The notes beneath the pieces are model-generated. The model saw only the letters and a program-made list of their open reading frames with translations. It did not search any database and had not been told where the DNA came from. The translations under genes and the position numbers were made by a program. This document shows positions 1 through 64,000 of a stretch of DNA of 64,000 bases, piece after piece. Source of the stretch: Bacteroidota bacterium (lineage in GTDB: Bacteria; Bacteroidota; Bacteroidia; UBA4408); contig JAZKHE010000004.1 of the NCBI GenBank assembly GCA_040385525.1, positions 35,357 through 99,356 of the forward strand, in the 5' to 3' direction. Numbering within the stretch: position 1 is the first letter of the stretch; every line of letters starts with the position of its first letter.

Positions 1-1365
1 ATTTGTATAACTAGTTGTACTTTGAACAATATTTATTTCTGGAGTTAATGCAGCTGCACCAATACCTGTAATATTAAATAGATATGGATTTTCGTCAGCA
101 TCATCGCTACTTAAAGAAAGAACACCAGTAAAAGTTCCTGCAGTTGTTGGAGTAAACTCTACTGAAAACGTTAAAACATCGCCAGCTGCAACAGTAGCAG
201 GAATTGGCGCTCCGTTTACTACGTATTCTGAACCACCCGTAAATGAAGCAGTTGTTAAATTTAATGGCGCTATTCCTAAATTTTGAACAGCAAATGTTGT
301 TACAACTGTTGTAGAAGTAACTACTGTGCCAAAATTATACGTCGAATTATTTAAATAATTTGTAGCTCCGCTTATTATATTTATTTCTGGCGCCGGAACA
401 TTCCCCACACCTGTAACATTAAACAAATAAGGGTTTTCATCTGTATCATCACTTGATATAGAAAGAACTCCAGTAAAAGTTCCTGCAGATGTTGGCGTAA
501 ACTCAACTGAGAAAGTTAAAACACCACCAGCTGCTATTGTTGCAGGAATTGGAGCTCCATTAACTATATACTCTGAGCCACCAGTAAACGAAGCGGTTGT
601 TAAATTTAATGTTGCTAAACCTAAATTTTGAACTGCAAATGTTGTAACTACTGTTGTTGAAGTAACTACCGTACCAAAACTGTAAGTTGAATTGTTTAAA
701 TAATTTGTTGAACCACTAGCGATATTAATTTCTGGTGCAGAAACGGTAGATGTTGCAGAAAACTTTATGTTATCAAATCTATTATTTCCCGTTGCTGATG
801 ATGCTCCACTTACAGTTAGTTTTACATAAACATTAGCCTGATTATCTAAAGCTGTTACACTTGAAAAATCAACACTTTGAGAACTATATGTTGTAACATT
901 TCTACCGCTAATAGTTGTAAATGTTGTAAAAGTTGTACCATCTGTGCTATACGCCCAATCATGTGTTGTAAAGCCAGTTGCCGTTCCTCTAGTGTCGTAA
1001 TTTAAAATTAAGTTTTCGTAATTGGTAGTTGATAATTTAAATACAATACTTTTTCCGTTATAAGCGCTTAATACATTAACTAAAGATAAAGCACCTGTAG
1101 TTGTTGTAACACTACACAAACTTGTAGAAGGAATAACTCCGCCAAAAAAAACTTTACTTGTTGCATCAGTCCAGTTATCTGAGCCATTAGTACCATCGGC
1201 ATAAACTGTGGCTGTACTAATCATTCCACACTCACTAGTAATACTGCTAGGTGCATTTCCTGACGTTGTTGGAAATGTCCAGCCTGCTAATACATCTTGT
1301 GCCTGCGCATTATTTAAAAACACAACAGATACTGTTAGCAATAAAAATAAGTAGATTTTTTTCAT
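1..1365 (-). CDS. Partial gene (N-terminal ~455 aa; the 3' end runs past the window start). Large secreted surface protein with a signal peptide, a jelly-roll-like N-terminal domain, then tandem ~120-aa Ig-like (choice-of-anchor-D/ASH-like) repeats.
   Basis: ATG at 1363-1365 (minus) gives MKKIYLFLLLTVSVVFLNNAQA, a signal peptide. The reading frame stays open to position 1. Nucleotides 1-360 and 361-720 are ~80% identical tandem copies encoding PEINI...G...F...N.G...L beta-sandwich repeats. The N-terminal domain resembles those of the three downstream paralogs. Confidence 0.6.
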   Translation of the reverse strand, partial: MKKIYLFLLLTVSVVFLNNAQAQDVLAGWTFPTTSGNAPSSITSECGMISTATVYADGTNGSDNWTDATSKVFFGGVIPSTSLCSVTTTTGALSLVNVLSAYNGKSIVFKLSTTNYENLILNYDTRGTATGFTTHDWAYSTDGTTFTTFTTISGRNVTTYSSQSVDFSSVTALDNQANVYVKLTVSGASSATGNNRFDNIKFSATSTVSAPEINIASGSTNYLNNSTYSFGTVVTSTTVVTTFAVQNLGLATLNLTTASFTGGSEYIVNGAPIPATIAAGGVLTFSVEFTPTSAGTFTGVLSISSDDTDENPYLFNVTGVGNVPAPEINIISGATNYLNNSTYNFGTVVTSTTVVTTFAVQNLGIAPLNLTTASFTGGSEYVVNGAPIPATVAAGDVLTFSVEFTPTTAGTFTGVLSLSSDDADENPYLFNITGIGAAALTPEINIVQSTTSYTN

Positions 1366-1384
1366 TTTATAATTTAATTTTAAT

Positions 1385-4300
1385 TTATATAACTATTATT
1401 CTTTGTGATACTAATTCGTTTTTTGATTTTACTTTAACAAAGTACACTCCTTTTGCTAATTGAAGCGTATTAATGTAAATAGATTTTTGTCCTGTATACG
1501 TTTGATTAAGAACAGCTTTACCAATTTGATCAATAATACTCACCTCAACTATTTCGTTTTCATCAATTAATTGAAGGTTAACATATACATCTTTACCCAA
1601 CTCAACTGGGTTTGGAAAAATATAAATGCTATTATTTAAATCGAAGTTAACGCTACGTATGTCTGAAAAAGTAATAGCTCCATTTGCATCAACTATTTTT
1701 AATTTATAATAGTTAATACCGATTTGCGGAGAATTATCTATTGTAAAATAATCTTTACTAGCTAAAAACTTATTACTTGTTTTAACAGATTCATTTAATT
1801 CAAAACTTTCTCCATCGGTTGAAGTCCAAATTTCAAAATAATTTATTTTATTGTTGTTTGATACCGACCAAGATAAATCTACGTTAGCACCATTTTTTAC
1901 TGCTTCAAATTTATTTACTACAATTGGTAAAGGATTTAAAATACTTATTGAACCTAAAGTAAATGGACTGAAAGATGTAACAACTCCAGATGTAACTATA
2001 GTTCCTGTTGTTGTATTACCTGTTGTACCACCATTACCATGATCTCTCCACAATAAACCATCCCATCTTGCAACTAATAAATCTGCTAAAGTTGTTACTC
2101 CACAACTACGAGGTGTATCCCAACTTAAATCAACACTAACATTTGATGTTCCGTTTGTTCTATTAATTATCCAATGTTCGCAAATACTTAAGTGATCTAT
2201 TGTAATATCTTTTAAAGTATTATCGTAAGTTGGATGCGGATTAACATCAAAATATTCAGCCGTAAAATGATCGGTTACTACACCTGGCGCAGTAATACCC
2301 GCTGGGGCATAAACACTTGTTTTACCTATTGGGAAAGTAAATGCATCGTTACCAATTTTACGAACTGGACCATTTGTAAAACTTAAGTTTGAAGCACCAA
2401 CTGCTGTTGCTCCATCTCTAAAAATTAACAAATTAGTAAGTGTAGAGTTTATTAAACCTGTTGTGTAAGATGCTATTTGCTCTACTTCGGCAGTGTAATT
2501 TAAAGTTACTGCTCCACCAGTTTTATTTACGCCAATATTTGCAAACACTTCATTAAAACTATTTGTGTTTACACTTTGATTTAATGATTGTACAAAATTA
2601 ATAGTGCCATTTCCTTGTACGAAAGCCGCCTCAGAAAAATTGTTTGTCCAATTACCTTGTAAATTAATTGTTCCATCTTGTACTGATGTGCCTGCATCCA
2701 TATCTATACTTCCGTCTACAGTGTTGTTTATTGTTAAATCACCAAATATATCTAATCTGTCAGCAATATCTCCAGAATTAGTAGCTCCATTTCCAAACTC
2801 AAGCGCTTTTCCATCAATTGTTAATGTTTTACAAACGGCCATACGTACTCCCCCAACTAAATATTTATCTGAAGTAAAACTGCCTGCGCAACCAGTTAAA
2901 GCATAACCATCAACATCTATACGCGAAAAAGTTGATGCACTTGTAGGAATTACTACATCTAACAAGTTATCTGGAACAACAAGCCCCTCCCAGTTACCAC
3001 AAGTAAACCAATCTGTTTTATTTGTAGGTGCATCTCCTACCCAATAACCTGGTAAATTACCACCAGTAATTGTAAAAGTTGTACTTGAAACTGCTGCCGG
3101 GATTGAAGCAGCAACAGTTGATGTAGTCCAATTTACAACATTACCAATTGAGCCTAGCAAAGTTCTTTTAGAACCAATGTGTACTTCTGTGGTTTTATAA
3201 TAAGCAATATCTAATTGTGATAAGTTTAGGAAATTAAAACATTCCAAATCTGGATGTAATCTAGAAACACGAGTTGCACCACCTGTACCACCATTAGAAA
3301 CAGCTGTGTTAAAAGGAACCCAATCTGCTCCATTAGTTAAGCCATATAATACTTGACCATTAAGTTGAACATTATTTGTGCCTAAACCAGTGAATGTGCC
3401 TTGTACTAAATATAATTGATCGGGCTCGGAACCAGAAATGTTTGGAGGACCTCCAGTAGTAGAAAGATTAAAATTTGTTACAACATTAGCACCATCATTA
3501 ATTGAAATCACGCTTGCTCCTGTAGTAGTTGTTTCAAATCTTATAACACTTCCTGCTGGAATTGTAGAAGCTGTAGTTTTAAGCTGAATATTTAAAATAG
3601 CAGGATCAGCATCTGGATCATCACCAGGCCCTCCCCAATGCATTGTTCTTGTGCAAGCAGCTGCCCCTGTTTCAAACCTTGAGTTAACGTGAGCAAAAGA
3701 AGTTCCTGGTAAAATATCTACCATGTTCATAATATAAATTGCATCCTCAGCACTTCCATTTGTACAGTCATAACCAATATAAACTAAATCGCCTGGTCTA
3801 AATATTGTTGTAGCTATCAATACTGAACCACTTAAACTTACTGTTAAAGATGTTGCTCCAGTACTTGTTAAACCAATACTACCAGTATAAGTATTAACAC
3901 TTAAACCTGAAATTAATTGAACATAAATAGGTGTTGAAGCAACAGTACCTGAAGAAGGCGATAATGAAATAGATGATGAAAATGGACCACCAGCTGATGT
4001 GGAAATTTGATAATTTGTTGATGCAGTTAAAACTATATCTGTAGTTAAATTATATCCTGCTGCAGTAAACGATTGAACAGCAGAAGGGCCAAAACCATCT
4101 ATATAATTAAATGAAGTTAAAGATAATGGCGATGCTGATATTGAAGGTGTTGTTGAATTGCAATATACATTAACATTATCTATTCTCCAATAAGATGTAG
4201 TACTTGATACTTTTTGAAACCTAATATAAACCGTTGCAAAACCTGTGTATGCGGATAAATCAACACTACAAGGTGTTGTACCTGCAGATGTTGTGTTACT

Positions 4301-6157
4301 ATGGTCAAAAGTATTAACCGTAACAAAGCCTGCAGTTTGACTTGTTGTAGATATTTGTATATTTAAATCTTTGGCTGTTGTATTTGCTGAACGAGTTAAG
4401 TCGAATGATAAACTTGTTGGATTGGCTATTGCAATTGTTACTAATTCGCCATTATTAGCAGCCATTTCTGCATAAACGCCAGCAAAAGTTGTACTTGTTG
4501 AAACCCATCCAGCAGGAATACTTGCTGCTGAAAATGTTTCGCTTAAACAAGGCCCTGCAGAAACAGTAAGTGTAGAAGCTCCATTTGATGTAACTGAGCC
4601 GCAAGCATTAACAGCATTAACTCTATATGCATATCCACTCATTGTTAAATCTGGATTTGTTACTGTTAATACTGCCGTTGTTGCTCCAGAATAAAATCCT
4701 CCATTTGAAACTGGATTCCAACCAAAACCTGTGTTTACCTCCCAGGTGTAAGATAATAAAGAGCCGGCAGTTACTGCGCTAAAACTGGCAGAAGTTGATG
4801 GTGATGCAGTTGCTGAAACAGGTTGCGATGTAATTGTTGGTGCGACATTACCTGTACCCTGTATTACAAAATCATAGGTTCCTTCATCACTATCATCATT
4901 TGTAATAGTAAGAGTAGCAACTCTTGTACCTGAAGCTGAAGGATCGAAAGTTACACTAAATGTAGTTGTACTGCTTGCCGAAATGGTAGCAGGAAATGAA
5001 ATTCCTCCAACAGCAAAATCAGCTGCTGCTGCTCCAGTAAACGAAATGGTAGTAACATTTAACGTAGCAGCTCCCGTATTTTGTATAGTGTAAATATTTG
5101 TAATGGTGCCTGAACTTTCGCAAACAGTTGTAAAACTTGTTAAATCTGTAGATGAAGGAGTAACATCGCCATCAGCAATTGAATTACCATTACCTTGAAT
5201 GTTTATTTCGGGTTGAGTTGGAGTTACAGTTCCTGTTAAAGCAACAGTTAAAGAAGTTGCACCTGTGCTTGTTAAACCAATACTACCAGTATATGTATTT
5301 ACACTTAAGCCAGAAACTAAACGCGTAAAAATTGGCGTAGATGCTACAGTACCAGATGTATGCGTTAAGGTTAATGATGTTGAAAAAGGACCACCACTAG
5401 CGGTTGCAATTTCAAAATTTGTTGGAGCAGCTAATACAATATCGTTAGTTAAATTGCTTCCACTAGTTGTAAAAGATTGCACTCCTGACGGACCACTACC
5501 AACAACATAGGTAAAACCTGTTAAACTTGATGGAGAAGCTGTTATTGTCGGAGATGGCGCACCGCAAGTACCTTTTAAAACAATATCATCTAGCCTACAT
5601 GCTATAGTGCCAGATTTTGTAAACCTAAGTCTTAATCCATTAATTTGCGCTCCTACTGGTAATGAAATACCAGATATTAAATACCAACCCGCTGCACTTG
5701 CAGATGTAGGTAATCCAGTTAATGTTACAGGTTGATACGCACTACCATCCCAATAATGTAAAGCAAAAGTAGCAAATGCAATACCTGCTGCACCTTCTTT
5801 TCTAACAGCAAAATCAATTGTTAAACTTGTACAAGCCGAAGCATCTATTCCTTCAATTGCAAAACCATATTGTCCTGATGTTGAAACAAACCAAACATTT
5901 GCCCCACCACTTGCACCTGAATATCCTGAAGAAACGCTAGTAGCTCTTAAATCACCTGGATTTGTAGCACCTCCAGCTGTCATAGTATATGTATCATTAT
6001 CAAAACCATTTGCAGTCTCATGTGCTGCAATAGTAGTAGTCGCTCCAACAGTACCTAGGCTTTCTGTGAAAATCGTAGTCTGCCCAAAGCCATTAAAACT
6101 CAATAAAACAAAAATTGCATTGAGCAATAAAAATCGAAGTATGCCGTTGTTTTTCAT
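1385..6157 (-). CDS. Very large (~1590 aa) secreted T9SS cargo protein. N-terminal MAM/jelly-roll-like domain, internal duplicated ~110-aa Ig-like domains, choice-of-anchor-D-like domain, and a C-terminal Por/T9SS sorting domain.
   Basis: ORF 1385-6238. Likely start is the internal Met at 6157 (MKNNGILRFLLLNAIFVLLSFNGFGQ, signal peptide). C-terminus ...FPNPVELGKDVYVNL...KGVYFVKVKSKNELVSQRIIVI is a typical T9SS CTD. Repeated block TYTGSIGLTSTGATSLTV appears twice. Confidence 0.8.
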   Translation of the reverse strand: MKNNGILRFLLLNAIFVLLSFNGFGQTTIFTESLGTVGATTTIAAHETANGFDNDTYTMTAGGATNPGDLRATSVSSGYSGASGGANVWFVSTSGQYGFAIEGIDASACTSLTIDFAVRKEGAAGIAFATFALHYWDGSAYQPVTLTGLPTSASAAGWYLISGISLPVGAQINGLRLRFTKSGTIACRLDDIVLKGTCGAPSPTITASPSSLTGFTYVVGSGPSGVQSFTTSGSNLTNDIVLAAPTNFEIATASGGPFSTSLTLTHTSGTVASTPIFTRLVSGLSVNTYTGSIGLTSTGATSLTVALTGTVTPTQPEINIQGNGNSIADGDVTPSSTDLTSFTTVCESSGTITNIYTIQNTGAATLNVTTISFTGAAAADFAVGGISFPATISASSTTTFSVTFDPSASGTRVATLTITNDDSDEGTYDFVIQGTGNVAPTITSQPVSATASPSTSASFSAVTAGSLLSYTWEVNTGFGWNPVSNGGFYSGATTAVLTVTNPDLTMSGYAYRVNAVNACGSVTSNGASTLTVSAGPCLSETFSAASIPAGWVSTSTTFAGVYAEMAANNGELVTIAIANPTSLSFDLTRSANTTAKDLNIQISTTSQTAGFVTVNTFDHSNTTSAGTTPCSVDLSAYTGFATVYIRFQKVSSTTSYWRIDNVNVYCNSTTPSISASPLSLTSFNYIDGFGPSAVQSFTAAGYNLTTDIVLTASTNYQISTSAGGPFSSSISLSPSSGTVASTPIYVQLISGLSVNTYTGSIGLTSTGATSLTVSLSGSVLIATTIFRPGDLVYIGYDCTNGSAEDAIYIMNMVDILPGTSFAHVNSRFETGAAACTRTMHWGGPGDDPDADPAILNIQLKTTASTIPAGSVIRFETTTTGASVISINDGANVVTNFNLSTTGGPPNISGSEPDQLYLVQGTFTGLGTNNVQLNGQVLYGLTNGADWVPFNTAVSNGGTGGATRVSRLHPDLECFNFLNLSQLDIAYYKTTEVHIGSKRTLLGSIGNVVNWTTSTVAASIPAAVSSTTFTITGGNLPGYWVGDAPTNKTDWFTCGNWEGLVVPDNLLDVVIPTSASTFSRIDVDGYALTGCAGSFTSDKYLVGGVRMAVCKTLTIDGKALEFGNGATNSGDIADRLDIFGDLTINNTVDGSIDMDAGTSVQDGTINLQGNWTNNFSEAAFVQGNGTINFVQSLNQSVNTNSFNEVFANIGVNKTGGAVTLNYTAEVEQIASYTTGLINSTLTNLLIFRDGATAVGASNLSFTNGPVRKIGNDAFTFPIGKTSVYAPAGITAPGVVTDHFTAEYFDVNPHPTYDNTLKDITIDHLSICEHWIINRTNGTSNVSVDLSWDTPRSCGVTTLADLLVARWDGLLWRDHGNGGTTGNTTTGTIVTSGVVTSFSPFTLGSISILNPLPIVVNKFEAVKNGANVDLSWSVSNNNKINYFEIWTSTDGESFELNESVKTSNKFLASKDYFTIDNSPQIGINYYKLKIVDANGAITFSDIRSVNFDLNNSIYIFPNPVELGKDVYVNLQLIDENEIVEVSIIDQIGKAVLNQTYTGQKSIYINTLQLAKGVYFVKVKSKNELVSQRIIVI

Positions 6158-6180
6158 TGTATATTTTTTTAAAAATAATA

Positions 6181-6286
6181 ACATTAAAACATTACAGCGG
6201 TTCAGACAATTCCAAATTTTATACATTTTGGAACTCATGTAGGGTGTTCGCTTGCGTTAAAATAACCTATACAAAAGTATAGCTTA
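6181..6286 (-). promoter_or_regulatory. Conserved promoter plus ~105-nt 5' leader (copy A) upstream of the T9SS cargo gene 1385-6157. Contains a Bacteroidetes-type -33 TTG / -7 TACTTTTG and conserved hairpins.
   Basis: ~85% identical to 9080-9182, which sits upstream of paralog 6377-9058. On the coding strand: TTG, 16 nt, TAcTTTTG. The -7 box lies inside the perfect palindrome CTATAC-AAAA-GTATAG. Conserved hairpin TTCCAAA..TTTGGAA shows loop covariation. Confidence 0.55.
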
Positions 6287-6376
6287 CATTGTTTAACCAA
6301 GTTAAATTAATATTAATAATTTACAAAGTCAAGTTTTGTTGAAAACAAATAATATTTTTAAAGAAAAACACATATC

Positions 6377-9058
6377 TTATTTATTGATTATGAATGATTT
6401 AGATAATAACATTAGCTTTTTAGAATCAAACCCATTAAGATGGTAAATTCCATTTTTAAAGTTTAATAAATCTATTGTTAAATTGTTTTTACCTGTATTT
6501 ATGCTAAATTCTTTTTCATAGATTTTATTCGCTAAAACATCTGAAACAATTAGTGTAATTTGTGAACTCTCTTTACTAAAAAAATATAAATTTAAAACGT
6601 TAGTTGCAGGGTTCGGAAAAAGAACTAAATCTTCAACTAAATTAATTGCTTTGTAATGTACTGATATAAGCTCAGAATAGTTTAACTCGCCATTAAAATC
6701 TGTACTTTTTAGTCTATAATAAATAAAGCCATCACTAATTTTTTTAGGTGTTATTGAATCGGTATATTCATATTTCTTATTCGATTTTGTTTTAACTTTA
6801 AAACTTTCTATTGGTAAAAAATCGAAACCATTTAAGGAGCTTTCTAAAGTAACATAATCTGTGTTTTTGGCTTCTTCAACTTGCCAATTTATTATTACAT
6901 TGTTATTATTTTGTTGCGCATTAAAATTATTTAGTACAATTGGTAAAATAGCATCGTTACGTGTGTACCAAATTGGTGAAGTAAAAACTTTGTTTCCATC
7001 GGGTTGAGTAATAACAATGTAATAATAATAAGTTTCGCCATTTGCTATAGAGTGTGTGTAGTTAAGCGTGCTACTATTTGTATTAGCTGTTAATTGAGTT
7101 GCTAAAACACCACTACTAGGCACACCATAAAATACTGCGATTGAAGAAACTGTTTCTGCATCATTGTCGGTAACAGAAACAGAAATGGTTGGATTTCCAG
7201 AATTTGAAAAAATAGAACCTAAAACTTGTCCATTTATTGTATAATTTACTTTTAAATTCCAATCATCTGAAGCATACATACGCATACTTTTAACAGCATC
7301 TAAAACACTGTTTTGAGAGAGTTCTGTGGCTAAAATTACTAATCTACTTTGGGCAGTTCTACCAAAGGTTGTGTAATGATTATCATGATCTAAACCAGCA
7401 CCTAAGTGATAGCCTCTACTTAGTGCTTCTTTATACCTAATTTCATAACTAAAATTAGAAGGATTTGTATAAGTTGTGTTGGTTGAAAAAGCGGGCCCAC
7501 TCCTTATTGCACAACCTACAATAGCACTATCGTTTGTGGCATTATAATTTTTAAAAAACAAACTATCATAATCTGTATTTTCTGGATGAGCAAAATACGC
7601 AAAAGCTTTACCTGTAGGATAACGAGCAATTTTTTTAAACAAATCGTTGTAATTATCTATAGCGTTAAACACATCGTAGTTTCCTGCTTCCCAACCTATT
7701 AACTGATCATAACCATAAACTAAAACATGGCCTCCTTGGCTAATTACACCCCATTCCATTCCATAAAGTGCTACAAACGTCCCGTTAATTGTTGCTAACG
7801 AAGCTTCTTGTAAGCCATCAGCATAGCGTGGCAAACTCATTCCTGCACCAGAATGATTATGCTCTGAAATACCTAAAAAATCAAAGTTTTGAGAAGTTTT
7901 TGCATAATCGTAAGATTCTGCTGGGCAATCATATAGTATATTGTTTTCCTGATTTCCGTCAGAATAAGCTGTATGCGCGTGAATATTGCCAAAATAATAA
8001 TTATAATTAACAACAGCAGAAATTACTGAACCACTAGCATTTATAAATATTGTAGTAGCTCCTGCAGAATTTAATTCAATTACATCTGCATAATTTCCAA
8101 CACTTAACCCTGATACTAATCGAATATAAATAATAGTATTAGCAACACTTCCGGCTGTTTGCGTTAAAGTTAAACTGCTTACAAAACCAGTTGTAGAATT
8201 AGTAGATATTTCAAAATTTAAAGGTGCTAAAATTAGAATGTCAGTACTTAAGGTGCTACCACTAACCGTAAAAGTTTGCACAGCTGATGGTCCATTACCA
8301 ACAACGTAATTTAATGGAGTAATATTTTGTGGAGTTGCAAATATCTGAGGAGTTGGTAGTCCAAAACCAGCTGTTACAGAAACATTATCTATACCAATAC
8401 CTTGCGAACTAGAACCAGTAGTATTTAAATTCCAACGTAAATAAAAATTAGAAGAATTAGCTATGCTTAAACCTGTAATAGTTATTGCTGTTTTGTTTAT
8501 TGTAAGTTGCGGTGCAAAACTATAAGAACTTGCGCCAGTAGGAATTGAAGCAGAAGTAATATCACCTGCATTAACTGCCACCCAATTTGAACCATCTAAC
8601 GAATAATAAAACTCAACCGAAGCTATTGATGTATTTATTCTATAACGTTCTAAATCGTAGGCAATTGTAAGATCTGTTATTGCACTTGCATTATTGTTTT
8701 GATAAAAAGCCATAATGCTATTTGGACTAGCATAACTACCAGAAGTCATAATACCTAACGCTCTTTCTGTTGCAGAAGTTCCCCAGTTATATCTACCTCC
8801 AGCTGTTGGAGTTCCTGTTGATGCTTGTTGTGTAACATTAGTGAAATTGCCAGATGAAAGCCAAGTTGGAGCTACAGAACCAGCTGAACTAATTTTCCAG
8901 TTTGTTGGTAACGATGCAGTAGCGCTAGCTGCCATAGCATCAAAGTTTTCAATTACTGGTAATGTATTTATTATTGAAATTTGAGCCGAAGTAGTGGAAA
9001 AAAAGAAAACCAAAAAAACATTTAGCAAGTAAAACCGAAGATTACTGTTGATTTTCAT
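6377..9058 (-). CDS. Secreted T9SS cargo protein (~893 aa) with the shared N-terminal jelly-roll-like domain, an Ig-like domain, a PHP-type (CehA/McbA-like) metallophosphoesterase domain and a C-terminal T9SS sorting domain.
   Basis: Likely start Met at 9058 (MKINSNLRFYLLNVFLVFFFSTTSAQ). PHP motif GNIHAHTAYSDG...GISEHNH. C-terminus LFPNPATNVLNLYFF...NGIYHLNGF...FIINK. Confidence 0.75.
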   Translation of the reverse strand: MKINSNLRFYLLNVFLVFFFSTTSAQISIINTLPVIENFDAMAASATASLPTNWKISSAGSVAPTWLSSGNFTNVTQQASTGTPTAGGRYNWGTSATERALGIMTSGSYASPNSIMAFYQNNNASAITDLTIAYDLERYRINTSIASVEFYYSLDGSNWVAVNAGDITSASIPTGASSYSFAPQLTINKTAITITGLSIANSSNFYLRWNLNTTGSSSQGIGIDNVSVTAGFGLPTPQIFATPQNITPLNYVVGNGPSAVQTFTVSGSTLSTDILILAPLNFEISTNSTTGFVSSLTLTQTAGSVANTIIYIRLVSGLSVGNYADVIELNSAGATTIFINASGSVISAVVNYNYYFGNIHAHTAYSDGNQENNILYDCPAESYDYAKTSQNFDFLGISEHNHSGAGMSLPRYADGLQEASLATINGTFVALYGMEWGVISQGGHVLVYGYDQLIGWEAGNYDVFNAIDNYNDLFKKIARYPTGKAFAYFAHPENTDYDSLFFKNYNATNDSAIVGCAIRSGPAFSTNTTYTNPSNFSYEIRYKEALSRGYHLGAGLDHDNHYTTFGRTAQSRLVILATELSQNSVLDAVKSMRMYASDDWNLKVNYTINGQVLGSIFSNSGNPTISVSVTDNDAETVSSIAVFYGVPSSGVLATQLTANTNSSTLNYTHSIANGETYYYYIVITQPDGNKVFTSPIWYTRNDAILPIVLNNFNAQQNNNNVIINWQVEEAKNTDYVTLESSLNGFDFLPIESFKVKTKSNKKYEYTDSITPKKISDGFIYYRLKSTDFNGELNYSELISVHYKAINLVEDLVLFPNPATNVLNLYFFSKESSQITLIVSDVLANKIYEKEFSINTGKNNLTIDLLNFKNGIYHLNGFDSKKLMLLSKSFIINK

Positions 9059-9079
9059 TGTAGATTTAAAAAAATAATT

Positions 9080-9182
9080 TACACTAAAATATTCCAGCGG
9101 TTCAGATAATTCCAATATTTTGCATATTTGGAACTCATATAGGGTGTTCGCTTTTAATAAACTATACAAAAGTATAGCTTAG
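9080..9182 (-). promoter_or_regulatory. Conserved promoter/5' leader, copy B, paralogous to 6181-6286.
   Basis: Shares CCAGCGGTTCAGA.AATTCCAA...TTTGGAACTCAT.TAGGGTGTTCGCTT and CTATACAAAAGTATAGCTTA with copy A. The ATG of gene 6377-9058 is ~36 nt downstream, the same offset as in copy A. Confidence 0.55.
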
Positions 9183-9218
9183 ATTACCTAATCAATTTAG
9201 TATCAAGTTACTATTAAT

Positions 9219-10484
9219 TTAATATACAAGCAAACTTTTGTTGATAATTTTAGCTTCGGTTTGCACAATTGCATAGTATAAGCCAGTAGGGTAGTTTTTA
9301 TAGTTTACTAGCAAAACATCATCATTATCGGTACTTTCAACAATTTCTATTGGCATTTCTTGTCCAAACGCATTAAAAATTTTAACAATTAGTATTTCAG
9401 AATTATTAACAAGCTTTAAACTGCCAAAACCAGTTGATGGGTTTGGATAAAATTGTACAATATCGGTTTCGCTATTTATTTCTGGCTCAAAATAAACTAA
9501 TTTACTAAAAGTAAAATTACCGTTTGCATCTACTTGCTTTATTCTATAGTATTTCCCTTTAAAAGACAAATCAACCGATATCGAGTAATTGTTTGTTTTA
9601 TTACTATTTCCTGTTCCATTTATTTTTTTAATTGTTTCAAAATCTATTCCGTTGGTTGATTCTTCAACTTCAAAATACGAATTGTTTAACTCTAACGAAG
9701 TGCTCCAATTTATATCTAATACATTATTGTTTTGCACACAATCAAATGCAGAAAAAACGACTGGTAATGGTGTTAAACAAACATTATCAATATGCGCAAC
9801 AACCGAAAAATTATCAATACCCATGTGGTGATCGTTTGCAGCATCATTAACATCAGTAAAGCGCAACATAATTTCTGAATTAGCAGGAATATCAACTAGT
9901 AAACAAGAAGAAACATTACCTGATTGGCTACACGGATAACCCAATAATTGAGCGGAGTTACCACCAGTATCGCCAACGAATTGAGAAAAATTTAAACTAG
10001 AAAAATTAGTGTACGTTCCGCTTGTTAAATCAGTTATAGCTGAAGATGATACTTTGTATGAAAAAATATTTGTATTCAAATTCCCATCGTTTTCGGCCAA
10101 CGAAAACTGAAAATAATCGTAATTAATTTCTAAACTTTTAATAGTGCTCGCACTTGTATTTTTAATTCGTAAACCATAATAAATAGCGCCTGTTGTGCCC
10201 GATGGTCGAGAGCCAATTTTTTGGTCGCTACCACCACTACATCTGTACGAATAAAAACCACCCGTATTTGTTGGAGCAGTTGCTGTAATATTTAAATTAG
10301 TTACACCAAACGTTCCACCCGATTGTGAAGCGTACCAACCTGTGAACGTAGAGTTATTTGACCATGCAGAAATATTGCTTGCTCCAAAATTTTGAAGCAT
10401 TTTGTTGTTTGCTTCATTTATTAAAACTTGAGCATTTGCTGTGTTTGCAATTAATGTTATAGCTAAAAGTAAAATTTTACGCAT
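9219..10484 (-). CDS. Secreted T9SS cargo protein (421 aa) with the shared N-terminal beta-sandwich domain and a C-terminal T9SS sorting domain.
   Basis: Signal peptide MRKILLLAITLIANTANAQ. C-terminus FYPNPSTGFGSLKLV...TGLYYAIVQTEAKIINKSLLVY. Domain ends in ...HHMGIDNFSVV, like its paralogs. Confidence 0.75.
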   Translation of the reverse strand: MRKILLLAITLIANTANAQVLINEANNKMLQNFGASNISAWSNNSTFTGWYASQSGGTFGVTNLNITATAPTNTGGFYSYRCSGGSDQKIGSRPSGTTGAIYYGLRIKNTSASTIKSLEINYDYFQFSLAENDGNLNTNIFSYKVSSSAITDLTSGTYTNFSSLNFSQFVGDTGGNSAQLLGYPCSQSGNVSSCLLVDIPANSEIMLRFTDVNDAANDHHMGIDNFSVVAHIDNVCLTPLPVVFSAFDCVQNNNVLDINWSTSLELNNSYFEVEESTNGIDFETIKKINGTGNSNKTNNYSISVDLSFKGKYYRIKQVDANGNFTFSKLVYFEPEINSETDIVQFYPNPSTGFGSLKLVNNSEILIVKIFNAFGQEMPIEIVESTDNDDVLLVNYKNYPTGLYYAIVQTEAKIINKSLLVY

Positions 10485-10685
10485 GCTGTTTTTTTTTTAC
10501 AAAATAACAATGCGTATGTTAACTAAAGTAGCTTATGTAAGCTACTATATTATTACTATTGTATTAATAGTGTTATGAAATGGTTAGTGGAATTTTAATT
10601 AAAAATTACTTAAGAAAAAAATGATTAGTCTTTTAATTTTCAATTAAGTTCTATAAAACTGATAATTATCTATTAACGGAATATT

Positions 10686-10888
10686 TTTTCTTTTTCCTTG
10701 ATGAAAAAGAAACAAAAAATCAAGACTGCTGAAAAATAAAACGAAAATCTACATTTCTATTTTTTCACGTAACCAAAGCCGTTCGTGCGCCACACAATGC
10801 TAATCAACTCACTCGTTGATTACTTACTTTTTTCCCTCGCTAAAAATATCATTTGATTTTCTTGTTTTATTTTTCAAAGGTCAATCCC
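10686..10888. repeat. ~204-bp intergenic repeat, copy 1. No coding capacity; candidate sRNA or regulatory element.
   Basis: ~90% identical to 13033-13236. The first ~100 nt are near-identical, the middle has diverged, and the last 38 nt (ATTTGATTTTCTTGTTTTATTTTTCAAAGGTCAATCCC) are identical. Contains hairpins CTTGAT..ATCAAG and AATCAAC-TCACTC-GTTGATT. Confidence 0.6.
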
Positions 10889-10912
10889 TAGTTATAGCTA
10901 GTTACAAAAAAA

Positions 10913-11815
10913 CTACTTAACTATAAATTTTAAAAATGTTTTTTTATATTCATCAATTCCCATTGTATTGGGAACGCTACCATGCCCGCCACCACTAACT
11001 CGGTGTGCTTCGCTGTAAAAACCTTTGTAGTTTTTATAAACTACTTCGCCATGTGTTTCAATACTTAAAAAATCATCTTTTGTGCCGTGTATCCACATAA
11101 ATGGTTGCGAAACTTTTTTAATTTCTTCAGCATTATCAATTTTTAAATCGGTAAAGTACTCTGCAGGCATAGCCATTTTAGAGCCATCTTGCACCATAAC
11201 CGCAGCCGAAGCAAATGGTGCTTCTAAAATTAATTTACTAGGAACTAACGTTCTAGGATTTGCAGTAAGTTCTGTTGCGGGTGCCGAACCTAAACTAAAA
11301 CCATACATAATTAATCGTTTGTTATCCAATCCGTTTGCTTGCAACCATTGTAAACAAGCGTCAACATCTGCATACAAACCTTCTTCTGTAGCTACTCCTT
11401 TTGATAATCCATAACCACGATAATCCATCATTAAAACTCCGTAATGATTTTTTGCGCCTACGTTTGCTAACAATTTTGCTCGTTGCCAGTAAAAATCCAT
11501 ATGATCGCGATTGCCGTGACAATAAACAATAATAGTATCTGTTTTAATTTTAGAAATACTACCTATATAAATGGCTTTTATTTCTGTAGATTCTTTTTCG
11601 GAAGCTGTTTTAGAATTTAAAGAAAATAAGTGAATTAATGAATCAGGAATAGTGTAGGTTTCGTCTAATATAAAATCTACTTCGCCAGCATAATTATCTA
11701 AATAATATTCAGTAATTGTATTGTCGCTGTTGTATAAATTAGCATCTAATCTAAGACAAGAAGTAACTAAAATTAGAGCTGAAAATAGAAAAATATTTTT
11801 TGTAATTGATTTCAT
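10913..11815 (-). CDS. Alpha/beta-hydrolase fold lipoprotein (esterase/peptidase-like).
   Basis: Lipoprotein signal MKSITKNIFLFSALILVTSC. Nucleophile elbow GFSLGS (GxSxG). HGNRDH region typical of alpha/beta hydrolases. Confidence 0.7.
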   Translation of the reverse strand: MKSITKNIFLFSALILVTSCLRLDANLYNSDNTITEYYLDNYAGEVDFILDETYTIPDSLIHLFSLNSKTASEKESTEIKAIYIGSISKIKTDTIIVYCHGNRDHMDFYWQRAKLLANVGAKNHYGVLMMDYRGYGLSKGVATEEGLYADVDACLQWLQANGLDNKRLIMYGFSLGSAPATELTANPRTLVPSKLILEAPFASAAVMVQDGSKMAMPAEYFTDLKIDNAEEIKKVSQPFMWIHGTKDDFLSIETHGEVVYKNYKGFYSEAHRVSGGGHGSVPNTMGIDEYKKTFLKFIVK

Positions 11816-12058
11816 AAAGCATTTAAATTACTCTACAAAATTAGCAAAGAAAATATAAGTAACTAATAAATAGATACTTCGTATCGAGCACAATAATTAA
11901 ATTTCAACCACATAGATACATAGTTTTTTAGTTAAAATTAGAAAAACATAGTTTTTCGCTATGCGAAAAAGCTATGCCATCTTAGTGTTCTTGTTTTTCG
12001 ATGTTACTATTTGGTAAAAAAAAGACTGCTTCGTTCCTCGCAGAATAGTTGGTTAAAA

Positions 12059-12856
12059 TTACAACCTAATTCCCACAAGGGAAACATCGTCTGTTTGGTG
12101 CATATTTCCTTTCCAAGTTTCAAAAACAAATTCAAACAATTCTTTTTGCTTTCCCATAGTTTCATTACTATAATTTTGCAAAACATTTAGCAATCTTTTT
12201 CTACTAAACTTTTTAGAATTATTTTCATCAAATTGGTGTTTTACTCCATCAGAAAAAAAGTATAAACTAGTAGCTTCTTTTAGTTCAATTTTAAAAGTCT
12301 CAAACGAACGATTTTTTTCTATTTGCCAACCTCCAATAGGAAAACTATTCCCCTTAAATAAATTTATTTCATTATTCTGAATTACAGCAAATTCGCCACC
12401 AGCAGAAGCGTACTCTAACGTTTTATCTATAGTGTTATAAGCAACTAGCGTTATTTCTAACCAATCGTTATTAAAATAAGTATCGTGAGTTTCGTTATTA
12501 AAAGTTTCAATCCATTTTTTATCTAACTCTGTTAAATAATCACCAATTTTTTCAAACTTTTTTTGAATAATGTAATTCAATAAACTTATTCCCAAAACCG
12601 ACAACATAGCTGCAGAAGTACCATGCCCAGTGCAATCAGCCAAAGCAAAATAAACGATATTTTCTTTTTTTAATAACCAATAAAAATCACCGCTAATTTT
12701 GTTTTGTGGCGCGTAATACACAAAATAATCTGAGAAATGTTTTTCAAAATGTCGGCTTTTGGGAAGCAATCCATTTTGAATGGTTTGCGCATAAACAAGG
12801 CTTTGAACGTGATGTTCGTTAACTGTATTCAAATGTAGTTCTTTTATACTATTCAT
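12059..12856 (-). CDS. PP2C-family (SpoIIE/RsbU-like) serine phosphatase domain protein.
   Basis: Motif FALADCTGHGTSAAMLSV (D-x-TGHG) is characteristic of the SpoIIE/PP2C phosphatase domain. 265 aa. Confidence 0.65.
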   Translation of the reverse strand: MNSIKELHLNTVNEHHVQSLVYAQTIQNGLLPKSRHFEKHFSDYFVYYAPQNKISGDFYWLLKKENIVYFALADCTGHGTSAAMLSVLGISLLNYIIQKKFEKIGDYLTELDKKWIETFNNETHDTYFNNDWLEITLVAYNTIDKTLEYASAGGEFAVIQNNEINLFKGNSFPIGGWQIEKNRSFETFKIELKEATSLYFFSDGVKHQFDENNSKKFSRKRLLNVLQNYSNETMGKQKELFEFVFETWKGNMHQTDDVSLVGIRL

Positions 12857-13032
12857 AGTACAAAGAACACGTTAGCATATAAACAAAAAGCTATGCCAAG
12901 GTTAGCGAATTATTAATTCGCCTAAACAAAAAATTTTAACGATGAATTTTAATTGAATTTTTCAAAAGACAATACTTATAATTTCAATGAAACTAAACTT
13001 TTAAAAACTGAAATCTAACTAAACACTGAGCA

Positions 13033-13236
13033 TTTTTTCTTTTTTCTTGATAAAAAAGAAACAAAAAATCAAGACTGCTGAAAAATAAAACGAAAATCTA
13101 CATTTCTATTTTTTCACGTAACCAAAGCCGTTCGTGCCTAGCGCAATGCTTTTCAACTCACTTGTTGATTACTTACATAACCCACGCTAAAAATCTCATT
13201 TGATTTTCTTGTTTTATTTTTCAAAGGTCAATCCCG
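13033..13236. repeat. ~204-bp intergenic repeat, copy 2.
   Basis: See copy 1. Lies immediately 3' of gene 13276-13680 and 5' of the PP2C gene. Confidence 0.6.
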
Positions 13237-13275
13237 AAAAAAAACTTGTGGTATAATTATAGAGATTAATTATTT

Positions 13276-13680
13276 TTAATAAGCTAAATCTTCTATAAAG
13301 AAAAAGAAAACTACAGCAGCTACCCATTCTTTTCTTACGCCTTTACATTCGCCTAATCTGCTGCCATTGTAGTAAATATCGCCATCGCTTTCTATTTGTC
13401 CAATTCGGCTTCCATTTTTGTAAACATCTCCATCACTTTCTATCTGGCCAACACGACTTCCATTTTTATAAATATCGCCATCGCTTTCTATCTGTCCTAC
13501 TCTACTTCCGTTAACGTAAATATCGCCATCGTTTTCTATTTGTCCTTTACGAGAGCCATTAATATAAACATCGCCATCGTTTTCTATTTCGCCTTTACGA
13601 CTTCCTTTAATGTATAGGCTTTGCGCAGAAACTGCAGTGTATAAAAAAACACTAAATAAAATTAAGATTGCTTTTTTCAT
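13276..13680 (-). CDS. Small secreted protein made of six tandem 13-residue repeats (GSRxGQIExDGDxYxN).
   Basis: Signal peptide MKKAILILFSVFLYTAVSAQ. Repeats: GSRKGEIENDGDVYIN / GSRKGQIENDGDIYVN / GSRVGQIESDGDIYKN, six in total. The repeat is also visible at DNA level (39-nt periodicity). Confidence 0.6.
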   Translation of the reverse strand: MKKAILILFSVFLYTAVSAQSLYIKGSRKGEIENDGDVYINGSRKGQIENDGDIYVNGSRVGQIESDGDIYKNGSRVGQIESDGDVYKNGSRIGQIESDGDIYYNGSRLGECKGVRKEWVAAVVFFFFIEDLAY

Positions 13681-13704
13681 TGTTTTATTTTTTAAGATTT
13701 ATAA

Positions 13705-14385
13705 TTAAAAATTACGTTGCACTCCAAAATAAATTCCTAATGCTCCTTTTTTACCAAAAAACTTTACATAATCAACTACTAAATTTTGATTAGAAACTGT
13801 TGGTAATAAATATTTTGCTTCTGTTGTAAAACTCCATTTTCCATTATTAAAAACATGCCCAATATGTGGATTTAACAACATAAAATTATTTTGTGGCTCG
13901 CCATGTGCACGTGTTTTTTCGCGTTCAAACCAATTGGTTAATCCGCCATAGAGCATATTTTCTTTATCTTTTTTATAATTCCAATAGGCATTTAAATCTA
14001 CTTGTGGCCAAACTCTAAATCCTGTTTTAAATTTATGAACGGCAACATTTACAGCACCTAAAGCAGATACACCAAAACGTTTGTTTTCATTGAAATATAA
14101 ATTTCTTACCGCACCTAAATCGGTTTGAAAATTACCAAACAAAGCCGATGTTGTGTGCAAGCCTGCAAACATTGTAGTTTTTTCGGTTACACCATATCCA
14201 TAAGAAATTGTTGTGTAAGGAATTGGAATGGGCGCACCTGCAAAATTAATCATTGGCCCGCCTAAACTAACATTTACAGCTTGTTCATCTTTCTTTAAAG
14301 GCTTTACATAGCGTGTAGGATTACAAGCTACAAAAGCTAATGCTACTATAAATAAAAAAAAGTTTTTTAAAATCCTAATTCGCAT
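13705..14385 (-). CDS. Outer-membrane beta-barrel-like lipoprotein (hypothetical).
   Basis: Lipobox ...ALAFVAC. Alternating hydrophobic beta-strand pattern. C-terminal ...YFGVQRNF with terminal Phe, typical of OM beta-barrels. Confidence 0.5.
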   Translation of the reverse strand: MRIRILKNFFLFIVALAFVACNPTRYVKPLKKDEQAVNVSLGGPMINFAGAPIPIPYTTISYGYGVTEKTTMFAGLHTTSALFGNFQTDLGAVRNLYFNENKRFGVSALGAVNVAVHKFKTGFRVWPQVDLNAYWNYKKDKENMLYGGLTNWFEREKTRAHGEPQNNFMLLNPHIGHVFNNGKWSFTTEAKYLLPTVSNQNLVVDYVKFFGKKGALGIYFGVQRNF

Positions 14386-14821
14386 AAATATCTTTAATTT
14401 TTTTAGCTACAATTTTATCAATCGAAAAAGTAACATCATCATCAGAAAAGTCTTTTAAATCAACCCACCTAAAACTTTGTGCTCCGTCAATATTCGGAAT
14501 TTCATTTTTAGTTTCAACAAAACTTATTCCAAACTCGTTTTGGTGCTCCATTAAATAATAAATACTCATCAATTGCTCTTTTTTACCAAATGCCGATTTG
14601 ATAAAAAAATCGGTAGTATAAAAGTGTTGTTTTACTTTTGCTTCAATATTCATTTCTTCCTTGCACTCTCTTAAAACACAGTCAATTAAGCCTTCTTCAG
14701 CTTCTAATCCACCACCAGGAAACTTAGTCATAAACATGCCAACTCTATATTCATCTGTCAACAAAACTTTATTGTTTTGTATAAAAATAGCATACGCACG
14801 AATATTATAAATATTACTCAT
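14375..14821 (-). CDS. NUDIX hydrolase.
   Basis: Nudix box GGGLEAEEGLIDCVLRECKEEMNIEA. The ORF extends to 14863; the Met at 14821 (MSNIYNIRAY...) is the more likely start. Confidence 0.7.
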   Translation of the reverse strand: MSNIYNIRAYAIFIQNNKVLLTDEYRVGMFMTKFPGGGLEAEEGLIDCVLRECKEEMNIEAKVKQHFYTTDFFIKSAFGKKEQLMSIYYLMEHQNEFGISFVETKNEIPNIDGAQSFRWVDLKDFSDDDVTFSIDKIVAKKIKDIYAN

Positions 14822-15135
14822 AGCTAATTTTATTATTTTTACAGGTGTTTTCAGCACATCCACAGCTGTTTGCTTTTAATTTTTTAAATCGCATAAAAAT
14901 TCGTTTTGCTATAAAAAGCAAAGCAAAAAGTAAACAAATTAAAGCGATTATAAACTGAAGCATAAGCATTAAAACTGAGTTCTAAATTACAATTTTATTC
15001 GCTCAAAAATAAAAATGAACATTTACTCCATAAAATTAAACAAATATTAATAAGTTTTCGGCTAAAAATATGGCTTTTTACAAAATTTATAGTAGGTTTG
15101 TTAGCTTACAGAAACCGACTAGTTTTTAATTGTTT

Positions 15136-17118
15136 ATGCTAAAGTTTGACAGAAAAAAATACAAAGACGACGTATTAATTCATATCTACAAAAACATTGT
15201 AAAACCGCGTATGATAGAAGAAAAAATGCTTCTATTATTACGTCAGGGAAAAATTTCAAAATGGTTTTCGGGCATTGGCCAAGAGGCAATTTCGGTTGGT
15301 TCTACCCTAGCTCTTCAATCTGATGAATATATTTTGCCAATGCACCGCAATTTAGGTGTGTTTACTGCGCGCGAAATCCCTTTGTATCGCTTGTTTTGCC
15401 AATGGCAAGGCACAAGCAGTGGTTTTACTAAAGGAAGAGATCGTTCGTTTCACTTTGGTACAAATGAGTATTCAATAGTTGGAATGATTTCGCACTTAGG
15501 CCCGCAAATGGGCGTTGCCGATGGTATTGCCTTAGGTCATTTATTGCGTAAAGAACCAAAAATCACGCAAGTTTATACAGGTGATGGTGGTGCTAGCGAA
15601 GGCGATTTTCATGAGGCAATGAATACTGCCGCTGTTTGGAATTTACCAGTTTTATTTACGGTAGAAAACAATGGCTATGGTTTATCAACACCTAGCAACC
15701 AACAATTCCGTTGCAAAAACTTTATTGATAAGGGTATTGGTTACGGTATGGAAGCCATTAAAATTGATGGTAACAATGTGTTGGAAGTTTATGATACTGT
15801 TAAACGTTTAGCAGAATCGATGCGTACAAACCCACGCCCAATTTTATTAGAATGTATAACTTTTAGAATGCGTGGACACGAGGAGGCATCGGGAACAAAA
15901 TACATTCCAAAAGAATTGTTTGAAGAATGGGGCAAAAAAGATCCAGTAGATAATTACGAGAAATTTTTGTTAGATGAATCTGTTTTATCAAAAGAATTAG
16001 TTGCTGAAATTCGCGCAGAAATTAAAAAAGAAATTGAAGAAAATTTAGAAATTGCTTGGGCTGATAGTCCTGTTACTGTTAGTACGGAAACAGAATACAA
16101 AGATTTGTTTACTGATTTTGATAACGTAGCGATTGCTCCTTCAACTCAAAATAAAACTGAAAAAAGATTTATCGATTCTATCAGCGACGGCTTAAAACAA
16201 GCCATGCAGCGCCATCCCAATTTAGTTTTAATGGGCCAAGATATTGGCGATTACGGTGGAGTTTTTAAAATTACTGATGGTTTTGTAAGCGAATTTGGCG
16301 CTGAAAGAGTTAGAAATACTCCGTTATGCGAATCTGCTATTTTAGGTGCTGGTTTGGGTTTAGCCATAAACAAACACAAAGCAATGGTAGAAATGCAGTT
16401 TGCCGATTTTGTTACCGAAGGTTTTAATCAAATTGTAAATAATTTAGCAAAATCACACTGGCGTTGGGGACAAAATGCTGATGTGGTTGTGCGTATGCCA
16501 ACCGGTGCAGGTACTGCTGCTGGGCCATTCCACTCACAATCTAACGAAGCTTGGTTTTTTCATACACCAGGTTTAAAAATAGTTTATCCTGCTTTTCCAA
16601 ACGATGCAAAAGGCTTATTATTGGCTAGTTTTGAAGATCCAAACCCAGTAATGTTTTTTGAACACAAAGCATTGTACAGAAGTTTGAAAGAAGAAATTTA
16701 TGATGACTTTTTTACTATCGAAATTGGTAAAGCAAATTTGATAAAAGAAGGAGATAAAGTTTCTATTATTACATACGGATATGGCGTGCATTGGGCATTA
16801 GAAGTATTAGCTAAACACCCAGAAATTTCTGCTGACGTGTTAGATTTAAGAACGCTTTTACCATTTGATAAAGAAGCCATTGAAAAAACAGTTTTAAAAA
16901 CTGGTAAAGCAATTATTTTACACGAAGACACTTTAATTGGTGGTATTGGAGGCGAAATTTCTGCATTTATTACAGAAAATTATTTTAAACATTTAGATGC
17001 TCCAGTAATGCGCTCTGCAAGTTTAGATACACCAATTCCTTTTCAAAGCGATTTAGAGTGGAATTTTTTACCTAAAAAGAGATTTGAAGAACAATTAATT
17101 AATTTATTAAACTATTAA
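15136..17118 (+). CDS. Fused E1 alpha/beta subunit of a thiamine-diphosphate-dependent 2-oxoacid dehydrogenase (branched-chain/2-oxoisovalerate dehydrogenase E1-like).
   Basis: TPP-binding region GDGGASEGDFHEAMNTAAVWNLPVLFTVENNGYG in the N-terminal half. Transketolase-like beta-subunit half (MPTGAGTAAGPFHSQS...). The ORF track starts at a TTG at 15130; the ATG at 15136 is preferred. Confidence 0.8.
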   Translation: MLKFDRKKYKDDVLIHIYKNIVKPRMIEEKMLLLLRQGKISKWFSGIGQEAISVGSTLALQSDEYILPMHRNLGVFTAREIPLYRLFCQWQGTSSGFTKGRDRSFHFGTNEYSIVGMISHLGPQMGVADGIALGHLLRKEPKITQVYTGDGGASEGDFHEAMNTAAVWNLPVLFTVENNGYGLSTPSNQQFRCKNFIDKGIGYGMEAIKIDGNNVLEVYDTVKRLAESMRTNPRPILLECITFRMRGHEEASGTKYIPKELFEEWGKKDPVDNYEKFLLDESVLSKELVAEIRAEIKKEIEENLEIAWADSPVTVSTETEYKDLFTDFDNVAIAPSTQNKTEKRFIDSISDGLKQAMQRHPNLVLMGQDIGDYGGVFKITDGFVSEFGAERVRNTPLCESAILGAGLGLAINKHKAMVEMQFADFVTEGFNQIVNNLAKSHWRWGQNADVVVRMPTGAGTAAGPFHSQSNEAWFFHTPGLKIVYPAFPNDAKGLLLASFEDPNPVMFFEHKALYRSLKEEIYDDFFTIEIGKANLIKEGDKVSIITYGYGVHWALEVLAKHPEISADVLDLRTLLPFDKEAIEKTVLKTGKAIILHEDTLIGGIGGEISAFITENYFKHLDAPVMRSASLDTPIPFQSDLEWNFLPKKRFEEQLINLLNY

Positions 17119-17119
17119 T

Positions 17120-18580
17120 ATGCGAGTAATTAGCCTTGTAATTTTGTTTTTTTATTGCTCATTTACAGGGCAATTAAGCGCACAAAACACCAAAATATAT
17201 TTTACATTAAATGATGCTATGGCAAATCCTACGCAAGTTTTTAAATTAAACTTAAGCGGAAGTAAACTAACTAAATTACCCGAAGATATTAGCCAATTTA
17301 CAAATCTTACCTATTTAGATTTGAGTAATAATGAGCTAAAGGAACTGCCTAAAAACTTTTCGAAACTTCAAAACTTAAAATTTTTAAATCTAGGTTTAAA
17401 TAATTTCGATCATATTCCTGAATCTATTTTTGAAATGAGTCAGCTACAAGAATTATTTATTTTTAATAATTACGTAATTGAAATTCCTAAAAATATTAAT
17501 AAACTAAAACTGCTTCAAACTTTTGACTTTACATCAAATTATGTAAAAGAAATTCCTGCTGAATTATTGCAATTAGAACAGATTAGCGAAATATTAGGAG
17601 AATCTAACCGAATTAAAGAATTACCTGTTGGATTTTTAAATTTAAAAAACTTACATACTTTGTTGCTAGGTGATAATCCAATAAATAAAATACCAACAGA
17701 AATTTATAAACTTCAAAATTTAAAGTATTTATCAATTCCAATAAAAACAGAACAAAGTGCAGAGAAATCAGCACTTAGACAATCGCTTAAAAAAACCAAA
17801 ATTTCCTTTAACGATTTTAAAGACACACTTAGTAACGATACTACTATTCGCAACGAAGCATTTAATTTAAAAGCTAAAGTACTTCGTGGTAACAGAGCCG
17901 ACAACTCTCCTATCACTATGCAAAATATTAAGTTGAAAGAAGAAAATAGTGATGTTTATGTGTCTACTTTTTCTGACAGCAATGGTGATTTTGAGTTTAT
18001 GAATTTATCAATTGAAAAAATATATACACTAGAATTAGAAAATCATAATTTAGGTGAAAACGAAAATATATATTTGGCAAAATCCAATGGAGAAATTATA
18101 AAAACACTAAAAGCAGACGATAATGGAAACTTTGTTTTTGAATTTTTACCACAAGAAATATACACCATCAAAACTTTAAAAGATGAAGATGCTGTGCTAT
18201 TTACTACCCATACTCCAAAAAACAATTACGAAACACAAACCATTTATTTTAAATCAGCTAGTTTTGATTTAACTAATGAAGACAAATTAAAGTTAGATGC
18301 AGTTGTAAATAAATTAAAAAAAGAAGTTAAAAAAAATCTTGAAATAGTTTCGTACACTGATTCACGAGGAGAAGATAAAGACAATTTAATTTTATCTAAA
18401 AAAAGATCGGAAGCAGTTTTAAATTATTTAGTTGAAAAAGGCATTACTAAAAACCGAATTAAAGCTTTTGGTATGGGCGAAACAAAACTATTAAACAAGT
18501 GCTCTAACAATGCAGCTTGCACCGAAGAAGAGCATCAAATTAACCGAAGAACTGAGTTTAGATTTTATACTAAAAAGTAA
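17120..18580 (+). CDS. Leucine-rich-repeat protein with a CarbopepD_reg-like beta-sandwich and a C-terminal OmpA-like peptidoglycan-binding domain.
   Basis: Signal peptide. LRRs (LTYLDLSNNELKELPKNFSKLQNLKFLNLGLNNF...). OmpA-like motif TDSRGEDKDNLILSKKRSEAVLNYLVEKGI...NRRTEFRF. The start is 1 nt after the upstream stop. Confidence 0.75.
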   Translation: MRVISLVILFFYCSFTGQLSAQNTKIYFTLNDAMANPTQVFKLNLSGSKLTKLPEDISQFTNLTYLDLSNNELKELPKNFSKLQNLKFLNLGLNNFDHIPESIFEMSQLQELFIFNNYVIEIPKNINKLKLLQTFDFTSNYVKEIPAELLQLEQISEILGESNRIKELPVGFLNLKNLHTLLLGDNPINKIPTEIYKLQNLKYLSIPIKTEQSAEKSALRQSLKKTKISFNDFKDTLSNDTTIRNEAFNLKAKVLRGNRADNSPITMQNIKLKEENSDVYVSTFSDSNGDFEFMNLSIEKIYTLELENHNLGENENIYLAKSNGEIIKTLKADDNGNFVFEFLPQEIYTIKTLKDEDAVLFTTHTPKNNYETQTIYFKSASFDLTNEDKLKLDAVVNKLKKEVKKNLEIVSYTDSRGEDKDNLILSKKRSEAVLNYLVEKGITKNRIKAFGMGETKLLNKCSNNAACTEEEHQINRRTEFRFYTKK

Positions 18581-18627
18581 TTTATTTACTGCCTTGCAAT
18601 TTAATTTTTCAAAACAATTCAATTTTC

Positions 18628-21399
18628 ATGAAGAATAAATTTATTATTGCTGCTATTTCAATAATAGCAATTATTCCGTTTTTAATTCCAAAACAAAACG
18701 GCGTTAAACAAAAATTTGTTTTTAAAGGAAAACAAGCAATGGATGGACCATCAGAAAGATTATTGTGGGAATACAATCGTTTAGTTGATCCAGCAACAGG
18801 AAAAATACCAGCTAATATTCGCGAAAAAGAACTTGAGTTTGCAGCAACATTAAACAATAATACCAGTAATAAAACAAATGCTTTAGAACCATTATATTGG
18901 ACTAACAGAGGGCCAATTAACTTAGGCGGAAGAACTAGAGCTTTAGCTTTAGATGCAAGTTCAGAAAGTGTTATTTTAGCAGGTGCTGTTTCTGGCGGAA
19001 TGTGGAAATCTACAAATGGCGGAACAAGTTGGTATAAAACAACTTCACCTTCAGTTCAACAAAGCGTTACGTGTATTGCGCAAGATACAAGAGCTGGTAA
19101 AAGAAATATTTGGTATTATGGTTCTGGCGAAGGCTATGGCTCTTCTGCAACTGGCGATGGAGCTTTTTTTACTGGTAGTGGAATGTATAAATCTATCGAT
19201 AATGGAGAAACGTGGACATCGCTAACAGCAACAGCATCTAATACCCCTACAAATTTTGATAATATTTGGGACATAATATGGAATGTTGCTACAGATGCCT
19301 CTAACGAAACGCAAGACGAAGTTTACGCTGCAACTTATGGCGCAATTTGGAGAAGTGTAAATGGTGGAACAAATTGGGCAGCTGTTAGAGGTGGAAGTAA
19401 TGGTGATGCATATGCTACAGATGTAGCTGTTACACCTAGCGGAATAGTTTATGCTACAATTAGTAGCGATGGTGTTGGCAAAGGAATTTGGCGTTCTGTT
19501 GATGGTACAACTTGGACAAGTATTATTCCGCCAACATTCCCAACAACGTATAATAGAATTGTAATTGGTATTGATCCTAATAACGAAAACAATGTTTGGT
19601 TTTTAGGAGAAACTCCTGGTGCTGGAAAAACAACTACAAACTATCAAGGGGACCCTGAGCAAAATAGTTTATGGAAATACACCTACATTGCCGGAAACGG
19701 AAGTGGCGCAGATGGCAGCTGGACTGATTTATCAGCAAATTTACCACAAAATGGAACAGAGTTCGACAACTTTAATTCACAAGGTGGCTATGATTTATTA
19801 GTTAGAGTTAGTCCGTTTAATTCTAACCACGTAATTATTGGTGGAACAAATTTATTTTTCTCTACAGATGGTTTCGTAACAATGAACAATACAAAGCAAA
19901 TTGGTGGCTATGGAGTTGGAACAAGTATTCCTATTTTTACTTCCTATCCTAATCATCACCCTGATCAACACAATTTAATATTCTCAAAAACGAATAGCAA
20001 TGTTGTTTATTCATCGAGTGATGGTGGTGTAAATAAAACATCTAATTTATTTGACAATTCAGTTACGTGGACTACGTTGAACAACGGTTATTATTCATCA
20101 CAATTTTATACACTTGCAGTTGATCAATATACTAGTAGTGATATTATTTTAGCTGGTGCTCAAGATAACGGAACACAATTTGTAAATAGTTCTTCAAAAA
20201 ATAAACCTTGGGTAATGAGCGAAAATGGAGATGGTTCATTTTGCGCCATTGCTCGTAATGCTAAATATTTTTATACTTCGCGTCAACAAGGAATAGTTGT
20301 AAAAAGTAATATTGATATAAATACTGGGCTATTAATTTCATACACACGTATAGACCCAGACGCTGCGATTACAGCAGATTACGACTTTATTAATCCATTT
20401 ATTTTAGATGCCAATAACGATAACATAATGTATATTGCTGGAGGCAAACAAATCTTTAGATGCAGTAATTTAGCTCAGTTTACGATTGATAACACTTGGA
20501 ACAAAAAAACTACTGGCTGGGATGCATTAACGAATACTTTTGACGCAACAAGAAAAATAACTGCTTTGGCTTCGTCAAAAGGAGAAATTAAACGTTTGTA
20601 TTATGGAACAAACAACCAACGAGTTTATAAAATTGATAATCCAGAAAGCGGTAATACAACTCCTGTAAATATTACAAGTTTACAATTCCCAGCTGGGGCA
20701 ACAGTTTCGAGCATTGCTGTAGATCCAGAAAATGCGGATAGATTATTAGTTTGTTTTAGTAATTACGCTGTTTATAGTTTATTTTTAAGCGAAGATGGTG
20801 GATCAACTTTTACAAAAGTAGCAGGGAACTTAGAGCAAAATATTACAACAGGTGCTGGTAACGGACCATCATTTAGAGGCGCCACAATTTTACCTTTGCC
20901 AGATGGCACAAGAGTTTATTTTGTAGCTACAAGTATTGGTGTGTTTGCAACCGATAATTTAAGTGGAACTGCAACAATTTGGGAACAACAAAGCCCAACA
21001 CAAATAGGAAATTTAGTTTGTAGCACAATACTTAGCAGACCTACCGATGGTTTAGTTGTAGTTGGAACACATGGTAATGGAATTTATTCTACTCGCTACC
21101 CAATTGGCTTAAGTGCAAAAAATAAATCAGAAAATTCAATTAAAAAAATTGTAGTTTATCCAAATCCTGCCAGCAATTATATTAAAATATCTATTCCCGA
21201 AAATATAGTTAATACTTCAGGAAACGTTCGTATTATAAATGCAAATGGCAAATTAGTTTATAATGAAAATGAAAAGCTGAATCAAAACAAAATGATTTCT
21301 ACAAGCGATTTAAGCAATGGAAATTATTTTTTACTAATCGAAAATAAAGGAACAAAATACTCACAACAGTTTATAATCAATCACCATGAAAAAAATTAA
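18628..21399 (+). CDS. T9SS-secreted BNR/Asp-box repeat protein (sialidase/sortilin-like beta-propeller).
   Basis: Multiple SxDxGxTW Asp-box motifs (STNGGTSWY, SIDNGETWT, SVNGGTNWA, SVDGTTWT, SEDGGSTFT). C-terminal T9SS sorting domain VYPNPASNYIKISIP...NGNYFLLIENKGTKYSQQFII. Confidence 0.8.
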   Translation: MKNKFIIAAISIIAIIPFLIPKQNGVKQKFVFKGKQAMDGPSERLLWEYNRLVDPATGKIPANIREKELEFAATLNNNTSNKTNALEPLYWTNRGPINLGGRTRALALDASSESVILAGAVSGGMWKSTNGGTSWYKTTSPSVQQSVTCIAQDTRAGKRNIWYYGSGEGYGSSATGDGAFFTGSGMYKSIDNGETWTSLTATASNTPTNFDNIWDIIWNVATDASNETQDEVYAATYGAIWRSVNGGTNWAAVRGGSNGDAYATDVAVTPSGIVYATISSDGVGKGIWRSVDGTTWTSIIPPTFPTTYNRIVIGIDPNNENNVWFLGETPGAGKTTTNYQGDPEQNSLWKYTYIAGNGSGADGSWTDLSANLPQNGTEFDNFNSQGGYDLLVRVSPFNSNHVIIGGTNLFFSTDGFVTMNNTKQIGGYGVGTSIPIFTSYPNHHPDQHNLIFSKTNSNVVYSSSDGGVNKTSNLFDNSVTWTTLNNGYYSSQFYTLAVDQYTSSDIILAGAQDNGTQFVNSSSKNKPWVMSENGDGSFCAIARNAKYFYTSRQQGIVVKSNIDINTGLLISYTRIDPDAAITADYDFINPFILDANNDNIMYIAGGKQIFRCSNLAQFTIDNTWNKKTTGWDALTNTFDATRKITALASSKGEIKRLYYGTNNQRVYKIDNPESGNTTPVNITSLQFPAGATVSSIAVDPENADRLLVCFSNYAVYSLFLSEDGGSTFTKVAGNLEQNITTGAGNGPSFRGATILPLPDGTRVYFVATSIGVFATDNLSGTATIWEQQSPTQIGNLVCSTILSRPTDGLVVVGTHGNGIYSTRYPIGLSAKNKSENSIKKIVVYPNPASNYIKISIPENIVNTSGNVRIINANGKLVYNENEKLNQNKMISTSDLSNGNYFLLIENKGTKYSQQFIINHHEKN

Positions 21400-23119
21400 A
21401 TTAGTTGTACTTTCTATACTGTTTGCTTGCACTTTAGCGAGTGCTCAAACAAAAACTAAACTATTTTACGATAAAGATTGGAAAGTTACCGAATCGGAAA
21501 ATAACGCTGCTTTTTATAGAATTTATTATTCTGATAATCAAAATAAAAACATTTTTACAGTTACCGATTATTTTATAAGTGGTGAAAAACAGTGGGAAGG
21601 CAAAATGTCGTATTTAGATAAAAAAGATAATTCTAAAGATATTGCAGAAGGACATTGCACTTGGTATTACAAGAGCGGAAAAGTACAGCGCACAAGCTTT
21701 ATGGTTAAAAATAAAGAAGACAGCGTAACTAATTCTTATTATGAAAATGGAAATAAAATGAGTGAATCTCATTTTTTAAATACAGAGTTAAATGGTACTT
21801 CGCAAGAATGGTATGAGAGTGGGAAAACTAAATTTAAAGCCGAATTTGCAAAAGGAGTTTTAGTAAATAGCAAGTTTACGCAATGCGACGAAGCTGACCG
21901 TTGTCAAGAAGTTTTTATTGATGACTTTAAAAAAAATAATAACAAATGGCCTGTAGGAAAATACTCATCTTACGAAAGTAAAGTAGACGAAAAGAAAGGC
22001 TTAGTAATAAAATCGAAAACAATAAGTAGTAATTCGCAACTAATAAATTTAGAATTACCCAACGAAAAAAACTTTACAATAGAAACAGTTATAAAATTTA
22101 ACGGAGGCGATATTGCTTCGGCTCACGGCGTTATTTTTGGTTTTGAAGATTGGAATAATTATTACGCAGTACAAATTACTGCCAACGGATTTTATCGTTT
22201 TGAAAAAACAGAAAATGGCATTAATAAAGCTACGCAAGGCTGGACTTACACTCCTTACATTCAAAAAAATAAAAAGGCAAACTATATAAAAATTAGTAAA
22301 GTTTACGATGAAATTTATGTTGTAATAAACAACAATCCTATTGGTGTTATTGAGTTTGATGAACTAAAAGGAAAAAAATTGGGTTATGTTTTTGCAGGTA
22401 AAAAAGAAATAATGATTAACACTTTAGTTGTAAAAACTGATGATGGAGATTTTTATGGAAAGATGAAACCGCCAACAAAAAAAGATAAAATTTGGAAAGG
22501 AAACGGCACTGGATTTTTTGTTTCGAACGAAGGACATATAGTTACCAATTACCATGTTGTAGAATATGCAAAAGAAATTGAAATTGAAATATTAGTTGGC
22601 GAAACACAAAAAATATACAAAGCAAAAGTATTAAGCACCGATAAGCAAAACGATTTAGCTGTGGTGAAAATTGAAGACGAAAATTTTGTTCCATTTACTA
22701 GTATTCCGTTTACAATAAAAACAGATATTTCTGATGTTGGTACAAATGTTTTTGCATTGGGTTACCCAATGGCGCTGAACGTTATGGGAATGGAAGTTAA
22801 GTTTACAGATGGTAAAATAAGCTCTAAAACTGGCGCTCAAGGCGATATTGCAACCTATCAAACATCAGTTCCTGTTCAACCAGGCAATAGCGGTGGGCCA
22901 TTATTTGATTACGATGGTAATTTAATTGGTGTTATTAATTCTAAAATAATGGCAGCAGATAATGTATCATACGCTATTAAAGCAAACTTTATAAAAAACC
23001 TTTTAGATGTTTTACCAACTCCTGTAAAAATGCCTGATGGTAAAGAGTTAACGAATAAAACACTAACAGAAAAAATCAAAATTCTTTCCAACTTTGTTCC
23101 TATTATTAAAATAAAATAA
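21386..23119 (+). CDS. Secreted trypsin-like (S1/Do-type) serine protease with an N-terminal MORN/YwqK-like repeat region.
   Basis: Signal peptide [21 protein letters not shown]. Catalytic His (TNYHVV), Asp (NDLAVVKIE) and Ser (GNSGGPLFD). N-terminal repeats of the form YYxSGKxxxxxxF. Confidence 0.75.
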
Positions 23120-23123
23120 ATTT

Positions 23124-24335
23124 ATGCGTAACAAAAAAGCTGCACTTAGTTTCATTTTTATAACGCTTTTACTCGATGTTATTGGTTTTGGAATTATTAT
23201 TCCAGTAATGCCTACATTAATTAGCGAATTAATTGGTGGAAACATGAGTGATGCTGCCATGTATGGCGGTTGGTTAATGTTTTCGTTTTCTGTAATGCAA
23301 TTTATTTTTGCTCCAGTACTGGGTAATTTAAGCGATAAATATGGCAGACGCCCAATTTTACTTTTCTCGTTATTTGGTTTTGGAATAGATTATTTGTTTT
23401 TAGCATTTGCTCCTACCCTTGCTTGGCTTTTTGTTGGGCGCATTGTTGCGGGAATTACAGGCGCGAGTATTACTACAGCAACAGCCTATATTGCAGATGT
23501 TAGTGAGCCAGAAAAACGTGCACAAAATTTTGGTTTAGTTGGTGCTGCATTTGGTTTAGGTTTTATTATTGGTCCTGTAATAGGCGGGTTACTTGGTCAG
23601 TATGGCTCACGTGTTCCATTTATAGCTGCAGCTGTGTTAACTTTATTAAATTGGCTGTATGGTTATTTTATTTTACCAGAATCGTTAAGCAAAGAAAACA
23701 GAAGAGAATTCAGTTGGAAACAAGCCAATCCAATTGGTTCGCTTATGCAATTAAAAAAATATCCTGTAATTTTAAGTTTAGTAGCATCTTTGGTTTTAGT
23801 TTATATTGCAGGCCATGCTACACAATCAACTTGGACATTTTTTACCATGGAAAAATTTAAATGGGACGAAAAAATGGTGGGTTATTCATTAGGAGCTGTA
23901 GGTGTTTTAGTTGCTATCGTTCAAGGTGGATTAATTCGCATTATTAATCCAAAACTTGGCGAAAAAAAATCAGTTTATTTTGGTTTGCTTTTATATGCCA
24001 TTGGCTATTTACTTTTTGCTTTTGCCACAGAAAGCTGGATGATGTTTGTGTTTTTAATTCCTTACTGCTTAGGAGGGATTGCTGGTCCAGCCTTGCAAGG
24101 AATAATATCTAATCAAGTAGCAGATAACGAGCAAGGCGAATTGCAGGGCGTTTTAACTAGTTTAATGAGTGTAACTTCTATAGTTGGTCCGCCTTTAATG
24201 ACGAATTTGTTTTCTTACTTTACACAGGCAGACGCTCCTTTTTACTTTGCTGGAGCGCCATTTTTAATGGGAGCAATTCTAACCTTAATAAGCTTGTTAT
24301 TCGTAATGCGTTCGTTAAAAAAACATATTAAGTAA
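23124..24335 (+). CDS. MFS transporter, DHA1/TetA-like 12-TM family.
   Basis: MFS signature [14 protein letters not shown]. 12 predicted hydrophobic segments. No claim about substrate. Confidence 0.8.
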
Positions 24336-24394
24336 GTTTTAGAAAATTTAAATAACAATTATTTTCTAGCAGAGTTTTTTATCTTTAAAAAAAT

Positions 24395-24796
24395 ATGACC
24401 ATGACAAAAATGTATAAATTCTTTTTGATTGCTGGTGCAACTCTTATATCAGCAGCTTGTTCTACACCGCCTGCTACTGAGCAAACAACAACAGTAGATT
24501 CCATTTCTTTGGCTACCAGCGATCCAGTAGAAGAACCCATTGGCGATTTGCCCGAACATAGCGATATCTTAACCTATATTGGTGAAAGCGAAAACGAAGA
24601 TAATCACTTATCCATTTTTGTTACCAAAAAACAAGATACCATTAGCATGGTGTTGCCTGTAAATCAGTTTTTAGCTGAGAGCGATAAAAATCATTTGTTC
24701 TCTGCGGTGTGGGAAGTACGCATGTTAACATCTGGTGGTGATTCAACACATAAATACGAGCAAGCGTATCTTATGAAATACAAAAGAATAAATTAA
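24395..24796 (+). CDS. Hypothetical lipoprotein.
   Basis: Signal with lipobox LISAACS. 133 aa. No recognisable domain. Confidence 0.45.
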   Translation: MTMTKMYKFFLIAGATLISAACSTPPATEQTTTVDSISLATSDPVEEPIGDLPEHSDILTYIGESENEDNHLSIFVTKKQDTISMVLPVNQFLAESDKNHLFSAVWEVRMLTSGGDSTHKYEQAYLMKYKRIN

Positions 24797-24936
24797 ATCT
24801 ATTTTATTTTTGTTACAAAGTAATGGCAGTCGGTATTTTATCGAAACTTCTACTTTGTTTAACTAATTCAACCTAAATAAGCAAATTGATAGGTAAAAAA
24901 CCTCTAGAATTTTGTTTAATAAAAAGCTATAAAAGC

Positions 24937-24966
24937 AAAAAAGCTCCTCATTTCTGAGAAGCTTTT
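24937..24966. terminator. Putative bidirectional intrinsic terminator hairpin at the island boundary.
   Basis: AAAAGCTCCTCA-TTTC-TGAGAAGCTTTT, a ~12-bp stem with one mismatch. T-run on the plus strand (TTTTG) and a longer one on the minus strand (TTTTTTGCTTTT). Confidence 0.45.
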
Positions 24967-24982
24967 GCGGTCCGGACGGGAC
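24967..24982. repeat. attR-like 16-bp direct repeat of the tRNA-Asp 3' end (GCGGTCCGGACGGGAC).
   Basis: Exact 16-mer match to 60611-60626, which is the 3' terminal 16 nt of tRNA-Asp (reverse complement). A GC-rich 16-mer in an AT-rich 64-kb window is very unlikely by chance. Confidence 0.7.
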
Positions 24983-25191
24983 ACCGCCAAAACCTCCAGA
25001 ACACTTGTATTTAGTAGTTTTTAATTTTTCAATTTTGCAAATTGTTAAACAATTGTGTTTTGATTAATAATATGACTTATTTTAATAAAAATTCGTTTTA
25101 TCATGCAAATCTATACTTTTTATTATAAAAACTCGCTATTCCGGTTAAAAACAGCGATTTATAAGACTTAAAGACCCTTTTGAATTTTCAA

Positions 25192-27264
25192 CTATGCTTT
25201 TATTGCATTTTCAAGCTCATTTATTTGGTTATTAATTACTGTTTCAAATTGAAAATAATCTTCTTTTTTAACAAACACATCATTTTTTACCCAAGCATCT
25301 GAAGCAAAATCACAAATCATTTTTTTAATCTCTTTTTCTTCAATTCTTGAAAAAGAAGTTAAGTGTTGTGCCATTTTAAGCAGCAATAATTTGTTGCGTT
25401 TTAAAATTGTTTCAGCCTCTTGTTCACATTCGTAAATTAAGGTCATTACTTCTTCACTATGTATTGATTTATGCACGATAGCTAAATCATCATGCGTATG
25501 TGAAAATCGGATAAATACAGGGTCATTACCCATCCCATATTCTTTTATAGCGCGATTAGCCATTTCACTTATTTTTTCAATATCACTAGAAACACCAGAC
25601 GAAGTTTGTTCTTCCCCAAAAATAATTTTTTCAGCCACATATCCTCCTAAACCAATTATTATTTCTTTTTTTAGAATTTCACGCGTGAGTGGTCCCTCTG
25701 GCATATTCACCATACAAAAACCTTCAGCAGTTGCTGAAACAGTTTTAGAAACAACTAAAGAAGGAATAATACGTAGTGTTAATGCAGCCAAAATAGCATG
25801 ACCTGATTCATGAACAGCTGTATGAGCTTGCAAATTTTTATTGTTAATTTTTCGGAGTTCGCCTACTTTAAGCATAGGCTTTTCAACATAAGTATTAATT
25901 GTATTATTTGCATGATCTTTAAAAACAAAAATGAAATTTTCATCTACATAATCCCAATTTACAGAATTTGTTTCTAGTTTTTTTTCAATAATTTCTAAAA
26001 CTATTTTACTTATACTTCCTTCAATTACATTTTTAACCGTTGTGAAAATTGGCCTTGTACCTTGAGCTGGATAAACCCCCTCGCTGTAAACTACATCAAC
26101 AACATTTTCGCTAAAATTAATTTCAAAATTGAAATATTCTTTTACATATATGTTTATTGCATTTAGTTTTTGGGTAATGATATCTCTAAAATTTTGATTG
26201 GTAAAAGAACGAAAGATGATATGATTATTTCCCAAACGGGCAATTTGTTCGTTTCGAAATCTTTCTTGAAGAGCTTTTTTTATATGCGCTACATTTATTT
26301 TTAGAGTTGCTTCATTCAATTCATCAGCACTAATATCTGGATTCATACTATGACTCATATAGTAAGCCTCATCTAAATTTCCTAAAACAAAAATAAGTCC
26401 TCTAGACAAATCCAATTGTTTAATAGCGGTTCTTTTGTTCATGCCTTCTATTAGCAAACGTTGAATGCCTTTTAAATCTGTATTTTCAATAATCTCCTTT
26501 AATTTGTTTCTAGTTATAGATAGATCATTATATAAATAGAAAACTCCATCAATAAAATCATTAGAAAGAAAATAATTGCTATTTACACTCTCTCCATTTC
26601 TATTAGCATTCTCAAAATAAAAATCGCTAAATGTATTTAAAAATTCACTTTCACTATTTATTACAACTCCATCTCTGATACCAACTCCTTTATCTTCGCA
26701 TTTAAGCAAATAAACCAGACAAATTTCTGCACGCACAACGTAGTAAGAATTATGATAAGGTATGTAATTCACTTTACCACTATCAAGTAAATCCCATATT
26801 ACTCTTAATTTATCTTTTCCTAATTCATTACCTTCTTTGTTTATCGTTCTCGCAAACTGAAATTCATCAAAACAAATTATACCCGGCTGCTCATGGAAAA
26901 ATTCTAGGTCATCAGTAAACATTCCTTTTATCCACGAAGCCGAATCTGATTCAAATTCACCCATATCCATTTGAACATATAAACGCTTGTAATCCAATAA
27001 TTCAACCATTTTGTTTACTAAAGCAGTTTTTCCAGATCCGGTTAAACCCCACATATTAATTACTGTTGGTCTTAGTTGAGCGTCAGGAAAAAGATACCAC
27101 GGTGTTATTAAATTAATTACTTCATCAATAATATTATTTAGTCCAATAAATTCTTTTTTCAAAGTTTTTTGTACTTCGTTTAATCTTTGTTTCTTTAAAA
27201 CTATATTATCGTATATATCGATTTTATTCATATTATTTTTTCTTTGTAAACTTTGATCCTTCAT
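25192..27264 (-). CDS. Cytoplasmic P-loop ATPase fused to an FtsH-like M41 zinc-metallopeptidase domain. No transmembrane segment.
   Basis: Walker A GLTGSGKT and Walker B ICFDEFQ in the N-terminal half. C-terminal HESGHAIL (HExxH) and the third-ligand region [40 protein letters not shown] match the FtsH protease domain. Its start overlaps the 3' end of prfH by 32 nt. Confidence 0.65.
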
Positions 27265-27862
27265 AAATTCTTTTAGGATTTCCGCGTTCGAGTAAGTTAT
27301 GATTATTCCACAGTTTATATTGCTCTTCCATTGCTTGATGTAATTGCCATTTAGTATACTCTTCTTGTAATTTTAATGCAGCAATTTTTTTATTCTGTAA
27401 TTGTGAACGGCTCTCATTTATAGTAATCTGTATTCCAGAGGAAATGTGTTTAGCTCTTACAGCCGTTTCCACTTTATTTACATTTTGACCTCCAGGGCCC
27501 GAAGAACGCATAGTTTGATATACAATATCCTTTTCATTCCATGGTGGGAGGTCTATTAAATTAATATTGTAAATTCCAATGAACCAGTTTTTTCGTTTAT
27601 GCAATTTTCTATATGGGCTTTGATTGATCCAGAGTAAAACACCTGTCCATGAATTTATAAAACTATCTACATTTTTACCTTTCAATTTAATAGATACAGA
27701 AGAATAAGTACCTTCTTCAATTCCTTTAGTTTGTTCAATTATTTCATACATCAATTTTAACTCATTTGCTTCTTTTAGCAATTCATTTAAAGCTAACGCA
27801 ACTGCCTTACAGCATTCTGAAGGGCCTTTTCCCGATGTTATTTGTATAATTTTTGTGTCCAT
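27233..27862 (-). CDS. prfH: Peptide chain release factor homolog PrfH (RF-H).
   Basis: 209 aa with GGQ motif ([16 protein letters not shown]). N-terminal ...[17 protein letters not shown] typical of PrfH. It lies immediately downstream of an rtcB, the classic rtcB-prfH pairing. Confidence 0.75.
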
Positions 27863-27904
27863 TTTTTTAAAATTAAGAGGCTGTTTAATTACAACCTCTT
27901 TTGT

Positions 27905-29308
27905 TTAACTTTTATTCATCCTTACTATTCTTGGCGTAAACGAGCCTTCAACATTAACGAGGCCGGATTGATTACTCATAACTGTTTCAATATCTTTATA
28001 AGCTAATGAAGATTCTTGGACACTACCACCAATTAATTTAACCTTGTGTTGATCAAGAGTTACGTTCATTTGTGATTTTGTTATTTTTTCACTTGCTTCT
28101 CTTCTCGACATTTTTCTTCCAGCTCCATGTGAAGCAGAGTTCAATGAACCTGAAGCTCCAACACCACTAACAATATAGCCTTTACTCGTCATACTACCCG
28201 GAATGATCCCCAATTCACCTTTAGCAGCAGGGGTAGCTCCTTTTCTGTGCACTATTAATTCTTGCCCATCGTGGATTTCTTTCCATGCAAAATTGTGATG
28301 GTTTTCAACTTTACAAATGGCTTTTAAACCCATAAAACGTTCTAGATTATTATGAATTACATCGTGGCAAGCTTTAGCATAGTCGCCTGCTAAATTCATC
28401 GATAACCAATATTCTTGGCCAGCTTCGTCATCCATACTCAACCATGCCATAGAACGCATTTCTTTTGGAAGTTTACATTTTTCCATTGCAATTTTTGTGT
28501 AAATACCTGCAATAGTAGCTCCCATTCCTCTAGACCCGCTGTGCGATAATAAGCCAATGTATTTCCCTGCAGCAATTCCTAAAGCGTTATTTTCATTTAT
28601 TTCCACATCACCAAATTCAACAAAATGATTTCCTGTACCCGAAGAACCTAGCTGATAACGAGCTTTTCCATGCAATCTTTTAAGCAAATCGGTTGCTTTA
28701 AATTCCCGTCGTTCCAAAACTTCATGATCTACATCAAAATCAAGCGTACCATCATTACCAAAATGAGTACATCTACGTAAAGCTTTTTGCAAATCATACT
28801 CTTTTTTAAGAATATAATTTTCTGGCAATTCATAGATACTTAAAGCCATTCTGCATCCAATATCTAAGCCAACTCCAAAAGGAATTACAGCGTTGTTAAC
28901 AGCAAGTGCAGCTCCAATTGGTAAACCATAACCATGGTGCGCATCAGGCATTAAAGCTCCTTTAACCGATACAGGTAAACGCATCGCTGCTTCCATTTGA
29001 AGAATAGCATTTTGACCAATAAGACGTTGACCGTAAATAGTAAAATCGCCAGTGTTTTTAAGCACATGAACTTCGTAACTGGTTTTAATTTTTGGCTTAC
29101 CACATAACTCATCTGATAAGGGTTTCAAAAATTCGTGTTCCAAATATTGTTCAGGATCTAAAAGAACGTTATTAATTATTTCTAATTTTTCATCTATCGA
29201 AAAGTGTTTATAGTTTTTCGACATAATATTTATAGCCACACTTTTGGCTATATCTGATGGGAAATCAAATTTTCTAAGATGCTTTCCCGTTATGAGATTT
29301 TTTCCCAT
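27905..29308 (-). CDS. rtcB: RtcB-family RNA 3'-phosphate ligase (paralog B, PrfH-associated).
   Basis: 467 aa. RtcB motifs GNHFVEFG, HSGSRGMG, SASHGAGRKMSR. Confidence 0.8.
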   Translation of the reverse strand: MGKNLITGKHLRKFDFPSDIAKSVAINIMSKNYKHFSIDEKLEIINNVLLDPEQYLEHEFLKPLSDELCGKPKIKTSYEVHVLKNTGDFTIYGQRLIGQNAILQMEAAMRLPVSVKGALMPDAHHGYGLPIGAALAVNNAVIPFGVGLDIGCRMALSIYELPENYILKKEYDLQKALRRCTHFGNDGTLDFDVDHEVLERREFKATDLLKRLHGKARYQLGSSGTGNHFVEFGDVEINENNALGIAAGKYIGLLSHSGSRGMGATIAGIYTKIAMEKCKLPKEMRSMAWLSMDDEAGQEYWLSMNLAGDYAKACHDVIHNNLERFMGLKAICKVENHHNFAWKEIHDGQELIVHRKGATPAAKGELGIIPGSMTSKGYIVSGVGASGSLNSASHGAGRKMSRREASEKITKSQMNVTLDQHKVKLIGGSVQESSLAYKDIETVMSNQSGLVNVEGSFTPRIVRMNKS

Positions 29309-29490
29309 GATATTTTTTAAATTTTATGGGCATGATTTTTCCTTTACAGTTTTTTTAATGCAAAGGATAAGTTCATAAAACGCATAGCATTTTTACCCTG
29401 TTTTTTTTTATAAAATGATTTTTTGGTTTCCGGATTTTTCTGTCTCCCCAGAATTTTATTTGTTTTTAGTTTATTTTGAAAAAATAAAAC

Positions 29491-29520
29491 AAATAAAAAA
29501 GCCCGGCATTAAACCGGGCT
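29491..29520 (-). terminator. Rho-independent terminator downstream of rtcB paralog A.
   Basis: Minus-strand reading: GCCCGGTTTAATGCCGGGC hairpin (6-bp GC-rich stem) followed by TTTTTTATTTG. Confidence 0.6.
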
Positions 29521-29909
29521 GAATATATTGATATTAGCAGCTTTTCGGCTTAAAACGTCGTATGTGAATTTGCTACTAACATAATTTCTTTTCTTTTTTT
29601 GGTTGGTGTTTTTTAATAAATCTGTCACAAATGTAAATCAAAAAATTGATTTGTCAAGTACAAAATATTTTTTTTTGCGTTAAAATTATTTCATTTATTT
29701 TTTTTAACCTTCAGAAGCATTGTAAAAAAAGGTGTTATAGAGGTTAATTAAAATGATTATAAATTTACCAAAGTCAAAAAAATTAAACAAAGTTTTTGTT
29801 GAGCTATCAGTTATAAAACAGAATAGGGTTTCAACCTAGATCCTTCAATTTGTCAATAGACAGACGACGATCAACCGAAGTGTCTCTATTCATGTCACTT
29901 TTGAATACT

Positions 29910-31331
29910 TTAATCTTCTCTGCTGCCATCATCTGCCATACGAACAATTTTAGGAGTAAATTTTGCAACTACATCAATTAGGTCTTTTTGTGAAGCCATA
30001 ACAGTTTCTATATTTTTATAAGCCATCGGTGCTTCATCTAAACCAGCACCAATTAATGTTACACCATGATCCTTTAGTACTTTTCTCATTTCGTCTTTAG
30101 AAATATTTTTAATTGCTTGTGTTCTACTCATTTGTCGACCTGCACCGTGTGATGCTGAATTAATTGCATTTGCTTCACCTTTACCTCTTACTAAAAAACC
30201 AGGGGCTGTCATTGATCCAGGTATAATACCCATTACATCTTTAGAAGCAGGAGTAGCACCTTTTCTATGAACAATTACTTCTTCTCCGTTCCACATCTCC
30301 TTCCAAGCAAAATTATGATGGTTCTCTACTTTAGCCAATACTTCTGCACCAATAGCTTTAGCTAAACGATTGTGAATTATTTCATGACAAGCTGATGCAT
30401 AATCACCAGCTAAATTCATTGCCATCCAATACTCTTGTCCTTCAGCAGAATTCATATCTAAGTAAGCTAAATTTGCTGCTTCTTTAGGAAGTTTACAAAT
30501 TTCTTTCGCTACTTTGGTATAATATCCTGCTATTGTTGCACCAAATCCTCTTGATCCCGAATGTGTTAACAACGCTAAGTATTTTCCTTTTTTGATATTT
30601 AATTTTTCATCATCATTTTCAAATTCAATAATTCCAAATTCTACAAAGTGATTTCCGCCACCTGAAGAACCTAATTGTTCAACAGCTTTTTGTTGAAGAT
30701 TTTTTACAAACGGTGTCATATTAAACTCTGTTCTATCTAATATTGAATGCTCAGCTCTATATTTACCATGCCATCCAGCGCCAGCGCCAAATTTAGTCCA
30801 GGCAATTAACTCTCTTTTATATTTGCTTTCATTCTCTATAAAATGATTCTCATTAATATCATAGATGGACAAAGCCATTCTACAACCAATATCAACGCCT
30901 ACACCATAAGGAATAATAGCGTTTTTTGTAGCCAATACTCCACCAATTGGTAAACCATACCCTTGATGAGCATCAGGCATTAAAGCACCAGCAACTGTTA
31001 CGGGCAATTTCATGGCTATTTCCATTTGATTAATTGCGCCTTGCTCAATGTTTTCTGAACCAAAAATAGAATAAAACATTCCTTGCTCTTTTAATGCAAC
31101 AGTAGCATCTTCATTTGGTTTTTCAATTAATTTTTGAGCAATAGCTTCAAGAACTTCGTCGTCTAAAAAGTTCTCTGGATATTGAACTACCTTAGTTAAA
31201 ATTGCGATTACTTCCTCTTTCTCTAATTCAGCATAATTTTGCTCAACTACTTTAATGGCTATTCCAATTACTTTTCCTTCAGGATAACCTAAAGCTTTTA
31301 ATTCAGCTCCTGATACGTTAACTATTTTCAT
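29910..31331 (-). CDS. rtcB: RtcB-family RNA ligase (paralog A).
   Basis: 473 aa. GGGNHFVEFG, HSGSRGFG, SASHGAGRQMSR. Roughly 50-55% identical to paralog B by eye. Monocistronic: an operator-like palindrome lies upstream and a terminator downstream. Confidence 0.8.
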   Translation of the reverse strand: MKIVNVSGAELKALGYPEGKVIGIAIKVVEQNYAELEKEEVIAILTKVVQYPENFLDDEVLEAIAQKLIEKPNEDATVALKEQGMFYSIFGSENIEQGAINQMEIAMKLPVTVAGALMPDAHQGYGLPIGGVLATKNAIIPYGVGVDIGCRMALSIYDINENHFIENESKYKRELIAWTKFGAGAGWHGKYRAEHSILDRTEFNMTPFVKNLQQKAVEQLGSSGGGNHFVEFGIIEFENDDEKLNIKKGKYLALLTHSGSRGFGATIAGYYTKVAKEICKLPKEAANLAYLDMNSAEGQEYWMAMNLAGDYASACHEIIHNRLAKAIGAEVLAKVENHHNFAWKEMWNGEEVIVHRKGATPASKDVMGIIPGSMTAPGFLVRGKGEANAINSASHGAGRQMSRTQAIKNISKDEMRKVLKDHGVTLIGAGLDEAPMAYKNIETVMASQKDLIDVVAKFTPKIVRMADDGSRED

Positions 31332-31418
31332 CTTGTTTTTTTTAATTATGATACAAAATAAATACTAAACTACGCAGTCAAATTGCGCAGTTGATTTTTT
31401 TTCATTTTTTTTTAAAAT

Positions 31419-31440
31419 CCCTCGCCCAAATTGACGAGGG
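31419..31440 (-). terminator. Possible terminator hairpin after the SPFH gene.
   Basis: CCCTCG-cccaaattga-CGAGGG hairpin 10 nt after the stop. Only a short U-run (AUUUUA) follows on the minus strand. Confidence 0.3.
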
Positions 31441-31450
31441 ATGCTACAAT

Positions 31451-32551
31451 TTATTTACCTGGAACAAATATCTGTTTTAACTGATCCACTAAATGAGTTC
31501 CTCCTGACAATGAAATATTATTAATTTTCTCTGCAATCTTCTCTACATATTCCATTTCTTTCAATTTAAACAACATAGTGTTTTCTTCCATCAATTTAGC
31601 AGTATTCAATAAACTTCTAGTTGAAGCAGTTTCTTCTCTTCTCATGATGGTATTAGCTTGAGCCTTTTTCTCCGCAACTAATACTTGATTCATAATATCT
31701 TTCATATCTCCTGGCAAAATTATATCTCTGATACCACTTCCTTTCAATACTACTCCCAAAGATTCTACTTTTTCAGACATCGACTCCATAACATAAGCTG
31801 AAATAGATTCTTTTTTTTCTAACAACTCATCTAATGTTAATGAACCTATGAACTCTCTCAAAGCTAATTGCAACAGTACATATAGTTGTTTATCATACTC
31901 CTTGTTATTTACTAACGCCTTAACAATATCTTTTATATTGTATTGAGCATAGAAATTAACTCTTAGTGCTGCTTTGTCTTTTGTCAAAATCTCTTGTCCA
32001 GCAATTTCCATTTGCATAGTTCTTAAATCAGCTCTTGAAATCACAATAGAAGTGCTATTCTTCCAAAAGTTGTAAGTACCTGACTCCATGATTTTATGAA
32101 ATTTACCATCAACATACATCACTGCTTTTTCATGTGCTTCAACTACAAAGTTCCTCACAAATGGGGCGATTTCTTTTTTAGTCAATAAAGATTTATCGAT
32201 GTCATTATCAATTTCAATTTGATTTAAATCAATGATATTAAAATTGTAATTTATCAAGCCTTTCCAAAAAATGTATCTACCAGCATTTAATACAGTAGTA
32301 AATAATCCATTTTCGTATTGTAAAGCAATTTCATTATTTTTTACTTCAACAATCAAAGTTGCATTTAGAAAATCTTCATTTTTTAATAAGATATTTATAT
32401 TAACTGGCGCTATTAATGGTTTTGACATATCACAGTCAAATACAACCATAGTTGGCCACAACCAATATGTACCTTCGTTTAAAACTTTTACCAAATTATC
32501 ATTTTTAAACACTAAGCCTTTTTTCCAGGCATTTATTTTTACTCTTTTCAT
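31451..32551 (-). CDS. SPFH/band-7 (stomatin/HflKC-like) domain protein, apparently without a TM anchor.
   Basis: SPFH core ...TKDKAALRVNFYAQYNIKD...LDELLEKKESISAYV...GVVLKGSGIRDIILPGDMKDIMNQVLVAEKKAQANTIMRREETA. N-terminal triple repeat of a GTYxFW hairpin motif. Confidence 0.6.
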   Translation of the reverse strand: MKRVKINAWKKGLVFKNDNLVKVLNEGTYWLWPTMVVFDCDMSKPLIAPVNINILLKNEDFLNATLIVEVKNNEIALQYENGLFTTVLNAGRYIFWKGLINYNFNIIDLNQIEIDNDIDKSLLTKKEIAPFVRNFVVEAHEKAVMYVDGKFHKIMESGTYNFWKNSTSIVISRADLRTMQMEIAGQEILTKDKAALRVNFYAQYNIKDIVKALVNNKEYDKQLYVLLQLALREFIGSLTLDELLEKKESISAYVMESMSEKVESLGVVLKGSGIRDIILPGDMKDIMNQVLVAEKKAQANTIMRREETASTRSLLNTAKLMEENTMLFKLKEMEYVEKIAEKINNISLSGGTHLVDQLKQIFVPGK

Positions 32552-32869
32552 TTTATTTTTGTTTTAATGATGGATGAATCCGGCATCATACCATCGGGGT
32601 TATTTAATTTTTTATAAAAAAGAAGGAACAATTCATTCATTAATTTTAAGCGAAGTTCGACTTAAGCTCATGTCTCAAATGATGGTTTATATAAATTCAT
32701 AATCCATTAAAAGGAAAACTATACTTTATAGAAAGCAGCATCTTTACAGAAGCGGTATCCGTGCCCCTTGGCAAATCATCAATTGCTTTTTACAAATTTA
32801 TATGCTAAAGCTGAATGAGATTATCCCTTCTTAATTAGGAGCCTTTTTTATAGAAGTTGGCGTCTTCTT

Positions 32870-33011
32870 CCACTGAAACCACAATTCAGCGCTCTAACCA
32901 ACTGAGCTATTCCAATTTTGAGCTGGAAGCAGGATTCGAACCTGCGCTTTGAGGTTGCTGCTCTACCAACTGAGCTATTCGCTATTAACGAAATGGGAAT
33001 CGAACCCATGA
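32870..33011 (-). pseudogene. Cluster of degenerate tRNA-like fragments: a 5'-truncated tRNA-His(GTG)-like piece, a related 5'-truncated piece fused to an unrelated T-arm/acceptor, and an isolated T-arm+acceptor 3' piece.
   Basis: Minus-strand reads GGAATAGCTCAGTTGGTTAGAGCGCTGAATTGTGGTTTCAGTGG (D-arm plus anticodon arm, loop TTGTGGT gives GTG), GCGAATAGCTCAGTTGGTAGAGCAGCAACCTCAAAG|CGCAGGTTCGAATCCTGCTTCCAGC, and CATGGGTTCGATTCCCATTTCGTTAA. None folds into a complete cloverleaf. ORF 32848-33072 is spurious. Confidence 0.5.
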
Positions 33012-33403
33012 CACACAACGTGAGACACACAAAATAATTACGCAGAATACAAGCAATCAAAGATTGTTGCACTATGGGGAAAGGAAACCCTCATCTTGGC
33101 GCAAAAATTTATTTATGCATCATTCTCCTCTTTTCAGAGAAGATTTTTAATCCTGATTTTCAGGAAATATTTTCAAGGAACTTTATTACTTTAAATCAAC
33201 GATGCAAATTTTATACTCATGTACGCAGTCGAATTGCGTACTAAAATTATTTTTAAATAGTTTATCAATTTAAAATGTAAATGACTGGTTTTCAACAAGA
33301 AAAAATCACTAGTAATTAGGTTAATTTTAAATCTACGCAAATACAATGCGTAGATGATTAATAAATAGTATATTTACGTTAACTAATTTTTCAAAACTTC
33401 AAT

Positions 33404-34417
33404 ATGCCAATTAATAAATTAGCTTTAGTTAGATACAAAACAATAGATAATTGTTTGCAAAATCGTTTTAGAAAATGGACATTAGAAGACTTAATGGAAG
33501 CCTGTTCTGATGCGATTTATGAATATGAAGGAATTACAAATGGAGTAAGCAAACGCACTATACAACTAGATATTCAGAACATGCGCAGTGAAAAACTAGG
33601 ATATAATGCCCCTATTATAGTTACAGATAAAAAATATTATAGCTATGAAGAAAAGAATTATAGTATTACTAATATTCCTTTAACACAACAAGATTTAAGC
33701 ACCTTGAATGAAGTACTTGATGTATTAAAACAATTTAAAGGTTTTGGTTATTTCCAAGAATTAAACGGAATGGTTACTCGTTTAGAAGATAAACTTTATA
33801 AACAACAACATAGAGGCAAGTCATATATTGATTTCGAAAAAAACGAATTATTAAAAGGATTAATACATATTGATGCACTACATAAAGCAATTATTAATAA
33901 GAAAACAATTGAAGTAACTTATCAATCATTTAAAGCAAAGCTTCCACAGCAAATTGTATTTTATCCCTATTTATTAAAAGAATACCGCAATAGGTGGTTT
34001 ATTTTAGGTGCAAATAAAAATGGAAAAACAATAATGATATTAGCATTAGATAGAATAGAAAAATTTAAAGAATTAAATTCTGAAAAATATCACAAATCAG
34101 AATTTGATGTTAATACTTATTTTAATGATGTAATTGGTGTTTCAAAAATGCCCACCCAGAAGCCACAACTTATTGTTATGAAAATAATTAAAGAGCATGC
34201 TCCATATATAATTACAAAACCCATGCATAGTTCACAAAAAATTTTGAGTGAAGATTCTGAAGGAGTTATCTTTTCAATTGAAGTTATTTGGAATTTTGAG
34301 CTGGAAAGAGAAATTCTTGGCTTTGCTGAACATTTAAAAATAGTTAGTCCTAAAAGATTATCAGGAAGAATACAATCACGAATGAAGAATACACTCACAA
34401 AATATCAAATGGAATAA
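33404..34417 (+). CDS. WYL-domain transcriptional regulator (HTH_11 + WYL; BrxR/CapW-like architecture).
   Basis: N-terminal HTH (GVSKRTIQLDIQNM). WYL hallmark YRNRWFILGANKNGKTIMILALDRIEKF. Two palindromic TACGCA-N7-TGCGTA sites lie upstream. Confidence 0.65.
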   Translation: MPINKLALVRYKTIDNCLQNRFRKWTLEDLMEACSDAIYEYEGITNGVSKRTIQLDIQNMRSEKLGYNAPIIVTDKKYYSYEEKNYSITNIPLTQQDLSTLNEVLDVLKQFKGFGYFQELNGMVTRLEDKLYKQQHRGKSYIDFEKNELLKGLIHIDALHKAIINKKTIEVTYQSFKAKLPQQIVFYPYLLKEYRNRWFILGANKNGKTIMILALDRIEKFKELNSEKYHKSEFDVNTYFNDVIGVSKMPTQKPQLIVMKIIKEHAPYIITKPMHSSQKILSEDSEGVIFSIEVIWNFELEREILGFAEHLKIVSPKRLSGRIQSRMKNTLTKYQME

Positions 34418-34491
34418 TTTTAAAATTTATTCTTGCATTATTAAAATTAATATTTAACTTTGCAGTACAAAGTACTTTTAACTAATTCAAA

Positions 34492-35130
34492 ATGACTGAA
34501 AATAACAAGCACTTAGAGAACCTTTCCGAAATTAGAACATTAATGGAAAAATCTTCTAGATTTATTTCATTAAGCGGTTTATCGGGCGTTGCAGCAGGGT
34601 TATTTGCTTTATCTGGTATTGTGGCAGCCTATTTATATTTGCCTACTGTAATGAAGTCGGGTGAATACTATAAAGCTGCATTCACTGATAATGGAGAAAT
34701 TAATTTTCAATTTTTTAGTTTCTTTATAGTTGATGCAAGTATTGTTTTGTTAGGCTCTATTGTTTTTGGAATTTACTTTACCGTTAGAAAATCACAAAAG
34801 AAACAACAAGCTATTTGGGATAATACTTCAAAAAGATTACTAATAAATTTATCTATACCCCTAGTTACTGGCGCAATTTTTTGTTTCGTTTTATTATACC
34901 ATGGCTTAATTGGTTTAATAGCCCCTGCTACTTTAATTTTTTATGGTTTAGCGTTAATAAACTCTAGTAAGTATACATTAAATGATATTAGATATTTAGG
35001 GATAATTGAAGTTATTTTAGGCTTAATTTCTTCTTTCTTTATTGGTGCTGGATTATTGTTTTGGGCAATTGGTTTTGGTGTGCTTCATATAATTTATGGT
35101 ATTGTTATGTACAATAAATACGAAAAATGA
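34492..35130 (+). CDS. Hypothetical integral membrane protein (4-5 TM).
   Basis: Hydrophobic segments. The next gene overlaps by ATGA. Confidence 0.45.
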   Translation: MTENNKHLENLSEIRTLMEKSSRFISLSGLSGVAAGLFALSGIVAAYLYLPTVMKSGEYYKAAFTDNGEINFQFFSFFIVDASIVLLGSIVFGIYFTVRKSQKKQQAIWDNTSKRLLINLSIPLVTGAIFCFVLLYHGLIGLIAPATLIFYGLALINSSKYTLNDIRYLGIIEVILGLISSFFIGAGLLFWAIGFGVLHIIYGIVMYNKYEK

Positions 35131-35426
35131 AAACATACATTGAGGACTTAAATAAAGCTTTTGAAAGTAGAATTAGGCTCGGCATTATGTCTATACTTAT
35201 GGTTAATGACAGCGTTGATTTTGCTACCATTAAAGAGTTATTAGATATTACTGACGGTAATCTTGCAAGCCACATATCTGCATTAGAAAAATTAGAATAC
35301 TTAAAAGTTATTAAACAATTTGTAGGAAAAAAACCAAACACTTCATATAGCATAACTAAACAAGGTAGAAAAGCCTTCACAAACCATTTAGATGCTTTGG
35401 AAAAATTATTAAAAAATAGAGCATAA
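35127..35426 (+). CDS. Small winged-helix transcriptional regulator (PadR-like).
   Basis: 99 aa. wHTH-like pattern and basic wing (FVGKKPNTSYSITKQGRKAF). Translationally coupled to the upstream membrane protein. Confidence 0.5.
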   Translation: MKTYIEDLNKAFESRIRLGIMSILMVNDSVDFATIKELLDITDGNLASHISALEKLEYLKVIKQFVGKKPNTSYSITKQGRKAFTNHLDALEKLLKNRA

Positions 35427-35445
35427 ATTTTTTTACACTTAAACT

Positions 35446-35961
35446 TTGAAATTCAAAGTACTTTTAAATATGAAAACAAAATTTGAACTAGACCAAAAAA
35501 AGAAAATAAAAAGGATTCTTATCGTTTTTATAACTCTCTTATTATTAAGTGGTATAACTGCTTTCCCAATTGAAATTGAACTACAGTTATTGCAAAATAT
35601 AGCCATAAAATCGCCAAACGTTTTAAGCGAATGGATTACTACTGTATACAACGCTATATCTATAACTAACAATAGTTTTCCATATCTATCTTATGGAACA
35701 GATTGGCTTGCTTTTGCTCATATAGTAATTGCGGGAATGTTTATTGGCCCATTAAAAGATCCAATAAAAAATATCTGGATAATTCAATTTGGAATTGTTG
35801 CTTGCATAATGGTTATTCCAACTGCTTTTCTTTGCGGATATATAAGACACATTCCATTTTATTGGCAACTAATTGATTGTTCTTTTGGAGTATTTGGTAT
35901 GATACCACTTATAATTTGTAAAAAGAAAATAACCATTCTCGAAAACTTAAAAATAAAATAA
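35446..35961 (+). CDS. Hypothetical integral membrane protein.
   Basis: 171 aa, ~4 TM segments. Confidence 0.4.
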   Translation: MKFKVLLNMKTKFELDQKKKIKRILIVFITLLLLSGITAFPIEIELQLLQNIAIKSPNVLSEWITTVYNAISITNNSFPYLSYGTDWLAFAHIVIAGMFIGPLKDPIKNIWIIQFGIVACIMVIPTAFLCGYIRHIPFYWQLIDCSFGVFGMIPLIICKKKITILENLKIK

Positions 35962-35983
35962 ACAAACCTAAAACAAACTAAAT

Positions 35984-38509
35984 ATGAAAACTCTACTAAA
36001 CAAAATCCTAAATGATAAAACATTATTTACAGGTATAATTTTTATTATTTTATCATTAGTTGTATTTATTATACCTGAACTAAATTCTTTAAAAATCAAT
36101 AACAACGCATTTTTAGGAGTGTTTTTTGTTAATTATTGTTTTATAATCATTTATATTATAGTACTGCTAGGAAAAACATTTTTTCAAAAATGGAAATTTT
36201 TAAACTTCAAATTTGAATACGCCACAGTACTTTCAATTCTATATTTGATAAGTGCATTTTCATTAAACAGAGAAATACCAATTTTTGAAGACTCAGTATT
36301 ATGGGTAAGTATATTTTTGTGTATCCAGTGTACTTCAATTATACTATTATCGCTTTTAGACGAAAACTCATCTAAACTACTTAAACATATTTTAATCGGT
36401 ATAAATGGAGTTGGAATAGTGTTTTATATTTATTACACAATCTATTTAACTCCCTTTTATTTAATTGGAATGATTGGTGGTCTTTTTTTTGGGGTTGGCT
36501 TACATGTGTTTGTACCTGCTTTTTGCGTGGTGTTAATATTACTTAGAGTTAGAAAAGAATATAAAATAAATAAGCAATTTATTTATTCTTTTGTTGTTGG
36601 CGTATTAATAGCTAGCACAGCTACTATCCTATTTGTATCACAATGGCAAAAATATTCAACAAAAATTAATTACATCATTAACGACCAAGTAGCTAATGAT
36701 AATAATTTGCCACTTTGGGTTAATCTAAGTCAACAAATTGAAAAAAACCATTTTACTGAAAAAATATTTAAAAGCAATTTAGTTTATACGGTTTACAACA
36801 ACAATAAATTCTGGCAATTTGGATTTCCGCAAGAGTTGTTTGATGAAGTTAAAAAACACGACCCATTAGTAATGATTGCTTCATTTTTCTCAAATGTTCC
36901 AGATATAAGTGATAAAGAAAAAATTAAAATATTAGAATCAATGTATGATTCTAGACACCAAGCTCAAGAAAGACTTTGGTCTGGCGATATGCTACAAACA
37001 TCTAATGTAATAAGTAATGTTAAACTGTTTCCTGAATATAGAATTGCTTACACCGAAAAAATAATAAGCATTAGTAATAATGATGTAAAAAACAATTGGA
37101 ATAACGAAAAAGAGGCAATCTATACTTTTTATTTACCAGAGGGAGGAGTTGCAACATCACTTTCGTTATGGATTAATGGAAAAGAAGAAAAAGGAATTTT
37201 AACTACAAAAAGCAAAGCAGATTCGGCATACAAAACAATTGTTGGTGTAGAATCAAGAGATCCATCTGTGGTTCATTGGCAAGAAGGAAATACATTATCT
37301 GTTAGAGTTTTTCCATGCACATCTAAAGAAAACAGACGATTTAAATTAGGCATTACCGCTCCTTTAAAAAAATATAAGAATAAACTAGTATATCAAAACA
37401 TCTATTTTGATGGTCCTAATTCATTAAACGCAACAGAAAGCGTACAAATTCAAATTACTAAAGATGTTGCTAACATTGAGTTTCCGTTTTTATTTGAAGA
37501 AATTAAAAACAACGTTTATAAAGCCGAAAAAAAATATAGCCCTTATTGGGAAATAAATTTTGATGAAGTTCAATTATCAAAAGAAACTTTTTCTTTTGAT
37601 AATAACACCTACTCTATTTCTAATTATTCAAAAACCTATGAAAGTTTTAATGCTCAAAAAATATACCTAGATATAAATTCATCATGGACAAAAACTGAAA
37701 TGGATGAAATTTGGAAAGCAATTAAAACCAAAGAAGTGTATGTGTTTCAAGACGAAATGATAATTGTAAACAATAATAATTTAAAAAAATTGTTTGAACA
37801 ATTACAGAAAAAAAACTTTAGTCTTTTTCCTTTCGATAAAATTGAAATGCCCGAAAAATCATTGGTTATTTCTAAAAGCACATCAACTTCTCCTAATTTA
37901 AAAGACATTCAAGAATCTGTATTTTTTGAAGAGCTTAAAAAACAATTACAAAAAAACACACAAGTTAGAATGTTCAATTTTGGAGATAATCTTTCGCCCT
38001 ACTTAAAAAGCTTAAAAGAATTAAGAGTGTTTGTATACGACGAAGGAAGCACTAAAAAACTAAGTGATAACATTTTAAACTCCAAATTTATATTAAATCA
38101 AGAAAATGATTCTTCAATTGTAATTGATAACGCAGAAATTATAATACGAAAAGAATTAGGAAATAAAAATGAAAATGCACCCGATCATTTATTAAGACTA
38201 TATGCTTACAACAATGTTTTAAAAACTGTAAGCAAAAATTATTTCAATAATAATTTTATAAATGATGATGTAATAAGTGAAGCCGAATTAGCATATGTTG
38301 TTACTCCTGTATCAAGTTTAATTGTTTTAGAAACAAAACAAGATTACGAAAGATTTGATATTGTAGCGAGTAAAAACAGTTTAAAAAATGCCTCTATAAA
38401 ATCATCTGGCGCAGTGCCAGAACCGCATGAATGGTTGCTAATTATTATTGCAGCTTCAATAATAATTTACTTACGTTTTAAACCCTACTTTATTAAAAAA
38501 GCAGCATAA
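35984..38509 (+). CDS. Polytopic membrane protein with a VIT (vault protein inter-alpha-trypsin)-like domain and a C-terminal PEP-CTERM-like sorting signal. Putative exosortase substrate/partner.
   Basis: ~8 N-terminal TM helices. VIT-like block EAIYTFYLPEGGVATSLSLWINGKEEKGILTTKSKADSAYKTIV. C-terminus ...GAVPEPHEWLLIIIAASIIIYLRFKPYFIKKAA (PEP motif + TM + basic tail). Its stop overlaps the exosortase start. Confidence 0.6.
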   Translation: MKTLLNKILNDKTLFTGIIFIILSLVVFIIPELNSLKINNNAFLGVFFVNYCFIIIYIIVLLGKTFFQKWKFLNFKFEYATVLSILYLISAFSLNREIPIFEDSVLWVSIFLCIQCTSIILLSLLDENSSKLLKHILIGINGVGIVFYIYYTIYLTPFYLIGMIGGLFFGVGLHVFVPAFCVVLILLRVRKEYKINKQFIYSFVVGVLIASTATILFVSQWQKYSTKINYIINDQVANDNNLPLWVNLSQQIEKNHFTEKIFKSNLVYTVYNNNKFWQFGFPQELFDEVKKHDPLVMIASFFSNVPDISDKEKIKILESMYDSRHQAQERLWSGDMLQTSNVISNVKLFPEYRIAYTEKIISISNNDVKNNWNNEKEAIYTFYLPEGGVATSLSLWINGKEEKGILTTKSKADSAYKTIVGVESRDPSVVHWQEGNTLSVRVFPCTSKENRRFKLGITAPLKKYKNKLVYQNIYFDGPNSLNATESVQIQITKDVANIEFPFLFEEIKNNVYKAEKKYSPYWEINFDEVQLSKETFSFDNNTYSISNYSKTYESFNAQKIYLDINSSWTKTEMDEIWKAIKTKEVYVFQDEMIIVNNNNLKKLFEQLQKKNFSLFPFDKIEMPEKSLVISKSTSTSPNLKDIQESVFFEELKKQLQKNTQVRMFNFGDNLSPYLKSLKELRVFVYDEGSTKKLSDNILNSKFILNQENDSSIVIDNAEIIIRKELGNKNENAPDHLLRLYAYNNVLKTVSKNYFNNNFINDDVISEAELAYVVTPVSSLIVLETKQDYERFDIVASKNSLKNASIKSSGAVPEPHEWLLIIIAASIIIYLRFKPYFIKKAA

Positions 38510-39831
38510 TGATTATTGAATATTTTAAGAATTTTACTAAAAAGCAAATAACAACTTTAGTGTTGTTATTTGCTTACTTAATAACTGGTTTTTTTTTACT
38601 TAAAAACTTCATTATTGTTGATGTGAATGTGTTTTTAGGATTAGCTATTACTCCTTATGTTATTGATTTTGAAAAGGGAGCATATTCACAAAAATATTTA
38701 GTCCCAACAGTATTACTTCTTATTCTTTCTTTTTACATTCAAATTTATACTTTAGTATTCTTAATAGTTTTATTTGGTATTATCTATTTATTAGAAAGTA
38801 GAATCGGGAAAGTTAGCTACCTATTCTTTTTCTTACTTATTATTTTATCTCCTATTTTTAAATTCTTAAGTAATTCAATTGGTTTTCCGATAAGATTATG
38901 GCTTAGCGAAGTAACAGGAAATTTATTATTATTTACTGGAAAAAAAGTTGAAACCATAGGTAATATAATTATTATAGATGGATTTGAATTTTCTGTTGAT
39001 CCTGCTTGTGCAGGCTTAAAAATGATGGCTATATCATTTATAATTTCTATTTTTTTAATTGCCTACTTTCAAAACAAAATAAAAAGTAGAATTTCATTTT
39101 TTCAGGTTTCAATTATTTTAATTTTCACATTTATACTAAATGTTATTTGCAATCTATTTCGGATAATTTCATTAATAATTTTTAAAATTTTACCTGATAA
39201 TCCACTGCACGATTTTGTTGGTATAGTATGTTTGTTGCTTTATGTTATTTTACCTCTATTTTTTGTAATCAAATTAATTTTAAAATTTTCTAAATATGAG
39301 CCAAGCGCTAAACCAGAGCAAAACAAAATAAGTAGGCTAAACATTCTTTACAATTCAATAATTATTTGTTCACTCCTATTTTCAAGTTTCAAAATTCAAA
39401 ATAGTAATTCAACAACAATAATAACAAACATCATTACTATTGACGGATTTAAAAAAGAAATTTTAAAAACAGGAATTACAAAATTTGAAAACAATAATGC
39501 ACTAATTTATTTAAAGCCACTACAGTTTTACAATGCAGAACATAACCCAATGTTATGTTGGACAGGTAGTGGATATGAGTTTAGTACAATAAACAAAATA
39601 AAAATTAGTGGAATTGATGTTTATACTGGAGTTATGAAAAAAGGCAACGACAAAATATATACTGCTTGGTGGTTTGATAATGGCACAACAAAAACTATTA
39701 GTCAAATCGAATGGAGATGGGTATCTGCAAAAGAGAACTCTTTATGTTATTTAATTAATGTTAGTGCTAGTTCTCAAAAAAATTTAATTATTCAAACCGA
39801 AAACTTACTAAAGCAGCAAATCATAAAATAA
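38509..39831 (+). CDS. Exosortase-family (Xrt; XrtF/XrtN-like) transmembrane transpeptidase.
   Basis: Multi-TM protein with the conserved exosortase Cys motif in DPACAGLKMM (ACSGLR-like). Adjacent to a PEP-CTERM-like protein. Confidence 0.6.
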   Translation: MIIEYFKNFTKKQITTLVLLFAYLITGFFLLKNFIIVDVNVFLGLAITPYVIDFEKGAYSQKYLVPTVLLLILSFYIQIYTLVFLIVLFGIIYLLESRIGKVSYLFFFLLIILSPIFKFLSNSIGFPIRLWLSEVTGNLLLFTGKKVETIGNIIIIDGFEFSVDPACAGLKMMAISFIISIFLIAYFQNKIKSRISFFQVSIILIFTFILNVICNLFRIISLIIFKILPDNPLHDFVGIVCLLLYVILPLFFVIKLILKFSKYEPSAKPEQNKISRLNILYNSIIICSLLFSSFKIQNSNSTTIITNIITIDGFKKEILKTGITKFENNNALIYLKPLQFYNAEHNPMLCWTGSGYEFSTINKIKISGIDVYTGVMKKGNDKIYTAWWFDNGTTKTISQIEWRWVSAKENSLCYLINVSASSQKNLIIQTENLLKQQIIK

Positions 39832-40094
39832 AGATACTACAGCTACAACTTTTACGTCGGTTTATAAAATCCATATTAAGCAAGTACCTAAATCTCTGTT
39901 TAGACCTTTAGCGCTCTTTTTAACCTCAGCTTCTAAAGTTTCAATTAGTTCATGCTGAGTTTTTTTAGACTAACGAGGATTTTGCAAGCTTACTATAGAA
40001 TTAACCACACAAAAAAAGCTCAATCTCACCATTTTAAGGTATAACATATCTAGCTCCTGCCATTTTCCAGCAGTTTTTGAGCTGCTTTTTCCGC

Positions 40095-40330
40095 ATTTTG
40101 CCAACAATTGCGAACTTTTGCCAACTTTTGCCAACTTTTACGGGAAATTTGCCAACTTTTTCGGAAAATCAGCCAGCTTTTTCGACCTCATTTTCAAAAT
40201 TCAGCTCCATTTTCCGTCATATTTTCGATTTTGACTACACTTTTTCAGTTTATACAGCATTTTTTTAGCATTCAAAATAGATTTTGGCTGAATTTTACTG
40301 CATTTTTTAAAAAACTCAAGCTTTTTTGTC
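40095..40330. repeat. Iteron-like direct repeats (TTTTGCCAACTTTT x ~5) embedded in ~20 phased T-tracts at ~10-11-bp spacing (predicted intrinsically bent DNA), inside a 1-kb ORF-free gap between convergent genes.
   Basis: 40097-40185 reads attttgccaacaattgcgaacttttgccaacttttgccaacttttacgggaaatttgccaactttttcgg. The periodic tttt tracts continue to ~40330. The ORFs 40077-40543 read through the repeats and are spurious. Confidence 0.55.
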
Positions 40331-40887
40331 CGATTTGTTTCGCAGATTACTTAAATCGCGTTGACTTGTAACTCTTCATTGTATTTAAATCTCATTTTCC
40401 AGCACAATGTTTTCTATTTTCTTGCTTTCGCGTCTTTCAAACTCCTTACAGTGTCAATTTTTAATGAAACTAGCATTATAATCTGGTTCAAATTGCCGTT
40501 CAAGATTTATTTCAGAACAATTTTATGCTGTTCTGCTTTTTAAACCAATTTTTGTGGCTCGCAAGTGCGGCAAATTAATTTTGAAACAGTTTATATTCTC
40601 AAATTGCTGCACAACCAATTAAGACAAGATTTTTTATGCGAAAAATGTGTTAACTGATTCAACATATAATAATTATATGTTGAAATAATCAATTATTTTC
40701 AACATATTATTGCTATATGTTTTGTAAAACAACTACCAAGAGTAAGAGATATTGTTAAGTTGCAAGATGTATTAATTAGAAATAATAATGGTCTAAGAAA
40801 ACAACTAAGTAAAGTATTGAAAAACATTGAAACTTAAGAAGTTGTTTTTACACTTCCATTTTGATAATGCTTAATAGATGAGATAAT

Positions 40888-43800
40888 TTAAACTCTTAAC
40901 ATCCTTTTTAAAGTATCTTGCATTGCAATTCTAAACGCATCGTCTTTTGCTAATAAGCGATATAATTCCAGTTCGTTTTTACGTTCAGAAGAAACTACAT
41001 CCTCAAATATTTTCATAAAGGCAATGCCTTTATTTTGTTCATCCATGTTTTCTTCAAACTTAGTTTTGAAATCAGGATGAGATTGTATTTTACTGGCAAG
41101 GCTTACAAACTTAACACGTTGTTCTTCTGGTGTTATACTCCAGCCTTGAAACCAACGTTCGTTAAAGCTCTTAATAATTAAATCTAATTGGTCTTCCTCT
41201 GAATCGCTACCATGTGCACTTCGTGGATTTGGATTTTGTGGGTCTAATTCAGTTTCAGTTGAATCTAATCCAATGTGTGCATTTAATTTAACTCGTTCTA
41301 ACCCATAGGTTGATAAATCAACTGAATTTAATAATTCGTCTAATGCATCTGAATTGCGGTCAATGATAACTAATTTTGGAATTAAGAATTTTAAAAACCA
41401 AAAAAGCTTTTCCCATTTTAAAACTTCATAAGGCAATATTGAGGCCATTTGTCCGTAAATCTTCACAAACTGCTTGGCTTTAATTTTATAATCTGCTTTT
41501 ACCTTGTCTTCTAATTCGAGTTGATTGTTAAATCTATCGGCTGCAATATCAATTATGGGACTTAATTGCTCAGCATTAACTCCTTTAAAATATTTCTCTA
41601 CAAAATCTTCTACCTCGCTCCATTCATAAACGCCTGCATCATCTAAATGTGTTTTTAATTCATGTAATACATTAACGTCAGTTGCTTTACTTAATGTGGT
41701 TGATGTATAAAATGGATCAAAGGCTTGTTTAATATCTTCGGTTGCATTAAAGAAATCGAGTACAAATAAATCTTCCGTTTTTTTCCCTAGTTTATCTGCT
41801 GCACGGTTTAATCGTGATAGAGCTTGAACAGCTAAAACACCTTGTAGTTTTTTATCTACATACATGGCGGTTAGCTTTGGTTGATCGAATCCTGTTAAAT
41901 ATTTATTGGCAACAACTAACACTTTATAGTCATCTTCATCAAATTTATCTCGTGTATCTTTTTCTGCAAAACCATTTAAACTATCTTCCGTGTACTCAAT
42001 ACCATTAACCAGTTTTGAGCCCGAAAAAGCAATAGCAGCCTTAAATGGATTTCCTTTTTCATTTAATATTTCTTGAATAGCTTTAAAGTAATGAATAGCG
42101 GATTCTATACTTTGAGTAATAACCATCGCTTTTGCCTTACCTTTTAATTTTTTGGTATTTACTATTTTGGAAATAAAATGATCCATCATAATATCTGCTT
42201 TGGTAGCAATGGTATCTTTATTTCGCTCAACAAAAGCACGTAATTTTTTTTGAGCTTTAGAGGTATCAAATAATGGGTTTTCAGAAATAGATTTTTCTAT
42301 TTCATAGTAGCTTCTATAAGTTGTATAATTTGCTAATACATCTAAAATAAAACCTTCTTCAATCGCTTGTTTCATTGAATATAAGTGGAAAGGCTTGTAC
42401 TTACCATCTTCTTGTTTTACTCCAAATTTTTCAAGTGTTATGTTTTTAGGTGTTGCTGTAAAGGCAAAATATGAGGCATTAGTACTCATTTTGCGATTAT
42501 GCATTGCCTCAATAATTTTATCTTGAGCATCTGTTTCTTCTTCATCGCCAGTACTTGAAATAGCACGATTCATATTATCTGCTGCTGAACCACTCTGTGA
42601 ACTATGAGCTTCATCAATAATAACTGCAAAGCGCTTATCACTTAAATCGGCGATACCATCTACAATGAATGGAAATTTTTGAATGGTAGTAATGATGATT
42701 CGTTTACCACTTTCTAAACTTTCTTTTAATTCTTTTGATGAGTAAGCTGGAGCCACAATGTTTTTTACTTCAGAAAACTCTTTAATATTTTCTCTTAATT
42801 GCTTATCCAATAATCTTCTATCAGTAACAATAATTACTGAATCAAATAATGGATTTGATACTCCTTTACTTCCAGGAACGGTATTGTTGATTGGATACGT
42901 TTCAATTAATTGATAGGCTGCCCATGTAATTGAATTGGATTTACCTGAACCTGCAGAGTGCTGTATTAAATACGTTTGACCTAATCCATTTTCGCTTGCA
43001 TGATTTATTAAACGCCTTACTACATCCATTTGATGGTAACGAGGGAAATATAAACTCTTTTTATTTAAAGCATCTGTTTCTTTTCCATCAAAGCGAACAA
43101 AGTGTTGAATAATATTTGCTACACTTTGACGTGTTAATACTTCATCCCACAAATAACTTGTTTTATGACCAAATGGATTTGGGGGATTTCCTTTACCAAA
43201 GTTGTGACCTAAATTAAATGGTAAAAAGAATGTATTACCTCCATCTAATTTAGTTGTCATATATACCTCGTCGGTATCAACTGCAAAATGGACTAAGCAT
43301 CTGCCAAATTGCAATAATGGTTGTGTTATATCTCGTTTAAACTTGTATTGGTTTTGACCATGTACCTTGGCATTTTGACCTGTCCATTGATTTTTTAATT
43401 CAACAGTGCTAAATGGTATACCATTAATAAATAATACCATGTCAATTTCTTCGCCTTTATTAACTTCTGAATAACGAATTTGGCGTGTAACACTAAATTC
43501 ATTTTTATCAAAATTATCTTTAACTGTTTGACTACTGCTTGCTAGAGGCAATTGATATAATAACGTGAAGTGAGCGTCATCCACTTCTAATCCTTTACGC
43601 AACAAACGAATGATGCCGTATTTTTTAATTAAACGATCTAAACGTTCGAGTATCTTTAATTTCCAATCACTTTGTTTTTGTAGTTTAAGTAATTCTTCTT
43701 TTTGAGTAGTTTCTAGAAAATGCCAAAAGCGGTTTTCATCAATGGCAAATTGTGGATTAAAATCTTTGGCTTCACCTAAATAATAACCATTACCACTACG

Positions 43801-43926
43801 ATAGAGTTCTGCTCTTTCGGCAAAAGCATTTACTACCCCTAAAGCTTTTAATTCTTCAAGAGTTGTACCTGTTAATTTTTTTTCAATTACAGCTTCAAGA
43901 GCTTGTTCGTTGGTTTGACTAGTCAT
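40888..43926 (-). CDS. hsdR: Type I restriction enzyme R subunit (HsdR).
   Basis: 1012 aa. Walker A GSGKSNSI. DEAH box VIIDEAHSSQSG. Helicase C domain. C-terminal HsdR-specific region. Confidence 0.85.
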   Translation of the reverse strand: MTSQTNEQALEAVIEKKLTGTTLEELKALGVVNAFAERAELYRSGNGYYLGEAKDFNPQFAIDENRFWHFLETTQKEELLKLQKQSDWKLKILERLDRLIKKYGIIRLLRKGLEVDDAHFTLLYQLPLASSSQTVKDNFDKNEFSVTRQIRYSEVNKGEEIDMVLFINGIPFSTVELKNQWTGQNAKVHGQNQYKFKRDITQPLLQFGRCLVHFAVDTDEVYMTTKLDGGNTFFLPFNLGHNFGKGNPPNPFGHKTSYLWDEVLTRQSVANIIQHFVRFDGKETDALNKKSLYFPRYHQMDVVRRLINHASENGLGQTYLIQHSAGSGKSNSITWAAYQLIETYPINNTVPGSKGVSNPLFDSVIIVTDRRLLDKQLRENIKEFSEVKNIVAPAYSSKELKESLESGKRIIITTIQKFPFIVDGIADLSDKRFAVIIDEAHSSQSGSAADNMNRAISSTGDEEETDAQDKIIEAMHNRKMSTNASYFAFTATPKNITLEKFGVKQEDGKYKPFHLYSMKQAIEEGFILDVLANYTTYRSYYEIEKSISENPLFDTSKAQKKLRAFVERNKDTIATKADIMMDHFISKIVNTKKLKGKAKAMVITQSIESAIHYFKAIQEILNEKGNPFKAAIAFSGSKLVNGIEYTEDSLNGFAEKDTRDKFDEDDYKVLVVANKYLTGFDQPKLTAMYVDKKLQGVLAVQALSRLNRAADKLGKKTEDLFVLDFFNATEDIKQAFDPFYTSTTLSKATDVNVLHELKTHLDDAGVYEWSEVEDFVEKYFKGVNAEQLSPIIDIAADRFNNQLELEDKVKADYKIKAKQFVKIYGQMASILPYEVLKWEKLFWFLKFLIPKLVIIDRNSDALDELLNSVDLSTYGLERVKLNAHIGLDSTETELDPQNPNPRSAHGSDSEEDQLDLIIKSFNERWFQGWSITPEEQRVKFVSLASKIQSHPDFKTKFEENMDEQNKGIAFMKIFEDVVSSERKNELELYRLLAKDDAFRIAMQDTLKRMLRV

Positions 43927-43931
43927 TTAAA

Positions 43932-44666
43932 TTAATTAATCAATTTGTTTATAATATCATGAGCTTTTTTAATATCAGCTGTTTGATCATTTTCGTTTTT
44001 GTATCCTATTTTACCAACATATACATTGTTATTATGTTCGGTGAAATAAACCCTTAGTGCGGTTGGTAAATAAACTCTCAATTCATAAACAGAGCATTCA
44101 TATTTATTTGGTGTTACATCCTTGACTATTTTGGTGTCAGGATAATATTTTGTTTTTAAATTTCGAGCCTTAGCTTTTTCAAAATCTTCAATAATAGATA
44201 CTTGCTCTTGAGGAGTTAATGTGTTAAATTCTTTTTCAAATTCCGATGAAATGAAAGCCTTTTCTAATGTCACTTTAAGTTTTTCATAAGTTGATGAACC
44301 AGCATAACACCATTCTTTATATGTGGAATCATTTATTATCTGTTTATCAGGACTAATAACACTTCCTGTGAAATTTATTCCAAGAAAAGCATATTTTTTT
44401 CCGTTAGTTTGTAAAATAGCACTTTCATCGTTATTTATATAGTTGCTTACTGAAGAAAGCTTACCAATGAATTTTATTATTTCTTGTACTTCTTGTCCAT
44501 TATTAGCAAATAGTTCAACATAGTATTCTAATTCATAAACGGATTCATGCTTACAAAAATCATCCTCCTTCTTTCTATCAATTGTTATTAGTTCACTCAT
44601 ACCTTCTTTGAAATCAGAAAAATTACCCTTAGTTAAAGTTTCATTTATTAAAAACAAGTGGCTCAT
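43932..44666 (-). CDS. Hypothetical protein, third gene of the embedded DUF262-ATPase cassette.
   Basis: 244 aa, no recognisable motif. Start overlaps the ATPase stop by 4 nt. Confidence 0.45.
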   Translation of the reverse strand: MSHLFLINETLTKGNFSDFKEGMSELITIDRKKEDDFCKHESVYELEYYVELFANNGQEVQEIIKFIGKLSSVSNYINNDESAILQTNGKKYAFLGINFTGSVISPDKQIINDSTYKEWCYAGSSTYEKLKVTLEKAFISSEFEKEFNTLTPQEQVSIIEDFEKAKARNLKTKYYPDTKIVKDVTPNKYECSVYELRVYLPTALRVYFTEHNNNVYVGKIGYKNENDQTADIKKAHDIINKLIN

Positions 44667-45817
44667 GACTTTCTCATTTTAAATAATTCAGCAAAATCAT
44701 TTTGACTTTGGTCAAAAAATCCTTTTGGCCATTTTGATAACTCTCCTTTTTCTGAAATAGAAATAGATTCAACATTTGGCTGCTTGTCGCCTTCTTCCTG
44801 ACTAAAAAAGTTTATGGTTACTTGTTCAGGTTGTATATCTTTTTTTGCTGTTGCTATTTGGATGCCATTTATTACATGATCGCTATGAGTTTCGACAATC
44901 ACATTAACACCTGATTTAGCTACCATTGCTAAAAACTGACCAATTTTTGATTGTGCTGAAGGATGCAAATGTGCTTCTGGATTTTCAACAATCATGATAC
45001 TATCCTTTTTAGCAATTAAACCAGTTACAATTATTGGCAATACATAACTTATACCAAAACCAATATTTGTTGCAATTGTGCTATTTCCTTTGGTATATAT
45101 ATTATCAACTCGTATTTGTGCTGAATGTGTTTGAGGCTCGTAAAACGCAGAAATTGAAACACCAGGCATTAATTCATTTAACCAAGCATTTACCTGTTGC
45201 TCAAGTCTTTTACTTTTAGAGGAAGTGTGTCTTCTTTCATTTTCAACTTCAAACTTGTAATTAGATTCAGTATCTGAAATTAATTGAGCAACGAATTCAC
45301 CTTGATAACCGGCATTGGGATAATCATAAAATTTAATTCCTTGATTTATTCTTGGTCCAATTCTTTCAGCATTTAAATAATAAAACTCTTGCATAAATAA
45401 TGATTTTGTCATTGGCATATCATTATGGACTTCAACTGGTTTTAACCATAGATTAATTTCGTCGTTTATATCGTAAACAACTTGAAATGATTCGGGTAAA
45501 TTTTTAATATTATTATATATCGTAATAGCAGAAAAATCTGGAGATGTATTTTTAGGTATTATTAAATCACTTGTTCCTAGAGCTAAGCAATACGAACCAT
45601 TTAGTTCAACATTTAAACCGTTCGGTTCATGAAAAAGATATTGTTCGATGTTTTTTTCCCAAACTGAACAATGTTCAACTGTTCTTCTCAAAAAAAGCAA
45701 TGCCTGAATGACAGTACTTTTACCGCCCCCATTTGCGCCAGTTAAAATAGTTAATTGATTTAAAGGAATGTTTTTATTAGTAAAACACTTAAAATTTTCT
45801 ATTTGAATATTCGTCAT
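44663..45817 (-). CDS. ABC/SMC-like AAA_15/AAA_21-family ATPase (DUF3696-type, abortive-infection/defence-associated).
   Basis: Walker A TGANGGGKST. Signature ENPEAHLHP (D-loop/H-loop region typical of this defence ATPase family). 384 aa. Confidence 0.65.
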   Translation of the reverse strand: MTNIQIENFKCFTNKNIPLNQLTILTGANGGGKSTVIQALLFLRRTVEHCSVWEKNIEQYLFHEPNGLNVELNGSYCLALGTSDLIIPKNTSPDFSAITIYNNIKNLPESFQVVYDINDEINLWLKPVEVHNDMPMTKSLFMQEFYYLNAERIGPRINQGIKFYDYPNAGYQGEFVAQLISDTESNYKFEVENERRHTSSKSKRLEQQVNAWLNELMPGVSISAFYEPQTHSAQIRVDNIYTKGNSTIATNIGFGISYVLPIIVTGLIAKKDSIMIVENPEAHLHPSAQSKIGQFLAMVAKSGVNVIVETHSDHVINGIQIATAKKDIQPEQVTINFFSQEEGDKQPNVESISISEKGELSKWPKGFFDQSQNDFAELFKMRKS

Positions 45818-47214
45818 TATCTGATTGGTAAATGTTTTATTATTAGTTCATCAATTGCATTAAATACATATATTAAATTTGCTTTAGAGTTGGTACCATA
45901 TGACAAATAATTAAAAAACGTTCTATTTTCTTCAATACCTCTGGCTAAAGGTTCTAGGAGAATATTTCTTTGATAATTACTGGAAATAATTTCATGATCA
46001 ATTTTTGATAATAAAACTGAGCAACTTACAAATAAAGCTTTATTGATTAATTGTTTATTAGCGCCTGGTACAATATCTTTGGTTACAACCTTTCTAAATG
46101 CGTATCTACTTCCAAATAAATATTCAGCATTTTTCATGGCATTTGAAAAACGTGCGACATAAGTATTCAATTCTTCAAAACTAACTCTAGAGAGTGTATC
46201 CGTTAAATTATCTAACTCCGAGTCCATGTAGCCAGTATAATTATCAATTCTATTATCATTACCAATTAATCTATAAAATAAAATAAAACGTAAAGCAACT
46301 TCGTGATCGTCCATTCGGGTCGGTTTAATACTGTAATCTGTAGCCGTTAAAAACTCAGGCAAGTTAACCATTTCTTTTAGCGTATCTCTTAGACTTTTAC
46401 CCGCTAAACAATTTCTTATTTCCTGATTATTTAATGGTTTACCACCTGTATTAATACGTCTGAAAATATCGTACTTAACTTTTTGCGGAGATGATGGATC
46501 AATTACATTAACTGAAAATTGCGTTTGATTAAACCATCTGAAATATTTTCCTTCAATAGATGGCAAACCATTAGATTCTCCGTTTTTACGAGTGCTAGAG
46601 TAATATTTACCTTCACAAGAAGATTTTAAATATTCTAAACCTTTTAATGGAAATTTATTTTCCATAAAATCTTTGATAGTTGTTAATCTTTGTAATCCAT
46701 CTACTACAGTTATTCGACCTTCTTCATCTTCTGAAAAATAAAACATTGGTAAAGGAATGCGTAATAATATTGATTCGATTAATCTTGATTTTTGATGACT
46801 GTTCCAAACATAATTTCTTTGAAAATCAGGTGCCAAATCAATATCACCATCATCAATCATATCGGATATTAATCTTAAGTTGAATGCCTTTGAGTGAATC
46901 TTAATTCGTTCAGGGTCATACGGACTTACTTCAGCTACTTCAATAGATTCAGTGAATCCTGTGCCTGATTGTTGTTGTTCAATAAGTTCGAGAGCAACTT
47001 TATTTAATTTGACTTCAAGAATTTCATTACTATCTATGATTGCATCACTTTTATAAATAATTGAAAAACTTGAATTTTCTAATCTTAATGTCATCCAAGC
47101 AATGGAATTATTATCCATTAAATGAAAAATATTTTCCTCGTTGAATTCATCGAAAATTCTATATGGTGCAACTAGTACCGTTTCACCAATACCAATATTT
47201 AATTCTATATTCAT
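45817..47214 (-). CDS. DUF262 (ParB/GmrS-like N-terminal nuclease/NTPase domain) protein.
   Basis: Signature DFQRNYVWNSHQKSRLIESILLRIPLPMFYF. 465 aa. No obvious DUF1524/HNH tail. Its stop shares a nucleotide with the ATPase start. Confidence 0.6.
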   Translation of the reverse strand: MNIELNIGIGETVLVAPYRIFDEFNEENIFHLMDNNSIAWMTLRLENSSFSIIYKSDAIIDSNEILEVKLNKVALELIEQQQSGTGFTESIEVAEVSPYDPERIKIHSKAFNLRLISDMIDDGDIDLAPDFQRNYVWNSHQKSRLIESILLRIPLPMFYFSEDEEGRITVVDGLQRLTTIKDFMENKFPLKGLEYLKSSCEGKYYSSTRKNGESNGLPSIEGKYFRWFNQTQFSVNVIDPSSPQKVKYDIFRRINTGGKPLNNQEIRNCLAGKSLRDTLKEMVNLPEFLTATDYSIKPTRMDDHEVALRFILFYRLIGNDNRIDNYTGYMDSELDNLTDTLSRVSFEELNTYVARFSNAMKNAEYLFGSRYAFRKVVTKDIVPGANKQLINKALFVSCSVLLSKIDHEIISSNYQRNILLEPLARGIEENRTFFNYLSYGTNSKANLIYVFNAIDELIIKHLPIR

Positions 47215-47238
47215 AATTAATATTCCTATTTAAATATA

Positions 47239-48567
47239 CTATACCTTTATCTTACCTGTTACAGCCGAATTTATTAAACTGGCTTTATACTCTTTTAATT
47301 TTTCTATTTCTCGAACTTTGAGGGTAATTGCTGTTATGATTTTAGTACTAAAAGTTTCGATATATTCTGCAATTTCTATTTGTTCTTTCATTGGTGGAAT
47401 TACAACTGGCAACCTTTTCAATAATTCTTGACTTAAAGAGGCTCGAATAACCAAATTCATTTCGCCAACAAAAAATGACCTATGAGTTTTGCTGCTAAAA
47501 TAAAATTTAGAATAACCTTTAAACAAAACATTTTTTTTAGGTCTGAATCTGATTAAAAATCCTGCAAAAGTTGCTTGGTCAATTGTATGTAAACAAGTTG
47601 ATGCAAATCCTATTTCATCCACTGTTTCTGAAGTTCTAGTGAAAAAAACATCTCCTTCTTGAACCGAAAACTGTTTTTGATCTTTGCTATTTGATTCTGC
47701 CAAACCACTCAATTGATTTGGTAATTCAATATCATTATAAACATCACCATATGTTAAAAAAGGAAATCCTGTTCCAAAATATTCACCACCTTTACTTAAA
47801 CCATTTTGAGTTTTACCTATAAATCGAAGAGGTTTCACTTCCCAATCTTCTGGTATCTCTCCAATCCATTCCACTCCGCTATCTTTTAGTTTTATATTTG
47901 TTTTAAGCCCTCGGGTAACACTTTTGTGTATGAGTATTTGCCTGCGTTCTTTAAGCAATTCTATTTGTTTTTCTTTAATACTGATGGCTTGGTCTATCAA
48001 AGCTGTTTTCCGGTCAAGGTATTCAACAATTACAGATTGTGTTTGGTAATCAGGGAAAGGAAGAATTATTTTTTTAAAATCTTCTTTATTCAAAGATTCT
48101 CTTAATTCCATGATGCCTGTGCAATATTTTATCAAAGACTTATAAAATGATGGATTTGAAAAAATATAAGAATAATAATTAATATTTATTTGACTAGTTC
48201 TAGGTTTATAAACAAGATAAACTTGGCTGAATGCCCCATAGTATTTTGACATACCCAATGAGCCAATGACAACATTCATTTTATTTATTACAAAATCATT
48301 GGGATAAACTAGTTTGTATCTTTCAATATCCTCCGATTTGTTGTTACCAATTGCTCCTTTTTCATCGTAGGGGATTACACCTCTATCTTTTGTAACTGAT
48401 AGAATATAATCAGTCTTCCGACCTTCATTTTTTTCATTTCTTTCCTCAAATATCGCACGTATGGGAAGTGCGCCCCAATTCTCTGGAACTAATCCAGACC
48501 ATTCAACCCCTGAATCCTTATAAGCAGGATAATTTTTGACTGATGTTTTATCTGTTACCATTTGCAT
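47239..48567 (-). CDS. hsdS: Type I restriction-modification specificity subunit (HsdS).
   Basis: 442 aa with two target-recognition domains separated by a conserved coiled-coil spacer (ALIDQAISIKEKQIELLKERRQ and the C-terminal IEKLKEYKASLINSAVTGKIKV). Confidence 0.8.
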   Translation of the reverse strand: MQMVTDKTSVKNYPAYKDSGVEWSGLVPENWGALPIRAIFEERNEKNEGRKTDYILSVTKDRGVIPYDEKGAIGNNKSEDIERYKLVYPNDFVINKMNVVIGSLGMSKYYGAFSQVYLVYKPRTSQININYYSYIFSNPSFYKSLIKYCTGIMELRESLNKEDFKKIILPFPDYQTQSVIVEYLDRKTALIDQAISIKEKQIELLKERRQILIHKSVTRGLKTNIKLKDSGVEWIGEIPEDWEVKPLRFIGKTQNGLSKGGEYFGTGFPFLTYGDVYNDIELPNQLSGLAESNSKDQKQFSVQEGDVFFTRTSETVDEIGFASTCLHTIDQATFAGFLIRFRPKKNVLFKGYSKFYFSSKTHRSFFVGEMNLVIRASLSQELLKRLPVVIPPMKEQIEIAEYIETFSTKIITAITLKVREIEKLKEYKASLINSAVTGKIKV

Positions 48568-50915
48568 TATTCTAGATTTAAAATTTCACGAATTAACCCA
48601 TCACTCAATTCTTCCAATTTTATTATGTCAGCCGTTATTTCTTCAATAGCACGTAATGGTTTGTGGCGGTAAAAATATTTATTAAAACTTATTTCGTAGC
48701 CAATTTTCGTAGCATCTAAGTTTATCCAAGCTTCTGGTACATGTGGTTTAACTTCACGCAAAAAATAGGCGTAAATGTTTTCTTTTAAAGGCATGTTTTC
48801 AAAATCACGCAAATCGCTTTCGGTTTCATACTCTATATACTCGCCTTTTTTGTCGGTTACAAAATAACCGTAATCGCTCAGTTGGTCTTCGGTGCAGCCT
48901 AAGTGCTTTAATGTCACTTTTAATTTATCGCCAGTTAATTTTACAGTTCCCTTTATTACTTTTTCTGCATCTGCATCGTACCAACTAATGGCATTGAGAA
49001 TGGTATTTTTTTCGGAAGAAGATAGTTTTAGTTCTTTGCTTTTTATTATTTTATCTAACTCTAAAATAAAGGCATTAAAATCGTTATACTCTTTAGTACC
49101 AAATACTTTCATTAAATTAGTAGCTAGGTTCAGTAAGTTTAATTGCTTTTCCCAAAGTTCTTTGCTAGTTAAGCTACTTAATTGTTTTGCATTTAAATTG
49201 AGTTCATTTTTCTCTACCCAATCTTTAATATCCTTTTCGTACTTTTTTGTATCTGAATAAATTTTATTTCCGTATGTTTCATAAGCCCATTCCATGGCTT
49301 CACGTAAGCTTTTATCAAAACGTAAAGTGGCAATGCGGTCGGCTGTAAATTGTGCTTTCAAACGCTTAGGACGTTCAATAGTTACTTTGTAATAACCAAA
49401 ATCAGCATTATCAAATACTTTAGCGGCAATACCCTCATCGCCTGTGCGCTCTGCAGTTTTTAATTTTGTGTAAACCTCTAGAATTTCTTTAATGTGCGCG
49501 GGAGAAAACTCACAGTTTTTGTTACCTAAATTTTTTCGCAATTTATGGTACATTAAACCAGCATCAATTAGCTGTACTTTGCCTTTACGCTTTTTGTCTT
49601 TATTATTGGTTAGTACCCAAATATAAGTTGTTATACCCGTATTGTAAAATAGGTTGTTTGGTAATTGTATTATACAATCTAACCAATCGTTTTCAATAAT
49701 ATAGCGGCGTACGTTACTTTCGCCACCACCAGCGTCGCCAGTAAATAAACTAGAACCATTGTGAACTGATGCAATACGGGAACCTAATGGACTTTGTGTT
49801 AATGGTTTCATTTTATTAACCATCTCCATTAAAAATAATAATTGTCCATCAGATGAACGCGGTGTTGCATCAACAGTTTCCTCATTGCCCCAATAATCGG
49901 TTAATGTAATTTGAAAACGTGGGTCGATAATGTCTTTACCATCTTTAATATATTTTTGTTCACTCGCCCATGATTTACCATAGGGAGGATTAGACAACAT
50001 AAAATCAAAAGTAATACCCGCAAATTCATTTGTAGAAAGTGTAGAGCCTACACGAATGTTTTCGGGATTATTCCCCTTAATCATCATATCTGATTTACAG
50101 ATCGCATAGGTTTCATCATTAATTTCTTTTCCGTATAAATACACATCGCCTTTTGCGCGGATTTCTCCGTCTTCGTCCTTTACAAAATTTTGTGATTCTG
50201 TTAACATACCACCGCTGCCACAAGCAGGGTCGTAAATTGTCATTACTGGAGGTAATTTATCTTTAATTGGTTCAAACACGATGTGTGTCATTAAATCAAT
50301 TACTTCACGAGGCGTAAAATGTTCTCCAGCTTCTTCGTTATTTTCTTCGTTAAACTTTCTGATTAATTCTTCAAACACATAACCCATTCCTAAATTAGAA
50401 AGAGGTTGAATTTTTCTTCCGTCAGGATCGTTCTTTTCAAATGGTGTTAAGTTGATGTATGGCGATGTGAATTTTTGTAAAACATCTAACAACACATCTT
50501 TACTAGCCATGTGTTTAATTTGTGTGCGGAGATTGAATTTTTCAATAATCTCTTTTACGTTAGCGCTAAAGCCGTTTAAGTAATCTTCGAAATTGGCTTG
50601 TAATATTTGTTGGCTATTAGTTGCTGTATCATGCAAGCGCTGTAAAGTCCATTCACTTGTGTTGTAAAATACATAACCAGAAGCTTGTCTTAATCCGTTT
50701 TCGTCCCACTCTGTAAAGCCTGCTTCATCGCGTTGAAAAGTTATTTCCTCCATTACAGCATCCTTAGTGTATTCTAGCAAAGCGTCTAAGCGACGTAACA
50801 CCACCATTGGTAAAATGACATCACGGTATTTGCCTCGCACATAAACATCGCGAAGGCAATCATCAGCAATTGACCAGATAAACGAAACTAATTTGTTATG
50901 GGATGAGTTATTCAT
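48567..50915 (-). CDS. hsdM: Type I R-M N6-adenine DNA methyltransferase (HsdM), long form with a ~280-aa C-terminal extension.
   Basis: N-terminal HsdM domain. Motif I DPACGSGGML. Motif IV NPPYG (SNPPYGKSW). 782 aa, versus ~500-550 for a typical HsdM. Confidence 0.85.
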   Translation of the reverse strand: MNNSSHNKLVSFIWSIADDCLRDVYVRGKYRDVILPMVVLRRLDALLEYTKDAVMEEITFQRDEAGFTEWDENGLRQASGYVFYNTSEWTLQRLHDTATNSQQILQANFEDYLNGFSANVKEIIEKFNLRTQIKHMASKDVLLDVLQKFTSPYINLTPFEKNDPDGRKIQPLSNLGMGYVFEELIRKFNEENNEEAGEHFTPREVIDLMTHIVFEPIKDKLPPVMTIYDPACGSGGMLTESQNFVKDEDGEIRAKGDVYLYGKEINDETYAICKSDMMIKGNNPENIRVGSTLSTNEFAGITFDFMLSNPPYGKSWASEQKYIKDGKDIIDPRFQITLTDYWGNEETVDATPRSSDGQLLFLMEMVNKMKPLTQSPLGSRIASVHNGSSLFTGDAGGGESNVRRYIIENDWLDCIIQLPNNLFYNTGITTYIWVLTNNKDKKRKGKVQLIDAGLMYHKLRKNLGNKNCEFSPAHIKEILEVYTKLKTAERTGDEGIAAKVFDNADFGYYKVTIERPKRLKAQFTADRIATLRFDKSLREAMEWAYETYGNKIYSDTKKYEKDIKDWVEKNELNLNAKQLSSLTSKELWEKQLNLLNLATNLMKVFGTKEYNDFNAFILELDKIIKSKELKLSSSEKNTILNAISWYDADAEKVIKGTVKLTGDKLKVTLKHLGCTEDQLSDYGYFVTDKKGEYIEYETESDLRDFENMPLKENIYAYFLREVKPHVPEAWINLDATKIGYEISFNKYFYRHKPLRAIEEITADIIKLEELSDGLIREILNLE

Positions 50916-50923
50916 GAAATTTT

Positions 50924-51127
50924 TTATTTAGTAGTTTTTGAAATTTGAGAAATTAATTCTCTTGGTTCAACATTTAGTAATTGACCTATTTTAAACAATA
51001 TTTCAATACTTGGCTGGCTTCTATTCTGTGCATATGAATTAACCATATTATAACTTTTACCGAGCTTTTCAGCTAACCAAATTTGTGTTTGCCCTTGTTT
51101 TTCAAGAACCTCTTTAATACGATTCAT
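50924..51127 (-). CDS. Small XRE-family HTH regulator (possible R-M controller protein).
   Basis: 67 aa. HTH QIWLAEKLGKSYNMVNSYAQN. Immediately upstream of hsdM. Confidence 0.6.
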   Translation of the reverse strand: MNRIKEVLEKQGQTQIWLAEKLGKSYNMVNSYAQNRSQPSIEILFKIGQLLNVEPRELISQISKTTK

Positions 51128-51368
51128 TATAGTTTTATATAATTAGATAAATATACATGAAATAGTTTTATATCTCGTTATTCGAGATATTAATTTATCA
51201 ATCTCATGTAAAAAACCAATTATAAAAAGTAATAAAACACAATTAGAAGCTTGCTTTTCTTGAAAAAACGTCATCAAATTTTGACATTATAGAATAATAT
51301 AATTACATGACAAAAAAGGGAAAAAGTAATTAATTCAAGAATTTAAACGTTATATATTTTCAAAAAAA

Positions 51369-52448
51369 CTATTTTTTAATTAGAAAAGTTGACCATCCAA
51401 ATTTATCATTTTTAACTTTCCATATAAATCCATCAATAAAATAATGCAATATTTGAGGCATAGAGAGTAATGGAATTAGCAATGATAATACATCTGAATT
51501 GTTAGATAAATCAGGCAAAAAATAGGTTGTAGGGAAAATTGAAAAGTGCTCTTTCCAAACTAAACCATCCCACAACATTTCTTCAAAATAAGCTAATAAC
51601 AAAACAAGAGCTATAAATAATAAAATGTATTTTACTTTAAATAATTTACTCAGCAATGTTTGTTTAGATTCAATAATTTTTGACTTATTGCCATATGCCC
51701 AAACTAAAGCATAATAAGGAATTCCGTGGCTTACTACATTTAAAAAAGTAAAAGTTAAATCGCCTTTAAAATAAACTATTCCAAAATACCACGAAACTAT
51801 AGTACCAATTATTATTAGATTTTTAGCTAGGTTAAATTCTTTATTTTTAATACTAAAAAAAAACTCTTTAGCAAAATATAGAATTAATACAGTTACAAAA
51901 ATTAAGAAGAAAAAGGGAATTAAAACAGGTTTATCTAAATAAAAAAAATCGTTCTCTACAAACCAATTAAAATCTAATTTTCCGTTTAAATGCCAATATA
52001 AAATAGGATATATTGTGGCTGAATAAATGGTAATAGTATCAATAATTCTACTGAGTTTTGATACATCATTACGAGCGTACAATCTCATAAAACCATACTG
52101 TTGCCTTATAAAATGAAAAACAGCTAAATAGGTAATGCATCTCCAAAAAAATATTGAGTCGGTTGAATGAAGTACAACGCCAACAATGTATAATACTATT
52201 GGACTAAAGTAAAAAAGTAATTTGTTTTTATTTAACGTTTCTTTATCTAAATACGTTCTATAAATAGTGGTGTAAACATGCCCAACATCGATACATAAAA
52301 CCAATACAAACCAAACTAACTGATTACTTTCGTGGGTTTCAAAAAAACTAGGAAAAATTACAATCAGCAAAAGGCAAACAAATGGAGGAAGTAGAATAAA
52401 AGCCAAATCAAAGCCTTTCGATTTTATCCAATTATTTTTATAATTCAT
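51369..52448 (-). CDS. Polytopic integral membrane protein (~9 TM), unknown function. Last gene of the polyamine-like operon.
   Basis: 359 aa. Conserved His-containing motifs (IDVGHVYTT, VFHFIRQQYGF). Overlaps the upstream gene by 1 nt. Confidence 0.45.
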   Translation of the reverse strand: MNYKNNWIKSKGFDLAFILLPPFVCLLLIVIFPSFFETHESNQLVWFVLVLCIDVGHVYTTIYRTYLDKETLNKNKLLFYFSPIVLYIVGVVLHSTDSIFFWRCITYLAVFHFIRQQYGFMRLYARNDVSKLSRIIDTITIYSATIYPILYWHLNGKLDFNWFVENDFFYLDKPVLIPFFFLIFVTVLILYFAKEFFFSIKNKEFNLAKNLIIIGTIVSWYFGIVYFKGDLTFTFLNVVSHGIPYYALVWAYGNKSKIIESKQTLLSKLFKVKYILLFIALVLLLAYFEEMLWDGLVWKEHFSIFPTTYFLPDLSNNSDVLSLLIPLLSMPQILHYFIDGFIWKVKNDKFGWSTFLIKK

Positions 52449-54085
52449 TATTTGGTATTATTTAAAACACTTTTTGCAGCACAAATACCTCTATAAAAAG
52501 CCTGCTCAAATATTGAAATTCCGCTTACATCAGAATTTGCAAAGTAAATATTATCAAATCCATTTTCTAGAATTTGTCGAGATTTAGAGCTTCTAAAACC
52601 AACTTTTGGGCTTATCATTCCATGTCCCCAAACTACTATTTGTATTTCTTCTATTAAGTTTTCTATTTTTAAATGTGCGTTTTTTAAGTCTTCAATAATA
52701 AATGATTTCCAATAATTTTCGTCTTTTTCTCTAATTTTATTTCTTTCAATTTTAGATGATTCCTCCGAAAAATTATAATAGTAGGTAATAACGGTTCTTT
52801 TGTCATCACTATTAAAATTTTGATGGCAAGCATTTACATAACCAAGAGATTTTGAGCCATAAATCACATTGTCCCAAGATAGTTCTTGAGAGCCATTTAA
52901 CTCTAACTTATTATTGATTGTAATACTCGCTACTATCCATGGATAGTAGTTAAAGTCATCAAAATTTAAATTGGTTTTAAAATCAAAAATATTTTTGTTT
53001 ACAAATTGTGGTGTTGCTAAAATCAAATTTTCACACTCGTATTCAATACTTTCATTTTTAACTAAATCATACACATAACATTTAGTTTTGTTTTCAATTT
53101 TTTTAACCTTATAAACTATATGTTGTGTTTTAATTTTGTCGTTTAATTCAGCAGACAATTTTTTTACAAGAAAATTATTTCCCTCGGGCCAAGTTAATAA
53201 CTCATGATTTGCAGCATTAGCAGCTTTTCCGTTACGAGATGAAAAATAATGAAAAACAGCCCATGCAGAAGTATTTTTTATATTAGTTCCAAAATCATCT
53301 TTACAACAATAATCTAAATACCATAAAATAAAATTCGATTTAAAATTATTCTGTTTTAAATAATCAAATATTGAAATTTTATCTAATTGCAAATATTTTT
53401 CATCGTTACTGCTTAACTCTAAGGGAATAGTAAATGCTGGCTTATTATCAGTACCTATTGCATTTTTAAATTCTTCTGTAATTTTTAAAAATCGAAGTAA
53501 CTCTTCTTTTTCAATCTCATTCAATCCATTATCTGGAGGAATTCCATCTTGCCAAATACCTTTAAAATAAATACGTTCTTGTGGCTCAAAACACAAGTAA
53601 TATTCATTGTATATTGGTAATCCATCAGAATTAAAGCCAGTTATAATTTTACTTTCTACTAAAAAATCAATTAGTTCTTTAAAATTAACAGTTGGTATTG
53701 GCAAATAATGTGCACCCATCGGAAATTCAGATACATTATTTTTACCCGCTTTAGAATTGCCTCCAATAACTGAATCTAATTCCAAAATTAAAAAATCAGT
53801 TTTATTATTTTTAAGTAGATGTCTTGCAGCACTCAACCCTCCTATTCCAGACCCAACAATTAGTGTATTAATTTTTTTACTTGTAATTGGTTCAGGAAAT
53901 TTATTTTGCCTAATTAAATGGCCTACTTTAGGATCAGAACCAATAAATGCTAATTTAATTTGACGCTTATCAAACAATGAACACGAGCTTAAATAAGGAA
54001 CTGCTAATAGCATTGAAGATAGTTTTAAAAACTTTCTTCTGTTTACAGCATTCAAACTATTGAACTTTTCCCCACTCATCTTCAA
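52448..54085 (-). CDS. Tat-exported FAD/NAD(P)-binding amine-oxidase-like oxidoreductase.
   Basis: Twin-arginine signal NRRKFLKLSSMLLAVPYLSSC. Rossmann dinucleotide motif LIVGSGIGGLSAARHL. 545 aa. Confidence 0.6.
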   Translation of the reverse strand: MKMSGEKFNSLNAVNRRKFLKLSSMLLAVPYLSSCSLFDKRQIKLAFIGSDPKVGHLIRQNKFPEPITSKKINTLIVGSGIGGLSAARHLLKNNKTDFLILELDSVIGGNSKAGKNNVSEFPMGAHYLPIPTVNFKELIDFLVESKIITGFNSDGLPIYNEYYLCFEPQERIYFKGIWQDGIPPDNGLNEIEKEELLRFLKITEEFKNAIGTDNKPAFTIPLELSSNDEKYLQLDKISIFDYLKQNNFKSNFILWYLDYCCKDDFGTNIKNTSAWAVFHYFSSRNGKAANAANHELLTWPEGNNFLVKKLSAELNDKIKTQHIVYKVKKIENKTKCYVYDLVKNESIEYECENLILATPQFVNKNIFDFKTNLNFDDFNYYPWIVASITINNKLELNGSQELSWDNVIYGSKSLGYVNACHQNFNSDDKRTVITYYYNFSEESSKIERNKIREKDENYWKSFIIEDLKNAHLKIENLIEEIQIVVWGHGMISPKVGFRSSKSRQILENGFDNIYFANSDVSGISIFEQAFYRGICAAKSVLNNTK

Positions 54086-55571
54086 AATAATGTATCAATA
54101 TTTGATTATTTAGCTTATTTATTTCAGTTTGTACATAGCCAATATCTTTGGGAAAATTTATCATTTCTGCAAACTGTTTTTCTTCATAAAATTTTAAATC
54201 TTTAGGCAAAAAAAAGTTTTCTTTATCTAATTCATTATAGGCCAAAACATATCCCCAATCGCCAAATGATGGTAAGTATAGATGATATGGAATAGTTTGA
54301 AAACCAAGTGATGCAATTGTATTGTTTATACACCAGTATGATTTTCTTGCAAAAAAAGGTGAAGTACTCTGAACAACAAATAAACCACCTTGGTTTAGTA
54401 CTTTTTTAATTTCTTTATAAAACATTGTAGAATACAATTTTCCAACAGAAAAATTTGATGGATCGGGAAAATCTATAATAATAAAATCAAATTTTTCTTT
54501 TGTTTCTTTTATCCATTTAAAGGCATCAGTATTAATTACTTGTAATTTACTACTTGATAAAGAGTTATTGTTTAGTTTTTTTAAAGGTTCGGATGTATTG
54601 AATAAATGTGTTATAGAGTTATCCAAATCAATTAATTTAATTGATTTTACACTAGGGTATTTTAAAACTTCTCTTAATGCTAATCCATCGCCACCACCAA
54701 GTATTAATATATTTTCTGGGTTTTTAATTTTTGACAATCCGGGATGTACCAATGCTTCGTGATACCTGTACTCATCATTCGAACTAAATTGTAAATTGTT
54801 ATTTAAATATAATTTTGTTACTCCTTTTTCGCTAGTTAAAATTATTCTTTGGTAAGGCGAAGATTTGCTGAAAATAATATTTTCATTAAACGAAATTGTT
54901 TCTGCCATACTTTGAATTTTATTTGAAAATACAAAGCCTAACAACAAGATTAATGTTACTATTAAAGCCTGTGTTTTAAGGAATTTTACGTACTTAATTT
55001 CTTCTTCAAATCTAAAACACAAAATAATTGAAACTACAACATTTAGTATTCCAAAAAAGTAAGACGTTTTTAATAATCCCATGTATGGAATCATGAAAAG
55101 TGGAAACAAAATGGAAGCAAATAGTGCACCTATATAATCAAATGTAAATACCTTAGAAACTAAATCTCCAAATTCAATTTTATCTTTTAAAATTTTCATT
55201 AGAATAGGTATTTCCAAGCCAACTAAGGTTCCAGTTAGCATAATTAAAAAGTAAAGAATAATTTCAAAACCAGCAACTTGTTCAAATGCAAAAAATAAAA
55301 TAGTTGAACTAACTCCTCCAACTATACCTACCAAAATTTCGATTTGAATAAACCAAACTAGTAAATTCTTTTTAAAATACTTTGAAATGAACGACCCTAT
55401 ACCCATTGAAAAAAGGTAAAGACCAATAATAATAGAAAATTGTGTAACTGAGTCTCCTAATAGATAACTAGCTAAAGTACCTGCAATTAATTCGTAAATT
55501 AATCCACAAGTAGCAATAATAAAAACAGAGATTAGTAATAAAAAACTATCGTTTTTATTAGATTTTTCCAT
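54057..55571 (-). CDS. Membrane-anchored spermidine-synthase-family aminopropyltransferase-like protein (N-terminal ~8-TM domain + C-terminal SpeE-like domain).
   Basis: C-terminal ILILGGGDGLALREVLKYPSVKSIKLIDLD, the SpeE GGGDGG motif region. N-terminal half is hydrophobic. Confidence 0.65.
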   Translation of the reverse strand: MEKSNKNDSFLLLISVFIIATCGLIYELIAGTLASYLLGDSVTQFSIIIGLYLFSMGIGSFISKYFKKNLLVWFIQIEILVGIVGGVSSTILFFAFEQVAGFEIILYFLIMLTGTLVGLEIPILMKILKDKIEFGDLVSKVFTFDYIGALFASILFPLFMIPYMGLLKTSYFFGILNVVVSIILCFRFEEEIKYVKFLKTQALIVTLILLLGFVFSNKIQSMAETISFNENIIFSKSSPYQRIILTSEKGVTKLYLNNNLQFSSNDEYRYHEALVHPGLSKIKNPENILILGGGDGLALREVLKYPSVKSIKLIDLDNSITHLFNTSEPLKKLNNNSLSSSKLQVINTDAFKWIKETKEKFDFIIIDFPDPSNFSVGKLYSTMFYKEIKKVLNQGGLFVVQSTSPFFARKSYWCINNTIASLGFQTIPYHLYLPSFGDWGYVLAYNELDKENFFLPKDLKFYEEKQFAEMINFPKDIGYVQTEINKLNNQILIHYFEDEWGKVQ

Positions 55572-55786
55572 TAACCTCTTATCGCTGAAGAAATAATAAT
55601 TCCAATTGCTAAAATAAATGCAGCAGCAATAATAGCTAGTGCCTTATTTTGTTTTTCAAAAATTTCTTTTCTAATATTTTCAGGTGTTATTACTTCAATT
55701 ATCCAAAAAGCGAACAATAGAATCAAAATTCCTAAAATAGAGTATACAACGGCAGTGCCAATGTATTGTAAATGTAGTGCTTCCAT
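55571..55786 (-). CDS. DUF350-family small membrane protein.
   Basis: 71 aa, two TM helices (MEALHLQYIGTAVVYSILGILILLFAFWIIE...). DUF350 is commonly found next to SpeE-like genes. Confidence 0.5.
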   Translation of the reverse strand: MEALHLQYIGTAVVYSILGILILLFAFWIIEVITPENIRKEIFEKQNKALAIIAAAFILAIGIIISSAIRG

Positions 55787-55804
55787 ATTAAATTTATTTA
55801 TTAA

Positions 55805-56008
55805 TTATTTATGATAATGCGTATTTGTTCTTTCTCTAGAATGGCTAGATTCATTAAAACTTAAAAATCTCCATCCAACAATCATTGAATAGATATATAT
55901 TAAAATTAATATCAAACAAAATATTAAATAATATTTAAGTGCTTTTATATCTTCTAAATCAATCTTCATAAGGAGAATAGTTACTATTATACCATCTATT
56001 TTCTTCAA
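55805..56008 (-). CDS. Possible small membrane protein (uncertain; overlaps the upstream gene by 50 nt).
   Basis: 67-aa ORF with one hydrophobic helix. May be a spurious ORF. Confidence 0.2.
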   Translation of the reverse strand: MKKIDGIIVTILLMKIDLEDIKALKYYLIFCLILILIYIYSMIVGWRFLSFNESSHSRERTNTHYHK

Positions 56009-57221
56009 ATTTTCTTTGCTTATAAAAATAATACGCTGGGAAAATTGCCATTAGTATTAATAAAATTAAACCATTAGAGGAAATAAAAACATCTCTTGTT
56101 AATGTTATTCCTATTGACATGTTGTTTAAAGAAGTTGGTTTTTCTGGACGAATTATTAAATAATACGTTCCTTCTGGTACTGATGACGCTACTTTTGACG
56201 ACCAATTTGTTCCTTCACTCCAACTTTCTCCATCAGTATAACCGTGGTAATATTCTGCTTCTAATTCAAAATCATAAACATCTCCTGTTTTTTCATTAAC
56301 TAGCGTTGCTCCTGCATAAATCCATGAATTAAATACGGATGTTACCATCGTTATTTCAACATTTTTGGTACCATGTTTTAACTCAAAAGAATTAGTATAG
56401 TAATCTTTACCTGTAGTAGAATCATTTACATTTATGTAGTTTTTAAAGACAACTTCCTCTTTAGCTAAACCATCAAAAACAACTTGCATAGTACCCCAAA
56501 TTAATGCCAATAAAATTAAAACTTGCTTAAAAAATTTAGTTTTAAATTTTGCAACATAGGGTTGTATTTGTCCAACACCAATTCTATCTGGAACATCAAC
56601 AAGATTGAATCCGTTTTTAATTTGATTTGGAGCATAATATTCGCCTTTTAACCAAACTAGATTATCTTCAGTTTTTTCGCTAGTAATTATGTATGGAGGC
56701 AATATAAATTCTTCAATTTGTGGTTTTTCATCAGGAGAAAAATTAAATAAAAATTCTCCAACAGCTCCATCAACTTTAGATCTATATCTCGAATACAATT
56801 CAAACCGTTCATTATTTAAATAAGCTGATCTACCTTCAACATTTGGTATCTCAGTAATTTCTTTTAACAGCATCCAATGCCCGTTATACATTGTTAAATA
56901 TGCTAAACCATAAATTGGATTAAACAATGTATACTCATGCCAAGAATAATCTGTTCCACTTTCCTTTTTAAGTACAAAAGATAATGTAATATATTTTATC
57001 TTATCAATTACCCCAATAGTACCTATATCAATTATTGGTTTTTCTTTTAGTGGCTTTAGTTTCTTAAAAGATTTAATAAACCATCCATCGTAATAATTGT
57101 ATACACAAGAGCATTTAGGACAAATTACATTGTAACTTGATGAACCTAAATAAGTTTCAATAACAGCATTACATTCGCTGCAATTCTTAATTTCTTTTTT
57201 TATTTCAGAAAAAGTACTCAA
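55959..57221 (-). CDS. Zinc-ribbon + DUF4178-like protein with two TM segments.
   Basis: N-terminal CSEC...CPKC zinc ribbon. TM helices near residue 230 and at the C-terminus. The domain order parallels the next gene. Confidence 0.5.
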   Translation of the reverse strand: MSTFSEIKKEIKNCSECNAVIETYLGSSSYNVICPKCSCVYNYYDGWFIKSFKKLKPLKEKPIIDIGTIGVIDKIKYITLSFVLKKESGTDYSWHEYTLFNPIYGLAYLTMYNGHWMLLKEITEIPNVEGRSAYLNNERFELYSRYRSKVDGAVGEFLFNFSPDEKPQIEEFILPPYIITSEKTEDNLVWLKGEYYAPNQIKNGFNLVDVPDRIGVGQIQPYVAKFKTKFFKQVLILLALIWGTMQVVFDGLAKEEVVFKNYINVNDSTTGKDYYTNSFELKHGTKNVEITMVTSVFNSWIYAGATLVNEKTGDVYDFELEAEYYHGYTDGESWSEGTNWSSKVASSVPEGTYYLIIRPEKPTSLNNMSIGITLTRDVFISSNGLILLILMAIFPAYYFYKQRKFEENRWYNSNYSPYED

Positions 57222-57222
57222 G

Positions 57223-57873
57223 TTATAACCAATTATTATTATTGATATTTTCTAAATTTAATTCATTAATATTTACTTTCTTCCCCAAATTTATTTCAAC
57301 GTTTTCTTTATCAAAAATAGTAATAGTAGCTATCTCATCACCTAATTCAGAAAGCATATCGAAAATAAAAAATTGAGTAGGGTTTACGCTGTTTAATTCA
57401 ATCTGACCTTCAAATAAAAATTCAATTTGTTTTGAAATACAGTTTATAACAAAATTTTTATCATTAAATTTTATTTTGCTTTCTGCTTTTTTAAATTTTA
57501 CATTCTCAGTTATAAATTTCTTATTATCATTATCAAAAATATAATAACTACCCTGTACTTCAACAAGCCATTTCTTAGTCTCATCAGAAAATAGAATCAT
57601 CCATTCATTTGAAATATAATAAGAATTAACGCTTCTAACATAACCAATAATTTCAAATGATTTGTTTTGGTACCTGCCTAAATCACCAATTTTTAAAAGT
57701 GAAAAGAAATTTAAACTATTATATTTAATACCTAAATCATTAATCTTTTCAGACGAAAAAACTTCAAAAGAATTGTTACACTTACTACATCTAAAAGCAA
57801 ATGGAAAATCAATTTTTTGGTAAATAATTGATTTACATGATGGACAATCTATTTTTGAAGTAACAGATACCAT
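57223..57873 (-). CDS. Zinc-ribbon + DUF4178-like protein.
   Basis: N-terminal CPSC...CSKC zinc ribbon. 216 aa. Separated by 1 nt from the downstream paralog. Confidence 0.5.
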   Translation of the reverse strand: MVSVTSKIDCPSCKSIIYQKIDFPFAFRCSKCNNSFEVFSSEKINDLGIKYNSLNFFSLLKIGDLGRYQNKSFEIIGYVRSVNSYYISNEWMILFSDETKKWLVEVQGSYYIFDNDNKKFITENVKFKKAESKIKFNDKNFVINCISKQIEFLFEGQIELNSVNPTQFFIFDMLSELGDEIATITIFDKENVEINLGKKVNINELNLENINNNNWL

Positions 57874-57876
57874 AAA

Positions 57877-58236
57877 TTAACGATTTAATTTTACTGTATT
57901 TATTTCTACTCCACCTAGAAGTTTTATTAATTCATTATGAATTGATTCAACAATTATGTCATTTTCTTTAAGGTAATTGCTTAGAAAAACATCAAATGTA
58001 ACTTTATTAAACTCTGGCCAAGTGTGAATTGATATATGCGATTCCGTTAAACAAATTACAGCTGTATAACCACTATTTTCAAACTCATGATATATTTCTC
58101 CAACATTAACCAATCCATTAGCTGATATAGCATTATTAAAAAAACGCTTAACAATTGAAGAGTCCTTCAATATTTCAGGGTTGCTAACACTAAAATCAGA
58201 AATAATATGGAGGCCTTTTTTATACAAATTATTCAC
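57877..58236 (-). CDS. speH: S-adenosylmethionine decarboxylase proenzyme, small pyruvoyl-dependent SpeH/SpeD class.
   Basis: 119 aa with the autoprocessing/active-site block LTESHISIHTWPE. Confidence 0.7.
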   Translation of the reverse strand: MNNLYKKGLHIISDFSVSNPEILKDSSIVKRFFNNAISANGLVNVGEIYHEFENSGYTAVICLTESHISIHTWPEFNKVTFDVFLSNYLKENDIIVESIHNELIKLLGGVEINTVKLNR

Positions 58237-58373
58237 TCAAAATCATTTACAAACAAAACTAATATTATATTTTAATTTTATAAGAATAATCTAAATTTAA
58301 TTACTAAAAAACATAACGCTCAGGCGTTTGGCGGTGCTTGGCTGCTTTGTTTCTCAATTATTTTTATTATTAA

Positions 58374-58631
58374 TTATCTATCTGTCTCACTTTTGTATTT
58401 TTGTATTTCGGCAGCACTAATCATCTTATAGCGCTGTTTCCCTCCAAGAGTAGCTATACGACCCTTGCGTATATGAAATAATATACCCTGTCGCGTTAAC
58501 CCGAGCTCTTTTGCAGCCTCTTCTGTAGTTAACATAGTTTGAGCTATTTTCAACTGCTTAAACTGCTCAAATTCATTCCTAAGCTCATCAAGAGCCAATT
58601 TTAGTTCTTTAATTTCTTCTTCTGTTTTCAT
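58374..58631 (-). CDS. Excisionase-like HTH DNA-binding protein (Xis/AlpA-type).
   Basis: 85 aa. N-terminal coiled coil, then HTH TTEEAAKELGLTRQGILFHIRKGRI. Sits between the repressor and the cargo. Confidence 0.55.
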   Translation of the reverse strand: MKTEEEIKELKLALDELRNEFEQFKQLKIAQTMLTTEEAAKELGLTRQGILFHIRKGRIATLGGKQRYKMISAAEIQKYKSETDR

Positions 58632-58745
58632 TTTATTTTCATTTTTTTGTCAAAAATATGACATATTATTCATACTTTTGACATAGAAATTAACAAAAAG
58701 CATTTCAATATTTCATTTAAAACACAATCAAGTTAAACTAAAGTC

Positions 58746-59297
58746 ATGGAAACAACTGTAAATCAGAGAATTAAAGACTATATTAAAATTAAAGGAATAA
58801 AATACACGGAAATTGCGGTAGCTGTAGGTTTAAGCAACCCAAATTTACATCGCTTATTATCATCTGACGATATAAAGGTAAGTATGCTTGTAAAGTTCTG
58901 TAAGGCTCTTAATGTAGATATGGATTACTTCATAGAAGGAAAGAGTAACCTACTTGCAGAGAAAAAATTTGCTTTAACGAAAAGCAAAAACAAACTAGAA
59001 AAATTAAATCAATTTTTAATAACCTTAAATAAAACATTAAATCAATTACCAGAAAAACAACAAAAACAAATCACTAGTATTTTTAACGAGTTTGATTTAG
59101 AAACTTTAAATATGGAAATTAAAAAAATTAATACCGTAAACAATCATCTCAAATCAATTGGTTTATCAGAATTACCTGTTCCAGATAAATCGAATAATAA
59201 TCAAGATTTAATTCAAAAAACACTTTTAAATCAAAGTGATCTAACCCAATTGATATGGTTAATTGAACATGCTTTACAACAAAATCAAGAAGAATAA
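58746..59297 (+). CDS. XRE/cI-like HTH repressor.
   Basis: N-terminal HTH (IKGIKYTEIAVAVGLSNPNLHRLLS). 183 aa. Divergent from the integrase. Confidence 0.6.
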   Translation: METTVNQRIKDYIKIKGIKYTEIAVAVGLSNPNLHRLLSSDDIKVSMLVKFCKALNVDMDYFIEGKSNLLAEKKFALTKSKNKLEKLNQFLITLNKTLNQLPEKQQKQITSIFNEFDLETLNMEIKKINTVNNHLKSIGLSELPVPDKSNNNQDLIQKTLLNQSDLTQLIWLIEHALQQNQEE

Positions 59298-59304
59298 ATT
59301 TACA

Positions 59305-60492
59305 TTAGCTAGCTTTTTTTACCTGACTCCTATTATTCAACTTATCCATTTCATTAAACAAAACAGAGTCAATTATTTTAGCATAAATTTGGGTTACTTT
59401 CAAATCTTTATGACCTAGTATTTTACTTACAATGTGAATTGGAATACCTTTAGCAATTGCAATCACTGCAAAAGTATGACGACTACAGTGAAATGTAATT
59501 TGCTTTTTAACGCCAGCTTTTTCAATAATTTTTTCAAGCTGCCTATTTACAACTTGATTAGTTGCCACCTTAAACACTTTACTATCACTTTTATTAGATA
59601 AATCTATTAATTCTTTAGCAGAATCAATTAAAGGAATTCTTACTTGCTCTTTTGTTTTGTGCATTATTATTACAATTAAGTTATCTTTTATATCACTATA
59701 GCGCAAATTCTTTATATCTGTGTAGCGCAATCCAGTGTAACAACAAAATAAAAAATACTTTAAAACATATTTTTGAGCTTGAGAAATATCAGAATGCAAC
59801 AAATTTTCCAAATCAATTAACTCTTTTTCGTTGCAATAATCTCTGTAAGTTGATTCTGTTTTTAACTTGTAGTTTTCAAAAACTTCATTTTGAGTTAAAC
59901 CTTGTGCTTTAGCTCTATTCACAAAATTCCTAATAAAGCGCATAGATTTATGTATGGTGTTTGTTTTATTACCTAATTTATCCCGCATATGTGCAGCATA
60001 CGCATTTAAAAAAGGAATCGTAATGTCATTAAACGATAAATTAGGGCTAAACTTTTTTAATTTGCTAGAATCACATTTTATTGTGTGAGATGAACTTACT
60101 GAATTATGCTTAGTTGTTTTATTTGCTTCAAGTTCATTATCAACAAAATCAAAGAAATTAATTACTTTTTTTTGTTTAAACTCATTTTCAAAATCATAAA
60201 ACGTTAATGATTTACGACTTACTGCATAAGAAAAAAGTATTTCCTCAGCTTTGTTAGTTGCAGACTTTATGAGTAGATTTTTCTCATCAGTTGTTTCACA
60301 ATTTTTGGACTTAATGTGAAACATTTTTTCATCCCAATCTTTTTCCTGACAAGAAACATTTAATGAATAAAGTTTTATTTGTCTGTTGATTGTTAATCTC
60401 AGGTAAATTGGATGTTCACCATTTTTCTTTTTAAAATCCTTTCTAAGGACTGGTTTTACTGTTGTTGCCATTTGTTTTACATTGTAAAACAA
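59305..60492 (-). CDS. int: Tyrosine-type site-specific integrase (Bacteroidetes CTn/phage-integrase family).
   Basis: C-terminal catalytic region HCSRHTFAVIAIAKG...ILGHKDLKVTQIYAKI (R..H..R..Y). Possible start at the internal MATTVKPV (60471). Adjacent to the tRNA-Asp 3' end. Confidence 0.85.
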   Translation of the reverse strand: MFYNVKQMATTVKPVLRKDFKKKNGEHPIYLRLTINRQIKLYSLNVSCQEKDWDEKMFHIKSKNCETTDEKNLLIKSATNKAEEILFSYAVSRKSLTFYDFENEFKQKKVINFFDFVDNELEANKTTKHNSVSSSHTIKCDSSKLKKFSPNLSFNDITIPFLNAYAAHMRDKLGNKTNTIHKSMRFIRNFVNRAKAQGLTQNEVFENYKLKTESTYRDYCNEKELIDLENLLHSDISQAQKYVLKYFLFCCYTGLRYTDIKNLRYSDIKDNLIVIIMHKTKEQVRIPLIDSAKELIDLSNKSDSKVFKVATNQVVNRQLEKIIEKAGVKKQITFHCSRHTFAVIAIAKGIPIHIVSKILGHKDLKVTQIYAKIIDSVLFNEMDKLNNRSQVKKAS

Positions 60493-60610
60493 TTGTTAAA
60501 CATTTTAACCAAAATTGCTAAAATTAGAGATTCTCTATTTTTAGAAAACGCCGCCAAACGCCTATAAAACAAAGAAACCTAAAATTACATTTCTGTAATT
60601 TTAGGTTCTG

Positions 60611-60626
60611 AGCGGTCCGGACGGGA
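60611..60626. repeat. attL core: 16-bp direct repeat overlapping the tRNA-Asp 3' end.
   Basis: GCGGTCCGGACGGGAC, identical to 24967-24982. Confidence 0.7.
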
Positions 60627-60686
60627 CTCGAACCCGCGACCTCCGCCGTGACAGGGCGGCATTCTAACCAACTGAACTACCGGACC
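60612..60686 (-). tRNA. tRNA-Asp (anticodon GTC).
   Basis: Minus strand GGTCCGGTAGTTCAGTTGGTTAGAATGCCGCCCTGTCACGGCGGAGGTCGCGGGTTCGAGTCCCGTCCGGACCG. Cloverleaf with anticodon loop CTGTCAC. Confidence 0.9.
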
Positions 60687-60706
60687 AATGTCTTAGTTTA
60701 ACTCCG

Positions 60707-60778
60707 TAGCCCGTAGGGGAATCGAACCCCTGTTTCCAGGATGAAAACCTGGCGTCCTAACCCCTAGACGAACGGGCC
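60707..60778 (-). tRNA. tRNA-Glu (anticodon TTC).
   Basis: Minus strand GGCCCGTTCGTCTAGGGGTTAGGACGCCAGGTTTTCATCCTGGAAACAGGGGTTCGATTCCCCTACGGGCTA. Anticodon loop TTTTCAT. Confidence 0.85.
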
Positions 60779-60904
60779 AAAATGTTTTCCCTAATTGTTG
60801 GGACTGCAAAAGTAATACTCTTTTTATTCTCTGCAAATTTTTTATCGCTTATTTTTAAAAAAATCTACGTTTTTTCTTCCAAGTTTTTAAATTCTCCCTT
60901 TTTA

Positions 60905-62386
60905 TTAAGAATTTATGCGATTGATACCTGCTTTTGCTTTTTGCGATAAGCTATTTTTATACGCATGATTTTTTAATGATTGACACTTTTTGTAATAATA
61001 AAGTGCTTTTGCTTCATTCCCTTCTTTTTCATAGATATTACCTAAATGCAAAGCAGCACTAGCTGCAAAATAAAGTGGCTCCTTCTCTCCTTTTTGTAAA
61101 GTCAACTCGTAAAATTGTTTTGCTTTTTCTGTTTTAAGTTGCTTATCAAATATTCTTGCTATTCTATACACGTATTCTAAATAGAAATTTTTATTTATTA
61201 GCTCTGTTTTGCTTGTTTGCTGAAGTTTTCCTAATGCTTTTTCGTAATAACCTCCATCAAACAATAATCTAGCTTTTAGTAAAGATAAACTAGGTAGCGC
61301 GTTTTGTTTTGTTTCGTTTACAGCTTGTTTATCCTCGTCGGCAATTAAATTTCCATTCTTTAAAAGATTTTGAAGCGCATTATTAGCTTGCGTTTTATTA
61401 TTAAAAAGTAAATAATACCACCACAATCTTAAATAAGCTGCTTTTATGTAATTTTTACCTTTAAAATTATTAACATAACGCAATAGGTATTTATCTGCAT
61501 CAGCATCTAAACGCTTTAGTTTACAATCGCCCAACAAATAATCTAAATAATAAAAATGTTTGTGCTTACTATTAAAATTTGTGCTTTGCAGAATTTTAAT
61601 TGCAGCATCATTATTACCACTTTTTATATGCAAACTTGCTATACAAAAAACAATTAACGGTGTTTTAGGCAAACTATTTAATTCGTTTTGAAGCGATGAA
61701 AAATCAACTTTGCTGTTTTGTAAATTGCCTTCTACAAAAGTGCGGTATAAAATAATTTCGTGTGCATAGGCTTTGTTATTTGAATCTAACTCGCAAGCCA
61801 TATATGTAGCTTTTAATTCGTTTAAACCTTGCTTAATTGTTCCTTTAAAACCGAGTGTTGATGATAGCCATTGGTAATCTTCGGGAATTGTGCCAATTAA
61901 TGCATGCAACAATCCCATCGATTTTTTATTGAGATAAAATTCTGGATATAGTTTTTCGTTTTCGCTTAATAAATTGTATGCCTTATTAATTTCTAATGCA
62001 GCACTTACATAATCTTCGTGTTTTACTCTTGCAAAAGCCCATTGAAGATTAATCTCTGCTTGTAAAAATCGATAATAAGGACTGTTTTTCGGGCAATTTT
62101 CAGTTATAAAAGTTAAGTTTTTCTTTTTGTTATTTTTTAAACTTTTATAATCTAATTCGCTCTCATCTAAAATTAAATTTATACAATCAATATAATTGCT
62201 TAAATAAGCAGTGTAGGCATTTTTGGAATTTATTTTTTGTTCCTCTTCAATTATTTTTTTTGCTTCAATAAATCTAAACTCAAAACAAAATAACAATGCT
62301 TTTTGGCAGTTTTTATTTCTATCTAAAACAGCTTGAGCTTTAAAAAAACTTAAGAAACAAAAAATGAAAATTAATTTATATTTCAT
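60905..62386 (-). CDS. Secreted TPR-repeat protein.
   Basis: Signal peptide MKYKLIFIFCFLSFFKAQA. Multiple TPR-like helical repeats (..AYLRLWWYYLLFN.., ..ALHLGNIYEKEGNEAKALYYYKKCQ..). Confidence 0.65.
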   Translation of the reverse strand: MKYKLIFIFCFLSFFKAQAVLDRNKNCQKALLFCFEFRFIEAKKIIEEEQKINSKNAYTAYLSNYIDCINLILDESELDYKSLKNNKKKNLTFITENCPKNSPYYRFLQAEINLQWAFARVKHEDYVSAALEINKAYNLLSENEKLYPEFYLNKKSMGLLHALIGTIPEDYQWLSSTLGFKGTIKQGLNELKATYMACELDSNNKAYAHEIILYRTFVEGNLQNSKVDFSSLQNELNSLPKTPLIVFCIASLHIKSGNNDAAIKILQSTNFNSKHKHFYYLDYLLGDCKLKRLDADADKYLLRYVNNFKGKNYIKAAYLRLWWYYLLFNNKTQANNALQNLLKNGNLIADEDKQAVNETKQNALPSLSLLKARLLFDGGYYEKALGKLQQTSKTELINKNFYLEYVYRIARIFDKQLKTEKAKQFYELTLQKGEKEPLYFAASAALHLGNIYEKEGNEAKALYYYKKCQSLKNHAYKNSLSQKAKAGINRINS

Positions 62387-62438
62387 AAAAAAAGGGATTT
62401 CAAAACGAAATCCCTTTTACAAATGTATTAAATAAAAA

Positions 62439-63188
62439 TTAAGCCAAAATACCTTCTAATATTTCGCCATCAACTAGCACTCTACCGCAGTGTTCGCAAA
62501 CAATAATTTTTTTGTGTGTTTTAATGTCTAATTGAGTTTGTGGTGGTATTTTGTTAAAGCAACCTCCGCAAGCATCACGATTTAAAGTAACAACTGCTAA
62601 ACCATTTTTAGTGTTAGAACGGATACGTTTGTATGCACTTAATAAACGTGGCTCAATATTTTTTTCCGATTTTGCTGATTTTCCAATTAAATCTGATTCT
62701 TCTTTTTCTGTTTCAGCAACAATGTCTTTTAGCTCATTGCGTTTATGATCTAAATCGCTTTTTCTTTCGTTGTAACGAGTTGTAGCTGTTTCAAAAATTT
62801 CTTTTTTAGAATCAATAGCAATTTTGTACTCTTTAATTCTTTTTTCAGATAACTGAATATCTAAATTTTGAAACTCAATTTCTTTCGATAAAGAGTCGAA
62901 CTCACGGTTGTTTCTAACTTTATCTTGTTGTGCTTCGTATTTTTTTATTAAAGCTTGTGCATCTTTAATAGCATTCTTTTTTTCGTTAATTTGATTTTCA
63001 AGATTAGATAACTCTTCTGATAAATTAGTAATACGTGTATCTAAACCAGCTACTTCATCCTCTAAATCGCTAACTTCTAAAGGTAATTCACCTCTAACAA
63101 TTTTAATTTTATCAATTGACGAATCAATTTTTTGAAGTTGATAAAGGGCTCTTAATTTATCTTCAATTGCGATATCTTTTTCTGCCAT
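62439..63188 (-). CDS. COG1579-type coiled-coil protein with a C-terminal C4 zinc ribbon.
   Basis: Long coiled-coil region then CGGC...CEHCGRVL zinc ribbon. 249 aa. Confidence 0.65.
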   Translation of the reverse strand: MAEKDIAIEDKLRALYQLQKIDSSIDKIKIVRGELPLEVSDLEDEVAGLDTRITNLSEELSNLENQINEKKNAIKDAQALIKKYEAQQDKVRNNREFDSLSKEIEFQNLDIQLSEKRIKEYKIAIDSKKEIFETATTRYNERKSDLDHKRNELKDIVAETEKEESDLIGKSAKSEKNIEPRLLSAYKRIRSNTKNGLAVVTLNRDACGGCFNKIPPQTQLDIKTHKKIIVCEHCGRVLVDGEILEGILA

Positions 63189-63201
63189 TTTTTATTGTTT
63201 T

Positions 63202-64000
63202 TTATAAATAATTAATAGGATTCGTGTTTATTTCCGTTAAACGGACAGCAAATGTAGTAAAATTTTTATTAATTATTTCACTAAAAAGTTGTTTTGTGTA
63301 TTGTTCGCCTTCATAATGACCTATATCTGCAATAACAATGCGGTTTTCGGCATCAAAAAATTGATGGTACTTAAAATCAGACGATAAAAAAATATCTGCT
63401 CCAGCATTAATAGCATCGTTTAACAAAAAGCTACCAGAACCGCCGCACACAGCTACTTTTTTAACTTTTTTGTTTAATAACTTGGTGTATCTAAGGCTTT
63501 TAGCATCAAACACTTGTTTTATTGTGTTTAAAAAATCTAATTCGTTTTCTTCAACTTCTAACTCTCCTATTCTACCAGAACCCAAATCTGTCCAAACGTT
63601 ATCAATTGCAACAGTTTCGTAAGCAACTTCCTCGTAAGGGTGGTTTTGCTTTAACTTACTAATAATTTGATTTCTTAAATGATTCGGAAAAACAACTTCA
63701 ATTTTGGTTTCTGCCTCGCTGTGCAACTTGTTTAACTCGCCAACAAAAGGATTTGCGCCATTATTAGCCATAAAAGTTCCTGTTCCATTACTATTAAAAC
63801 TACAATTGCTATAATTACCAATATTGCCCGCTCCTGCTTCAAATAAAGCATTACGAACTTTATCGGCATCAGCCAAAGGTGCATAAGTAACTAATTTGCT
63901 AAGTGTATTTGTTTTGGGTACTAGTACTTTTTGATTTTTTAATTGAAGCAAGTCGCATATTTTTGCGTTTACACCATTATTTACATTATCAAAATTGGTA
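63202..64000 (-). CDS. Nif3-family (YqfO/YbgI-like) dinuclear-metal-centre protein. Partial: the N-terminus lies beyond the window end.
   Basis: C-terminal Nif3 motifs (AVCGGSGSFLLNDAINAGADIFLSSDFKYHQFFD; IADIGHYEGEQ). The frame stays open upstream of the TTG the ORF finder chose at 63951, reaching the window edge (...TNFDNVNNGVNAKICDLLQLKNQ). Confidence 0.7.
   Translation of the reverse strand, partial: TNFDNVNNGVNAKICDLLQLKNQKVLVPKTNTLSKLVTYAPLADADKVRNALFEAGAGNIGNYSNCSFNSNGTGTFMANNGANPFVGELNKLHSEAETKIEVVFPNHLRNQIISKLKQNHPYEEVAYETVAIDNVWTDLGSGRIGELEVEENELDFLNTIKQVFDAKSLRYTKLLNKKVKKVAVCGGSGSFLLNDAINAGADIFLSSDFKYHQFFDAENRIVIADIGHYEGEQYTKQLFSEIINKNFTTFAVRLTEINTNPINYL

Follow-up and report, generated by a model that had tools for sequence, protein, structure and literature searches.

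Results

The window, by which we mean the whole stretch of 64,000 nucleotides analyzed here, comes from a Bacteroidota genome (contig JAZKHE010000004.1) and carries an RNA-repair island with a three-gene unit, rtcB-prfH-X (Table 1). We use X as the label for the last gene of this unit, which encodes an AAA+/M41 protease and is followed by terminator-like hairpins. The prfH gene is genuine (TIGR03072, 234.8 bits; cutoff, 166.65), and the RtcB encoded by the first gene (RtcB_a) falls below the cutoff of TIGR03073 "release_rtcB" (140.1 versus 271.8 bits). The upstream half of the island (29910..32551) contributes a second RtcB gene and an SPFH/Band-7 gene, a pair that is also found upstream in several related loci. 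A WYL-WCX transcription regulator, encoded 6 kb from X, is a candidate for control of the island, and a defense island lies nearby. A PADLOC 2.0 search returned a match for the WYL regulator only and none for X, PrfH, either RtcB, or the SPFH protein, and membership of X in a known defense system was rejected on this ground. DUF2779 was found neither in the window nor in 80 GTDB loci.

Table 1. Features of the X locus by position in the window; residue numbers follow the 690-residue longest reading frame of X
Feature	Position	Strand	Details
Second terminator-like hairpin	24939-24966		Stronger than the hairpin at 25133..25157
Terminator-like hairpin	25133..25157	-	35 nt past the X stop
X, revised gene	25192..27231	-	679 aa; ATG 27231 to TAG 25192-25194
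M41 zinc peptidase (residues 477-648) and C-terminal helical tail (649-690)	25195..25836	-	HESGH 25798-25812; E545 25630-25632; D561 25582-25584
Lid (ClpB_D2-small) and C-terminal beta-sheet (residues 353-462)	25879..26208	-	Sensor-2 R404 26053-26055 in QGTRP
AAA+ large subdomain, second part (residues 286-352)	26209..26409	-	Sensor-1 N296 26377-26379; 11-residue segment with R343 26236-26238
Family-specific insertion (residues 170-285)	26410..26757	-	Helical bundle and short hairpin, between strands GKVNYIP and IKQLDLS
AAA+ large subdomain, first part (residues 61-169)	26758..27084	-	Walker A GLTGSGKT 27025-27048; DMGEF; Walker B IICFDE 26863-26880
N-terminal helices (residues 12-60)	27085..27231	-	Equivalent to linker helix and "xxGQ" segment before Walker A in Hsp100 D2 (HMM alignments to ClpE, ClpB, and Hsp104 D2)
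11 extra codons of the longest X frame	27232..27264	-	Missing from 28 of 30 aligned homologs
prfH	27233..27862	-	209 aa, short type, directly upstream of X; GGQ at residues 124-126
RtcB_a RNA ligase	27905..29308	-	467 aa, ~95-aa N-terminal extension; Pfam RtcB E 1.9e-73; first gene of rtcB-prfH-X
RtcB_b, second RtcB	29910-31331	-	Pfam; upstream half of the island
SPFH/Band-7 protein	31451-32551	-	Pfam; upstream half of the island
WYL-WCX transcription regulator	33404..34417	+	Pfam WYL and WCX; divergent from the YrlA-like RNA/SPFH/RtcB_b unit

The longest reading frame of X is uninterrupted (25192..27264, reverse strand, 690 amino acids). In a 31-sequence alignment, nearly all homologs start at a Met aligned with M12, and the NCBI annotation gives the same protein 679 amino acids. 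On this comparison, the true start is almost certainly the ATG at 27231, and the 11 extra codons are probably untranslated. As this ATG sits 1 nt past the prfH stop codon (TAA, 27235-27233), the two genes abut and do not overlap. The 32-nt overlap reported in an earlier note on this DNA appears because the longest frame was taken, and is probably an artifact of reading-frame calling. The same note had coupled X translationally to prfH, and membership of the two genes in one operon is supported by the 1-nt spacer and the terminators after X. Terminator-like sites numbered 6, compared to 2.3 expected. The Bacteroidetes promoter motif TAnnTTTG, which occurs 108 times in the window compared to 128 expected, shows no enrichment and was therefore not used as evidence for operon starts.

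The C-terminal half of the protein, described earlier as an FtsH-type protease, proves to be a complete M41 peptidase as judged by profile matches. Pfam Peptidase_M41 (PF01434; MEROPS M41) matches residues 477 to 648 (E value 3e-22; 79.9 bits; cutoff, 29.9) and spans model positions 6 to 190 of 191, and the same Pfam model matches 31 of 31 family members. The predicted M41 fold is found in X. In addition to HESGH, a further segment of 28 residues was confirmed. H485, E486, and H489 line up with HEAGH of YME1 and FtsH. D561 corresponds to the Asp of GSD/SND, which supplies the third zinc ligand in crystal structures of FtsH. Kyte-Doolittle hydropathy of X and 31 relatives gave no membrane anchor, in agreement with the earlier note, and rules out a cryptic transmembrane segment. 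The N terminus of X is hydrophilic, as it is across the 31 family members, and the sole 19-residue window above 1.6 (residues 491 to 509, 1.68) lies inside the M41 core, directly past HExxH, and contains R and K.

In the N-terminal half, the Walker A and Walker B motifs noted earlier are both in place, and HMM alignments to ClpC, ClpE, ClpB, and Hsp104 D2 add the sensor-1 Asn, the arginine finger, and the sensor-2 Arg. The motifs of X pair with those of Clp proteins as GLTGSGKT/GPTGVGKT, DMGEF/DMSEY, RFRxEQIARLG/FRPEFLNRxD, and QGTRP/GARPL; the last two counterparts are those of ClpC/ClpB, and the third pair marks R343 as the predicted arginine-finger equivalent. The ClpB_D2-small lid (PF10431) matches X with 25.6 bits (cutoff, 21.9) and is found at an E value of <0.01 in 23 of 31 family members, and X stays below the threshold of PF00004, the classical-clade, FtsH-type AAA model. 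In a PDB profile search, FtsH/YME1 were matched only by the peptidase half and ClpC/ClpB/Hsp104/Skd3 only by the ATPase half. The top structural neighbors of the AAA part alone are Hsp100/Clp D2 modules. We conclude that the ATPase is, by these sequence and profile comparisons, an AAA+ module of the Hsp100/Clp D2 type (HCLR clade) with a helical insertion of ~115 residues. The earlier description of a divergent, nonclassical NTPase is correct insofar as the module is not a classical AAA of the FtsH type, but it is an AAA+ after all, rather than a non-AAA P-loop protein.

The AlphaFold2 model of full-length X is of moderate quality (pLDDT 77, pTM 0.56). Its N-terminal helices span residues 2 to 38 and 43 to 58. 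Strands 164 to 167 and 282 to 285 flank the insertion directly ahead of the sensor-1 strand (290 to 293), an arrangement compatible with a pre-sensor-1 beta-hairpin that would bear the insertion at its tip. The RKH loop of ClpX presumably occupies the topologically equivalent place. The insertion varies only moderately (pairwise identity, 43%) and keeps conserved aromatic positions. X has no recognizable aromatic-hydrophobic-Gly pore loop 1 (GYVG); the stretch from strand 2 to Walker B instead holds a loop of 12 residues, and across the wider family the segment that joins strand 2 to helix 2 varies. A variable pore-loop region is unusual in a threading motor. An acidic EFESDS pore loop was considered as a functional clue and discarded, since its invariance is limited to the close subfamily and 2 of 143 diverse representatives have it.

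These features bear on the case that the earlier note itself had named as fatal to its reading, an ordinary ftsH paralog, truncated or divergent, in which a standard AAA module accompanies a cryptic membrane segment. Some sources call homologs "cell division protease FtsH," and the top whole-chain Foldseek matches are FtsH structures. However, X combines the lack of a transmembrane segment with an Hsp100-D2 motor, and it scores only 68.9 bits against the FtsH equivalog TIGR01241 (cutoff, 600), where the match is confined to model positions 411 to 598, the peptidase part. An FtsH-type AAA was rejected on the evidence of Pfam, NCBIfam, HMM alignments, and structural neighbors, and we consider that the ordinary paralog can hardly be upheld. 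FtsH, YME1, and AFG3L2 have a transmembrane/periplasmic N terminus and a classical-clade motor with a second region of homology, whereas X lacks that N terminus and has a D2-type motor with a sensor-2 Arg and a D2-small lid. It also differs from the FtsH family in its extra 115-residue insertion, in the missing MFVG/GYVG-like pore loop, and in genomic setting, which is housekeeping for FtsH and RNA-repair or WYL cassettes for X.

Conservation was assessed for X and 140 diverse relatives that are 28 to 52% identical to it. K79, D133, E134, N296, R404, H485, E486, and D561 are invariant in all 141 sequences, and R343 and H489 are each kept in 140. Both predicted activities are, by this measure, under selection. 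X can thus be described from its sequence as a soluble ATPase covalently fused to an intact M41 zinc peptidase, with both sites essentially invariant. Clustering at 50% identity divides the family into about 1000 clusters, and it occurs in 240 GTDB species, mostly Bacteroidota. We found no name or description for it in the literature, and an earlier mention in the work of Burroughs and Aravind (2016, PMC5062991; 2019 supplement) is possible. The "FtsH ternary systems," which have tandem FtsH-type AAA domains with MoxR-vWA, are distinct from X (PMC7159879).

Among 67 species-level loci of close relatives (those coupled to RtcB are at least about 47% identical to X), RtcB lies directly upstream of X on the same strand in 39, with PrfH between the two genes in 19 of these and without PrfH in 20. 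The gap is 20 nt or less from PrfH to X in 17 of 20 related loci (including overlaps of 1 to 31 nt), from RtcB to X in 16 of 19, and from either gene to X in 33 of 39 overall. As this spacing of a few nucleotides is conserved across many species, we argue that the linkage is functional rather than incidental. Most PrfH systems do without X, however, as it is present at only 10 of the 72 nearest PrfH loci. This survey, together with the RtcB-X operons that lack PrfH, rules out PrfH as an obligate partner. What endures of the proposed tie to prfH is the conserved tight coupling; PrfH is not the main partner of the family, which accompanies RtcB with or without it. Because 28 of the 67 close loci and all 11 informative divergent loci have X without RtcB or PrfH, its core function cannot be specific to PrfH-released chains.

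In the divergent representatives, the adjacent gene is typically a regulator: WYL-WCX directly adjoins X in 8 of the 11, and in 6 of these 8 it precedes X on the same strand, separated from it by 50 to 140 nt. Such an arrangement, also seen in a Cyclobacteriaceae-like subgroup where WYL flanks X, could mean that X is an anti-repressor that inactivates the regulator upon damage and so turns on the rtcB-prfH regulon, its operon position giving positive feedback. There is precedent in established gene pairs of a protease and a repressor (ImmA/ImmR and IrrE/DdrO). The adjacency fits an action of X on the regulator just as well as an action of the regulator on X, since regulators of this kind usually adjoin the genes they control. 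Moreover, the known anti-repressor metalloproteases are small and ATP independent, whereas X has a complete predicted unfoldase. X belongs to the payload operon in the window and in the 39 related loci, where it does not adjoin the regulator, and 55 of the 67 GTDB loci have no WYL gene within 6 kb (12 do). We therefore regard an anti-repressor role as unlikely.

The divergent loci also contain genes for GmrSD, McrB-like, SNF2, RHS, and transposase proteins, and 4 of the 11 have DUF2779, a predicted 3'-5' exonuclease (PMC3985635), near X. With WYL regulators being typical of defense loci (PADLOC WYL matches), this setting would suit a stand-alone WYL-X(-DUF2779) anti-phage or stress cassette. 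X would then degrade phage or host proteins as a defense or abortive effector, and its placement with rtcB-prfH would reflect only a shared regulon or island. Against this stand the missing PADLOC match for X, the tight RtcB/PrfH spacing among close relatives, and the outcome of a tblastn search of 50,697 phage and 72,556 plasmid records, in which the ATPase half had no match. Carriage on mobile elements was rejected on that result, and we judge an effector role of this kind to be quite improbable. Separate WYL-X(-DUF2779) cassettes may nevertheless represent an undescribed stress or defense module.

Discussion

We propose, with a probability of about 0.5, that X is a damage-inducible cytosolic AAA+ protease, taken into a ribosome-repair operon to serve as its proteolytic arm. 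By analogy with the FtsH, Lon, and Clp machines, it would assemble as a ring, probably a hexamer, in which ATP hydrolysis would unfold proteins and deliver them into the M41 chamber; the insertion is a candidate docking site. Transcription may be set by a nucleic-acid-damage-sensing WYL regulator, the commonest neighbor of the wider family. In the lineage studied here, X would be wired into the PrfH/RtcB rescue-and-repair operon, clearing proteins that are left by ribotoxin attack or that block repair. The likeliest substrates would be untagged truncated nascent chains freed by PrfH or proteins stuck on damaged ribosomal particles, and the toxin itself seems a less likely target.

To our knowledge, RtcB with PrfH is the only system that reverses colicin-E3-type ribosome damage. 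The unit in the window resembles the Escherichia coli RtcB2-PrfH module in having a genuine prfH with a same-strand RtcB gene ahead of it. The characterized system, which reverses ColE3/CdiA-CT cleavage of 16S rRNA, has two genes (PMC9304027), whereas here X is added and the RtcB has an N-terminal extension and scores under the TIGR03073 cutoff. The published model spans peptide release, subunit splitting, and 16S religation; it is silent on the fate of the released chains and of the toxin and leaves open a need for extra factors (PMC9304027). RFH, unlike tmRNA, adds no degradation tag (Baranov et al., PMC1586002). The accessory genes described for PrfH encode TPR, Pol-beta NTase, Zn-ribbon, and charged-helix proteins, with no AAA-M41 protease among them (PMC6514570).

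The toxin deserves separate consideration, as repair without removal of the nuclease would presumably be a futile cycle. X might unfold and degrade the invading ribotoxin domain (ColE3-like, CdiA-CT-like, or a T6SS rRNase/tRNase), so that repair by RtcB is not wasted. Its operon partners act on ColE3/CdiA-CT damage (PMC9304027), FtsH, itself an M41 protease, processes several nuclease colicins (E3, D, E2, and E7) as they are imported (PMC4026351), and the island is close to a defense island. However, the candidate recognition insertion, with the pairwise identity given above, is not hypervariable, as direct recognition of diverse toxins would require; no immunity-like or toxin-binding domain was detected in X; and X also occurs in WYL/DUF2779 contexts without RNA-repair genes. 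Overall, we think toxin clearance improbable.

A broader version of the proteolytic-arm reading, which we consider doubtful, is that X founds an unrecognized class of ATP-dependent protease, with a Clp-D2 motor, an M41 chamber, and a novel docking insertion, that acts as the effector of a WYL-controlled damage response. In the rtcB-prfH operon, it would extract and degrade the stalled chain or an obstructing protein on damaged ribosomal particles so that the 30S subunit can be religated. If this were true, X would be a bacterial functional counterpart of Cdc48-Vms1 and provide the third, proteolytic step in the reversal of ribotoxin damage. The parallel with eukaryotic ribosome quality control is conceptual only: Cdc48/p97 with Vms1 likewise sets a release-factor-like peptidyl-tRNA hydrolase beside an AAA+ unfoldase, which removes the stalled chain (PMC6514570), but Cdc48/p97 belongs to another AAA clade, has no homology to X, and works with a ubiquitin system that has no equivalent here. 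Should X be the missing proteolytic step, ribosome repair would have three parts (release, religation, and clearance), and cultured Chryseolinea, Ohtaekwangia, and Dawidia strains, among them the carriers Chryseolinea serpens DSM 24574 and Ohtaekwangia koreensis DSM 25262, would offer a tractable entry to protein disposal after attack on translation.

The motor of X resembles the D2 modules of ClpB, ClpC, ClpE, ClpA, Hsp104, and Skd3/CLPB in its linker helix, Walker motifs, sensors 1 and 2, arginine-finger segment, and lid with C-terminal beta-sheet. Unlike Hsp100 proteins, it is predicted to form a single ring, without D1, N-domain, M-domain, or canonical GYVG pore loop, and has a big insertion before the sensor-1 strand. 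The ClpP-docking IGL/IGF loop is also missing, as would be expected for a motor whose peptidase is covalently fused. Lon (LonA/LonB) is related to X in sequence only through the AAA core, its peptidase being of the Ser-Lys S16 type and not a zinc-dependent M41. ClpXP/ClpAP, HslUV, Lon, FtsH, and the proteasome make up the textbook set of ATP-dependent proteases. The X family joins the motor of one branch (Hsp100/Lon-like) to the peptidase of another (FtsH).

Architecture of the protease

We conclude that the protein encoded next to prfH has a real, well-supported protease architecture, apparently undescribed so far, in a biologically suggestive setting. Translation of the longest open reading frame (690 aa, whose residue numbers are used here) recovered, at rechecked coordinates, all of the motifs quoted in the earlier note. 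A profile of residues 12 to 470 matched ClpC (E = 2e-9), ClpE, Hsp104, ClpB, ClpC1, and Skd3 in the PDB, and with this profile the ATPases of FtsH, YME1, and AFG3L2 gave no match even at E ≤ 10. The Clp/Hsp104 matches form two collinear blocks, one running through the linker helix, Walker A, and DMSEY and the other through FRPEFLNR, the lid, and GARPL, and ClpB_D2-small exceeds its Pfam cutoff. On these grounds, the predicted motor is an AAA+ ATPase of the Hsp100/Clp D2 type (HCLR clade). The N-terminal half, in which the earlier note saw a divergent NTPase, is not FtsH-like.

The peptidase belongs to family M41. PF00004 (AAA) scores under threshold, and TIGR01241 (FtsH), whose cutoff is 600 bits, reaches 68.9 bits, matching through the peptidase part alone. 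No membrane segment was found, as the earlier note had proposed: the sole hydropathy peak (residues 491 to 509) lies in the buried helix following HExxH. The protein therefore departs from FtsH in anchor, classical AAA module, and equivalog score, which rules out an ordinary FtsH paralogue with a standard AAA domain and a cryptic transmembrane segment. The motor agrees with Hsp100 D2 modules in Walker A, Walker B, sensor 1, the arginine finger, sensor 2, and the D2-small lid. A GYVG-type pore loop is absent, however, and the equivalent loop varies across the wider family, which is a real reservation about threading as the mechanism. The closest design analogue is Lon, which likewise unites an HCLR motor and a peptidase in one soluble chain, although its peptidase is different.

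The family is large and has no name of its own. When 1.84 billion cluster representatives were searched with a profile, 1,009 proteins matched with E ≤ 1e-30; bit scores of the top 150 run from 450 to 1,123, and most of these align over their full length. Relatives are encoded in 240 GTDB species genomes, with named genera including Chryseolinea, Ohtaekwangia, Chryseosolibacter, Dawidia, and Parachryseolinea. Sources call them "hypothetical protein," "Peptidase family M41," or "cell division protease FtsH," the last of which is wrong. Across 140 representatives that share 28 to 52% identity with the window protein, there is little or no variation at the key ATPase residues (Walker A Lys, Walker B Asp-Glu, sensor-1 Asn, R343, and sensor-2 R404) or at H485, E486, H489, E545, and D561 of the peptidase, which argues that selection has kept both predicted activities. 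Pairwise identity is 73 to 78% in the ATPase core, 61% in the M41 domain, and 43% in the insertion (residues 170 to 285).

Gene model and RtcB/PrfH neighborhood

Features of the window discussed in the text
Feature	Coordinates	Strand	Remarks
T9SS-sorted protein; trypsin-like/MORN protein	18628-23119	+	one flank of the island
AAA+/M41 protease	25192-27231	-	revised start (M12); longest ORF 25192-27264
prfH	27233-27862	-	between rtcB_a and the protease gene
rtcB_a	27905-29308	-	member of three-gene unit
Gap between RtcB genes	29309-29909	-	promoter-like TTGACA-16-TACATT 29657-29630; strong terminator 29520-29500
rtcB_b	29910-31331	-	second RtcB; paired with SPFH gene
Tandem YrlA-like (Y RNA-like) and tRNA-like modules	32845-33017	-	just upstream of SPFH-rtcB_b
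WYL-WCX regulator	33404-34417	+	divergent from upstream SPFH/RtcB_b/RNA genes
ORFs of 212 and 171 aa	34492-35961	+	no Pfam match; directly after WYL-WCX
VIT-domain protein; exosortase-family protein	35984-39831	+	other flank of the island
HsdR (type I restriction R subunit); unannotated 244-aa ORF; AAA_15/AAA_21 ATPase with DUF3696; GmrSD-family endonuclease	40888-47214	-	defense island, 14-20 kb from the protease

The 32-nt overlap with prfH noted earlier is a property of the longest reading frame and probably not of the gene, because nearly all homologues start at a Met matching M12 (31-sequence alignment, 51 to 72% identity), the NCBI record of the identical protein (P0002) has 679 aa, and the ATG at 27231 lies one nucleotide past the prfH stop (TAA, 27235-27233). 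Close spacing outlives this correction: the gap is ≤20 nt behind PrfH in 17/20 related loci (overlaps of 1 to 31 nt counted) and behind RtcB in 16/19.

The protease gene ends its unit, with two terminator-like hairpins downstream; upstream of rtcB_a lie a 600-nt gap, the second RtcB, the SPFH gene, and the RNA modules. Among 67 species-level close loci with sufficient upstream sequence, 19 have RtcB-PrfH-protease, 20 have RtcB without PrfH, and 28 have neither (one, L001, was binned by hand, as its prfH overlaps the protease gene); the adjoining RtcB is always of the RtcB_a type. The reverse survey started from the 72 closest metagenomic PrfH loci for which downstream sequence exists: RtcB lies upstream in 60/70 whereas the protease follows in only 10/72, so the protease is accessory to PrfH systems. 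Known accessory genes of prfH-RtcB systems encode TPR, Pol-beta NTase, Zn-ribbon, and charged-helix proteins (PMC6514570); this protease type is not among them, and an earlier mention in Burroughs & Aravind (2016) or in the supplement of their 2019 paper is possible.

Both RtcB proteins carry an N-terminal extension of ~95 to 100 aa before the Pfam domain. Because they score far under the NCBIfam "release_rtcB" (TIGR03073) and PRK09588 cutoffs, the PrfH-linked ligase is, by score, not of the characterized RtcB2 type. The promoter-like element and terminator between the RtcB genes suggest a small RNA or leader of ~110 to 130 nt; Rfam gave chance-level matches only in this gap. The RNA modules score 46.2 (E = 6.7e-8) and 30.7 bits with Rfam YrlA; with the tRNA model, whose gathering score is 29, they reach 35.3 and 26.6 bits. 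ARAGORN called no tRNA there, and the ORFs scanned included no Ro60 gene.

Proposed function

In the current repair model, ColE3/CdiA-CT cut 16S rRNA at A1493/G1494, PrfH frees the peptide from the damaged 70S ribosome, the subunits part, possibly with extra factors, and RtcB2 reseals the 30S (PMC9304027). This model is silent on untagged truncated chains and persisting toxin. An early paper pointed out that RFH differs from tmRNA in not tagging proteins for degradation (PMC1586002). A cotranslated unfoldase-protease fits this gap. By analogy with FtsH and Lon, the Clp-type motor of a ring would pass substrate into an M41 chamber, and in this lineage the protease may serve the PrfH/RtcB system as its proteolytic component. 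That its substrate is the ribotoxin itself seems improbable, even though FtsH, itself an M41 protease, processes nuclease colicins as they are imported (PMC4026351).

The core activity must be more general, namely, protein clearance in a nucleic-acid-damage response, because the protease is also found beside RtcB only, beside WYL only, and beside a nuclease. RtcB and PrfH are absent from the vicinity of all 12 divergent cluster representatives sampled. In 8 of the 11 informative loci, the protease has a WYL(-WCX) gene as an immediate neighbor, in 6 of these upstream on the same strand, 50 to 140 nt away. A gene for DUF2779, a predicted 3'-5' exonuclease (PMC3985635), is present in four, and several loci lie amid GmrSD, McrB-like, SNF2, RHS, and transposase genes. 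Across the 67 GTDB loci, an iterated WYL profile places WYL within 6 kb in 12. Expression may thus be under WYL regulators. We regard the reverse relation, degradation of the WYL regulator by ImmA/IrrE-like logic, as unlikely. The WYL-protease(-DUF2779) cassette may be an undescribed stress or defense module; that it is a defense cassette whose RtcB link is regulatory only appears slightly less likely still. PADLOC returned no match for the protease, and tblastn with the ATPase half found no relatives on 50,697 phage or 72,556 plasmid records.

Cassettes of this kind were seen in L084, L168, L172, and L170, and also in L081, L085, L167, L169, and L171; in the window, the two ORFs after the WYL-WCX gene hold the slot that the protease occupies there. 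In a Cyclobacteriaceae/Flammeovirgaceae-like subgroup without RtcB (L029, L034, L037, L044, L059), two WYL-type genes flank the protease in four of the five loci, one divergent upstream and one (~285 aa) convergent ~0.8 kb downstream; in L037, a short contig, only the downstream gene was found. The genes flanking the island in the window are ordinary Bacteroidota surface genes; the organism is a low-GC (~31%) Bacteroidota MAG. A longer family variant (P0213, loci L082/L083; 835 aa) has extra sequence in its N-terminal half, its best stretch matching only profile positions 254 to 674, and is surrounded in a phage-like layout by many small same-strand ORFs without Pfam match, a thioredoxin, and a DnaJ-like gene.

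Follow-up and report, generated by a model that had tools for sequence, protein, structure and literature searches.

A Conserved 19-bp Palindrome as the Predicted Operator of a WYL-Domain Regulator of RNA-Repair Genes in Bacteroidota

Genes and Features of the Locus

In this study, we analyzed a 64-kb stretch of DNA from a Bacteroidota bacterium (hereafter the window), in which genes for an RNA ligase, an SPFH protein and a WYL-domain transcription factor lie together with a structured RNA region and three copies of a palindrome. The features of the locus, including the three candidate operators (A, B and C) and the -7 boxes predicted from their sequence, are as follows:

29910-31331, minus strand: rtcB-A, RNA 3'-phosphate ligase of 473 aa (Pfam RtcB, E 3.1e-82), a predicted regulated target
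31353-31361, minus strand: -7 box of the Bacteroidetes type predicted for rtcB-A (TTATTTTGT), its TTTG 13 nt after operator A
31370-31390 (core 31371-31389): candidate operator A, CTACGCA-GTCAAAT-TGCGCAG, in the rtcB-A promoter
31419-31440, minus strand: hairpin CCCTCG-N10-CGAGGG with a weak T tail, after the SPFH stop codon
31451-32551, minus strand: SPFH/Band-7 protein of 366 aa (Pfam Band_7, E 1.3e-29), downstream of the tRNA-like RNA
32600-33200, minus strand: putative structured non-coding RNA region of ~600 nt, between operator B and the SPFH gene
32955-33017 and 32891-32946, minus strand: two YrlA-like modules within the RNA region
32921-32982 and 32845-32916, minus strand: tRNA-like pieces within the RNA region
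33205-33212, minus strand: predicted -7 box of the RNA and SPFH unit (AAAATTTG), its TTTG 13 nt after operator B
33221-33241 (core 33222-33240): candidate operator B, GTACGCA-GTCGAAT-TGCGTAC, a perfect palindrome heading a minus-strand promoter
33331-33355 (core 33334-33352): candidate operator C, ATCTACGCA-AATACAA-TGCGTAGAT, in the regulator's own promoter
33369-33376, plus strand: predicted -7 box of the regulator promoter (TATATTTA), 16 nt after operator C
33404-34417, plus strand: wHTH-WYL-WCX transcription factor of 337 aa, predicted to bind operators A, B and C

The gene calls of a preliminary description of this DNA were upheld by Pfam, both for RtcB and for the regulator, which has a WYL domain at residues 156-221 (PF13280, E 1.9e-11, 44.2 bits versus a cut-off of 21.8) and a WCX dimerisation domain at residues 257-330 (PF25583, E 1.5e-8, 35.3 bits versus a cut-off of 23.9). 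The PADLOC WYL model also matched the regulator (E 2.9e-22). The Pfam search returned no HTH match in this protein; a wHTH is present at the N-terminus of its AlphaFold model (helices 5-19, 27-42 and 50-59; wing 71-81), in a domain modelled at modest confidence (pLDDT 45-71), and the WCX region has a pLDDT of about 80-90. Foldseek searches with the model produced full-length alignments to DriD (3.5e-13), PafBC (5e-12), and BrxR and CapW (about 1e-7), and a sequence search of the PDB returned only the DriD C-domain, at an E of about 0.7. Residues R195, R197, W198 and R217 are invariant among 35 homologues, and no relative of the regulator was found in viral contigs.

The SPFH gene immediately precedes rtcB-A and has the same orientation. 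The ~600-nt RNA region that precedes it has a folding z-score of -4.8 and conserved blocks in nine SPFH loci. Its Rfam tRNA match at 32921-32982 scores 35.3 bits, over the gathering score of 29, and its match to YrlA (RF02553) covers only the tRNA-like module (model positions 23-86), twice in tandem, with 46.2 and 30.7 bits versus a gathering score of 69. We have not filed the RNA as YrlA, and describe it as a putative module that would work like that of a Y RNA. The hairpin at 31419-31440 could possibly serve as a terminator that parts the SPFH gene from the rtcB-A promoter, a faint suggestion from its sequence; the terminator scan did not call it.

The Palindrome in the Window and in Related Loci

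The 19-bp palindrome T[AG]CGCA-N7-TGCG[CT]A has three copies in the 64-kb window versus 0.07 expected, and all three (31371-31389, 33222-33240 and 33334-33352) are in promoter regions of this one locus. A search for TACGCA-N7-TGCGTA with up to one mismatch returned exactly those three matches, a number reached in none of 100 shuffles, and an extended core, ACGCAGTCRAATTGCG, occurs twice in the window versus 0.02 expected. Because a scan allowing three mismatches identified 14 palindromes versus 16.4 by chance, we conclude that the window contains no further weak sites. The palindromes are where the preliminary description had located them, at 31371-31390 (TACGCAGTCAAATTGCGCAG), 33221-33241 (GTACGCAGTCGAATTGCGTAC) and 33331-33355 (ATCTACGCAAATACAATGCGTAGAT), and the distances to genes it had given are correct, with site A 40-58 bp upstream of the rtcB-A start (31331) and sites C and B 52-70 and 164-182 bp, respectively, upstream of the WYL start (33404). 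Its figure of 17/18 identity between sites A and B, however, has to be replaced by 15/16 over ACGCAGTC[A/G]AATTGCG, or by 16/18 over the 18-mer that begins at T. Sites B and C have only their arms of 6-7 bp in common, their spacers being unlike.

In 80 related Bacteroidota loci, comprising 1.01 Mb, we identified 126 exact palindromes versus 0.2 expected, 102 of which are no more than 250 bp upstream of the regulator gene. At least one site was found at like positions in 60 of the 80 loci and at least two in 54, and two copies are usual in the divergent region that precedes the WYL gene. These loci were gathered via the regulator gene, which introduces an ascertainment bias that was partly offset by a motif-first scan of metagenomes. 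That scan, with a 17-base consensus, produced 120 matches and was swamped by chance matches in contigs with a GC content of at least 0.45 (90/120), but it became informative once stratified by GC, as repair or regulator genes were present at 18 of the 30 low-GC matches versus one of the 90 GC-rich matches.

The first gene after the non-proximal sites in the related loci encodes Ro60 (40 sites), RtcB (15) or SPFH (11, with ~600 nt of RNA between), and others directly after such sites are for a tRNA, a small S24-like protein, a DEDD exonuclease and RlaP. Placement of the type seen for operator A, 15-52 bp upstream of RtcB, also exists in 15 related loci. As judged from these positions, the regulon in relatives would extend beyond rtcB-A to Ro60, RlaP, the DEDD exonuclease, the small S24-like protein and some tRNAs. 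No operator was found in front of the tRNA arrays that follow the regulator gene, even with two mismatches allowed, and these arrays are considered neighbours and not demonstrated members of the regulon. In addition, no palindrome site was found in the 600-bp gap upstream of a second RtcB (RtcB2-PrfH), which is outside the predicted regulon. Cultured carriers of the system are Taibaiella chishuiensis (CGMCC 1.12700), Rufibacter roseus (KCTC 42217), Foetidibacter luteolus (YG09) and a Pseudoflavitalea sp.

Pairing of the Palindrome with the WYL Protein

Eleven Chitinophagaceae-like loci have a variant palindrome, CTGTGCA-N7-TGCACAG, at the equivalent place, and the regulator has R54 in all 11, whereas Q54 is present in all 61 loci with TRCGCA. 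Distant regulators (46-52% identity) with TGCGCA sites also retain Q54. Residue 54 belongs to helix 3 of the wHTH model, the predicted recognition helix. This joint change in half-site and residue 54 links the palindrome to the WYL protein, although the Q54/R54 correlation represents a single clade transition. The WYL factor would most likely bind as a homodimer in which each recognition helix contacts one half-site, since the site is a full palindrome, which suggests that both arms are contacted.

The motif is thus a conserved one that co-varies with the regulator and, as detailed below, has a fixed geometry. The proposal in the preliminary description that the WYL protein binds the palindrome, autoregulates and controls rtcB-A gains comparative support from the motif positions kept in 60/80 loci, and further support from the co-variation of half-site and residue 54 and from the 18/30 low-GC matches of the motif-first scan. 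Taken as a whole, the explanation that best accounts for the sequence data, and which we consider probable, is that the palindrome is the operator of the adjacent wHTH-WYL-WCX factor and that the locus has three operator-promoter units.

Promoter Geometry

Of 71 target sites, 52 have the TTTG of the predicted -7 box at a distance of 13 nt from the operator, and a further 12 have it at 14 nt. As the Bacteroidetes -7 box occupies -12..-5 (PMC9723704), operators 13 nt before TTTG would span about -40..-22, in place of the -33 element. The -7 boxes of target promoters keep a strongly conserved TTTG, with the canonical TA in just 2/67, and a properly spaced -33 TTG is present in 8/67 of these promoters. 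For rtcB-A, transcription is predicted to start near 31349, which would give a leader of ~18 nt. The possibility that the conserved TTTG is itself the -33 element was ruled out because it leaves only ~22 nt before the RtcB start codon.

The regulator's own operator is 6-7 bp farther upstream (about -47..-28) in an otherwise canonical promoter that has its -33 TTG within the right arm; in the window, this is the TTG at the TGCG junction of operator C (33345-33347). Sixty-six loci, including the window, have this proximal site (about -50 to -72), with a conserved spacer consensus of AATAgAT. The junction TTG is found in 52/66 of these promoters and a distance of 15-16 nt to TAnnTTYN in 36/66.

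Most related loci also have a distal site, located -152 to -215 from the ATG of the regulator (mostly -160 to -185), and its minus-strand geometry is invariably that of a target. We assigned operator B to the RNA and SPFH unit because its distance of 13 nt to a minus-strand TTTG is the geometry of a target promoter. The preliminary description had given two sites to the WYL gene; this holds for the proximal site (33334-33352), but the distal one (33222-33240) has target geometry on the opposite strand and most likely controls the tRNA-like RNA and SPFH unit rather than the regulator gene. Operator A would control rtcB-A, operator B would control the opposite-strand transcript of the ~600-nt YrlA/tRNA-like RNA and SPFH, and operator C would control the regulator gene itself.

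Direction of Control and Alternative Explanations

Binding to the palindrome, the ligand and the way in which the regulator acts on its promoters are all inferences. By analogy to related factors, we lean towards ligand-dependent activation of the targets together with autorepression. A nucleic-acid-derived ligand arising from RNA damage would bind the WYL domain, and the operator-bound dimer would then recruit RNA polymerase to the target promoters that have no -33 element, as SiwR and PafBC do. By occupying its own -33 element, the regulator would limit its own synthesis. The idea of a nucleic-acid ligand agrees with the ssDNA-bound structures of DriD, PafBC and CapW (PMC9186387, PMC8635444).

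A realistic possibility, though one we would rate short of an even chance, is that the WYL factor is purely a repressor at every -33 region, its own included, and that ligand binding releases it and derepresses the genes. All operators overlap the -33 region, and a centre near -31 is a classic repressor position; the conserved -7 TTTG may mean that the promoters are active unaided. In addition, the like-folded WYL factors BrxR and CapW repress from palindromes (PMC9186387), and an analogous regulon of rtcB and a tRNA array in Anabaena was inferred to be repressor-controlled (PMC8421152). However, the target promoters systematically have neither a -33 element nor the first T of TAnnTTTG, and repression does not need the rigid 13-nt spacing that is maintained across non-orthologous promoters. 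The best structural matches and nearest geometric precedents of the regulator (SiwR, PafBC and DriD) are also activators.

Other readings would remove the WYL protein, or regulation, from the explanation. It is improbable that another, unlinked DNA-binding protein binds the palindrome and that the WYL gene is just one of its targets. The first set of loci was gathered through the WYL gene, and the pairing with its protein is a prediction from sequence, but that gene is the sole DNA-binding gene common to the loci (the HTH_34 gene at 35127-35426 has no conserved counterpart in related loci), and the half-site shifts with residue 54, distant Q54 homologues keeping TGCGCA. We consider it highly improbable that the palindromes function in RNA, as hairpins, terminators or processing sites. 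Site A does score as terminator-like on the minus strand, with nine pairs followed by a T-rich tail, yet this reading was rejected because the arms do not co-vary, the variable arm position being complementary in 57% versus 51% expected, with 17% A/C mismatches, and because the -7 box 13 nt downstream puts the sites upstream of the predicted starts. The sequence itself is also conserved beyond pairing, and sites B and C are in a divergent promoter region. Finally, it is hardly credible that the motif has no part in regulation and is just a generic repeat between genes or a target of a recombinase or invertase. The 17-base consensus alone matches many GC-rich metagenome contigs, but those matches behave as chance, and both in the window and across 1 Mb of related loci, the motif is limited to promoters of a single set of genes, with a fixed phase to the -7 box. 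Moreover, there is no linked recombinase gene, and the spacers of B and C differ.

Returning to activation of targets with autorepression, in its most far-reaching form the WYL factor would be a switch with two modes, responding to damaged RNA (for instance, the ends of cleaved tRNA or rRNA). It would repress the canonical promoter of its own gene and stand in for the sigma-A -33 contact at its targets, which lack a -33 element, thereby co-inducing an RNA-damage island (RtcB, Ro60 or SPFH with tRNA-like RNAs, RlaP, exonucleases and spare tRNAs). We put this forward as a tentative proposal that is rather unlikely to hold in every part. If true, it would be a mechanism like the 'sigma adaptation' so far shown only in Actinobacteria, and would constitute an RtcR-independent RNA-damage response in Bacteroidota, with an operator that is defined and a specificity code that depends on one residue (Q54 for TGCGCA, R54 for TGTGCA).

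The locus bears on how bacteria without RtcR may sense RNA damage and switch on their RtcB, Ro60/Y-RNA and SPFH/tRNA-like RNA systems. It offers a concrete regulator, a 19-bp operator, predicted promoters of fixed geometry, a candidate specificity residue and cultured carriers, through which the signal, the regulon and the direction of control become accessible to experiment. WYL-domain factors would thereby be extended from the control of DNA damage and phage defence to RNA repair, with an explicit predicted site.

Comparison with Known Systems

Among characterized WYL factors, SiwR of Mycobacterium smegmatis is a homodimeric activator whose binding site is an imperfect palindrome of 19 bp located between the -35 and -10 regions (PMC10693628). 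It is likewise a wHTH-WYL factor divergent from its target operon, which it activates under stress. SiwR differs in being an actinobacterial factor whose promoters are of the sigma-70 type, whose targets are DinB-like and whose signal is genotoxic or oxidative, whereas the locus described here has -33/-7 promoters, several operator-headed units, RNA-repair targets and a direction of control that is predicted. PafBC, the mycobacterial activator that works by 'sigma adaptation' (PMC8635444, PMC11804915), shares the WYL-WCX fold, and its -26 element substitutes for the -35 (PMC8635444). Its promoters also have no upstream sigma element and carry its own element at a fixed short distance before the downstream box (tGTCgg, 10 nt, tA(N3)T in PafBC promoters; here, the half-site TGCGCAG 8 nt before an 8-mer -7 box). 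However, PafBC is an ssDNA-binding heterodimer with a single -26 element, in contrast to the full palindrome found here.

DriD of Caulobacter crescentus (PMC9186387; PDB 8tp8, 9pfq) is the best structural match over the full length of the regulator and is of similar size (327 versus 337 aa), with a 20-bp palindromic site and regulation of its own gene as well as its targets. Its site stops at -36 and is directly followed by an intact -35, whereas the site here covers the -33, and DriD has DNA-damage targets and an ssDNA ligand. BrxR and CapW, from BREX and CBASS, respectively, are also wHTH-WYL-WCX proteins that are autoregulated and have palindromic operators in the neighbouring system's promoter, but they are shorter (~285 aa), weaker matches and repressors of phage-defence genes.

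In its biological logic, the locus resembles the RtcR-controlled rsr-yrlBA-rtcBA operon of Salmonella and E. coli, in which a dedicated sensor-regulator is beside RtcB, Ro60 and Y RNA and damaged RNA is the inducer (PMC7790460). RtcR, however, is a CARF-domain sigma-54 enhancer-binding protein acting at -24/-12 promoters, and the locus falls outside this RtcR/sigma-54 rtcBA class, as its neighbouring regulator is a WYL protein with housekeeping-type promoters. Pfam identified no RtcA or RtcR domains among the locus genes, and no sigma-54 promoter sequence resembling TGGCAC-N5-TTGC was found in 31332-31450. In Anabaena, rtcB is co-regulated with the tRNA genes of an L-array via a shared promoter element and is induced by translational stress (PMC8421152), and related Bacteroidota loci also have long tRNA arrays beside repair genes. 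The Anabaena element consists of direct 9-nt repeats over the -10 and start site, as opposed to a palindrome at -31 for which a candidate regulator has been identified, and most of the Bacteroidota tRNA arrays, unlike that of Anabaena, have no operator.

A further counterpart is the set of RNA-repair systems predicted by Burroughs and Aravind in 2016, which, as represented in citing papers (bioRxiv 10.1101/312249, PMC9503650), includes RtcB with Band-7 and a 'b7a-tRNA', and Ro60 with Y RNA, and has WYL factors regulating some of the pathways. In the literature we found, which covers that prediction through its citing papers, no article gives a definition of this operator, of its promoter geometry or of the residue that sets specificity. 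The gene content of the predicted system, as those papers give it, is present at this locus in the form of RtcB, SPFH/Band-7 and a tRNA-like RNA known from its sequence, to which the relatives of the locus add Ro60, RlaP and further ligases.

The Palindrome in the Window

The three palindrome sequences reported in the preliminary description are present at the coordinates it gave, and the identity of operators A and B, put there at 17/18, is actually 15/16 over the core and 16/18 over the 18-mer, a trivial correction. Scanning of the 64-kb window for TACGCA-N7-TGCGTA with at most one mismatch returned only these three sites (0.07 expected; none of 100 shuffles gave three), and the longer core common to operators A and B occurs twice versus 0.02 expected. 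With three mismatches allowed, the number of matches in the window equals chance, so no weaker sites lie concealed there. The sites and surrounding genes are arranged as follows.

Features of the regulator locus (window positions)
25192-27264, minus: AAA+/peptidase M41 FtsH-like protein gene
27233-27862, minus: PrfH gene (TIGR03072, E 6e-70)
27905-29308, minus: second RtcB gene (RtcB2)
Between the RtcB2 and rtcB-A genes: gap of 600 bp
29910-31331, minus: rtcB-A, RNA ligase gene
31371-89: operator A, between rtcB-A and the hairpin
31419-31440: hairpin, between operator A and the SPFH gene
31451-32551, minus: SPFH/Band-7 gene
Between the SPFH gene and operator B: ORF-free stretch of ~650 nt
33222-40: operator B, beyond the ORF-free stretch
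33334-52: operator C, ahead of the WYL-WCX gene on the plus strand
33404-34417, plus: WYL-WCX regulator gene

Conservation of the Palindrome and Its Targets

A protein 100% identical to the regulator places the window in a Bacteroidota MAG, and relatives of the regulator number in the thousands. In a comparison set of 80 genomic loci (regulators 53-88% identical, 1.01 Mb in total) there are 126 exact copies of T[AG]CGCA-N7-TGCG[CT]A versus 0.2 in shuffles, 102 of which lie no more than 250 bp upstream of the regulator gene. At least one palindrome was found in 60 of the 80 loci and two in 54, the pairs typically lying at about -60 to -70 and -160 to -185 from the regulator ATG, 101-113 bp apart. 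The other palindromes are directly upstream of opposite-strand genes. Clustering of the genes behind the palindromes, followed by identification by Pfam, gave Ro60/TROVE (40 sites), RtcB (15 sites), SPFH with ~600 nt of non-coding DNA intervening (11 sites), and further targets comprising tRNAs, a small S24-like protein, a DEDD/RNase T exonuclease, RlaP nucleotidyltransferases and a 744-aa protein. What the palindrome marks is therefore the promoters of a set of RNA-repair genes that varies in composition, and the window is a reduced version of that set, without Ro60.

The conserved ~744-aa protein (cluster c14; L040 4289-6520, with homologs in L087, L128, L132, L152, L160 and L177) recurs behind an operator in these repair-gene islands, and its sole match is a weak one to Prok-RING_4. 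The S24-peptidase-like protein, which is 105 aa long and has no HTH, and the exonuclease of the DEDD/RNase T type repeatedly occur together in operator-controlled units (L026 1558-1875 and L067 685-1230; clusters c4 and c7); neither is present in the window.

The Link Between Palindrome and Regulator

Eleven Chitinophagaceae-like loci have no TRCGCA site and carry CTGTGCA-N7-TGCACAG in its place. Ten alignment positions set this clade apart, among them residue 54, which is Q in 61/61 TRCGCA loci and R in 11/11 TGTGCA loci, and which maps to helix three (50-59) of the modeled winged HTH, in an N-terminal model of modest quality. More distant regulators (46-52% identity) beside TGCGCA sites, found by a metagenome scan, retain Q54; therefore, evolutionary distance alone does not account for the residue-54 change.

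As a control for ascertainment, metagenome contigs were scanned with the DNA consensus alone, giving 120 matches. Ninety were in GC-rich contigs and chance-like, with repair genes in only one; of the 30 low-GC matches, 18 had the regulator or an RtcB, Ro60, SPFH, RlaP, DEDD or c14 homolog in the short stretch. Three contigs of GC 0.48 (L111, L136 and L182) have five degenerate copies within ~700 bp and no recognizable regulator or repair gene in their stretches; these copies are a repeat array whose match to the motif is coincidental. A role for the palindrome as an RNA or DNA hairpin was also considered, and is argued against by a lack of co-variation between the arms at the one variable half-site position (57% complementary versus 51% expected).

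Promoter Geometry

Read on the target strand, TTTG follows the palindrome at 13 nt in 52 of 71 sites and at 14 nt in 12. As only ~22 nt separate it from the RtcB start codon, this TTTG is taken as the -7 box of a Bacteroidetes sigma-A promoter, whose consensus is TAnnTTTG at -12 to -5 (PMC9723704), and the operator is therefore predicted to span about -40 to -22. The target promoters are atypical, having the canonical TA of the -7 box in only 2/67 and a correctly spaced -33 TTG in 8/67. At the regulator's own promoter the site is 15-16 nt from a canonical TAnnTTY box, and in 52 of 66 loci a TTG at the junction of spacer and right arm lies 19-20 nt upstream of that box, which is the -33 position. 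The TGTGCA clade (L062-L078) has one palindrome upstream of the regulator gene that is shared by the two divergent promoters, at 13 nt from TTTG on one strand and in the 19-nt geometry relative to the -7 box on the opposite strand, rather than the two sites ~101-113 bp apart of other clades.

On the minus strand, operator B matches the target geometry exactly (TGCGTA, 13 nt, then TTTG at 33208-33205) and would therefore head the RNA and SPFH unit, not the regulator gene to which this distal site had been assigned.

Direction of Control

On the evidence of the conserved palindromes and the co-variation of residue 54, the WYL factor quite likely has the palindrome as its binding site and controls three units in the window: its own gene, rtcB-A, and the RNA and SPFH unit. 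The autoregulation and control of rtcB-A proposed in the preliminary description are supported, with operator B most likely removed from the regulator's share.

If so, the chances are slightly better than even that the factor would activate its targets from the operator and repress its own gene. Activation is favored because the target promoters lack the -33 element and part of the -7 box, because operator spacing is rigid across unrelated genes, and because the best structural matches, DriD and PafBC, are activators, all points that also speak against pure repression. Two precedents also count toward activation: the WYL homodimer SiwR is an activator whose 19-bp palindrome is placed between -35 and -10 (PMC10693628), and PafBC has its own -26 element in place of -35 (PMC8635444). 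Pure repression, again given binding and control by the WYL factor, is possible but on the doubtful side; it is consistent with the operator covering the -33 region, with the WYL factors BrxR and CapW being repressors, and with the analogous Anabaena regulon having been inferred to be repressed (PMC8421152). As to a candidate ligand, DriD, PafBC and CapW bind ssDNA (PMC9186387, PMC8635444), and cyclic-phosphate-ended RNA fragments have been suggested for WYL factors associated with RNA repair (PMC9503650).

RNAs and Neighboring Units

Between operator B and SPFH, window 32600-33200 (minus strand) is an ORF-free, strongly structured region of ~600 nt (z = -4.8) in which two YrlA-like modules (T-arm, stem, D-arm) follow each other in tandem; it also has a truncated tRNA-like match. 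Its conserved blocks GTTCTTTGAA, ATATGCTG and GATACCG are common to nine distantly related SPFH loci, and the region resembles the predicted "b7a-tRNA"/Y RNA, as a large relative made up of several modules.

No operator was found for the RtcB2-PrfH-FtsH-like unit, and RtcB2-PrfH has in its place a conserved leader of its own (window 29490-29660, minus; L007 13726-14376; L027 9666-10204). The leader has the promoter-like TTTGATTTACATTTG, a 10-codon upstream ORF at 29581-29549 (MLVANSHTTF-stop; MLALNLNKHT-stop and MLVLNLHTKP-stop in relatives) and the intrinsic terminator AGCCCGGTTTAATGCCGGGCTTTTTT at 29520-29495, and looks like a putative leader-peptide attenuator ahead of a ribosome-rescue pair. 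The FtsH-like gene overlaps the prfH end by 32 nt, and its place after RtcB2-PrfH is conserved in L007 and L033; it thus extends the PrfH-RtcB2 pair to a unit of three genes here.

Arrays of up to 23 tRNA genes lie beside the regulator and repair genes in 36 of the 80 loci (within L002-L076; e.g., L024, L025, L029, L031, L039 and L070-L076). Their tRNAs, which include an unusual tRNA-Ile(UAU), are on the repair-gene strand in 417 of 419 cases. Some tRNAs are inside operator-headed units; no operators were found for the long arrays that in many relatives lie downstream of the regulator.

Relation to Known Systems

The tRNA arrays resemble the "L-arrays", which are horizontally spread and, in Anabaena, co-regulated with rtcB (PMC8421152). 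As cited in 10.1101/312249, RtcB-Band-7-tRNA-like RNA and Ro60-Y RNA repair systems were predicted in 2016, and the gene content here agrees with them; some RNA-repair pathways are said to be under WYL-factor control (PMC9503650). The literature searched yielded no description of the operator, promoter architecture or specificity residue. On its predicted components, the system falls within a known class, that of WYL transcription factors paired with palindromic operators.

Follow-up and report, generated by a model that had tools for sequence, protein, structure and literature searches.

An exosortase N cassette with a putative palindromic operator on a tRNA-Asp island of a Bacteroidota bacterium

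The catalytic triad of the exosortase family has been inferred to be Cys/Arg/His (bioRxiv 10.1101/2023.06.07.544157). In the archaeosortase ArtA, the Cys and Arg that correspond to those of exosortase N (XrtN) are required for activity (PMC9263693), and the C-terminal helix of the target is removed and a lipid is attached (bioRxiv 10.1101/2023.06.07.544157). Among exosortases of Bacteroidota, XrtF of Flavobacterium johnsoniae has been studied by mutation, and its mutants show defects in colonising surfaces and in forming biofilms (PMC10936215). The described system closest to the one considered here is the XrtN system. It is already catalogued in NCBIfam, as models TIGR04476 and TIGR04477, and consists of a predicted membrane cysteine protease and a single VIT-domain membrane protein as its presumed target. 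Full-text literature searches for XrtN, experiments included, and for an exosortase together with a VIT domain returned nothing relevant. Because no experiment on XrtN was found in the library searched, we infer the function of the system, including whether and where the target is cleaved and whether a transfer follows.

We analysed a 64-kb stretch of DNA (64,000 nucleotides, referred to as the window) from a Bacteroidota bacterium. All six open reading frames of the initial annotation were recovered at their coordinates. Positions 34457-39831 hold five genes in the order mem212, HTH_34, mem171, VIT protein and XrtN. We consider it quite probable that this segment is a single five-gene cassette, a regular XrtN dedicated exosortase system of Bacteroidota, controlled through a palindrome by the HTH_34 regulator. 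As regards the core pair, nothing goes beyond what NCBIfam already records. What is added to the known XrtN system is a conserved DNA site of putative repressor type, linking the cassette to a small regulator, and the unusual position of the cassette in an integrated mobile island.

Exosortase N and its VIT-domain partner

The last gene of the cassette (38509-39831, + strand) encodes a protein of 440 amino acids, 100% identical to an NCBI entry named "exosortase N". The protein matched TIGR04476 with 375.5 bits (cut-off 200) over residues 16-414, covering positions 5-405 of the 406 of the model. The superfamily signature TIGR04178 was matched on residues 161-256 with 37.8 bits (cut-off 23) and Exosortase_EpsH (PF09721) with 64 bits (cut-off 25.7). 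XrtF was not among the NCBIfam matches of the protein. The subfamily, which the initial annotation had left to be classified, is thus exosortase N. The protein contains the DPACAGLKMM motif noticed at the outset, and 32 XrtN sequences all share the residues C167, N211, N215, R218 and H234. The triad had been given as Cys/Arg/Asn; it has to be amended to the Cys/Arg/His of the literature (bioRxiv 10.1101/2023.06.07.544157), represented here by the invariant C167, R218 and H234. These three residues lie in a polytopic core, which is followed by a conserved, beta-rich C-terminal domain of about 130 amino acids. An AF2 model of XrtN was obtained with a pLDDT of 85.1. Its comparison with the PDB using Foldseek gave no significant match, no solved exosortase fold being found. 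The C-terminal domain had no Pfam match at E <= 10, and a weak DcrB/PsbP-like similarity of this domain was observed with Foldseek (E about 0.01). Judged by its family membership and conserved residues, XrtN would be a membrane-embedded cysteine protease, or possibly a transpeptidase, acting on a VPEP tail.

The start of the XrtN gene overlaps by 1 nt the stop of the preceding gene (35984-38509, + strand), as initially reported. This gene encodes an 841-residue protein 100% identical to an NCBI protein already named XrtN system VIT domain-containing protein. Its match to TIGR04477 reached 988.1 bits for a cut-off of 250 and extended over positions 3-819 of 822. The VIT domain, recognised initially from the motif EAIYTFYLPEGGVATSLSLWINGKEEKGI, which is indeed present, was confirmed by PF08487 on residues 368-455 (38.5 bits, cut-off 26.5) and by a fold match. 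In the AF2 model (pLDDT 84.4), the N-terminal membrane domain comprises seven helices, or eight if the kinked helix 156-195 is counted twice. The membrane domain noted earlier is therefore upheld, and its count of about eight transmembrane (TM) helices is corrected to seven. The best match of the model in the PDB, found with Foldseek, was ITIH1 (6fpy; E 9e-15, 590 columns). An alpha/beta domain carries the residues D563-x-N565-x-S567 at its beta1-alpha1 loop. VWA gave no Pfam match on this domain at E <= 10. Overall, the model describes a protein in which a seven-TM N-terminal domain tethers an ITIH-like ectodomain, made of the VIT domain and of a vWA-like alpha/beta domain, and which ends with a C-terminal sorting signal.

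This signal (38414-38506, + strand; GAVPEPHEWLLIIIAASIIIYLRFKPYFIKKAA in the protein) is tripartite, with VPEP at residues 811-814 and HEW, then about 20 hydrophobic residues, then an end rich in R and K. Among 42 homologues, no variation is seen at S808, G809, P812, E813, P814 and E816, and almost none at W817. The invariant tail can thus be written as SG-x-VPEP-x-EW, then a TM helix, then a basic end, and it is kept in about 75 loci. No second VPEP-type tail occurs in the 64-kb window. Taken alone, the tail is recognised by TIGR04477 (51.8 bits, positions 784-820), whereas the generic PEP-CTERM model TIGR02595 stays below its cut-off (13.4 bits against 16, E 0.11), while aligning over positions 1-23 of 24. 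Scanning the tail against Pfam at E <= 10 returned no match. In sequence, the tail is PEP-CTERM-like but of a distinct flavour.

XrtN loci were compared in 80 other genomes, the neighbours within 8 kb being examined. The VIT-protein gene lies immediately 5′ of XrtN in 78 of these 80 genomes. Together with the family profile scores and the retention of the tail across loci, this bears out the first description of the pair as an exosortase with an adjoining VIT-domain partner bearing a PEP-CTERM-like tail. The idea that a polytopic cargo is unusual has to be dropped, since this architecture defines TIGR04477 and is distantly shared with the MSEP-CTERM proteins (TIGR04286).

These features are consistent with the following course of events. 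The VIT protein would insert into the inner membrane and expose its ectodomain to the periplasm, tethered at both ends. XrtN may then cleave it at or near VPEP, on the outer face of the membrane, so that the C-terminal helix would be lost. The new C-terminus would be freed or, by analogy with the archaeosortase ArtA, passed to an acceptor. Because the seven-TM anchor is retained, removal of the tail would not release the VIT protein, which would stay in the membrane through its N-terminal domain. With this structural model, C-terminal processing becomes open to a direct proteomic test in culturable carriers, Pedobacter or Mucilaginibacter.

The mem212-HTH_34 pair and the palindrome

The cassette opens with mem212 (34492-35130, + strand), coding for a multi-pass membrane protein of 212 amino acids that belongs to no Pfam or NCBIfam family. 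Its gene overlaps by 4 nt (ATGA) that of a 99-residue winged-helix transcription regulator (35127-35426, + strand), and the two are translationally coupled. The same overlap is found in 30 of 46 loci. The regulator had been described as PadR-like. It gave no match to PadR (PF03551) at E <= 0.01 and belongs instead to the HTH_34 family (PF13601; 109.6 bits, E 8.6e-32), for which a literature search returned nothing relevant. mem212 and HTH_34 stand 5′ of the VIT-XrtN pair in 59 of the 80 loci. Among loci whose upstream sequence extends to 4 kb or more, 51 of 58 have the pair and seven lack an adjacent one. The two genes co-occur in every locus that has either of them. The association of an upstream membrane protein and a small regulator with the exosortase pair, as first noticed, is therefore real.

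The mem212 family is very large, its members are found in the absence of XrtN as well, and the mem212-HTH_34 pair is a Bacteroidota-wide module that extends far beyond the XrtN systems. Other genes headed by mem212-HTH_34 are those for DUF4153, CreD, DUF1361, diacylglycerol kinase and mem171. From these gene neighbourhoods, the mem212-HTH_34 unit appears to be a general operon leader of Bacteroidota, with interchangeable inner-membrane genes downstream and VIT-XrtN as one frequent passenger; mem212 would act as a membrane sensor for HTH_34 or as its partner. The third gene of the cassette, mem171 (35446-35961, + strand), encodes a membrane protein of about 163-171 amino acids, likewise outside any Pfam or NCBIfam family. 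Translation probably begins at the ATG at 35470, because the TTG start sits within the conserved palindrome described below. The mem171 family numbers 749 representative clusters at E <= 0.001. It is found in 21 of 80 XrtN loci, before VIT or after XrtN, and also in HTH_34 operons devoid of XrtN; we regard mem171 as an optional accessory. No further conserved partner gene within 8 kb of XrtN was present in more than 12 of the 80 loci.

Two copies of a palindrome, ACTTTG-N5-CAAAGTACTT, were found in the 64-kb window, for 0.49 expected. Palindrome 1 (34457-34473; ACTTTGCAGTACAAAGT, then ACTT) lies about 20 nt 5′ of the mem212 ATG and reads TAACTTTG when the preceding TA is included. Palindrome 2 (35443-35459; ACTTTGAAATTCAAAGT, then ACTT) precedes mem171-VIT-XrtN. 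Of 63 loci, 58 have an exact copy within 120 nt 5′ of mem212 and the remaining five a copy with one mismatch, the single-mismatch variants carrying G or T at arm position 1. A further 66 exact copies were counted in 1.24 Mb. In the other loci, the second exact copy stands just 3′ of HTH_34, directly before VIT (41 of the 66), CreD (6), DUF4153 (2), mem171 (2) or other small ORFs. Both copies also occur in four loci without XrtN (L081-L084), and the palindrome was found as well at loci where the regulator does not adjoin (L011, L023, L028, L043, L070). The distance to the start codons is about 20-25 nt. Scans for sigma-70 promoters and terminators gave counts no better than shuffled sequences, and for the Bacteroidota -7 box TAnnTTTG the window shows no enrichment (108 matches, 128 expected). 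The common form of the palindrome, TTACTTTG, does not fit this box exactly.

The conservation and position of the palindrome suggest that it is a putative DNA operator of HTH_34. The winged-helix protein would bind the two sites and control expression, one site serving autoregulation and the other control of the downstream genes, with the co-translated mem212 as the likely signal input. More broadly, we hold in even balance the proposal that mem212-HTH_34 and the two sites form an undescribed, Bacteroidota-wide, membrane-linked transcriptional switch for interchangeable inner-membrane genes, with XrtN systems belonging to its regulon also where the regulator gene lies elsewhere, and captured here by the tRNA-Asp island. 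The 99-residue regulator and a 21-bp site at two defined positions offer a regulatory handle for characterising XrtN.

Island setting and alternative explanations

An island of 35.7 kb, integrated at tRNA-Asp (60612-60686), encloses the cassette. The left att-like direct repeat (GCGGTCCGGACGGGAC, 24967-24982) is an exact 16-nt copy of the tRNA-Asp 3′ end, for 0 expected by chance. On the other side, a tyrosine integrase gene (59305-60492) with Phage_integrase, SAM_5 and Arm-DNA-bind_5 domains adjoins the right repeat (60612-60627) in the tRNA-Asp 3′ end, the whole spanning 59305-60627 on the - strand. Genes outside the left border are of housekeeping type. The cassette is thus carried by an integrative island, as initially proposed. 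Such carriage is not a general property of XrtN systems, since no homologue of the island integrase was found within 8 kb of XrtN in the 80 other genomes. The only island genes seen near XrtN in these genomes were RtcB-PrfH in L014 and a SpeE-like gene in L058 and L063. Upstream of the cassette, a gene with WYL and WCX domains (33404-34417, + strand) divergently adjoins a cluster of tRNA-like RNA modules, SPFH, two RtcB genes and PrfH. This WYL regulator had been counted as part of the module; a homologue within 8 kb was found in none of the 80 XrtN loci, and the gene is a neighbour, not a component of the cassette.

Could the cassette nevertheless be an unusual transferable module for surface remodelling or envelope stress, with WYL among its regulators and an odd polytopic cargo special to the island? 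Its place between the 16-nt repeats with an integrase beside the tRNA, and its G+C content, the lowest in the region (26-28%), speak in favour of this explanation. The partners of the sister operons (CreD, diacylglycerol kinase, DUF4153), being inner-membrane proteins, would also fit a membrane-related regulon. However, the architecture is the norm of a curated family, and no homologue of WYL or of the integrase accompanies XrtN within 8 kb in the 80 other genomes. In addition, the nearest relatives are only 48-55% identical and therefore give no sign of recent transfer, and there is no known stress or surface phenotype. We consider this explanation very unlikely. It is quite unlikely that the VIT protein is a permanent, two-ended membrane partner or cofactor, the true substrates lying elsewhere or XrtN acting only as a chaperone or scaffold. 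Such a role would agree with a seven-TM anchor that makes tail removal useless for release, with a tail below the cut-off of the generic PEP-CTERM model, and with the lack of processing data in the XrtN literature search. Against it, a TM helix and then a basic end come directly after the invariant SG-x-VPEP-x-EW, which reproduces precisely the three-part signal carried by exosortase targets (bioRxiv 10.1101/2023.06.07.544157). Moreover, the two genes are adjacent, one to one, in 78 of 80 genomes, a pattern characteristic of an enzyme with a dedicated target, the catalytic residues of XrtN are invariant, and the window holds no further PEP-type tail.

The palindrome itself might instead work at the RNA level, as a hairpin in 5′ leaders that affects translation or the stability of the mRNA, and not as a DNA operator of HTH_34. 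Being only about 20-25 nt before start codons, it could form a stem of 6-7 bp with a 5-nt loop, and the scans did not locate a promoter relative to it. Yet the arms keep their sequence (exact in 118 of 118, by selection) while the loop varies, and single-mismatch variants of one arm are not compensated on the opposite arm. The conserved 3′ flank ACTT creates a second, overlapping palindrome, AAAGTACTTT, and the element always travels with the winged-helix regulator gene, two sites flanking that gene. These observations make an RNA hairpin unlikely and favour the DNA operator.

Comparison with known systems

XrtF, with its associated protein, is also an exosortase of Bacteroidota and has experimental phenotypes, but it belongs to a different subfamily and has no VIT partner. 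XrtN shares with XrtA (EpsH) and ArtA the same superfamily (PF09721, TIGR04178) and the conserved Cys, Arg and His, and the tail of its partner has the tripartite organisation (motif, TM helix, basic residues) of PEP-CTERM/XrtA and ArtA/PGF-CTERM targets. In contrast, the XrtA and ArtA systems are one-to-many and handle secreted targets with N-terminal signal peptides, whereas XrtN has a single target that keeps its seven-TM anchor, with a tail that scores below the cut-off of the generic PEP-CTERM model.

The heavy chains of the ITIH proteins shed a propeptide from their C-terminal end, after which an ester bond joins the new C-terminus to a glycan. This processing is a suggestive parallel, by analogy, to that proposed for the VIT protein. 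ITIH1 (VIT and vWA) is the best solved-structure match of the VIT-protein ectodomain, the acidic D563 of which occupies a MIDAS-like position in the beta1-alpha1 loop. Sequence identity is about 11%, however, and TM-scores are low (0.29-0.38). The VIT protein has the motif DxNxS, not DxSxS, and lacks a Pfam VWA match, and it is membrane-held whereas ITIH1 is eukaryotic, secreted and without a membrane domain.

Another dedicated pair is formed by MSEP-CTERM proteins (TIGR04286) and exosortase K (XrtK, TIGR04287). The VIT protein shows a distant full-length similarity to the former (E 1.7e-15, residues 18-831 against model positions 155-914), and because of this similarity the layout, in which a large ectodomain stands between a polytopic N-terminus and a C-terminal sorting tail, can be taken as common to both. 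The window proteins nevertheless remain below the cut-offs of the two models (56.1 bits against 150 and 21 against 55), the tail motif is MSEP there and VPEP here, and the XrtK model has 163 positions whereas XrtN, with 440 amino acids, carries an extra C-terminal domain.

Finally, the complete five-gene version on a tRNA-Asp island distinguishes this locus from the XrtN systems of the 80 other genomes. Its core proteins show no difference from TIGR04476 and TIGR04477, being 48-55% identical to the nearest other members, and the full-length matches, the gene order, the tail and the Bacteroidota setting are the same.

Identity and genomic neighbourhood of the XrtN pair

Translation of the window yielded six ORFs at exactly the coordinates of the initial annotation, and all the peptide strings that it quoted were found in the translations. 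These ORFs encode a regulator with WYL and WCX domains (33404-34417, plus strand; Pfam), mem212 (a 212-aa multi-pass membrane protein without Pfam or NCBIfam family; 34492-35130), a 99-aa winged-helix regulator overlapping mem212 by ATGA (35127-35426), mem171 (a 171-aa membrane protein, likewise without family; 35446-35961), an 841-aa protein with a VIT domain (35984-38509; PF08487, Pfam) and a 440-aa protein with an Exosortase_EpsH domain (38509-39831; PF09721), the gene of which overlaps the stop codon of the gene before it by 1 nt. The 99-aa regulator had been described as PadR-like; Pfam gives HTH_34 (PF13601, 110 bits) without a PadR match. The TTG start of mem171 is mechanical. An ATG at 35470, giving 163 aa, is likelier and agrees better with the homologues; the alignment to the best relative begins at residue 9.

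The proposed pairing of an exosortase with a VIT-domain partner was borne out by a curated NCBIfam pair, and the subfamily is XrtN. The 841-aa protein matches TIGR04477, "XrtN system VIT domain-containing protein", with 988 bits (cut-off 250; model positions 3-819 of 822) and the 440-aa protein matches TIGR04476, "exosortase N", with 375 bits (cut-off 200). It is therefore near certain that the two proteins form an XrtN system. Both have 100% identity to proteins encoded on a single 426,512-bp MAG contig at NCBI, where both entries already carry their names, the 440-aa one being "exosortase N". The finding is thus real, yet already catalogued. The next-nearest relatives of XrtN and of the VIT protein show 48-55% identity and belong to Pedobacter, Mucilaginibacter, Cytophagales, Chitinophagaceae and similar groups. 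A literature search found no publications on XrtN.

To describe the neighbourhood, 80 genomic loci around XrtN homologues were fetched and counted by tblastn and ORF clustering. The VIT gene lies immediately upstream of XrtN in 78 of the 80. The mem212-HTH_34 pair is found upstream on the same strand in 59/80 loci, and in 51 of the 58 whose upstream sequence reaches 4 kb or more, which upholds the suggested link of an upstream membrane protein and a small regulator to XrtN. mem171 is present in 21/80, before VIT or after XrtN, and any other gene cluster in at most 12/80, at variable position. No XrtN locus carries WYL (0/80); the WYL regulator, previously counted as part of the module, thus lies next to the system without belonging to it.

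The mem212-HTH_34 pair is not XrtN-specific. mem212 has at least 8000 relatives, all scored candidates being significant, and the nearest, 60-70% identical, are closer than any XrtN or VIT relative. Three near relatives on long contigs stand in operons without XrtN, in the order mem212, HTH_34, then mem171, DUF4153, DUF6688, DUF1361 and diacylglycerol kinase in varying combinations. At XrtN loci, the inserts between HTH_34 and VIT or after XrtN include CreD, DUF4153, DUF1361, diacylglycerol kinase and DUF2809. The unnamed mem171 family comprises 749 representative clusters.

A conserved palindrome upstream of mem212 and VIT

Alignment of the sequences upstream of mem212 revealed a conserved motif, ACTTTG-N5-CAAAGTACTT. 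In 58 of 63 loci the exact 17-mer stands no more than 120 nt ahead of mem212, usually at 20-25 nt; the remaining five have it with a single mismatch. Conservation covers the arms and the 3′ flank ACTT but not the spacer, which varies; with this flank a second, overlapping palindrome, AAAGTACTTT, arises. Within 1.24 Mb of loci, 66 further exact copies were found: 41 directly upstream of VIT, 6 before CreD, 2 before DUF4153 and 2 before mem171, the rest lying mostly ahead of small ORFs after HTH_34. The window holds exactly two palindromes as compared to 0.49 expected, up to one mismatch being allowed; they lie at 34457-34473 and 35443-35459. The TTG of the mem171 ORF falls within the second (window 35446-35470). 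Many mem212 ORF calls in other loci are overlong through the same artefact, the TTG of ACTTTG being taken as start.

We read the palindrome as a putative HTH_34 operator, one copy serving autoregulation and the other the downstream genes. The main alternative is that it forms an RNA hairpin in the leader. Both copies are present in four loci without XrtN, and VIT keeps the palindrome without an adjacent regulator pair in loci L011, L023, L028, L043 and L070. A sigma-70 promoter scan gave counts no better than those of shuffled sequence. The TAnnTTTG box is not enriched in the window; only the first palindrome fits it exactly. Overall, the comparative evidence gives good support to the predicted control by HTH_34 via the two palindromes. 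mem212 might have a sensing role, a guess that draws on its translational coupling. No description of an HTH_34/mem212 module with dual palindromes and interchangeable membrane-protein genes was found anywhere, and this regulatory link is the part worth keeping.

The integrative island at tRNA-Asp

The 16 nt of the tRNA-Asp 3′-end (GCGGTCCGGACGGGAC, 60612-60627; tRNA-Asp and tRNA-Glu, 60612-60778) are exactly repeated at 24967-24982, with none expected by chance. This direct repeat bounds an integrative island of 35.7 kb, which has a tyrosine integrase next to the tRNA (59305-60492, minus strand; Arm-DNA-bind_5, SAM_5 and Phage_integrase domains). The interval contains an AAA/M41 protease-like gene, PrfH, two RtcB, an SPFH protein, tandem tRNA-like modules, WYL, the XrtN cassette (mem212 to XrtN, 34457-39831), a type I restriction-modification system with embedded NsnABC, a polyamine module and an XRE-type regulator. 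The genes left of 24967 look housekeeping. The earlier placement of the cassette inside the island thus holds for the window. As a general property it fails: in the 80 other loci, no homologue of the island's integrase lies within 8 kb of XrtN. With identity to all relatives low, there is no sign that the cassette was transferred recently.

The tRNA-like modules (32845-33017) lie between the WYL gene and a minus-strand cluster (25192-32551) of SPFH, two RtcB, PrfH (TIGR03072, 235 bits) and the AAA/M41 protease-like gene. On the minus strand, Rfam matches YrlA (Y RNA-like, RF02553) at 32955-33017 (46.2 bits, E 5.6e-9) and 32891-32946 (30.7 bits), both below the gathering score of 69, and the tRNA model at 32921-32982 (35.3 bits). 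ARAGORN called no tRNA at these modules, and no Ro60/Rsr gene was seen. The WYL/WCX regulator matches PADLOC WYL models and is divergent from the tRNA-like/RtcB cluster; it more likely serves the RNA-repair cluster or the island than XrtN.

The 1-kb non-coding gap after XrtN holds a repeat array (40096-40184) of TTTTGCCAAC x4.4 (40096-40139) and a 21-nt unit x2.6 (40130-40184), which might serve the island as a protein-binding array. Beyond it, NsnC, NsnB and NsnA (149, 374 and 376 bits, PADLOC; NsnA with a GmrSD_N domain; 43932-47214, minus strand) are embedded between hsdR and hsdS of the type I operon (40888-50915), and are a defence system nested in a restriction-modification operon. The polyamine-type module (52448-57873, minus strand) comprises a membrane-fused polyamine aminopropyltransferase (NF002956, 653 bits), a flavin amine oxidase-like protein and two DUF4178 proteins. 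Gene types of this island also neighbour XrtN elsewhere, which may be coincidence: Mucilaginibacter dorajii has an RtcB-PrfH pair just downstream (L014 10549-12547; 53%/44% identical to the window's), and two genomes of Rufibacter have a polyamine aminopropyltransferase of SpeE-like type upstream (L058 128-1615, L063 128-1618; 57% identical).

Enzyme, sorting signal and proposed processing

Among 32 aligned XrtN sequences, C167 (in DPACAGL), N211, N215, R218 and H234 are invariant, and the candidate catalytic residues fall in the exosortase/archaeosortase signature TIGR04178 (37.8 bits, cut-off 23). The Cys and Arg of the expected Cys/Arg/Asn triad are thus conserved, but the triad inferred for the family has His, not Asn, as its third member (bioRxiv 10.1101/2023.06.07.544157). 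Archaeosortase ArtA activity requires the equivalent Cys and Arg (PMC9263693). The predicted model (pLDDT 85.1) shows a polytopic core, one further helix and a C-terminal beta-rich domain of ~130 aa, in which H345, C350, W351, G353-G355, W387, W388 and D390 are invariant (n=32); it has no significant match among solved structures. Our literature search found a phenotype for only one Bacteroidota exosortase: surface colonisation and biofilm formation by Flavobacterium johnsoniae depend on its XrtF (PMC10936215).

The C-terminal tail of the VIT protein is, as had been proposed, recognisable as an Xrt sorting signal. Across 42 aligned homologues S808, G809, P812, E813, P814 and E816 are invariant and W817 nearly so; ~20 hydrophobic residues and then K/R follow. 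On its own, the tail scores 51.8 bits against the terminal part of TIGR04477 and 13.4 bits, below the cut-off of 16, against the generic PEP-CTERM model, and so represents a distinct flavour of PEP-CTERM-like signal. Such a tail is present in ~75 genomic loci; no other VPEP-type tail occurs in the 64-kb window. Three large proteins with type IX secretion sorting domains (Por_Secre_tail; 1385-9169, minus strand; 18628-21399, plus strand) indicate that the host uses T9SS for surface proteins, consistent with Bacteroidota.

An AlphaFold2 model of the VIT protein built on the 42 homologues (pLDDT 84.4, pTM 0.75) shows seven membrane helices (residues 12-238), the ~8 first counted being reached only by counting the kinked 156-195 helix as two. 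A beta-rich region with the VIT domain (337-560), an alpha/beta domain (560-790), a low-confidence linker and a terminal helix (814-840) follow. The sequence suggests an N-in topology with a periplasmic ectodomain, given the lysine-rich loops at 64-78 and 188-199 and the basic C-terminal end. By analogy with its family, XrtN would probably remove the C-terminal helix at VPEP, the ITIH-like ectodomain probably staying attached via the 7-TM domain; the new C-terminus might possibly be transferred to an acceptor.

Pfam called no VWA domain in this protein. In the model, D563 and N565, both invariant, and S567, the commonest residue at its position, immediately follow the first strand of that alpha/beta domain, the place expected for a MIDAS motif. 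The top solved-structure match is the VIT-vWA protein ITIH1 (6fpy; E 9e-15 over 590 columns), with low TM-scores and 11% identity.

What the first reader, a model, noticed from the sequence alone, without database searches (positions are those of the whole stretch)
40095..40330. 1-kb ORF-free convergent gap with iterons and ~20 phased T-tracts (predicted strongly curved DNA)
Seen: TTTTGCCAACTTTT-like units recur about 5 times between 40097 and 40185. Runs of 4-7 T are spaced every ~10-11 bp for >200 bp, which is classic in-phase A-tract curvature. Downstream (40658-40721) is a perfect 11-bp inverted repeat, TTCAACATATA-ATAAT-TATATGTTGAA, with a second degenerate copy. Inference: candidate replication/transfer origin, nucleoid-protein silencing site, or a boundary between island modules. 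The frame-shifting small ORFs here are artefacts of the repeats.
Basis: partly seen in the sequence, partly recalled or inferred. Interest (0 to 1): 0.5.

Follow-up and report, generated by a model that had tools for sequence, protein, structure and literature searches.

The report
Ring-forming phased T-tract DNA array
A 280-bp stretch of non-coding DNA inside a mobile genomic island carries about 27 T/A runs spaced exactly one helical turn apart, so it should bend into a nearly closed ring. It is real and rare, but its kind (intrinsically curved DNA) is known and its job here is unproven.

Summary
Between 40063 and 40340 there are 19 runs of at least 4 T and 4 runs of at least 4 A on a 10.40-bp lattice, phase-coherent over 27 turns. 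This is the strongest such signal in the window and stronger than anything in 0.78 Mb of related metagenomic DNA. Two wedge models predict a nearly planar closed ring (about 418° of bend). The array sits in a 1056-bp gap between convergent xrtN and hsdR, inside a 35.6-kb tRNA-Asp island. The gap is a true module junction. Homology to other type I R-M loci stops at the hsdR stop codon, XrtN synteny stops at xrtN, and a truncated fic pseudogene (40646-40876) contains the reported palindrome. No sequence homologue of the array was found. It is not coding, not a structured RNA, not AT-rich, and has no rep, relaxase or par gene nearby, so an origin or oriT is unsupported. Arrays of the same style exist in phage contigs, upstream of terS in one clade and beside a partition gene in one contig. 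In the phage clade the T-tracts are invariant and indels are about 10 or 21 bp. Best reading: a shape-acting, protein-wrapping or supercoil-pinning DNA element built by amplifying a 10/21-bp unit. Whether it is still in use is unknown.

The parts
39832..40887 (.). 1056-bp non-coding gap between convergent xrtN (+) and hsdR (-). It is the junction of two acquired gene modules.
   Evidence: ORF map. Homology to R-M locus L021 ends at 40886-40888. No blastn match to 100 related loci, plasmids or phages.
40063..40340 (+). Phased T/A-tract array with 27 lattice positions at 10.40 bp. It has 19 T-runs and 4 A-runs of at least 4 nt, separated by T-poor, G+C-rich spacers of 5-7 nt. It is predicted to form a nearly planar closed ring.
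   Evidence: periodicity, phase coherence, permutation p about 0.002. (curvature: 418° of turning, e2e 0.08, singular-value ratios 1:0.98:0.11).
40096..40184 (+). Iteron-like core of the array. TTTTGCCAAC occurs 3 times exactly, with 2 degenerate copies, and there is a 21-bp repeat GCCAACTTTTTCGGAAAATCA x 2.6.
   Evidence: TRF, the repeat finder family D1, pattern search. G/C autocorrelation peaks at lags 10/20/21/30 only in this left half.
40069..40090 (+). Weak terminator-like hairpin (7-bp stem AGCAGUU/AGCUGCU, loop UUUG, then U4) at the left edge of the array, about 240 nt after the xrtN stop.
   Evidence: MFE and centroid structure of 40060-40200 (+). It was not called by the consensus terminator scan.
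40551..40583 (+). Match to the Bacteroidota promoter consensus (TTTG, 21 nt, TAATTTTG). It faces the fic remnant and the 3' end of hsdR.
   Evidence: Motif scan. The consensus is recalled from the literature, not tested. It is the only exact TAnnTTTG with a correctly spaced TTTG in the gap.
40646..40876 (+). Truncated, stop-riddled fic pseudogene fragment. It matches profile positions 82-161 of a 360-aa Fic family and ends 12 bp from the hsdR stop.
   Evidence: tblastx against L027 Fic E 2.5e-5. tblastn E 1e-8. hmmsearch with a 120-sequence Fic profile E 5e-11, with 5 in-frame stops.
40658..40721 (.). Perfect 13-nt-arm palindrome plus an 83% second copy. Together they fold as a 61-nt AU-rich hairpin. 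It lies inside the fic remnant.
   Evidence: the repeat finder I6, I1, D3. RNA fold z = -3.9. In-frame translation shows the palindrome supplies three of the stop codons.
35984..39831 (+). Left flank: XrtN-system VIT-domain protein and exosortase N. This is the end of a 5-gene module.
   Evidence: NCBIfam TIGR04477 (988 bits) and TIGR04476 (375 bits). The module is conserved in L018-L020 without any array.
40888..50915 (-). Right flank: type I R-M operon (hsdM, hsdS, hsdR) with an embedded Menshen system (nsnA, nsnB, nsnC).
   Evidence: Pfam and PADLOC.
24967..60627 (.). Enclosing genomic island. A 16-nt direct repeat GCGGTCCGGACGGGAC occurs at 24967 and at 60612 (the 3' end of tRNA-Asp). The tyrosine integrase gene is at 59305-60492 (-).

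Best explanation
The feature is a stretch of intrinsically curved DNA that acts, or acted, through its shape rather than through an encoded product.

**Origin (inferred).** A 10-11-bp unit (T4-5 plus a G+C-rich spacer; also 21 bp as a double unit) was amplified in tandem. The copies then diverged everywhere except in the T-tracts and their helical register.

**Shape (predicted).** The resulting 27 tracts on a 10.40-bp lattice add their small bends in one plane. About 280 bp is therefore predicted to close into a ring about 25 nm across.

**Function (inferred, by analogy).** DNA of this kind is a preferred platform for proteins that wrap DNA around a ring or filament. Examples are small terminase at pac sites, ParR-type centromere binders, initiators, HU/IHF-like proteins and gyrase. 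It is also a preferred position for the tip of a plectoneme. Here it lies at the junction of two horizontally acquired modules, the XrtN operon and a type I R-M/Menshen defence operon, which are transcribed towards each other inside a tRNA-Asp island. The most likely role is an architectural or topological one: a fixed bend or docking site between the two convergent operons.

**What is shown and what is inferred.** Shown: the sequence pattern, its rarity, the predicted curvature, the module-junction context, and the absence of coding, RNA or origin signatures. Inferred: the tandem-amplification origin, selection on phase, and every statement about what binds it or what it does.
For: **Periodicity and phase**
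- The period is 10.40 bp and phase is constant within about ±20° over 27 turns.
- The interval order is non-random: deviations compensate one another, p about 0.002.
- The lattice period is 10.4 although the repeat unit itself is 10 or 21 bp.

**Composition**
- The spacers are T-poor and G+C-rich in a 30% G+C genome. The left half is 56-60% AT against a window median of 70%. This is the classic design of strongly bent DNA and not what neutral decay in an AT-rich genome would give.

**Predicted curvature**
- It is the extreme of the window under two parameter sets and four helical repeats. It also exceeds all 30,384 windows of 0.78 Mb of related DNA (lowest e2e there 0.31, against 0.08 here).
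- The path is planar, with singular-value ratios 1:0.98:0.11.

**No competing product**
- There is no RNA structure on either strand (z from 0 to +1.4) and no Rfam hit.
- The small ORFs have no family.

**Independent analogues in phage contigs**
- In one phage clade (L157, L149, L171, L224, L226) a 13-16-tract array of the same style is conserved about 0.8 kb upstream of terS. In the three aligned members (L157, L149, L171) the T-tracts are invariant, the spacers vary, and indels are about 10 or 21 nt, so phase is preserved.
- In L185 a 13-tract array lies about 0.5 kb from a partition-protein gene.

**Literature**
- SPP1-type small terminase selects intrinsically bent pac DNA with a ring of HTH motifs spaced one helical turn apart (PMC4737164).
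- Intrinsic curvature pins plectonemes (PMC6301789).
Against: - No homologue of this array was found anywhere: a 20-mer scan of genomes and viral contigs, 80 hsdR loci, 3 xrtN loci, plasmids and phages. Conservation of this particular element therefore cannot be shown.
- It lies in a stretch that also holds a dead gene, so it could be debris.
- No candidate cognate protein (TerS, ParR, Rep) is encoded in the island.
- Nearly all tracts are T on the same strand. Curvature alone does not require this; it points to ancestry by tandem duplication or to a strand-specific role.
- The curvature is a model prediction made with wedge angles recalled from the literature, not a measurement.
- Phased arrays upstream of terS occur only in the closest relatives. 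TerS homologues at 69% identity or less lack them, and so does one contig with 96% identity. The link between such arrays and packaging therefore rests on position only.
- The two assemblies that carry the gap are identical, but both appear to derive from one sample.
Confidence: 0.5

Rival explanations
1. Neutral relic. A 10/21-bp minisatellite arose by replication slippage in junk DNA at a module junction and is decaying. The curvature is an accidental by-product with no function.
For: - The array is an orphan with no homologue.
- It is embedded in a gap with a fic pseudogene.
- The tracts have a uniform strand orientation, and there is a core of near-identical units. Both are the signature of tandem duplication.
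Against: - The lattice period is 10.40, not 10 or 10.5 (= 21/2). It is kept over 27 turns by compensating interval lengths (p about 0.002).
- T-tracts are retained while the spacers have diverged.
- The spacers remain G+C-rich in a 30% G+C genome.
- Nothing comparable occurs in 0.78 Mb of related DNA.
Confidence: 0.2
2. Iteron-type replication origin, oriT or centromere of the island, either active with factors supplied in trans or a relic of a plasmid or phage-plasmid ancestor.
For: - There are 4-5 direct repeats with a GCCAAC core at 10/21-bp spacing.
- A DnaA-box-like TTAACCACA lies 95 bp to the left of the iteron-like core.
- 10-11-bp direct repeats are the format of type II parC centromeres (own knowledge).
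- A similar array sits beside a partition gene in phage contig L185.
Against: - No rep, primase, relaxase, parM/parR or parA/parB gene was found in the 35.6-kb island.
- There is no AT-rich unwinding element.
- Only about 5 of 27 units share a specific sequence.
- Nothing is conserved with any plasmid or phage record.
Confidence: 0.1
3. Upstream curved activator of a promoter. This would originally have been the promoter of the now-dead fic gene. By extrapolating the fic alignment, its start would lie about 60 bp right of the array. Alternatively it could be the predicted promoter at 40551-40583.
For: - The fic fragment is on the same strand. Extrapolating profile position 1 gives a start near 40400, just downstream of the array end at 40340.
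- There is an exact Bacteroidota-type -33/-7 match at 40551-40583.
- Curved DNA upstream of promoters is common (PMC6301789).
- The second most curved site in the window (about 15141) is a promoter-type position.
Against: - Promoter-associated curvature usually spans 3-6 tracts, not 27.
- The 5' part of fic is not detectable.
- The intact Fic locus L027 has no array upstream.
- The predicted promoter is 210 bp from the array and drives nothing recognisable.
Confidence: 0.1
4. Packaging-site mimic. The array imitates the bent pac/cos DNA recognised by the small terminase of a helper phage, so that the excised 35.6-kb island is packaged and transduced.
For: - Arrays of the same style are conserved about 0.8 kb upstream of terS in one phage clade.
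- TerS of the SPP1 type selects bent DNA rather than a specific sequence (PMC4737164).
- The island has an integrase and a phage-genome-like size.
Against: - There is no sequence similarity to those phage regions.
- The island has no phage-interference, capsid or terminase genes.
- No helper phage is known.
- The pac role of the phage arrays is itself only inferred from position.
Confidence: 0.07
5. A non-coding RNA or small protein gene.
For: Mechanical ORFs of 54-87 aa overlap the array. There is a weak sub-threshold c-di-GMP-I hit (21 bits against a gathering score of 35) on the minus strand.
Against: - Fold energies are no better than shuffles on both strands (z 0.0, +0.39, +1.36, -0.85).
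- There are no Rfam hits at gathering score.
- The ORFs have no family and are repeat-generated.
- A 10.4-nt period is incompatible with a coding periodicity of 3.
Confidence: 0.03

Closest known systems
Phased A-tract clusters / intrinsically curved DNA in prokaryotic genomes (A-tract periodicity of 10-11 bp; kinetoplast-type bent DNA)
   Same: Runs of 4-7 A/T recur once per helical turn and alternate with G+C-rich spacers. Curvature is predicted to be strong and in-plane, and the location is non-coding (background PMC3431218 and PMC3372288).
   Different: - It is far longer and more regular than usual. It has 27 consecutive turns and about 418° of predicted bend, where typical promoter-associated bends have a handful of tracts.
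- It sits in mobile DNA, which Abel and Mrazek report generally lacks such periodicity.
- Almost all tracts are on one strand.
Bent pac DNA wrapped by SPP1/SF6-type small terminase
   Same: AT runs are interspersed with GC steps at helical spacing. Recognition is by conformational selection of bent DNA (PMC4737164). Arrays of the same style lie upstream of a Terminase_2-family terS in phage contigs L157, L171, L224 and L226.
   Different: There is no terminase gene in the island and no sequence similarity. The array here is about twice as long. The packaging role of the phage arrays was not demonstrated.
Type II plasmid centromere parC (R1: ten 11-bp direct repeats bound by ParR) and iteron origins
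   Same: Short direct repeats are spaced one or two helical turns apart, so a protein can line up on one face and wrap the DNA (own knowledge). An analogous array lies next to a partition gene in L185.
   Different: There is no parM/parR or rep gene. Only about 5 units share a core sequence. There is no AT-rich unwinding region.
Plectoneme-pinning curved sequences; gyrase-binding REP/BIME elements between convergent genes
   Same: The position is between convergent transcription units, where supercoils accumulate. Curvature is known to fix plectoneme tips (PMC6301789).
   Different: REP/BIME elements are palindromic and repeated across a genome, whereas this is a single direct-repeat array. 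No gyrase or supercoiling data exist here.

Membership tests
Intrinsically curved DNA (phased A-tract array) | At least 4 A/T runs of at least 4 nt repeating with the helical period (10-11 bp) | tested here: met
   23 runs on a 10.40-bp lattice. Fourier power is 6.4-7.1, against at most 2.5 elsewhere.
Intrinsically curved DNA (phased A-tract array) | Predicted static curvature well above the genomic background | tested here: met
   e2e/contour is 0.08-0.26 in two models, against a median of 0.90 and a background minimum of 0.31 in 0.78 Mb.
Intrinsically curved DNA (phased A-tract array) | Anomalous gel mobility or enhanced cyclisation | not testable with these tools
   Needs a wet-lab assay.
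Iteron-type replication origin | At least 3 direct repeats of 17-22 bp with a conserved core | tested here: inconclusive
   A 21-bp unit x 2.6 and a 10-bp unit x 4.4 are present. The remaining about 20 units share only the T-tract.
Iteron-type replication origin | Adjacent or nearby rep (initiator) gene | tested here: not met
   No Rep or primase family was found in any island ORF by Pfam, NCBIfam or PHROGs.
Iteron-type replication origin | AT-rich DNA-unwinding element and DnaA boxes | tested here: not met
   The array is 56-76% AT against a window median of 70%. There is a single 8/9 DnaA-like word at 40001.
oriT | Cognate relaxase or mobilisation gene in the element | tested here: not met
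   None was found in the island.
oriT | Nick-site motif next to an inverted repeat | not tested
   Nick motifs are family-specific and no relaxase family is available to choose one.
Type II (ParMRC) centromere parC | Array of 10-11-bp direct repeats | tested here: met
Type II (ParMRC) centromere parC | Adjacent parM/parR genes | tested here: not met
   The flanking genes are xrtN and hsdR, and there are no partition families in the island.
Phage pac/cos site | Located next to terS/terL in a phage or satellite | tested here: not met
   There are no terminase genes in the window. Only analogous arrays in phage contigs have them.
Structured non-coding RNA | Match to an Rfam family or a fold more stable than shuffles | tested here: not met
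   There was no gathering-score hit, and z was 0 to +1.4 over the array.
tRNA-integrated genomic island (context) | Tyrosine integrase next to a tRNA gene, plus a direct repeat of the tRNA 3' end | tested here: met
   The integrase is at 59305-60492, tRNA-Asp at 60612-60686, and the 16-nt repeat at 24967 and 60612.

The most novel reading that the evidence does not exclude
The array is a purpose-built DNA ring that a cargo-only genomic island uses as a sequence-independent docking site. One option is a mimic of the bent pac DNA recognised by a helper phage's small terminase, so that the island is transduced. The other is a centromere-like or plectoneme-anchoring element that insulates its defence operon. 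This would be a shape-only cis element for mobility or insulation, not previously described in Bacteroidota islands.
Probability: 0.12. Interest if true: 0.65.

Novelty: new member of a known kind. Interest (0 to 1): 0.38.

Why it matters
If the predicted ring is real and bound in vivo, it would be an unusually clean natural example of a cis element defined by DNA shape rather than sequence, placed between a defence operon and a neighbouring module of a mobile island. Together with the phage arrays found here, whose T-tracts are invariant and whose indels keep helical phase, it points to a class of phase-conserved T-tract arrays in mobile elements. Such arrays could be searched for systematically. 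They may mark packaging, partition or topological-insulator sites that homology searches miss.

Tried and rejected
- **Exact 20-mer TTTTGCCAACTTTTGCCAAC in viral and genome collections.** There were 15 hits, all with only two units, in unrelated phyla and with no phased array, so they are chance or unrelated regulator sites. The short extra matches to the Mu-like contig L004 (11-12-mers) are at the level expected by chance.\n- **Arm-type integrase sites.** The two island ends share AATTGTTAAACA, which is unlike the array unit. The IntDOT paper gave no site sequences and the DiChiara paper is not held.\n- **Linkage to xrtN.** The nearest homologues are 48-49% identical. Their loci have different downstream genes and no array.\n- **Linkage to hsdR.** 80 loci at 68-90% identity have no array and no gap homology. 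The modest periodic signals downstream of hsdR in L027 and L079 are coding or unconvincing, and L052 has only a short A-tract patch.\n- **blastn against plasmids and phages.** Nothing was found.\n- **Searching with the fic fragment as a protein.** No candidates were found. The search with the L027 Fic only confirmed that it is a Fic family. The L018 Fic is a different subfamily.\n- **A strict generic T-tract pattern excluding T in the spacers.** It gave zero viral hits and was too strict to be informative.\n- **TerS relatives.** The array is confined to the closest phage relatives and is not a general Terminase_2 feature.\n- **Consensus promoter/terminator scan of the gap.** It was not above shuffles.

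Full report
**Observation.** The window is about 30% G+C. Exosortase N (xrtN, 38509-39831, +) and the type I restriction subunit hsdR (40888-43926, -) converge on a 1056-bp gap with no ORF longer than 87 aa.

- The gap holds 19 runs of at least 4 T between 40063 and 40327, plus four runs of at least 4 A that fall on lattice positions otherwise lacking a T-run.
- TTTTGCCAAC is exact at 40096, 40116 and 40126 and has one mismatch at 40147. TRF reports a 10-bp unit x 4.4 copies and a 21-bp unit x 2.6 copies.
- The TT-dinucleotide spectrum peaks sharply at 10.4 bp. Sliding-window power is 6.4-7.1 here, against 1.9 for the next best site in the window and at most 2.5 in 80 related metagenomic loci.
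- Phase is constant to about ±20° in eleven overlapping 63-bp blocks.
- Shuffling the order of the inter-tract intervals reaches the observed coherence in 0.2% of 5000 trials. Long and short intervals therefore compensate one another.
- The palindrome is real and better than described: perfect 13-nt arms at 40658-40670 and 40672-40684, with an 83% second copy at 40698-40721.

**Curvature.**

- I used a dinucleotide wedge model with Bolshoy-Trifonov angles, entered from memory. Segment 40055-40340 turns through about 418° and its ends come within 8% of its contour length. The window median is 0.90 and the next independent site is 0.43.
- An AA/TT-only wedge model at 10.3-10.6 bp per turn again puts the window minimum here (0.11-0.26).
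- In 782 kb of related loci (30,384 windows) the lowest value is 0.31.
- The predicted path is almost planar, with singular-value ratios 1:0.98:0.11. It is a closed ring of roughly 230 bp circumference.

**What surrounds it.**

- A 16-nt direct repeat of the 3' end of tRNA-Asp (24967 and 60612), together with a tyrosine integrase carrying an arm-binding domain (59305-60492), defines a 35.6-kb island that contains the gap.
- The left module is a 212-aa protein, an HTH_34 protein, a 171-aa protein, the XrtN-system VIT protein and XrtN. It recurs in three loci whose XrtN is 48-49% identical, but with different downstream genes and no array.
- The right module is a type I R-M operon with an embedded Menshen system, NsnABC.
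- Eighty relatives of HsdR (68-90% identity) were fetched. Nucleotide homology with the closest one stops at the hsdR stop codon, and none has an array or any similarity to the gap.
- A Fic-family profile matches the + strand at 40646-40876 (profile positions 82-161 of 360, E 5e-11, five in-frame stops). This is a pseudogene truncated on both sides and ending 12 bp from hsdR.
- The palindrome lies inside this dead reading frame and supplies three of its stops. It is therefore not an independent operator, though as RNA it would form a stable 61-nt hairpin (z = -3.9).

**What the array is not.**

- It is not coding. The period is 10.4 nt, and the overlapping ORFs have no family.
- It is not a structured RNA. 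There are no Rfam hits at gathering score, and fold z-scores are 0 to +1.4 on both strands.
- A classical origin or oriT is unsupported.
  - No rep, primase, relaxase or partition gene was found in the island.
  - The array is not AT-rich. Its left half is 56-60% AT against a window median of 70%.
  - There is one 8/9 DnaA-like word.
  - Only about 5 of 27 units share a specific core.
- It is not an arm-site array for the island's integrase. The island ends share a different motif.
- It has no homologue in plasmids, phages, genomes or viral contigs.

**Signs of constraint.**

- Across the lattice only the T-tract (columns -2 to +2) and the T-poor, G+C-rich nature of the spacer are kept.
- G/C autocorrelation at 10/20/21/30 nt is confined to the left half, which is the younger, iteron-like core.
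- The overall period is 10.40 although the unit is 10 or 21 bp, and it is maintained by compensating intervals.
- This fits amplification of an oriented unit, which explains why 19 of 23 tracts are T on one strand. The amplification was then either followed by retention of helical phase or happened very recently.

**Analogues.** A generic scan of viral contigs for eight T4 tracts at alternating 10/11-bp spacing returned mostly giant-virus tandem repeats and coding repeats. A few intergenic arrays were of the same style.

- **Phage clade with terS.** L157, L149, L171, L224 and L226 form one phage clade with 77-93% DNA identity. Each has 13-16 T5 tracts with variable 5-6-nt spacers in a roughly 1-kb non-coding region. 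In L157, L171, L224 and L226 this lies about 0.8 kb upstream of terS (Pfam Terminase_2) and terL. In L149 a ParB-like/DNA methyltransferase gene and a SAM synthetase gene follow the array, with terL further downstream.
- **What is conserved there.** In the alignment of L157, L149 and L171 the T-tracts are invariant, the spacers differ, and the two indels are 10 and 21 nt.
- **Limits of the terS link.** More distant TerS relatives lack arrays.
- **Partition-gene contig.** In L185 a 13-tract array lies about 0.5 kb from a partition-protein gene.
- **Predicted bends.** These arrays are predicted to bend by 210-320°.
- **Literature.** SPP1-type small terminase selects intrinsically bent pac DNA with a ring of weakly binding HTH motifs spaced one helical turn apart (PMC4737164). 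Intrinsic curvature pins plectoneme tips (PMC6301789).
- **No shared sequence.** None of these arrays shares sequence with the window. They show how such arrays behave, not that they are related to this one.

**Explanation.** The best-supported reading is a DNA element that works through shape. It would be a static, nearly planar ring that offers a wrapping platform to an oligomeric DNA-binding protein, or fixes a supercoil apex between two convergently transcribed modules.

- The pattern, its rarity, the predicted curvature and the context are shown. The binding partner and the effect are inferred.
- I put this at about 0.5.
- Rivals are a neutral decaying minisatellite (0.2), a relic or trans-dependent iteron origin or centromere (0.1), a curved upstream activator of the dead fic promoter or of the predicted promoter at 40551-40583 (0.1), a helper-phage pac mimic (0.07), and an RNA or peptide gene (0.03).

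**Novelty and score.** Phased A-tract curvature is a known kind, so this is a new and extreme member. It has no demonstrated function, and only one genome, apparently from one sample, carries it. The interest is moderate. The useful by-product is the recognition of phase-conserved T-tract arrays at packaging and partition regions of phage contigs.

Noticed in passing
window 32845-33017 (-), with genes 27233-32551: Two tandem tRNA-like segments match the Y RNA-like family YrlA (RF02553, 46 and 31 bits, below the gathering score of 69) and tRNA (35 and 27 bits). They lie beside two rtcB genes, an RF-1-domain (PrfH-like) gene and a Band7 gene. This looks like an Rtc/Y-RNA-type RNA-repair module inside the island.
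   Followed up: partly
window 43932-47214 (-): A Menshen defence system is embedded between hsdS and hsdR of the type I R-M operon: NsnA 45817-47214, NsnB 44663-45817, NsnC 43932-44666. PADLOC E-values run from 6e-44 to 6e-113.
   Followed up: partly
window 50924-51127 (-): A 67-aa XRE/HTH-like ORF lies immediately upstream of hsdM. It may be a controller of the R-M operon. It was judged by reading the translation only.
   Followed up: no
window 24967-24982 and 60612-60627; integrase 59305-60492: The 16-nt direct repeat of the tRNA-Asp 3' end defines a 35.6-kb island carrying RNA-repair, XrtN, R-M/Menshen and polyamine-related modules, but no conjugation or phage structural genes. The two ends also share AATTGTTAAACA (25040, 60491), which may be integrase arm or terminal sites.
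   Followed up: partly
window 40646-40876 (+): A fic pseudogene fragment is truncated on both sides, and the reported palindrome lies within it. No remainder of fic was found on the far side of the R-M module, so the junction involved deletion rather than a simple insertion.
   Followed up: yes
L157 9375-9560; L171 3880-4075; L149 7690-7880; L224; L226 (viral contigs): One phage clade conserves a 13-16-tract phased T5 array in a roughly 1-kb non-coding region. In L157, L171, L224 and L226 it lies about 0.8 kb upstream of terS/terL. In the three aligned members (L157, L149, L171) the T-tracts are invariant, the spacers vary, and the indels are 10 and 21 nt. It is a candidate bent pac/cos region.
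   Followed up: partly
L185 12790-12950: A 13-tract phased T array, flanked by TATATAGCCTAT-type repeats, lies about 0.5 kb from a partition-protein gene (phrog_691). It is a candidate centromere of a phage-plasmid.
   Followed up: partly
L134 about 7450-7900 (contig end): More than 30 tandem 10/11-bp units (TTTTTCCGAAA / TTTTCACGAAA) lie at the end of a 57% G+C viral contig. They may be a terminal repeat or telomere-like array.
   Followed up: no
L006, L011, L012, L016, L017 (Chloroflexota MAGs): TTTTGCCAACTTTTGCCAAC lies just upstream of response-regulator genes, and in two loci just after an OmpR-type regulator gene. It is probably a conserved tandem regulator-binding site in that lineage and is unrelated to the window.
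   Followed up: no
window about 15100-15180: This is the second most curved site in the window (99° over 63 bp in the wedge model). It lies in the divergent gap upstream of the gene starting at 15130, which is ordinary promoter-type curvature and a useful yardstick.
   Followed up: no
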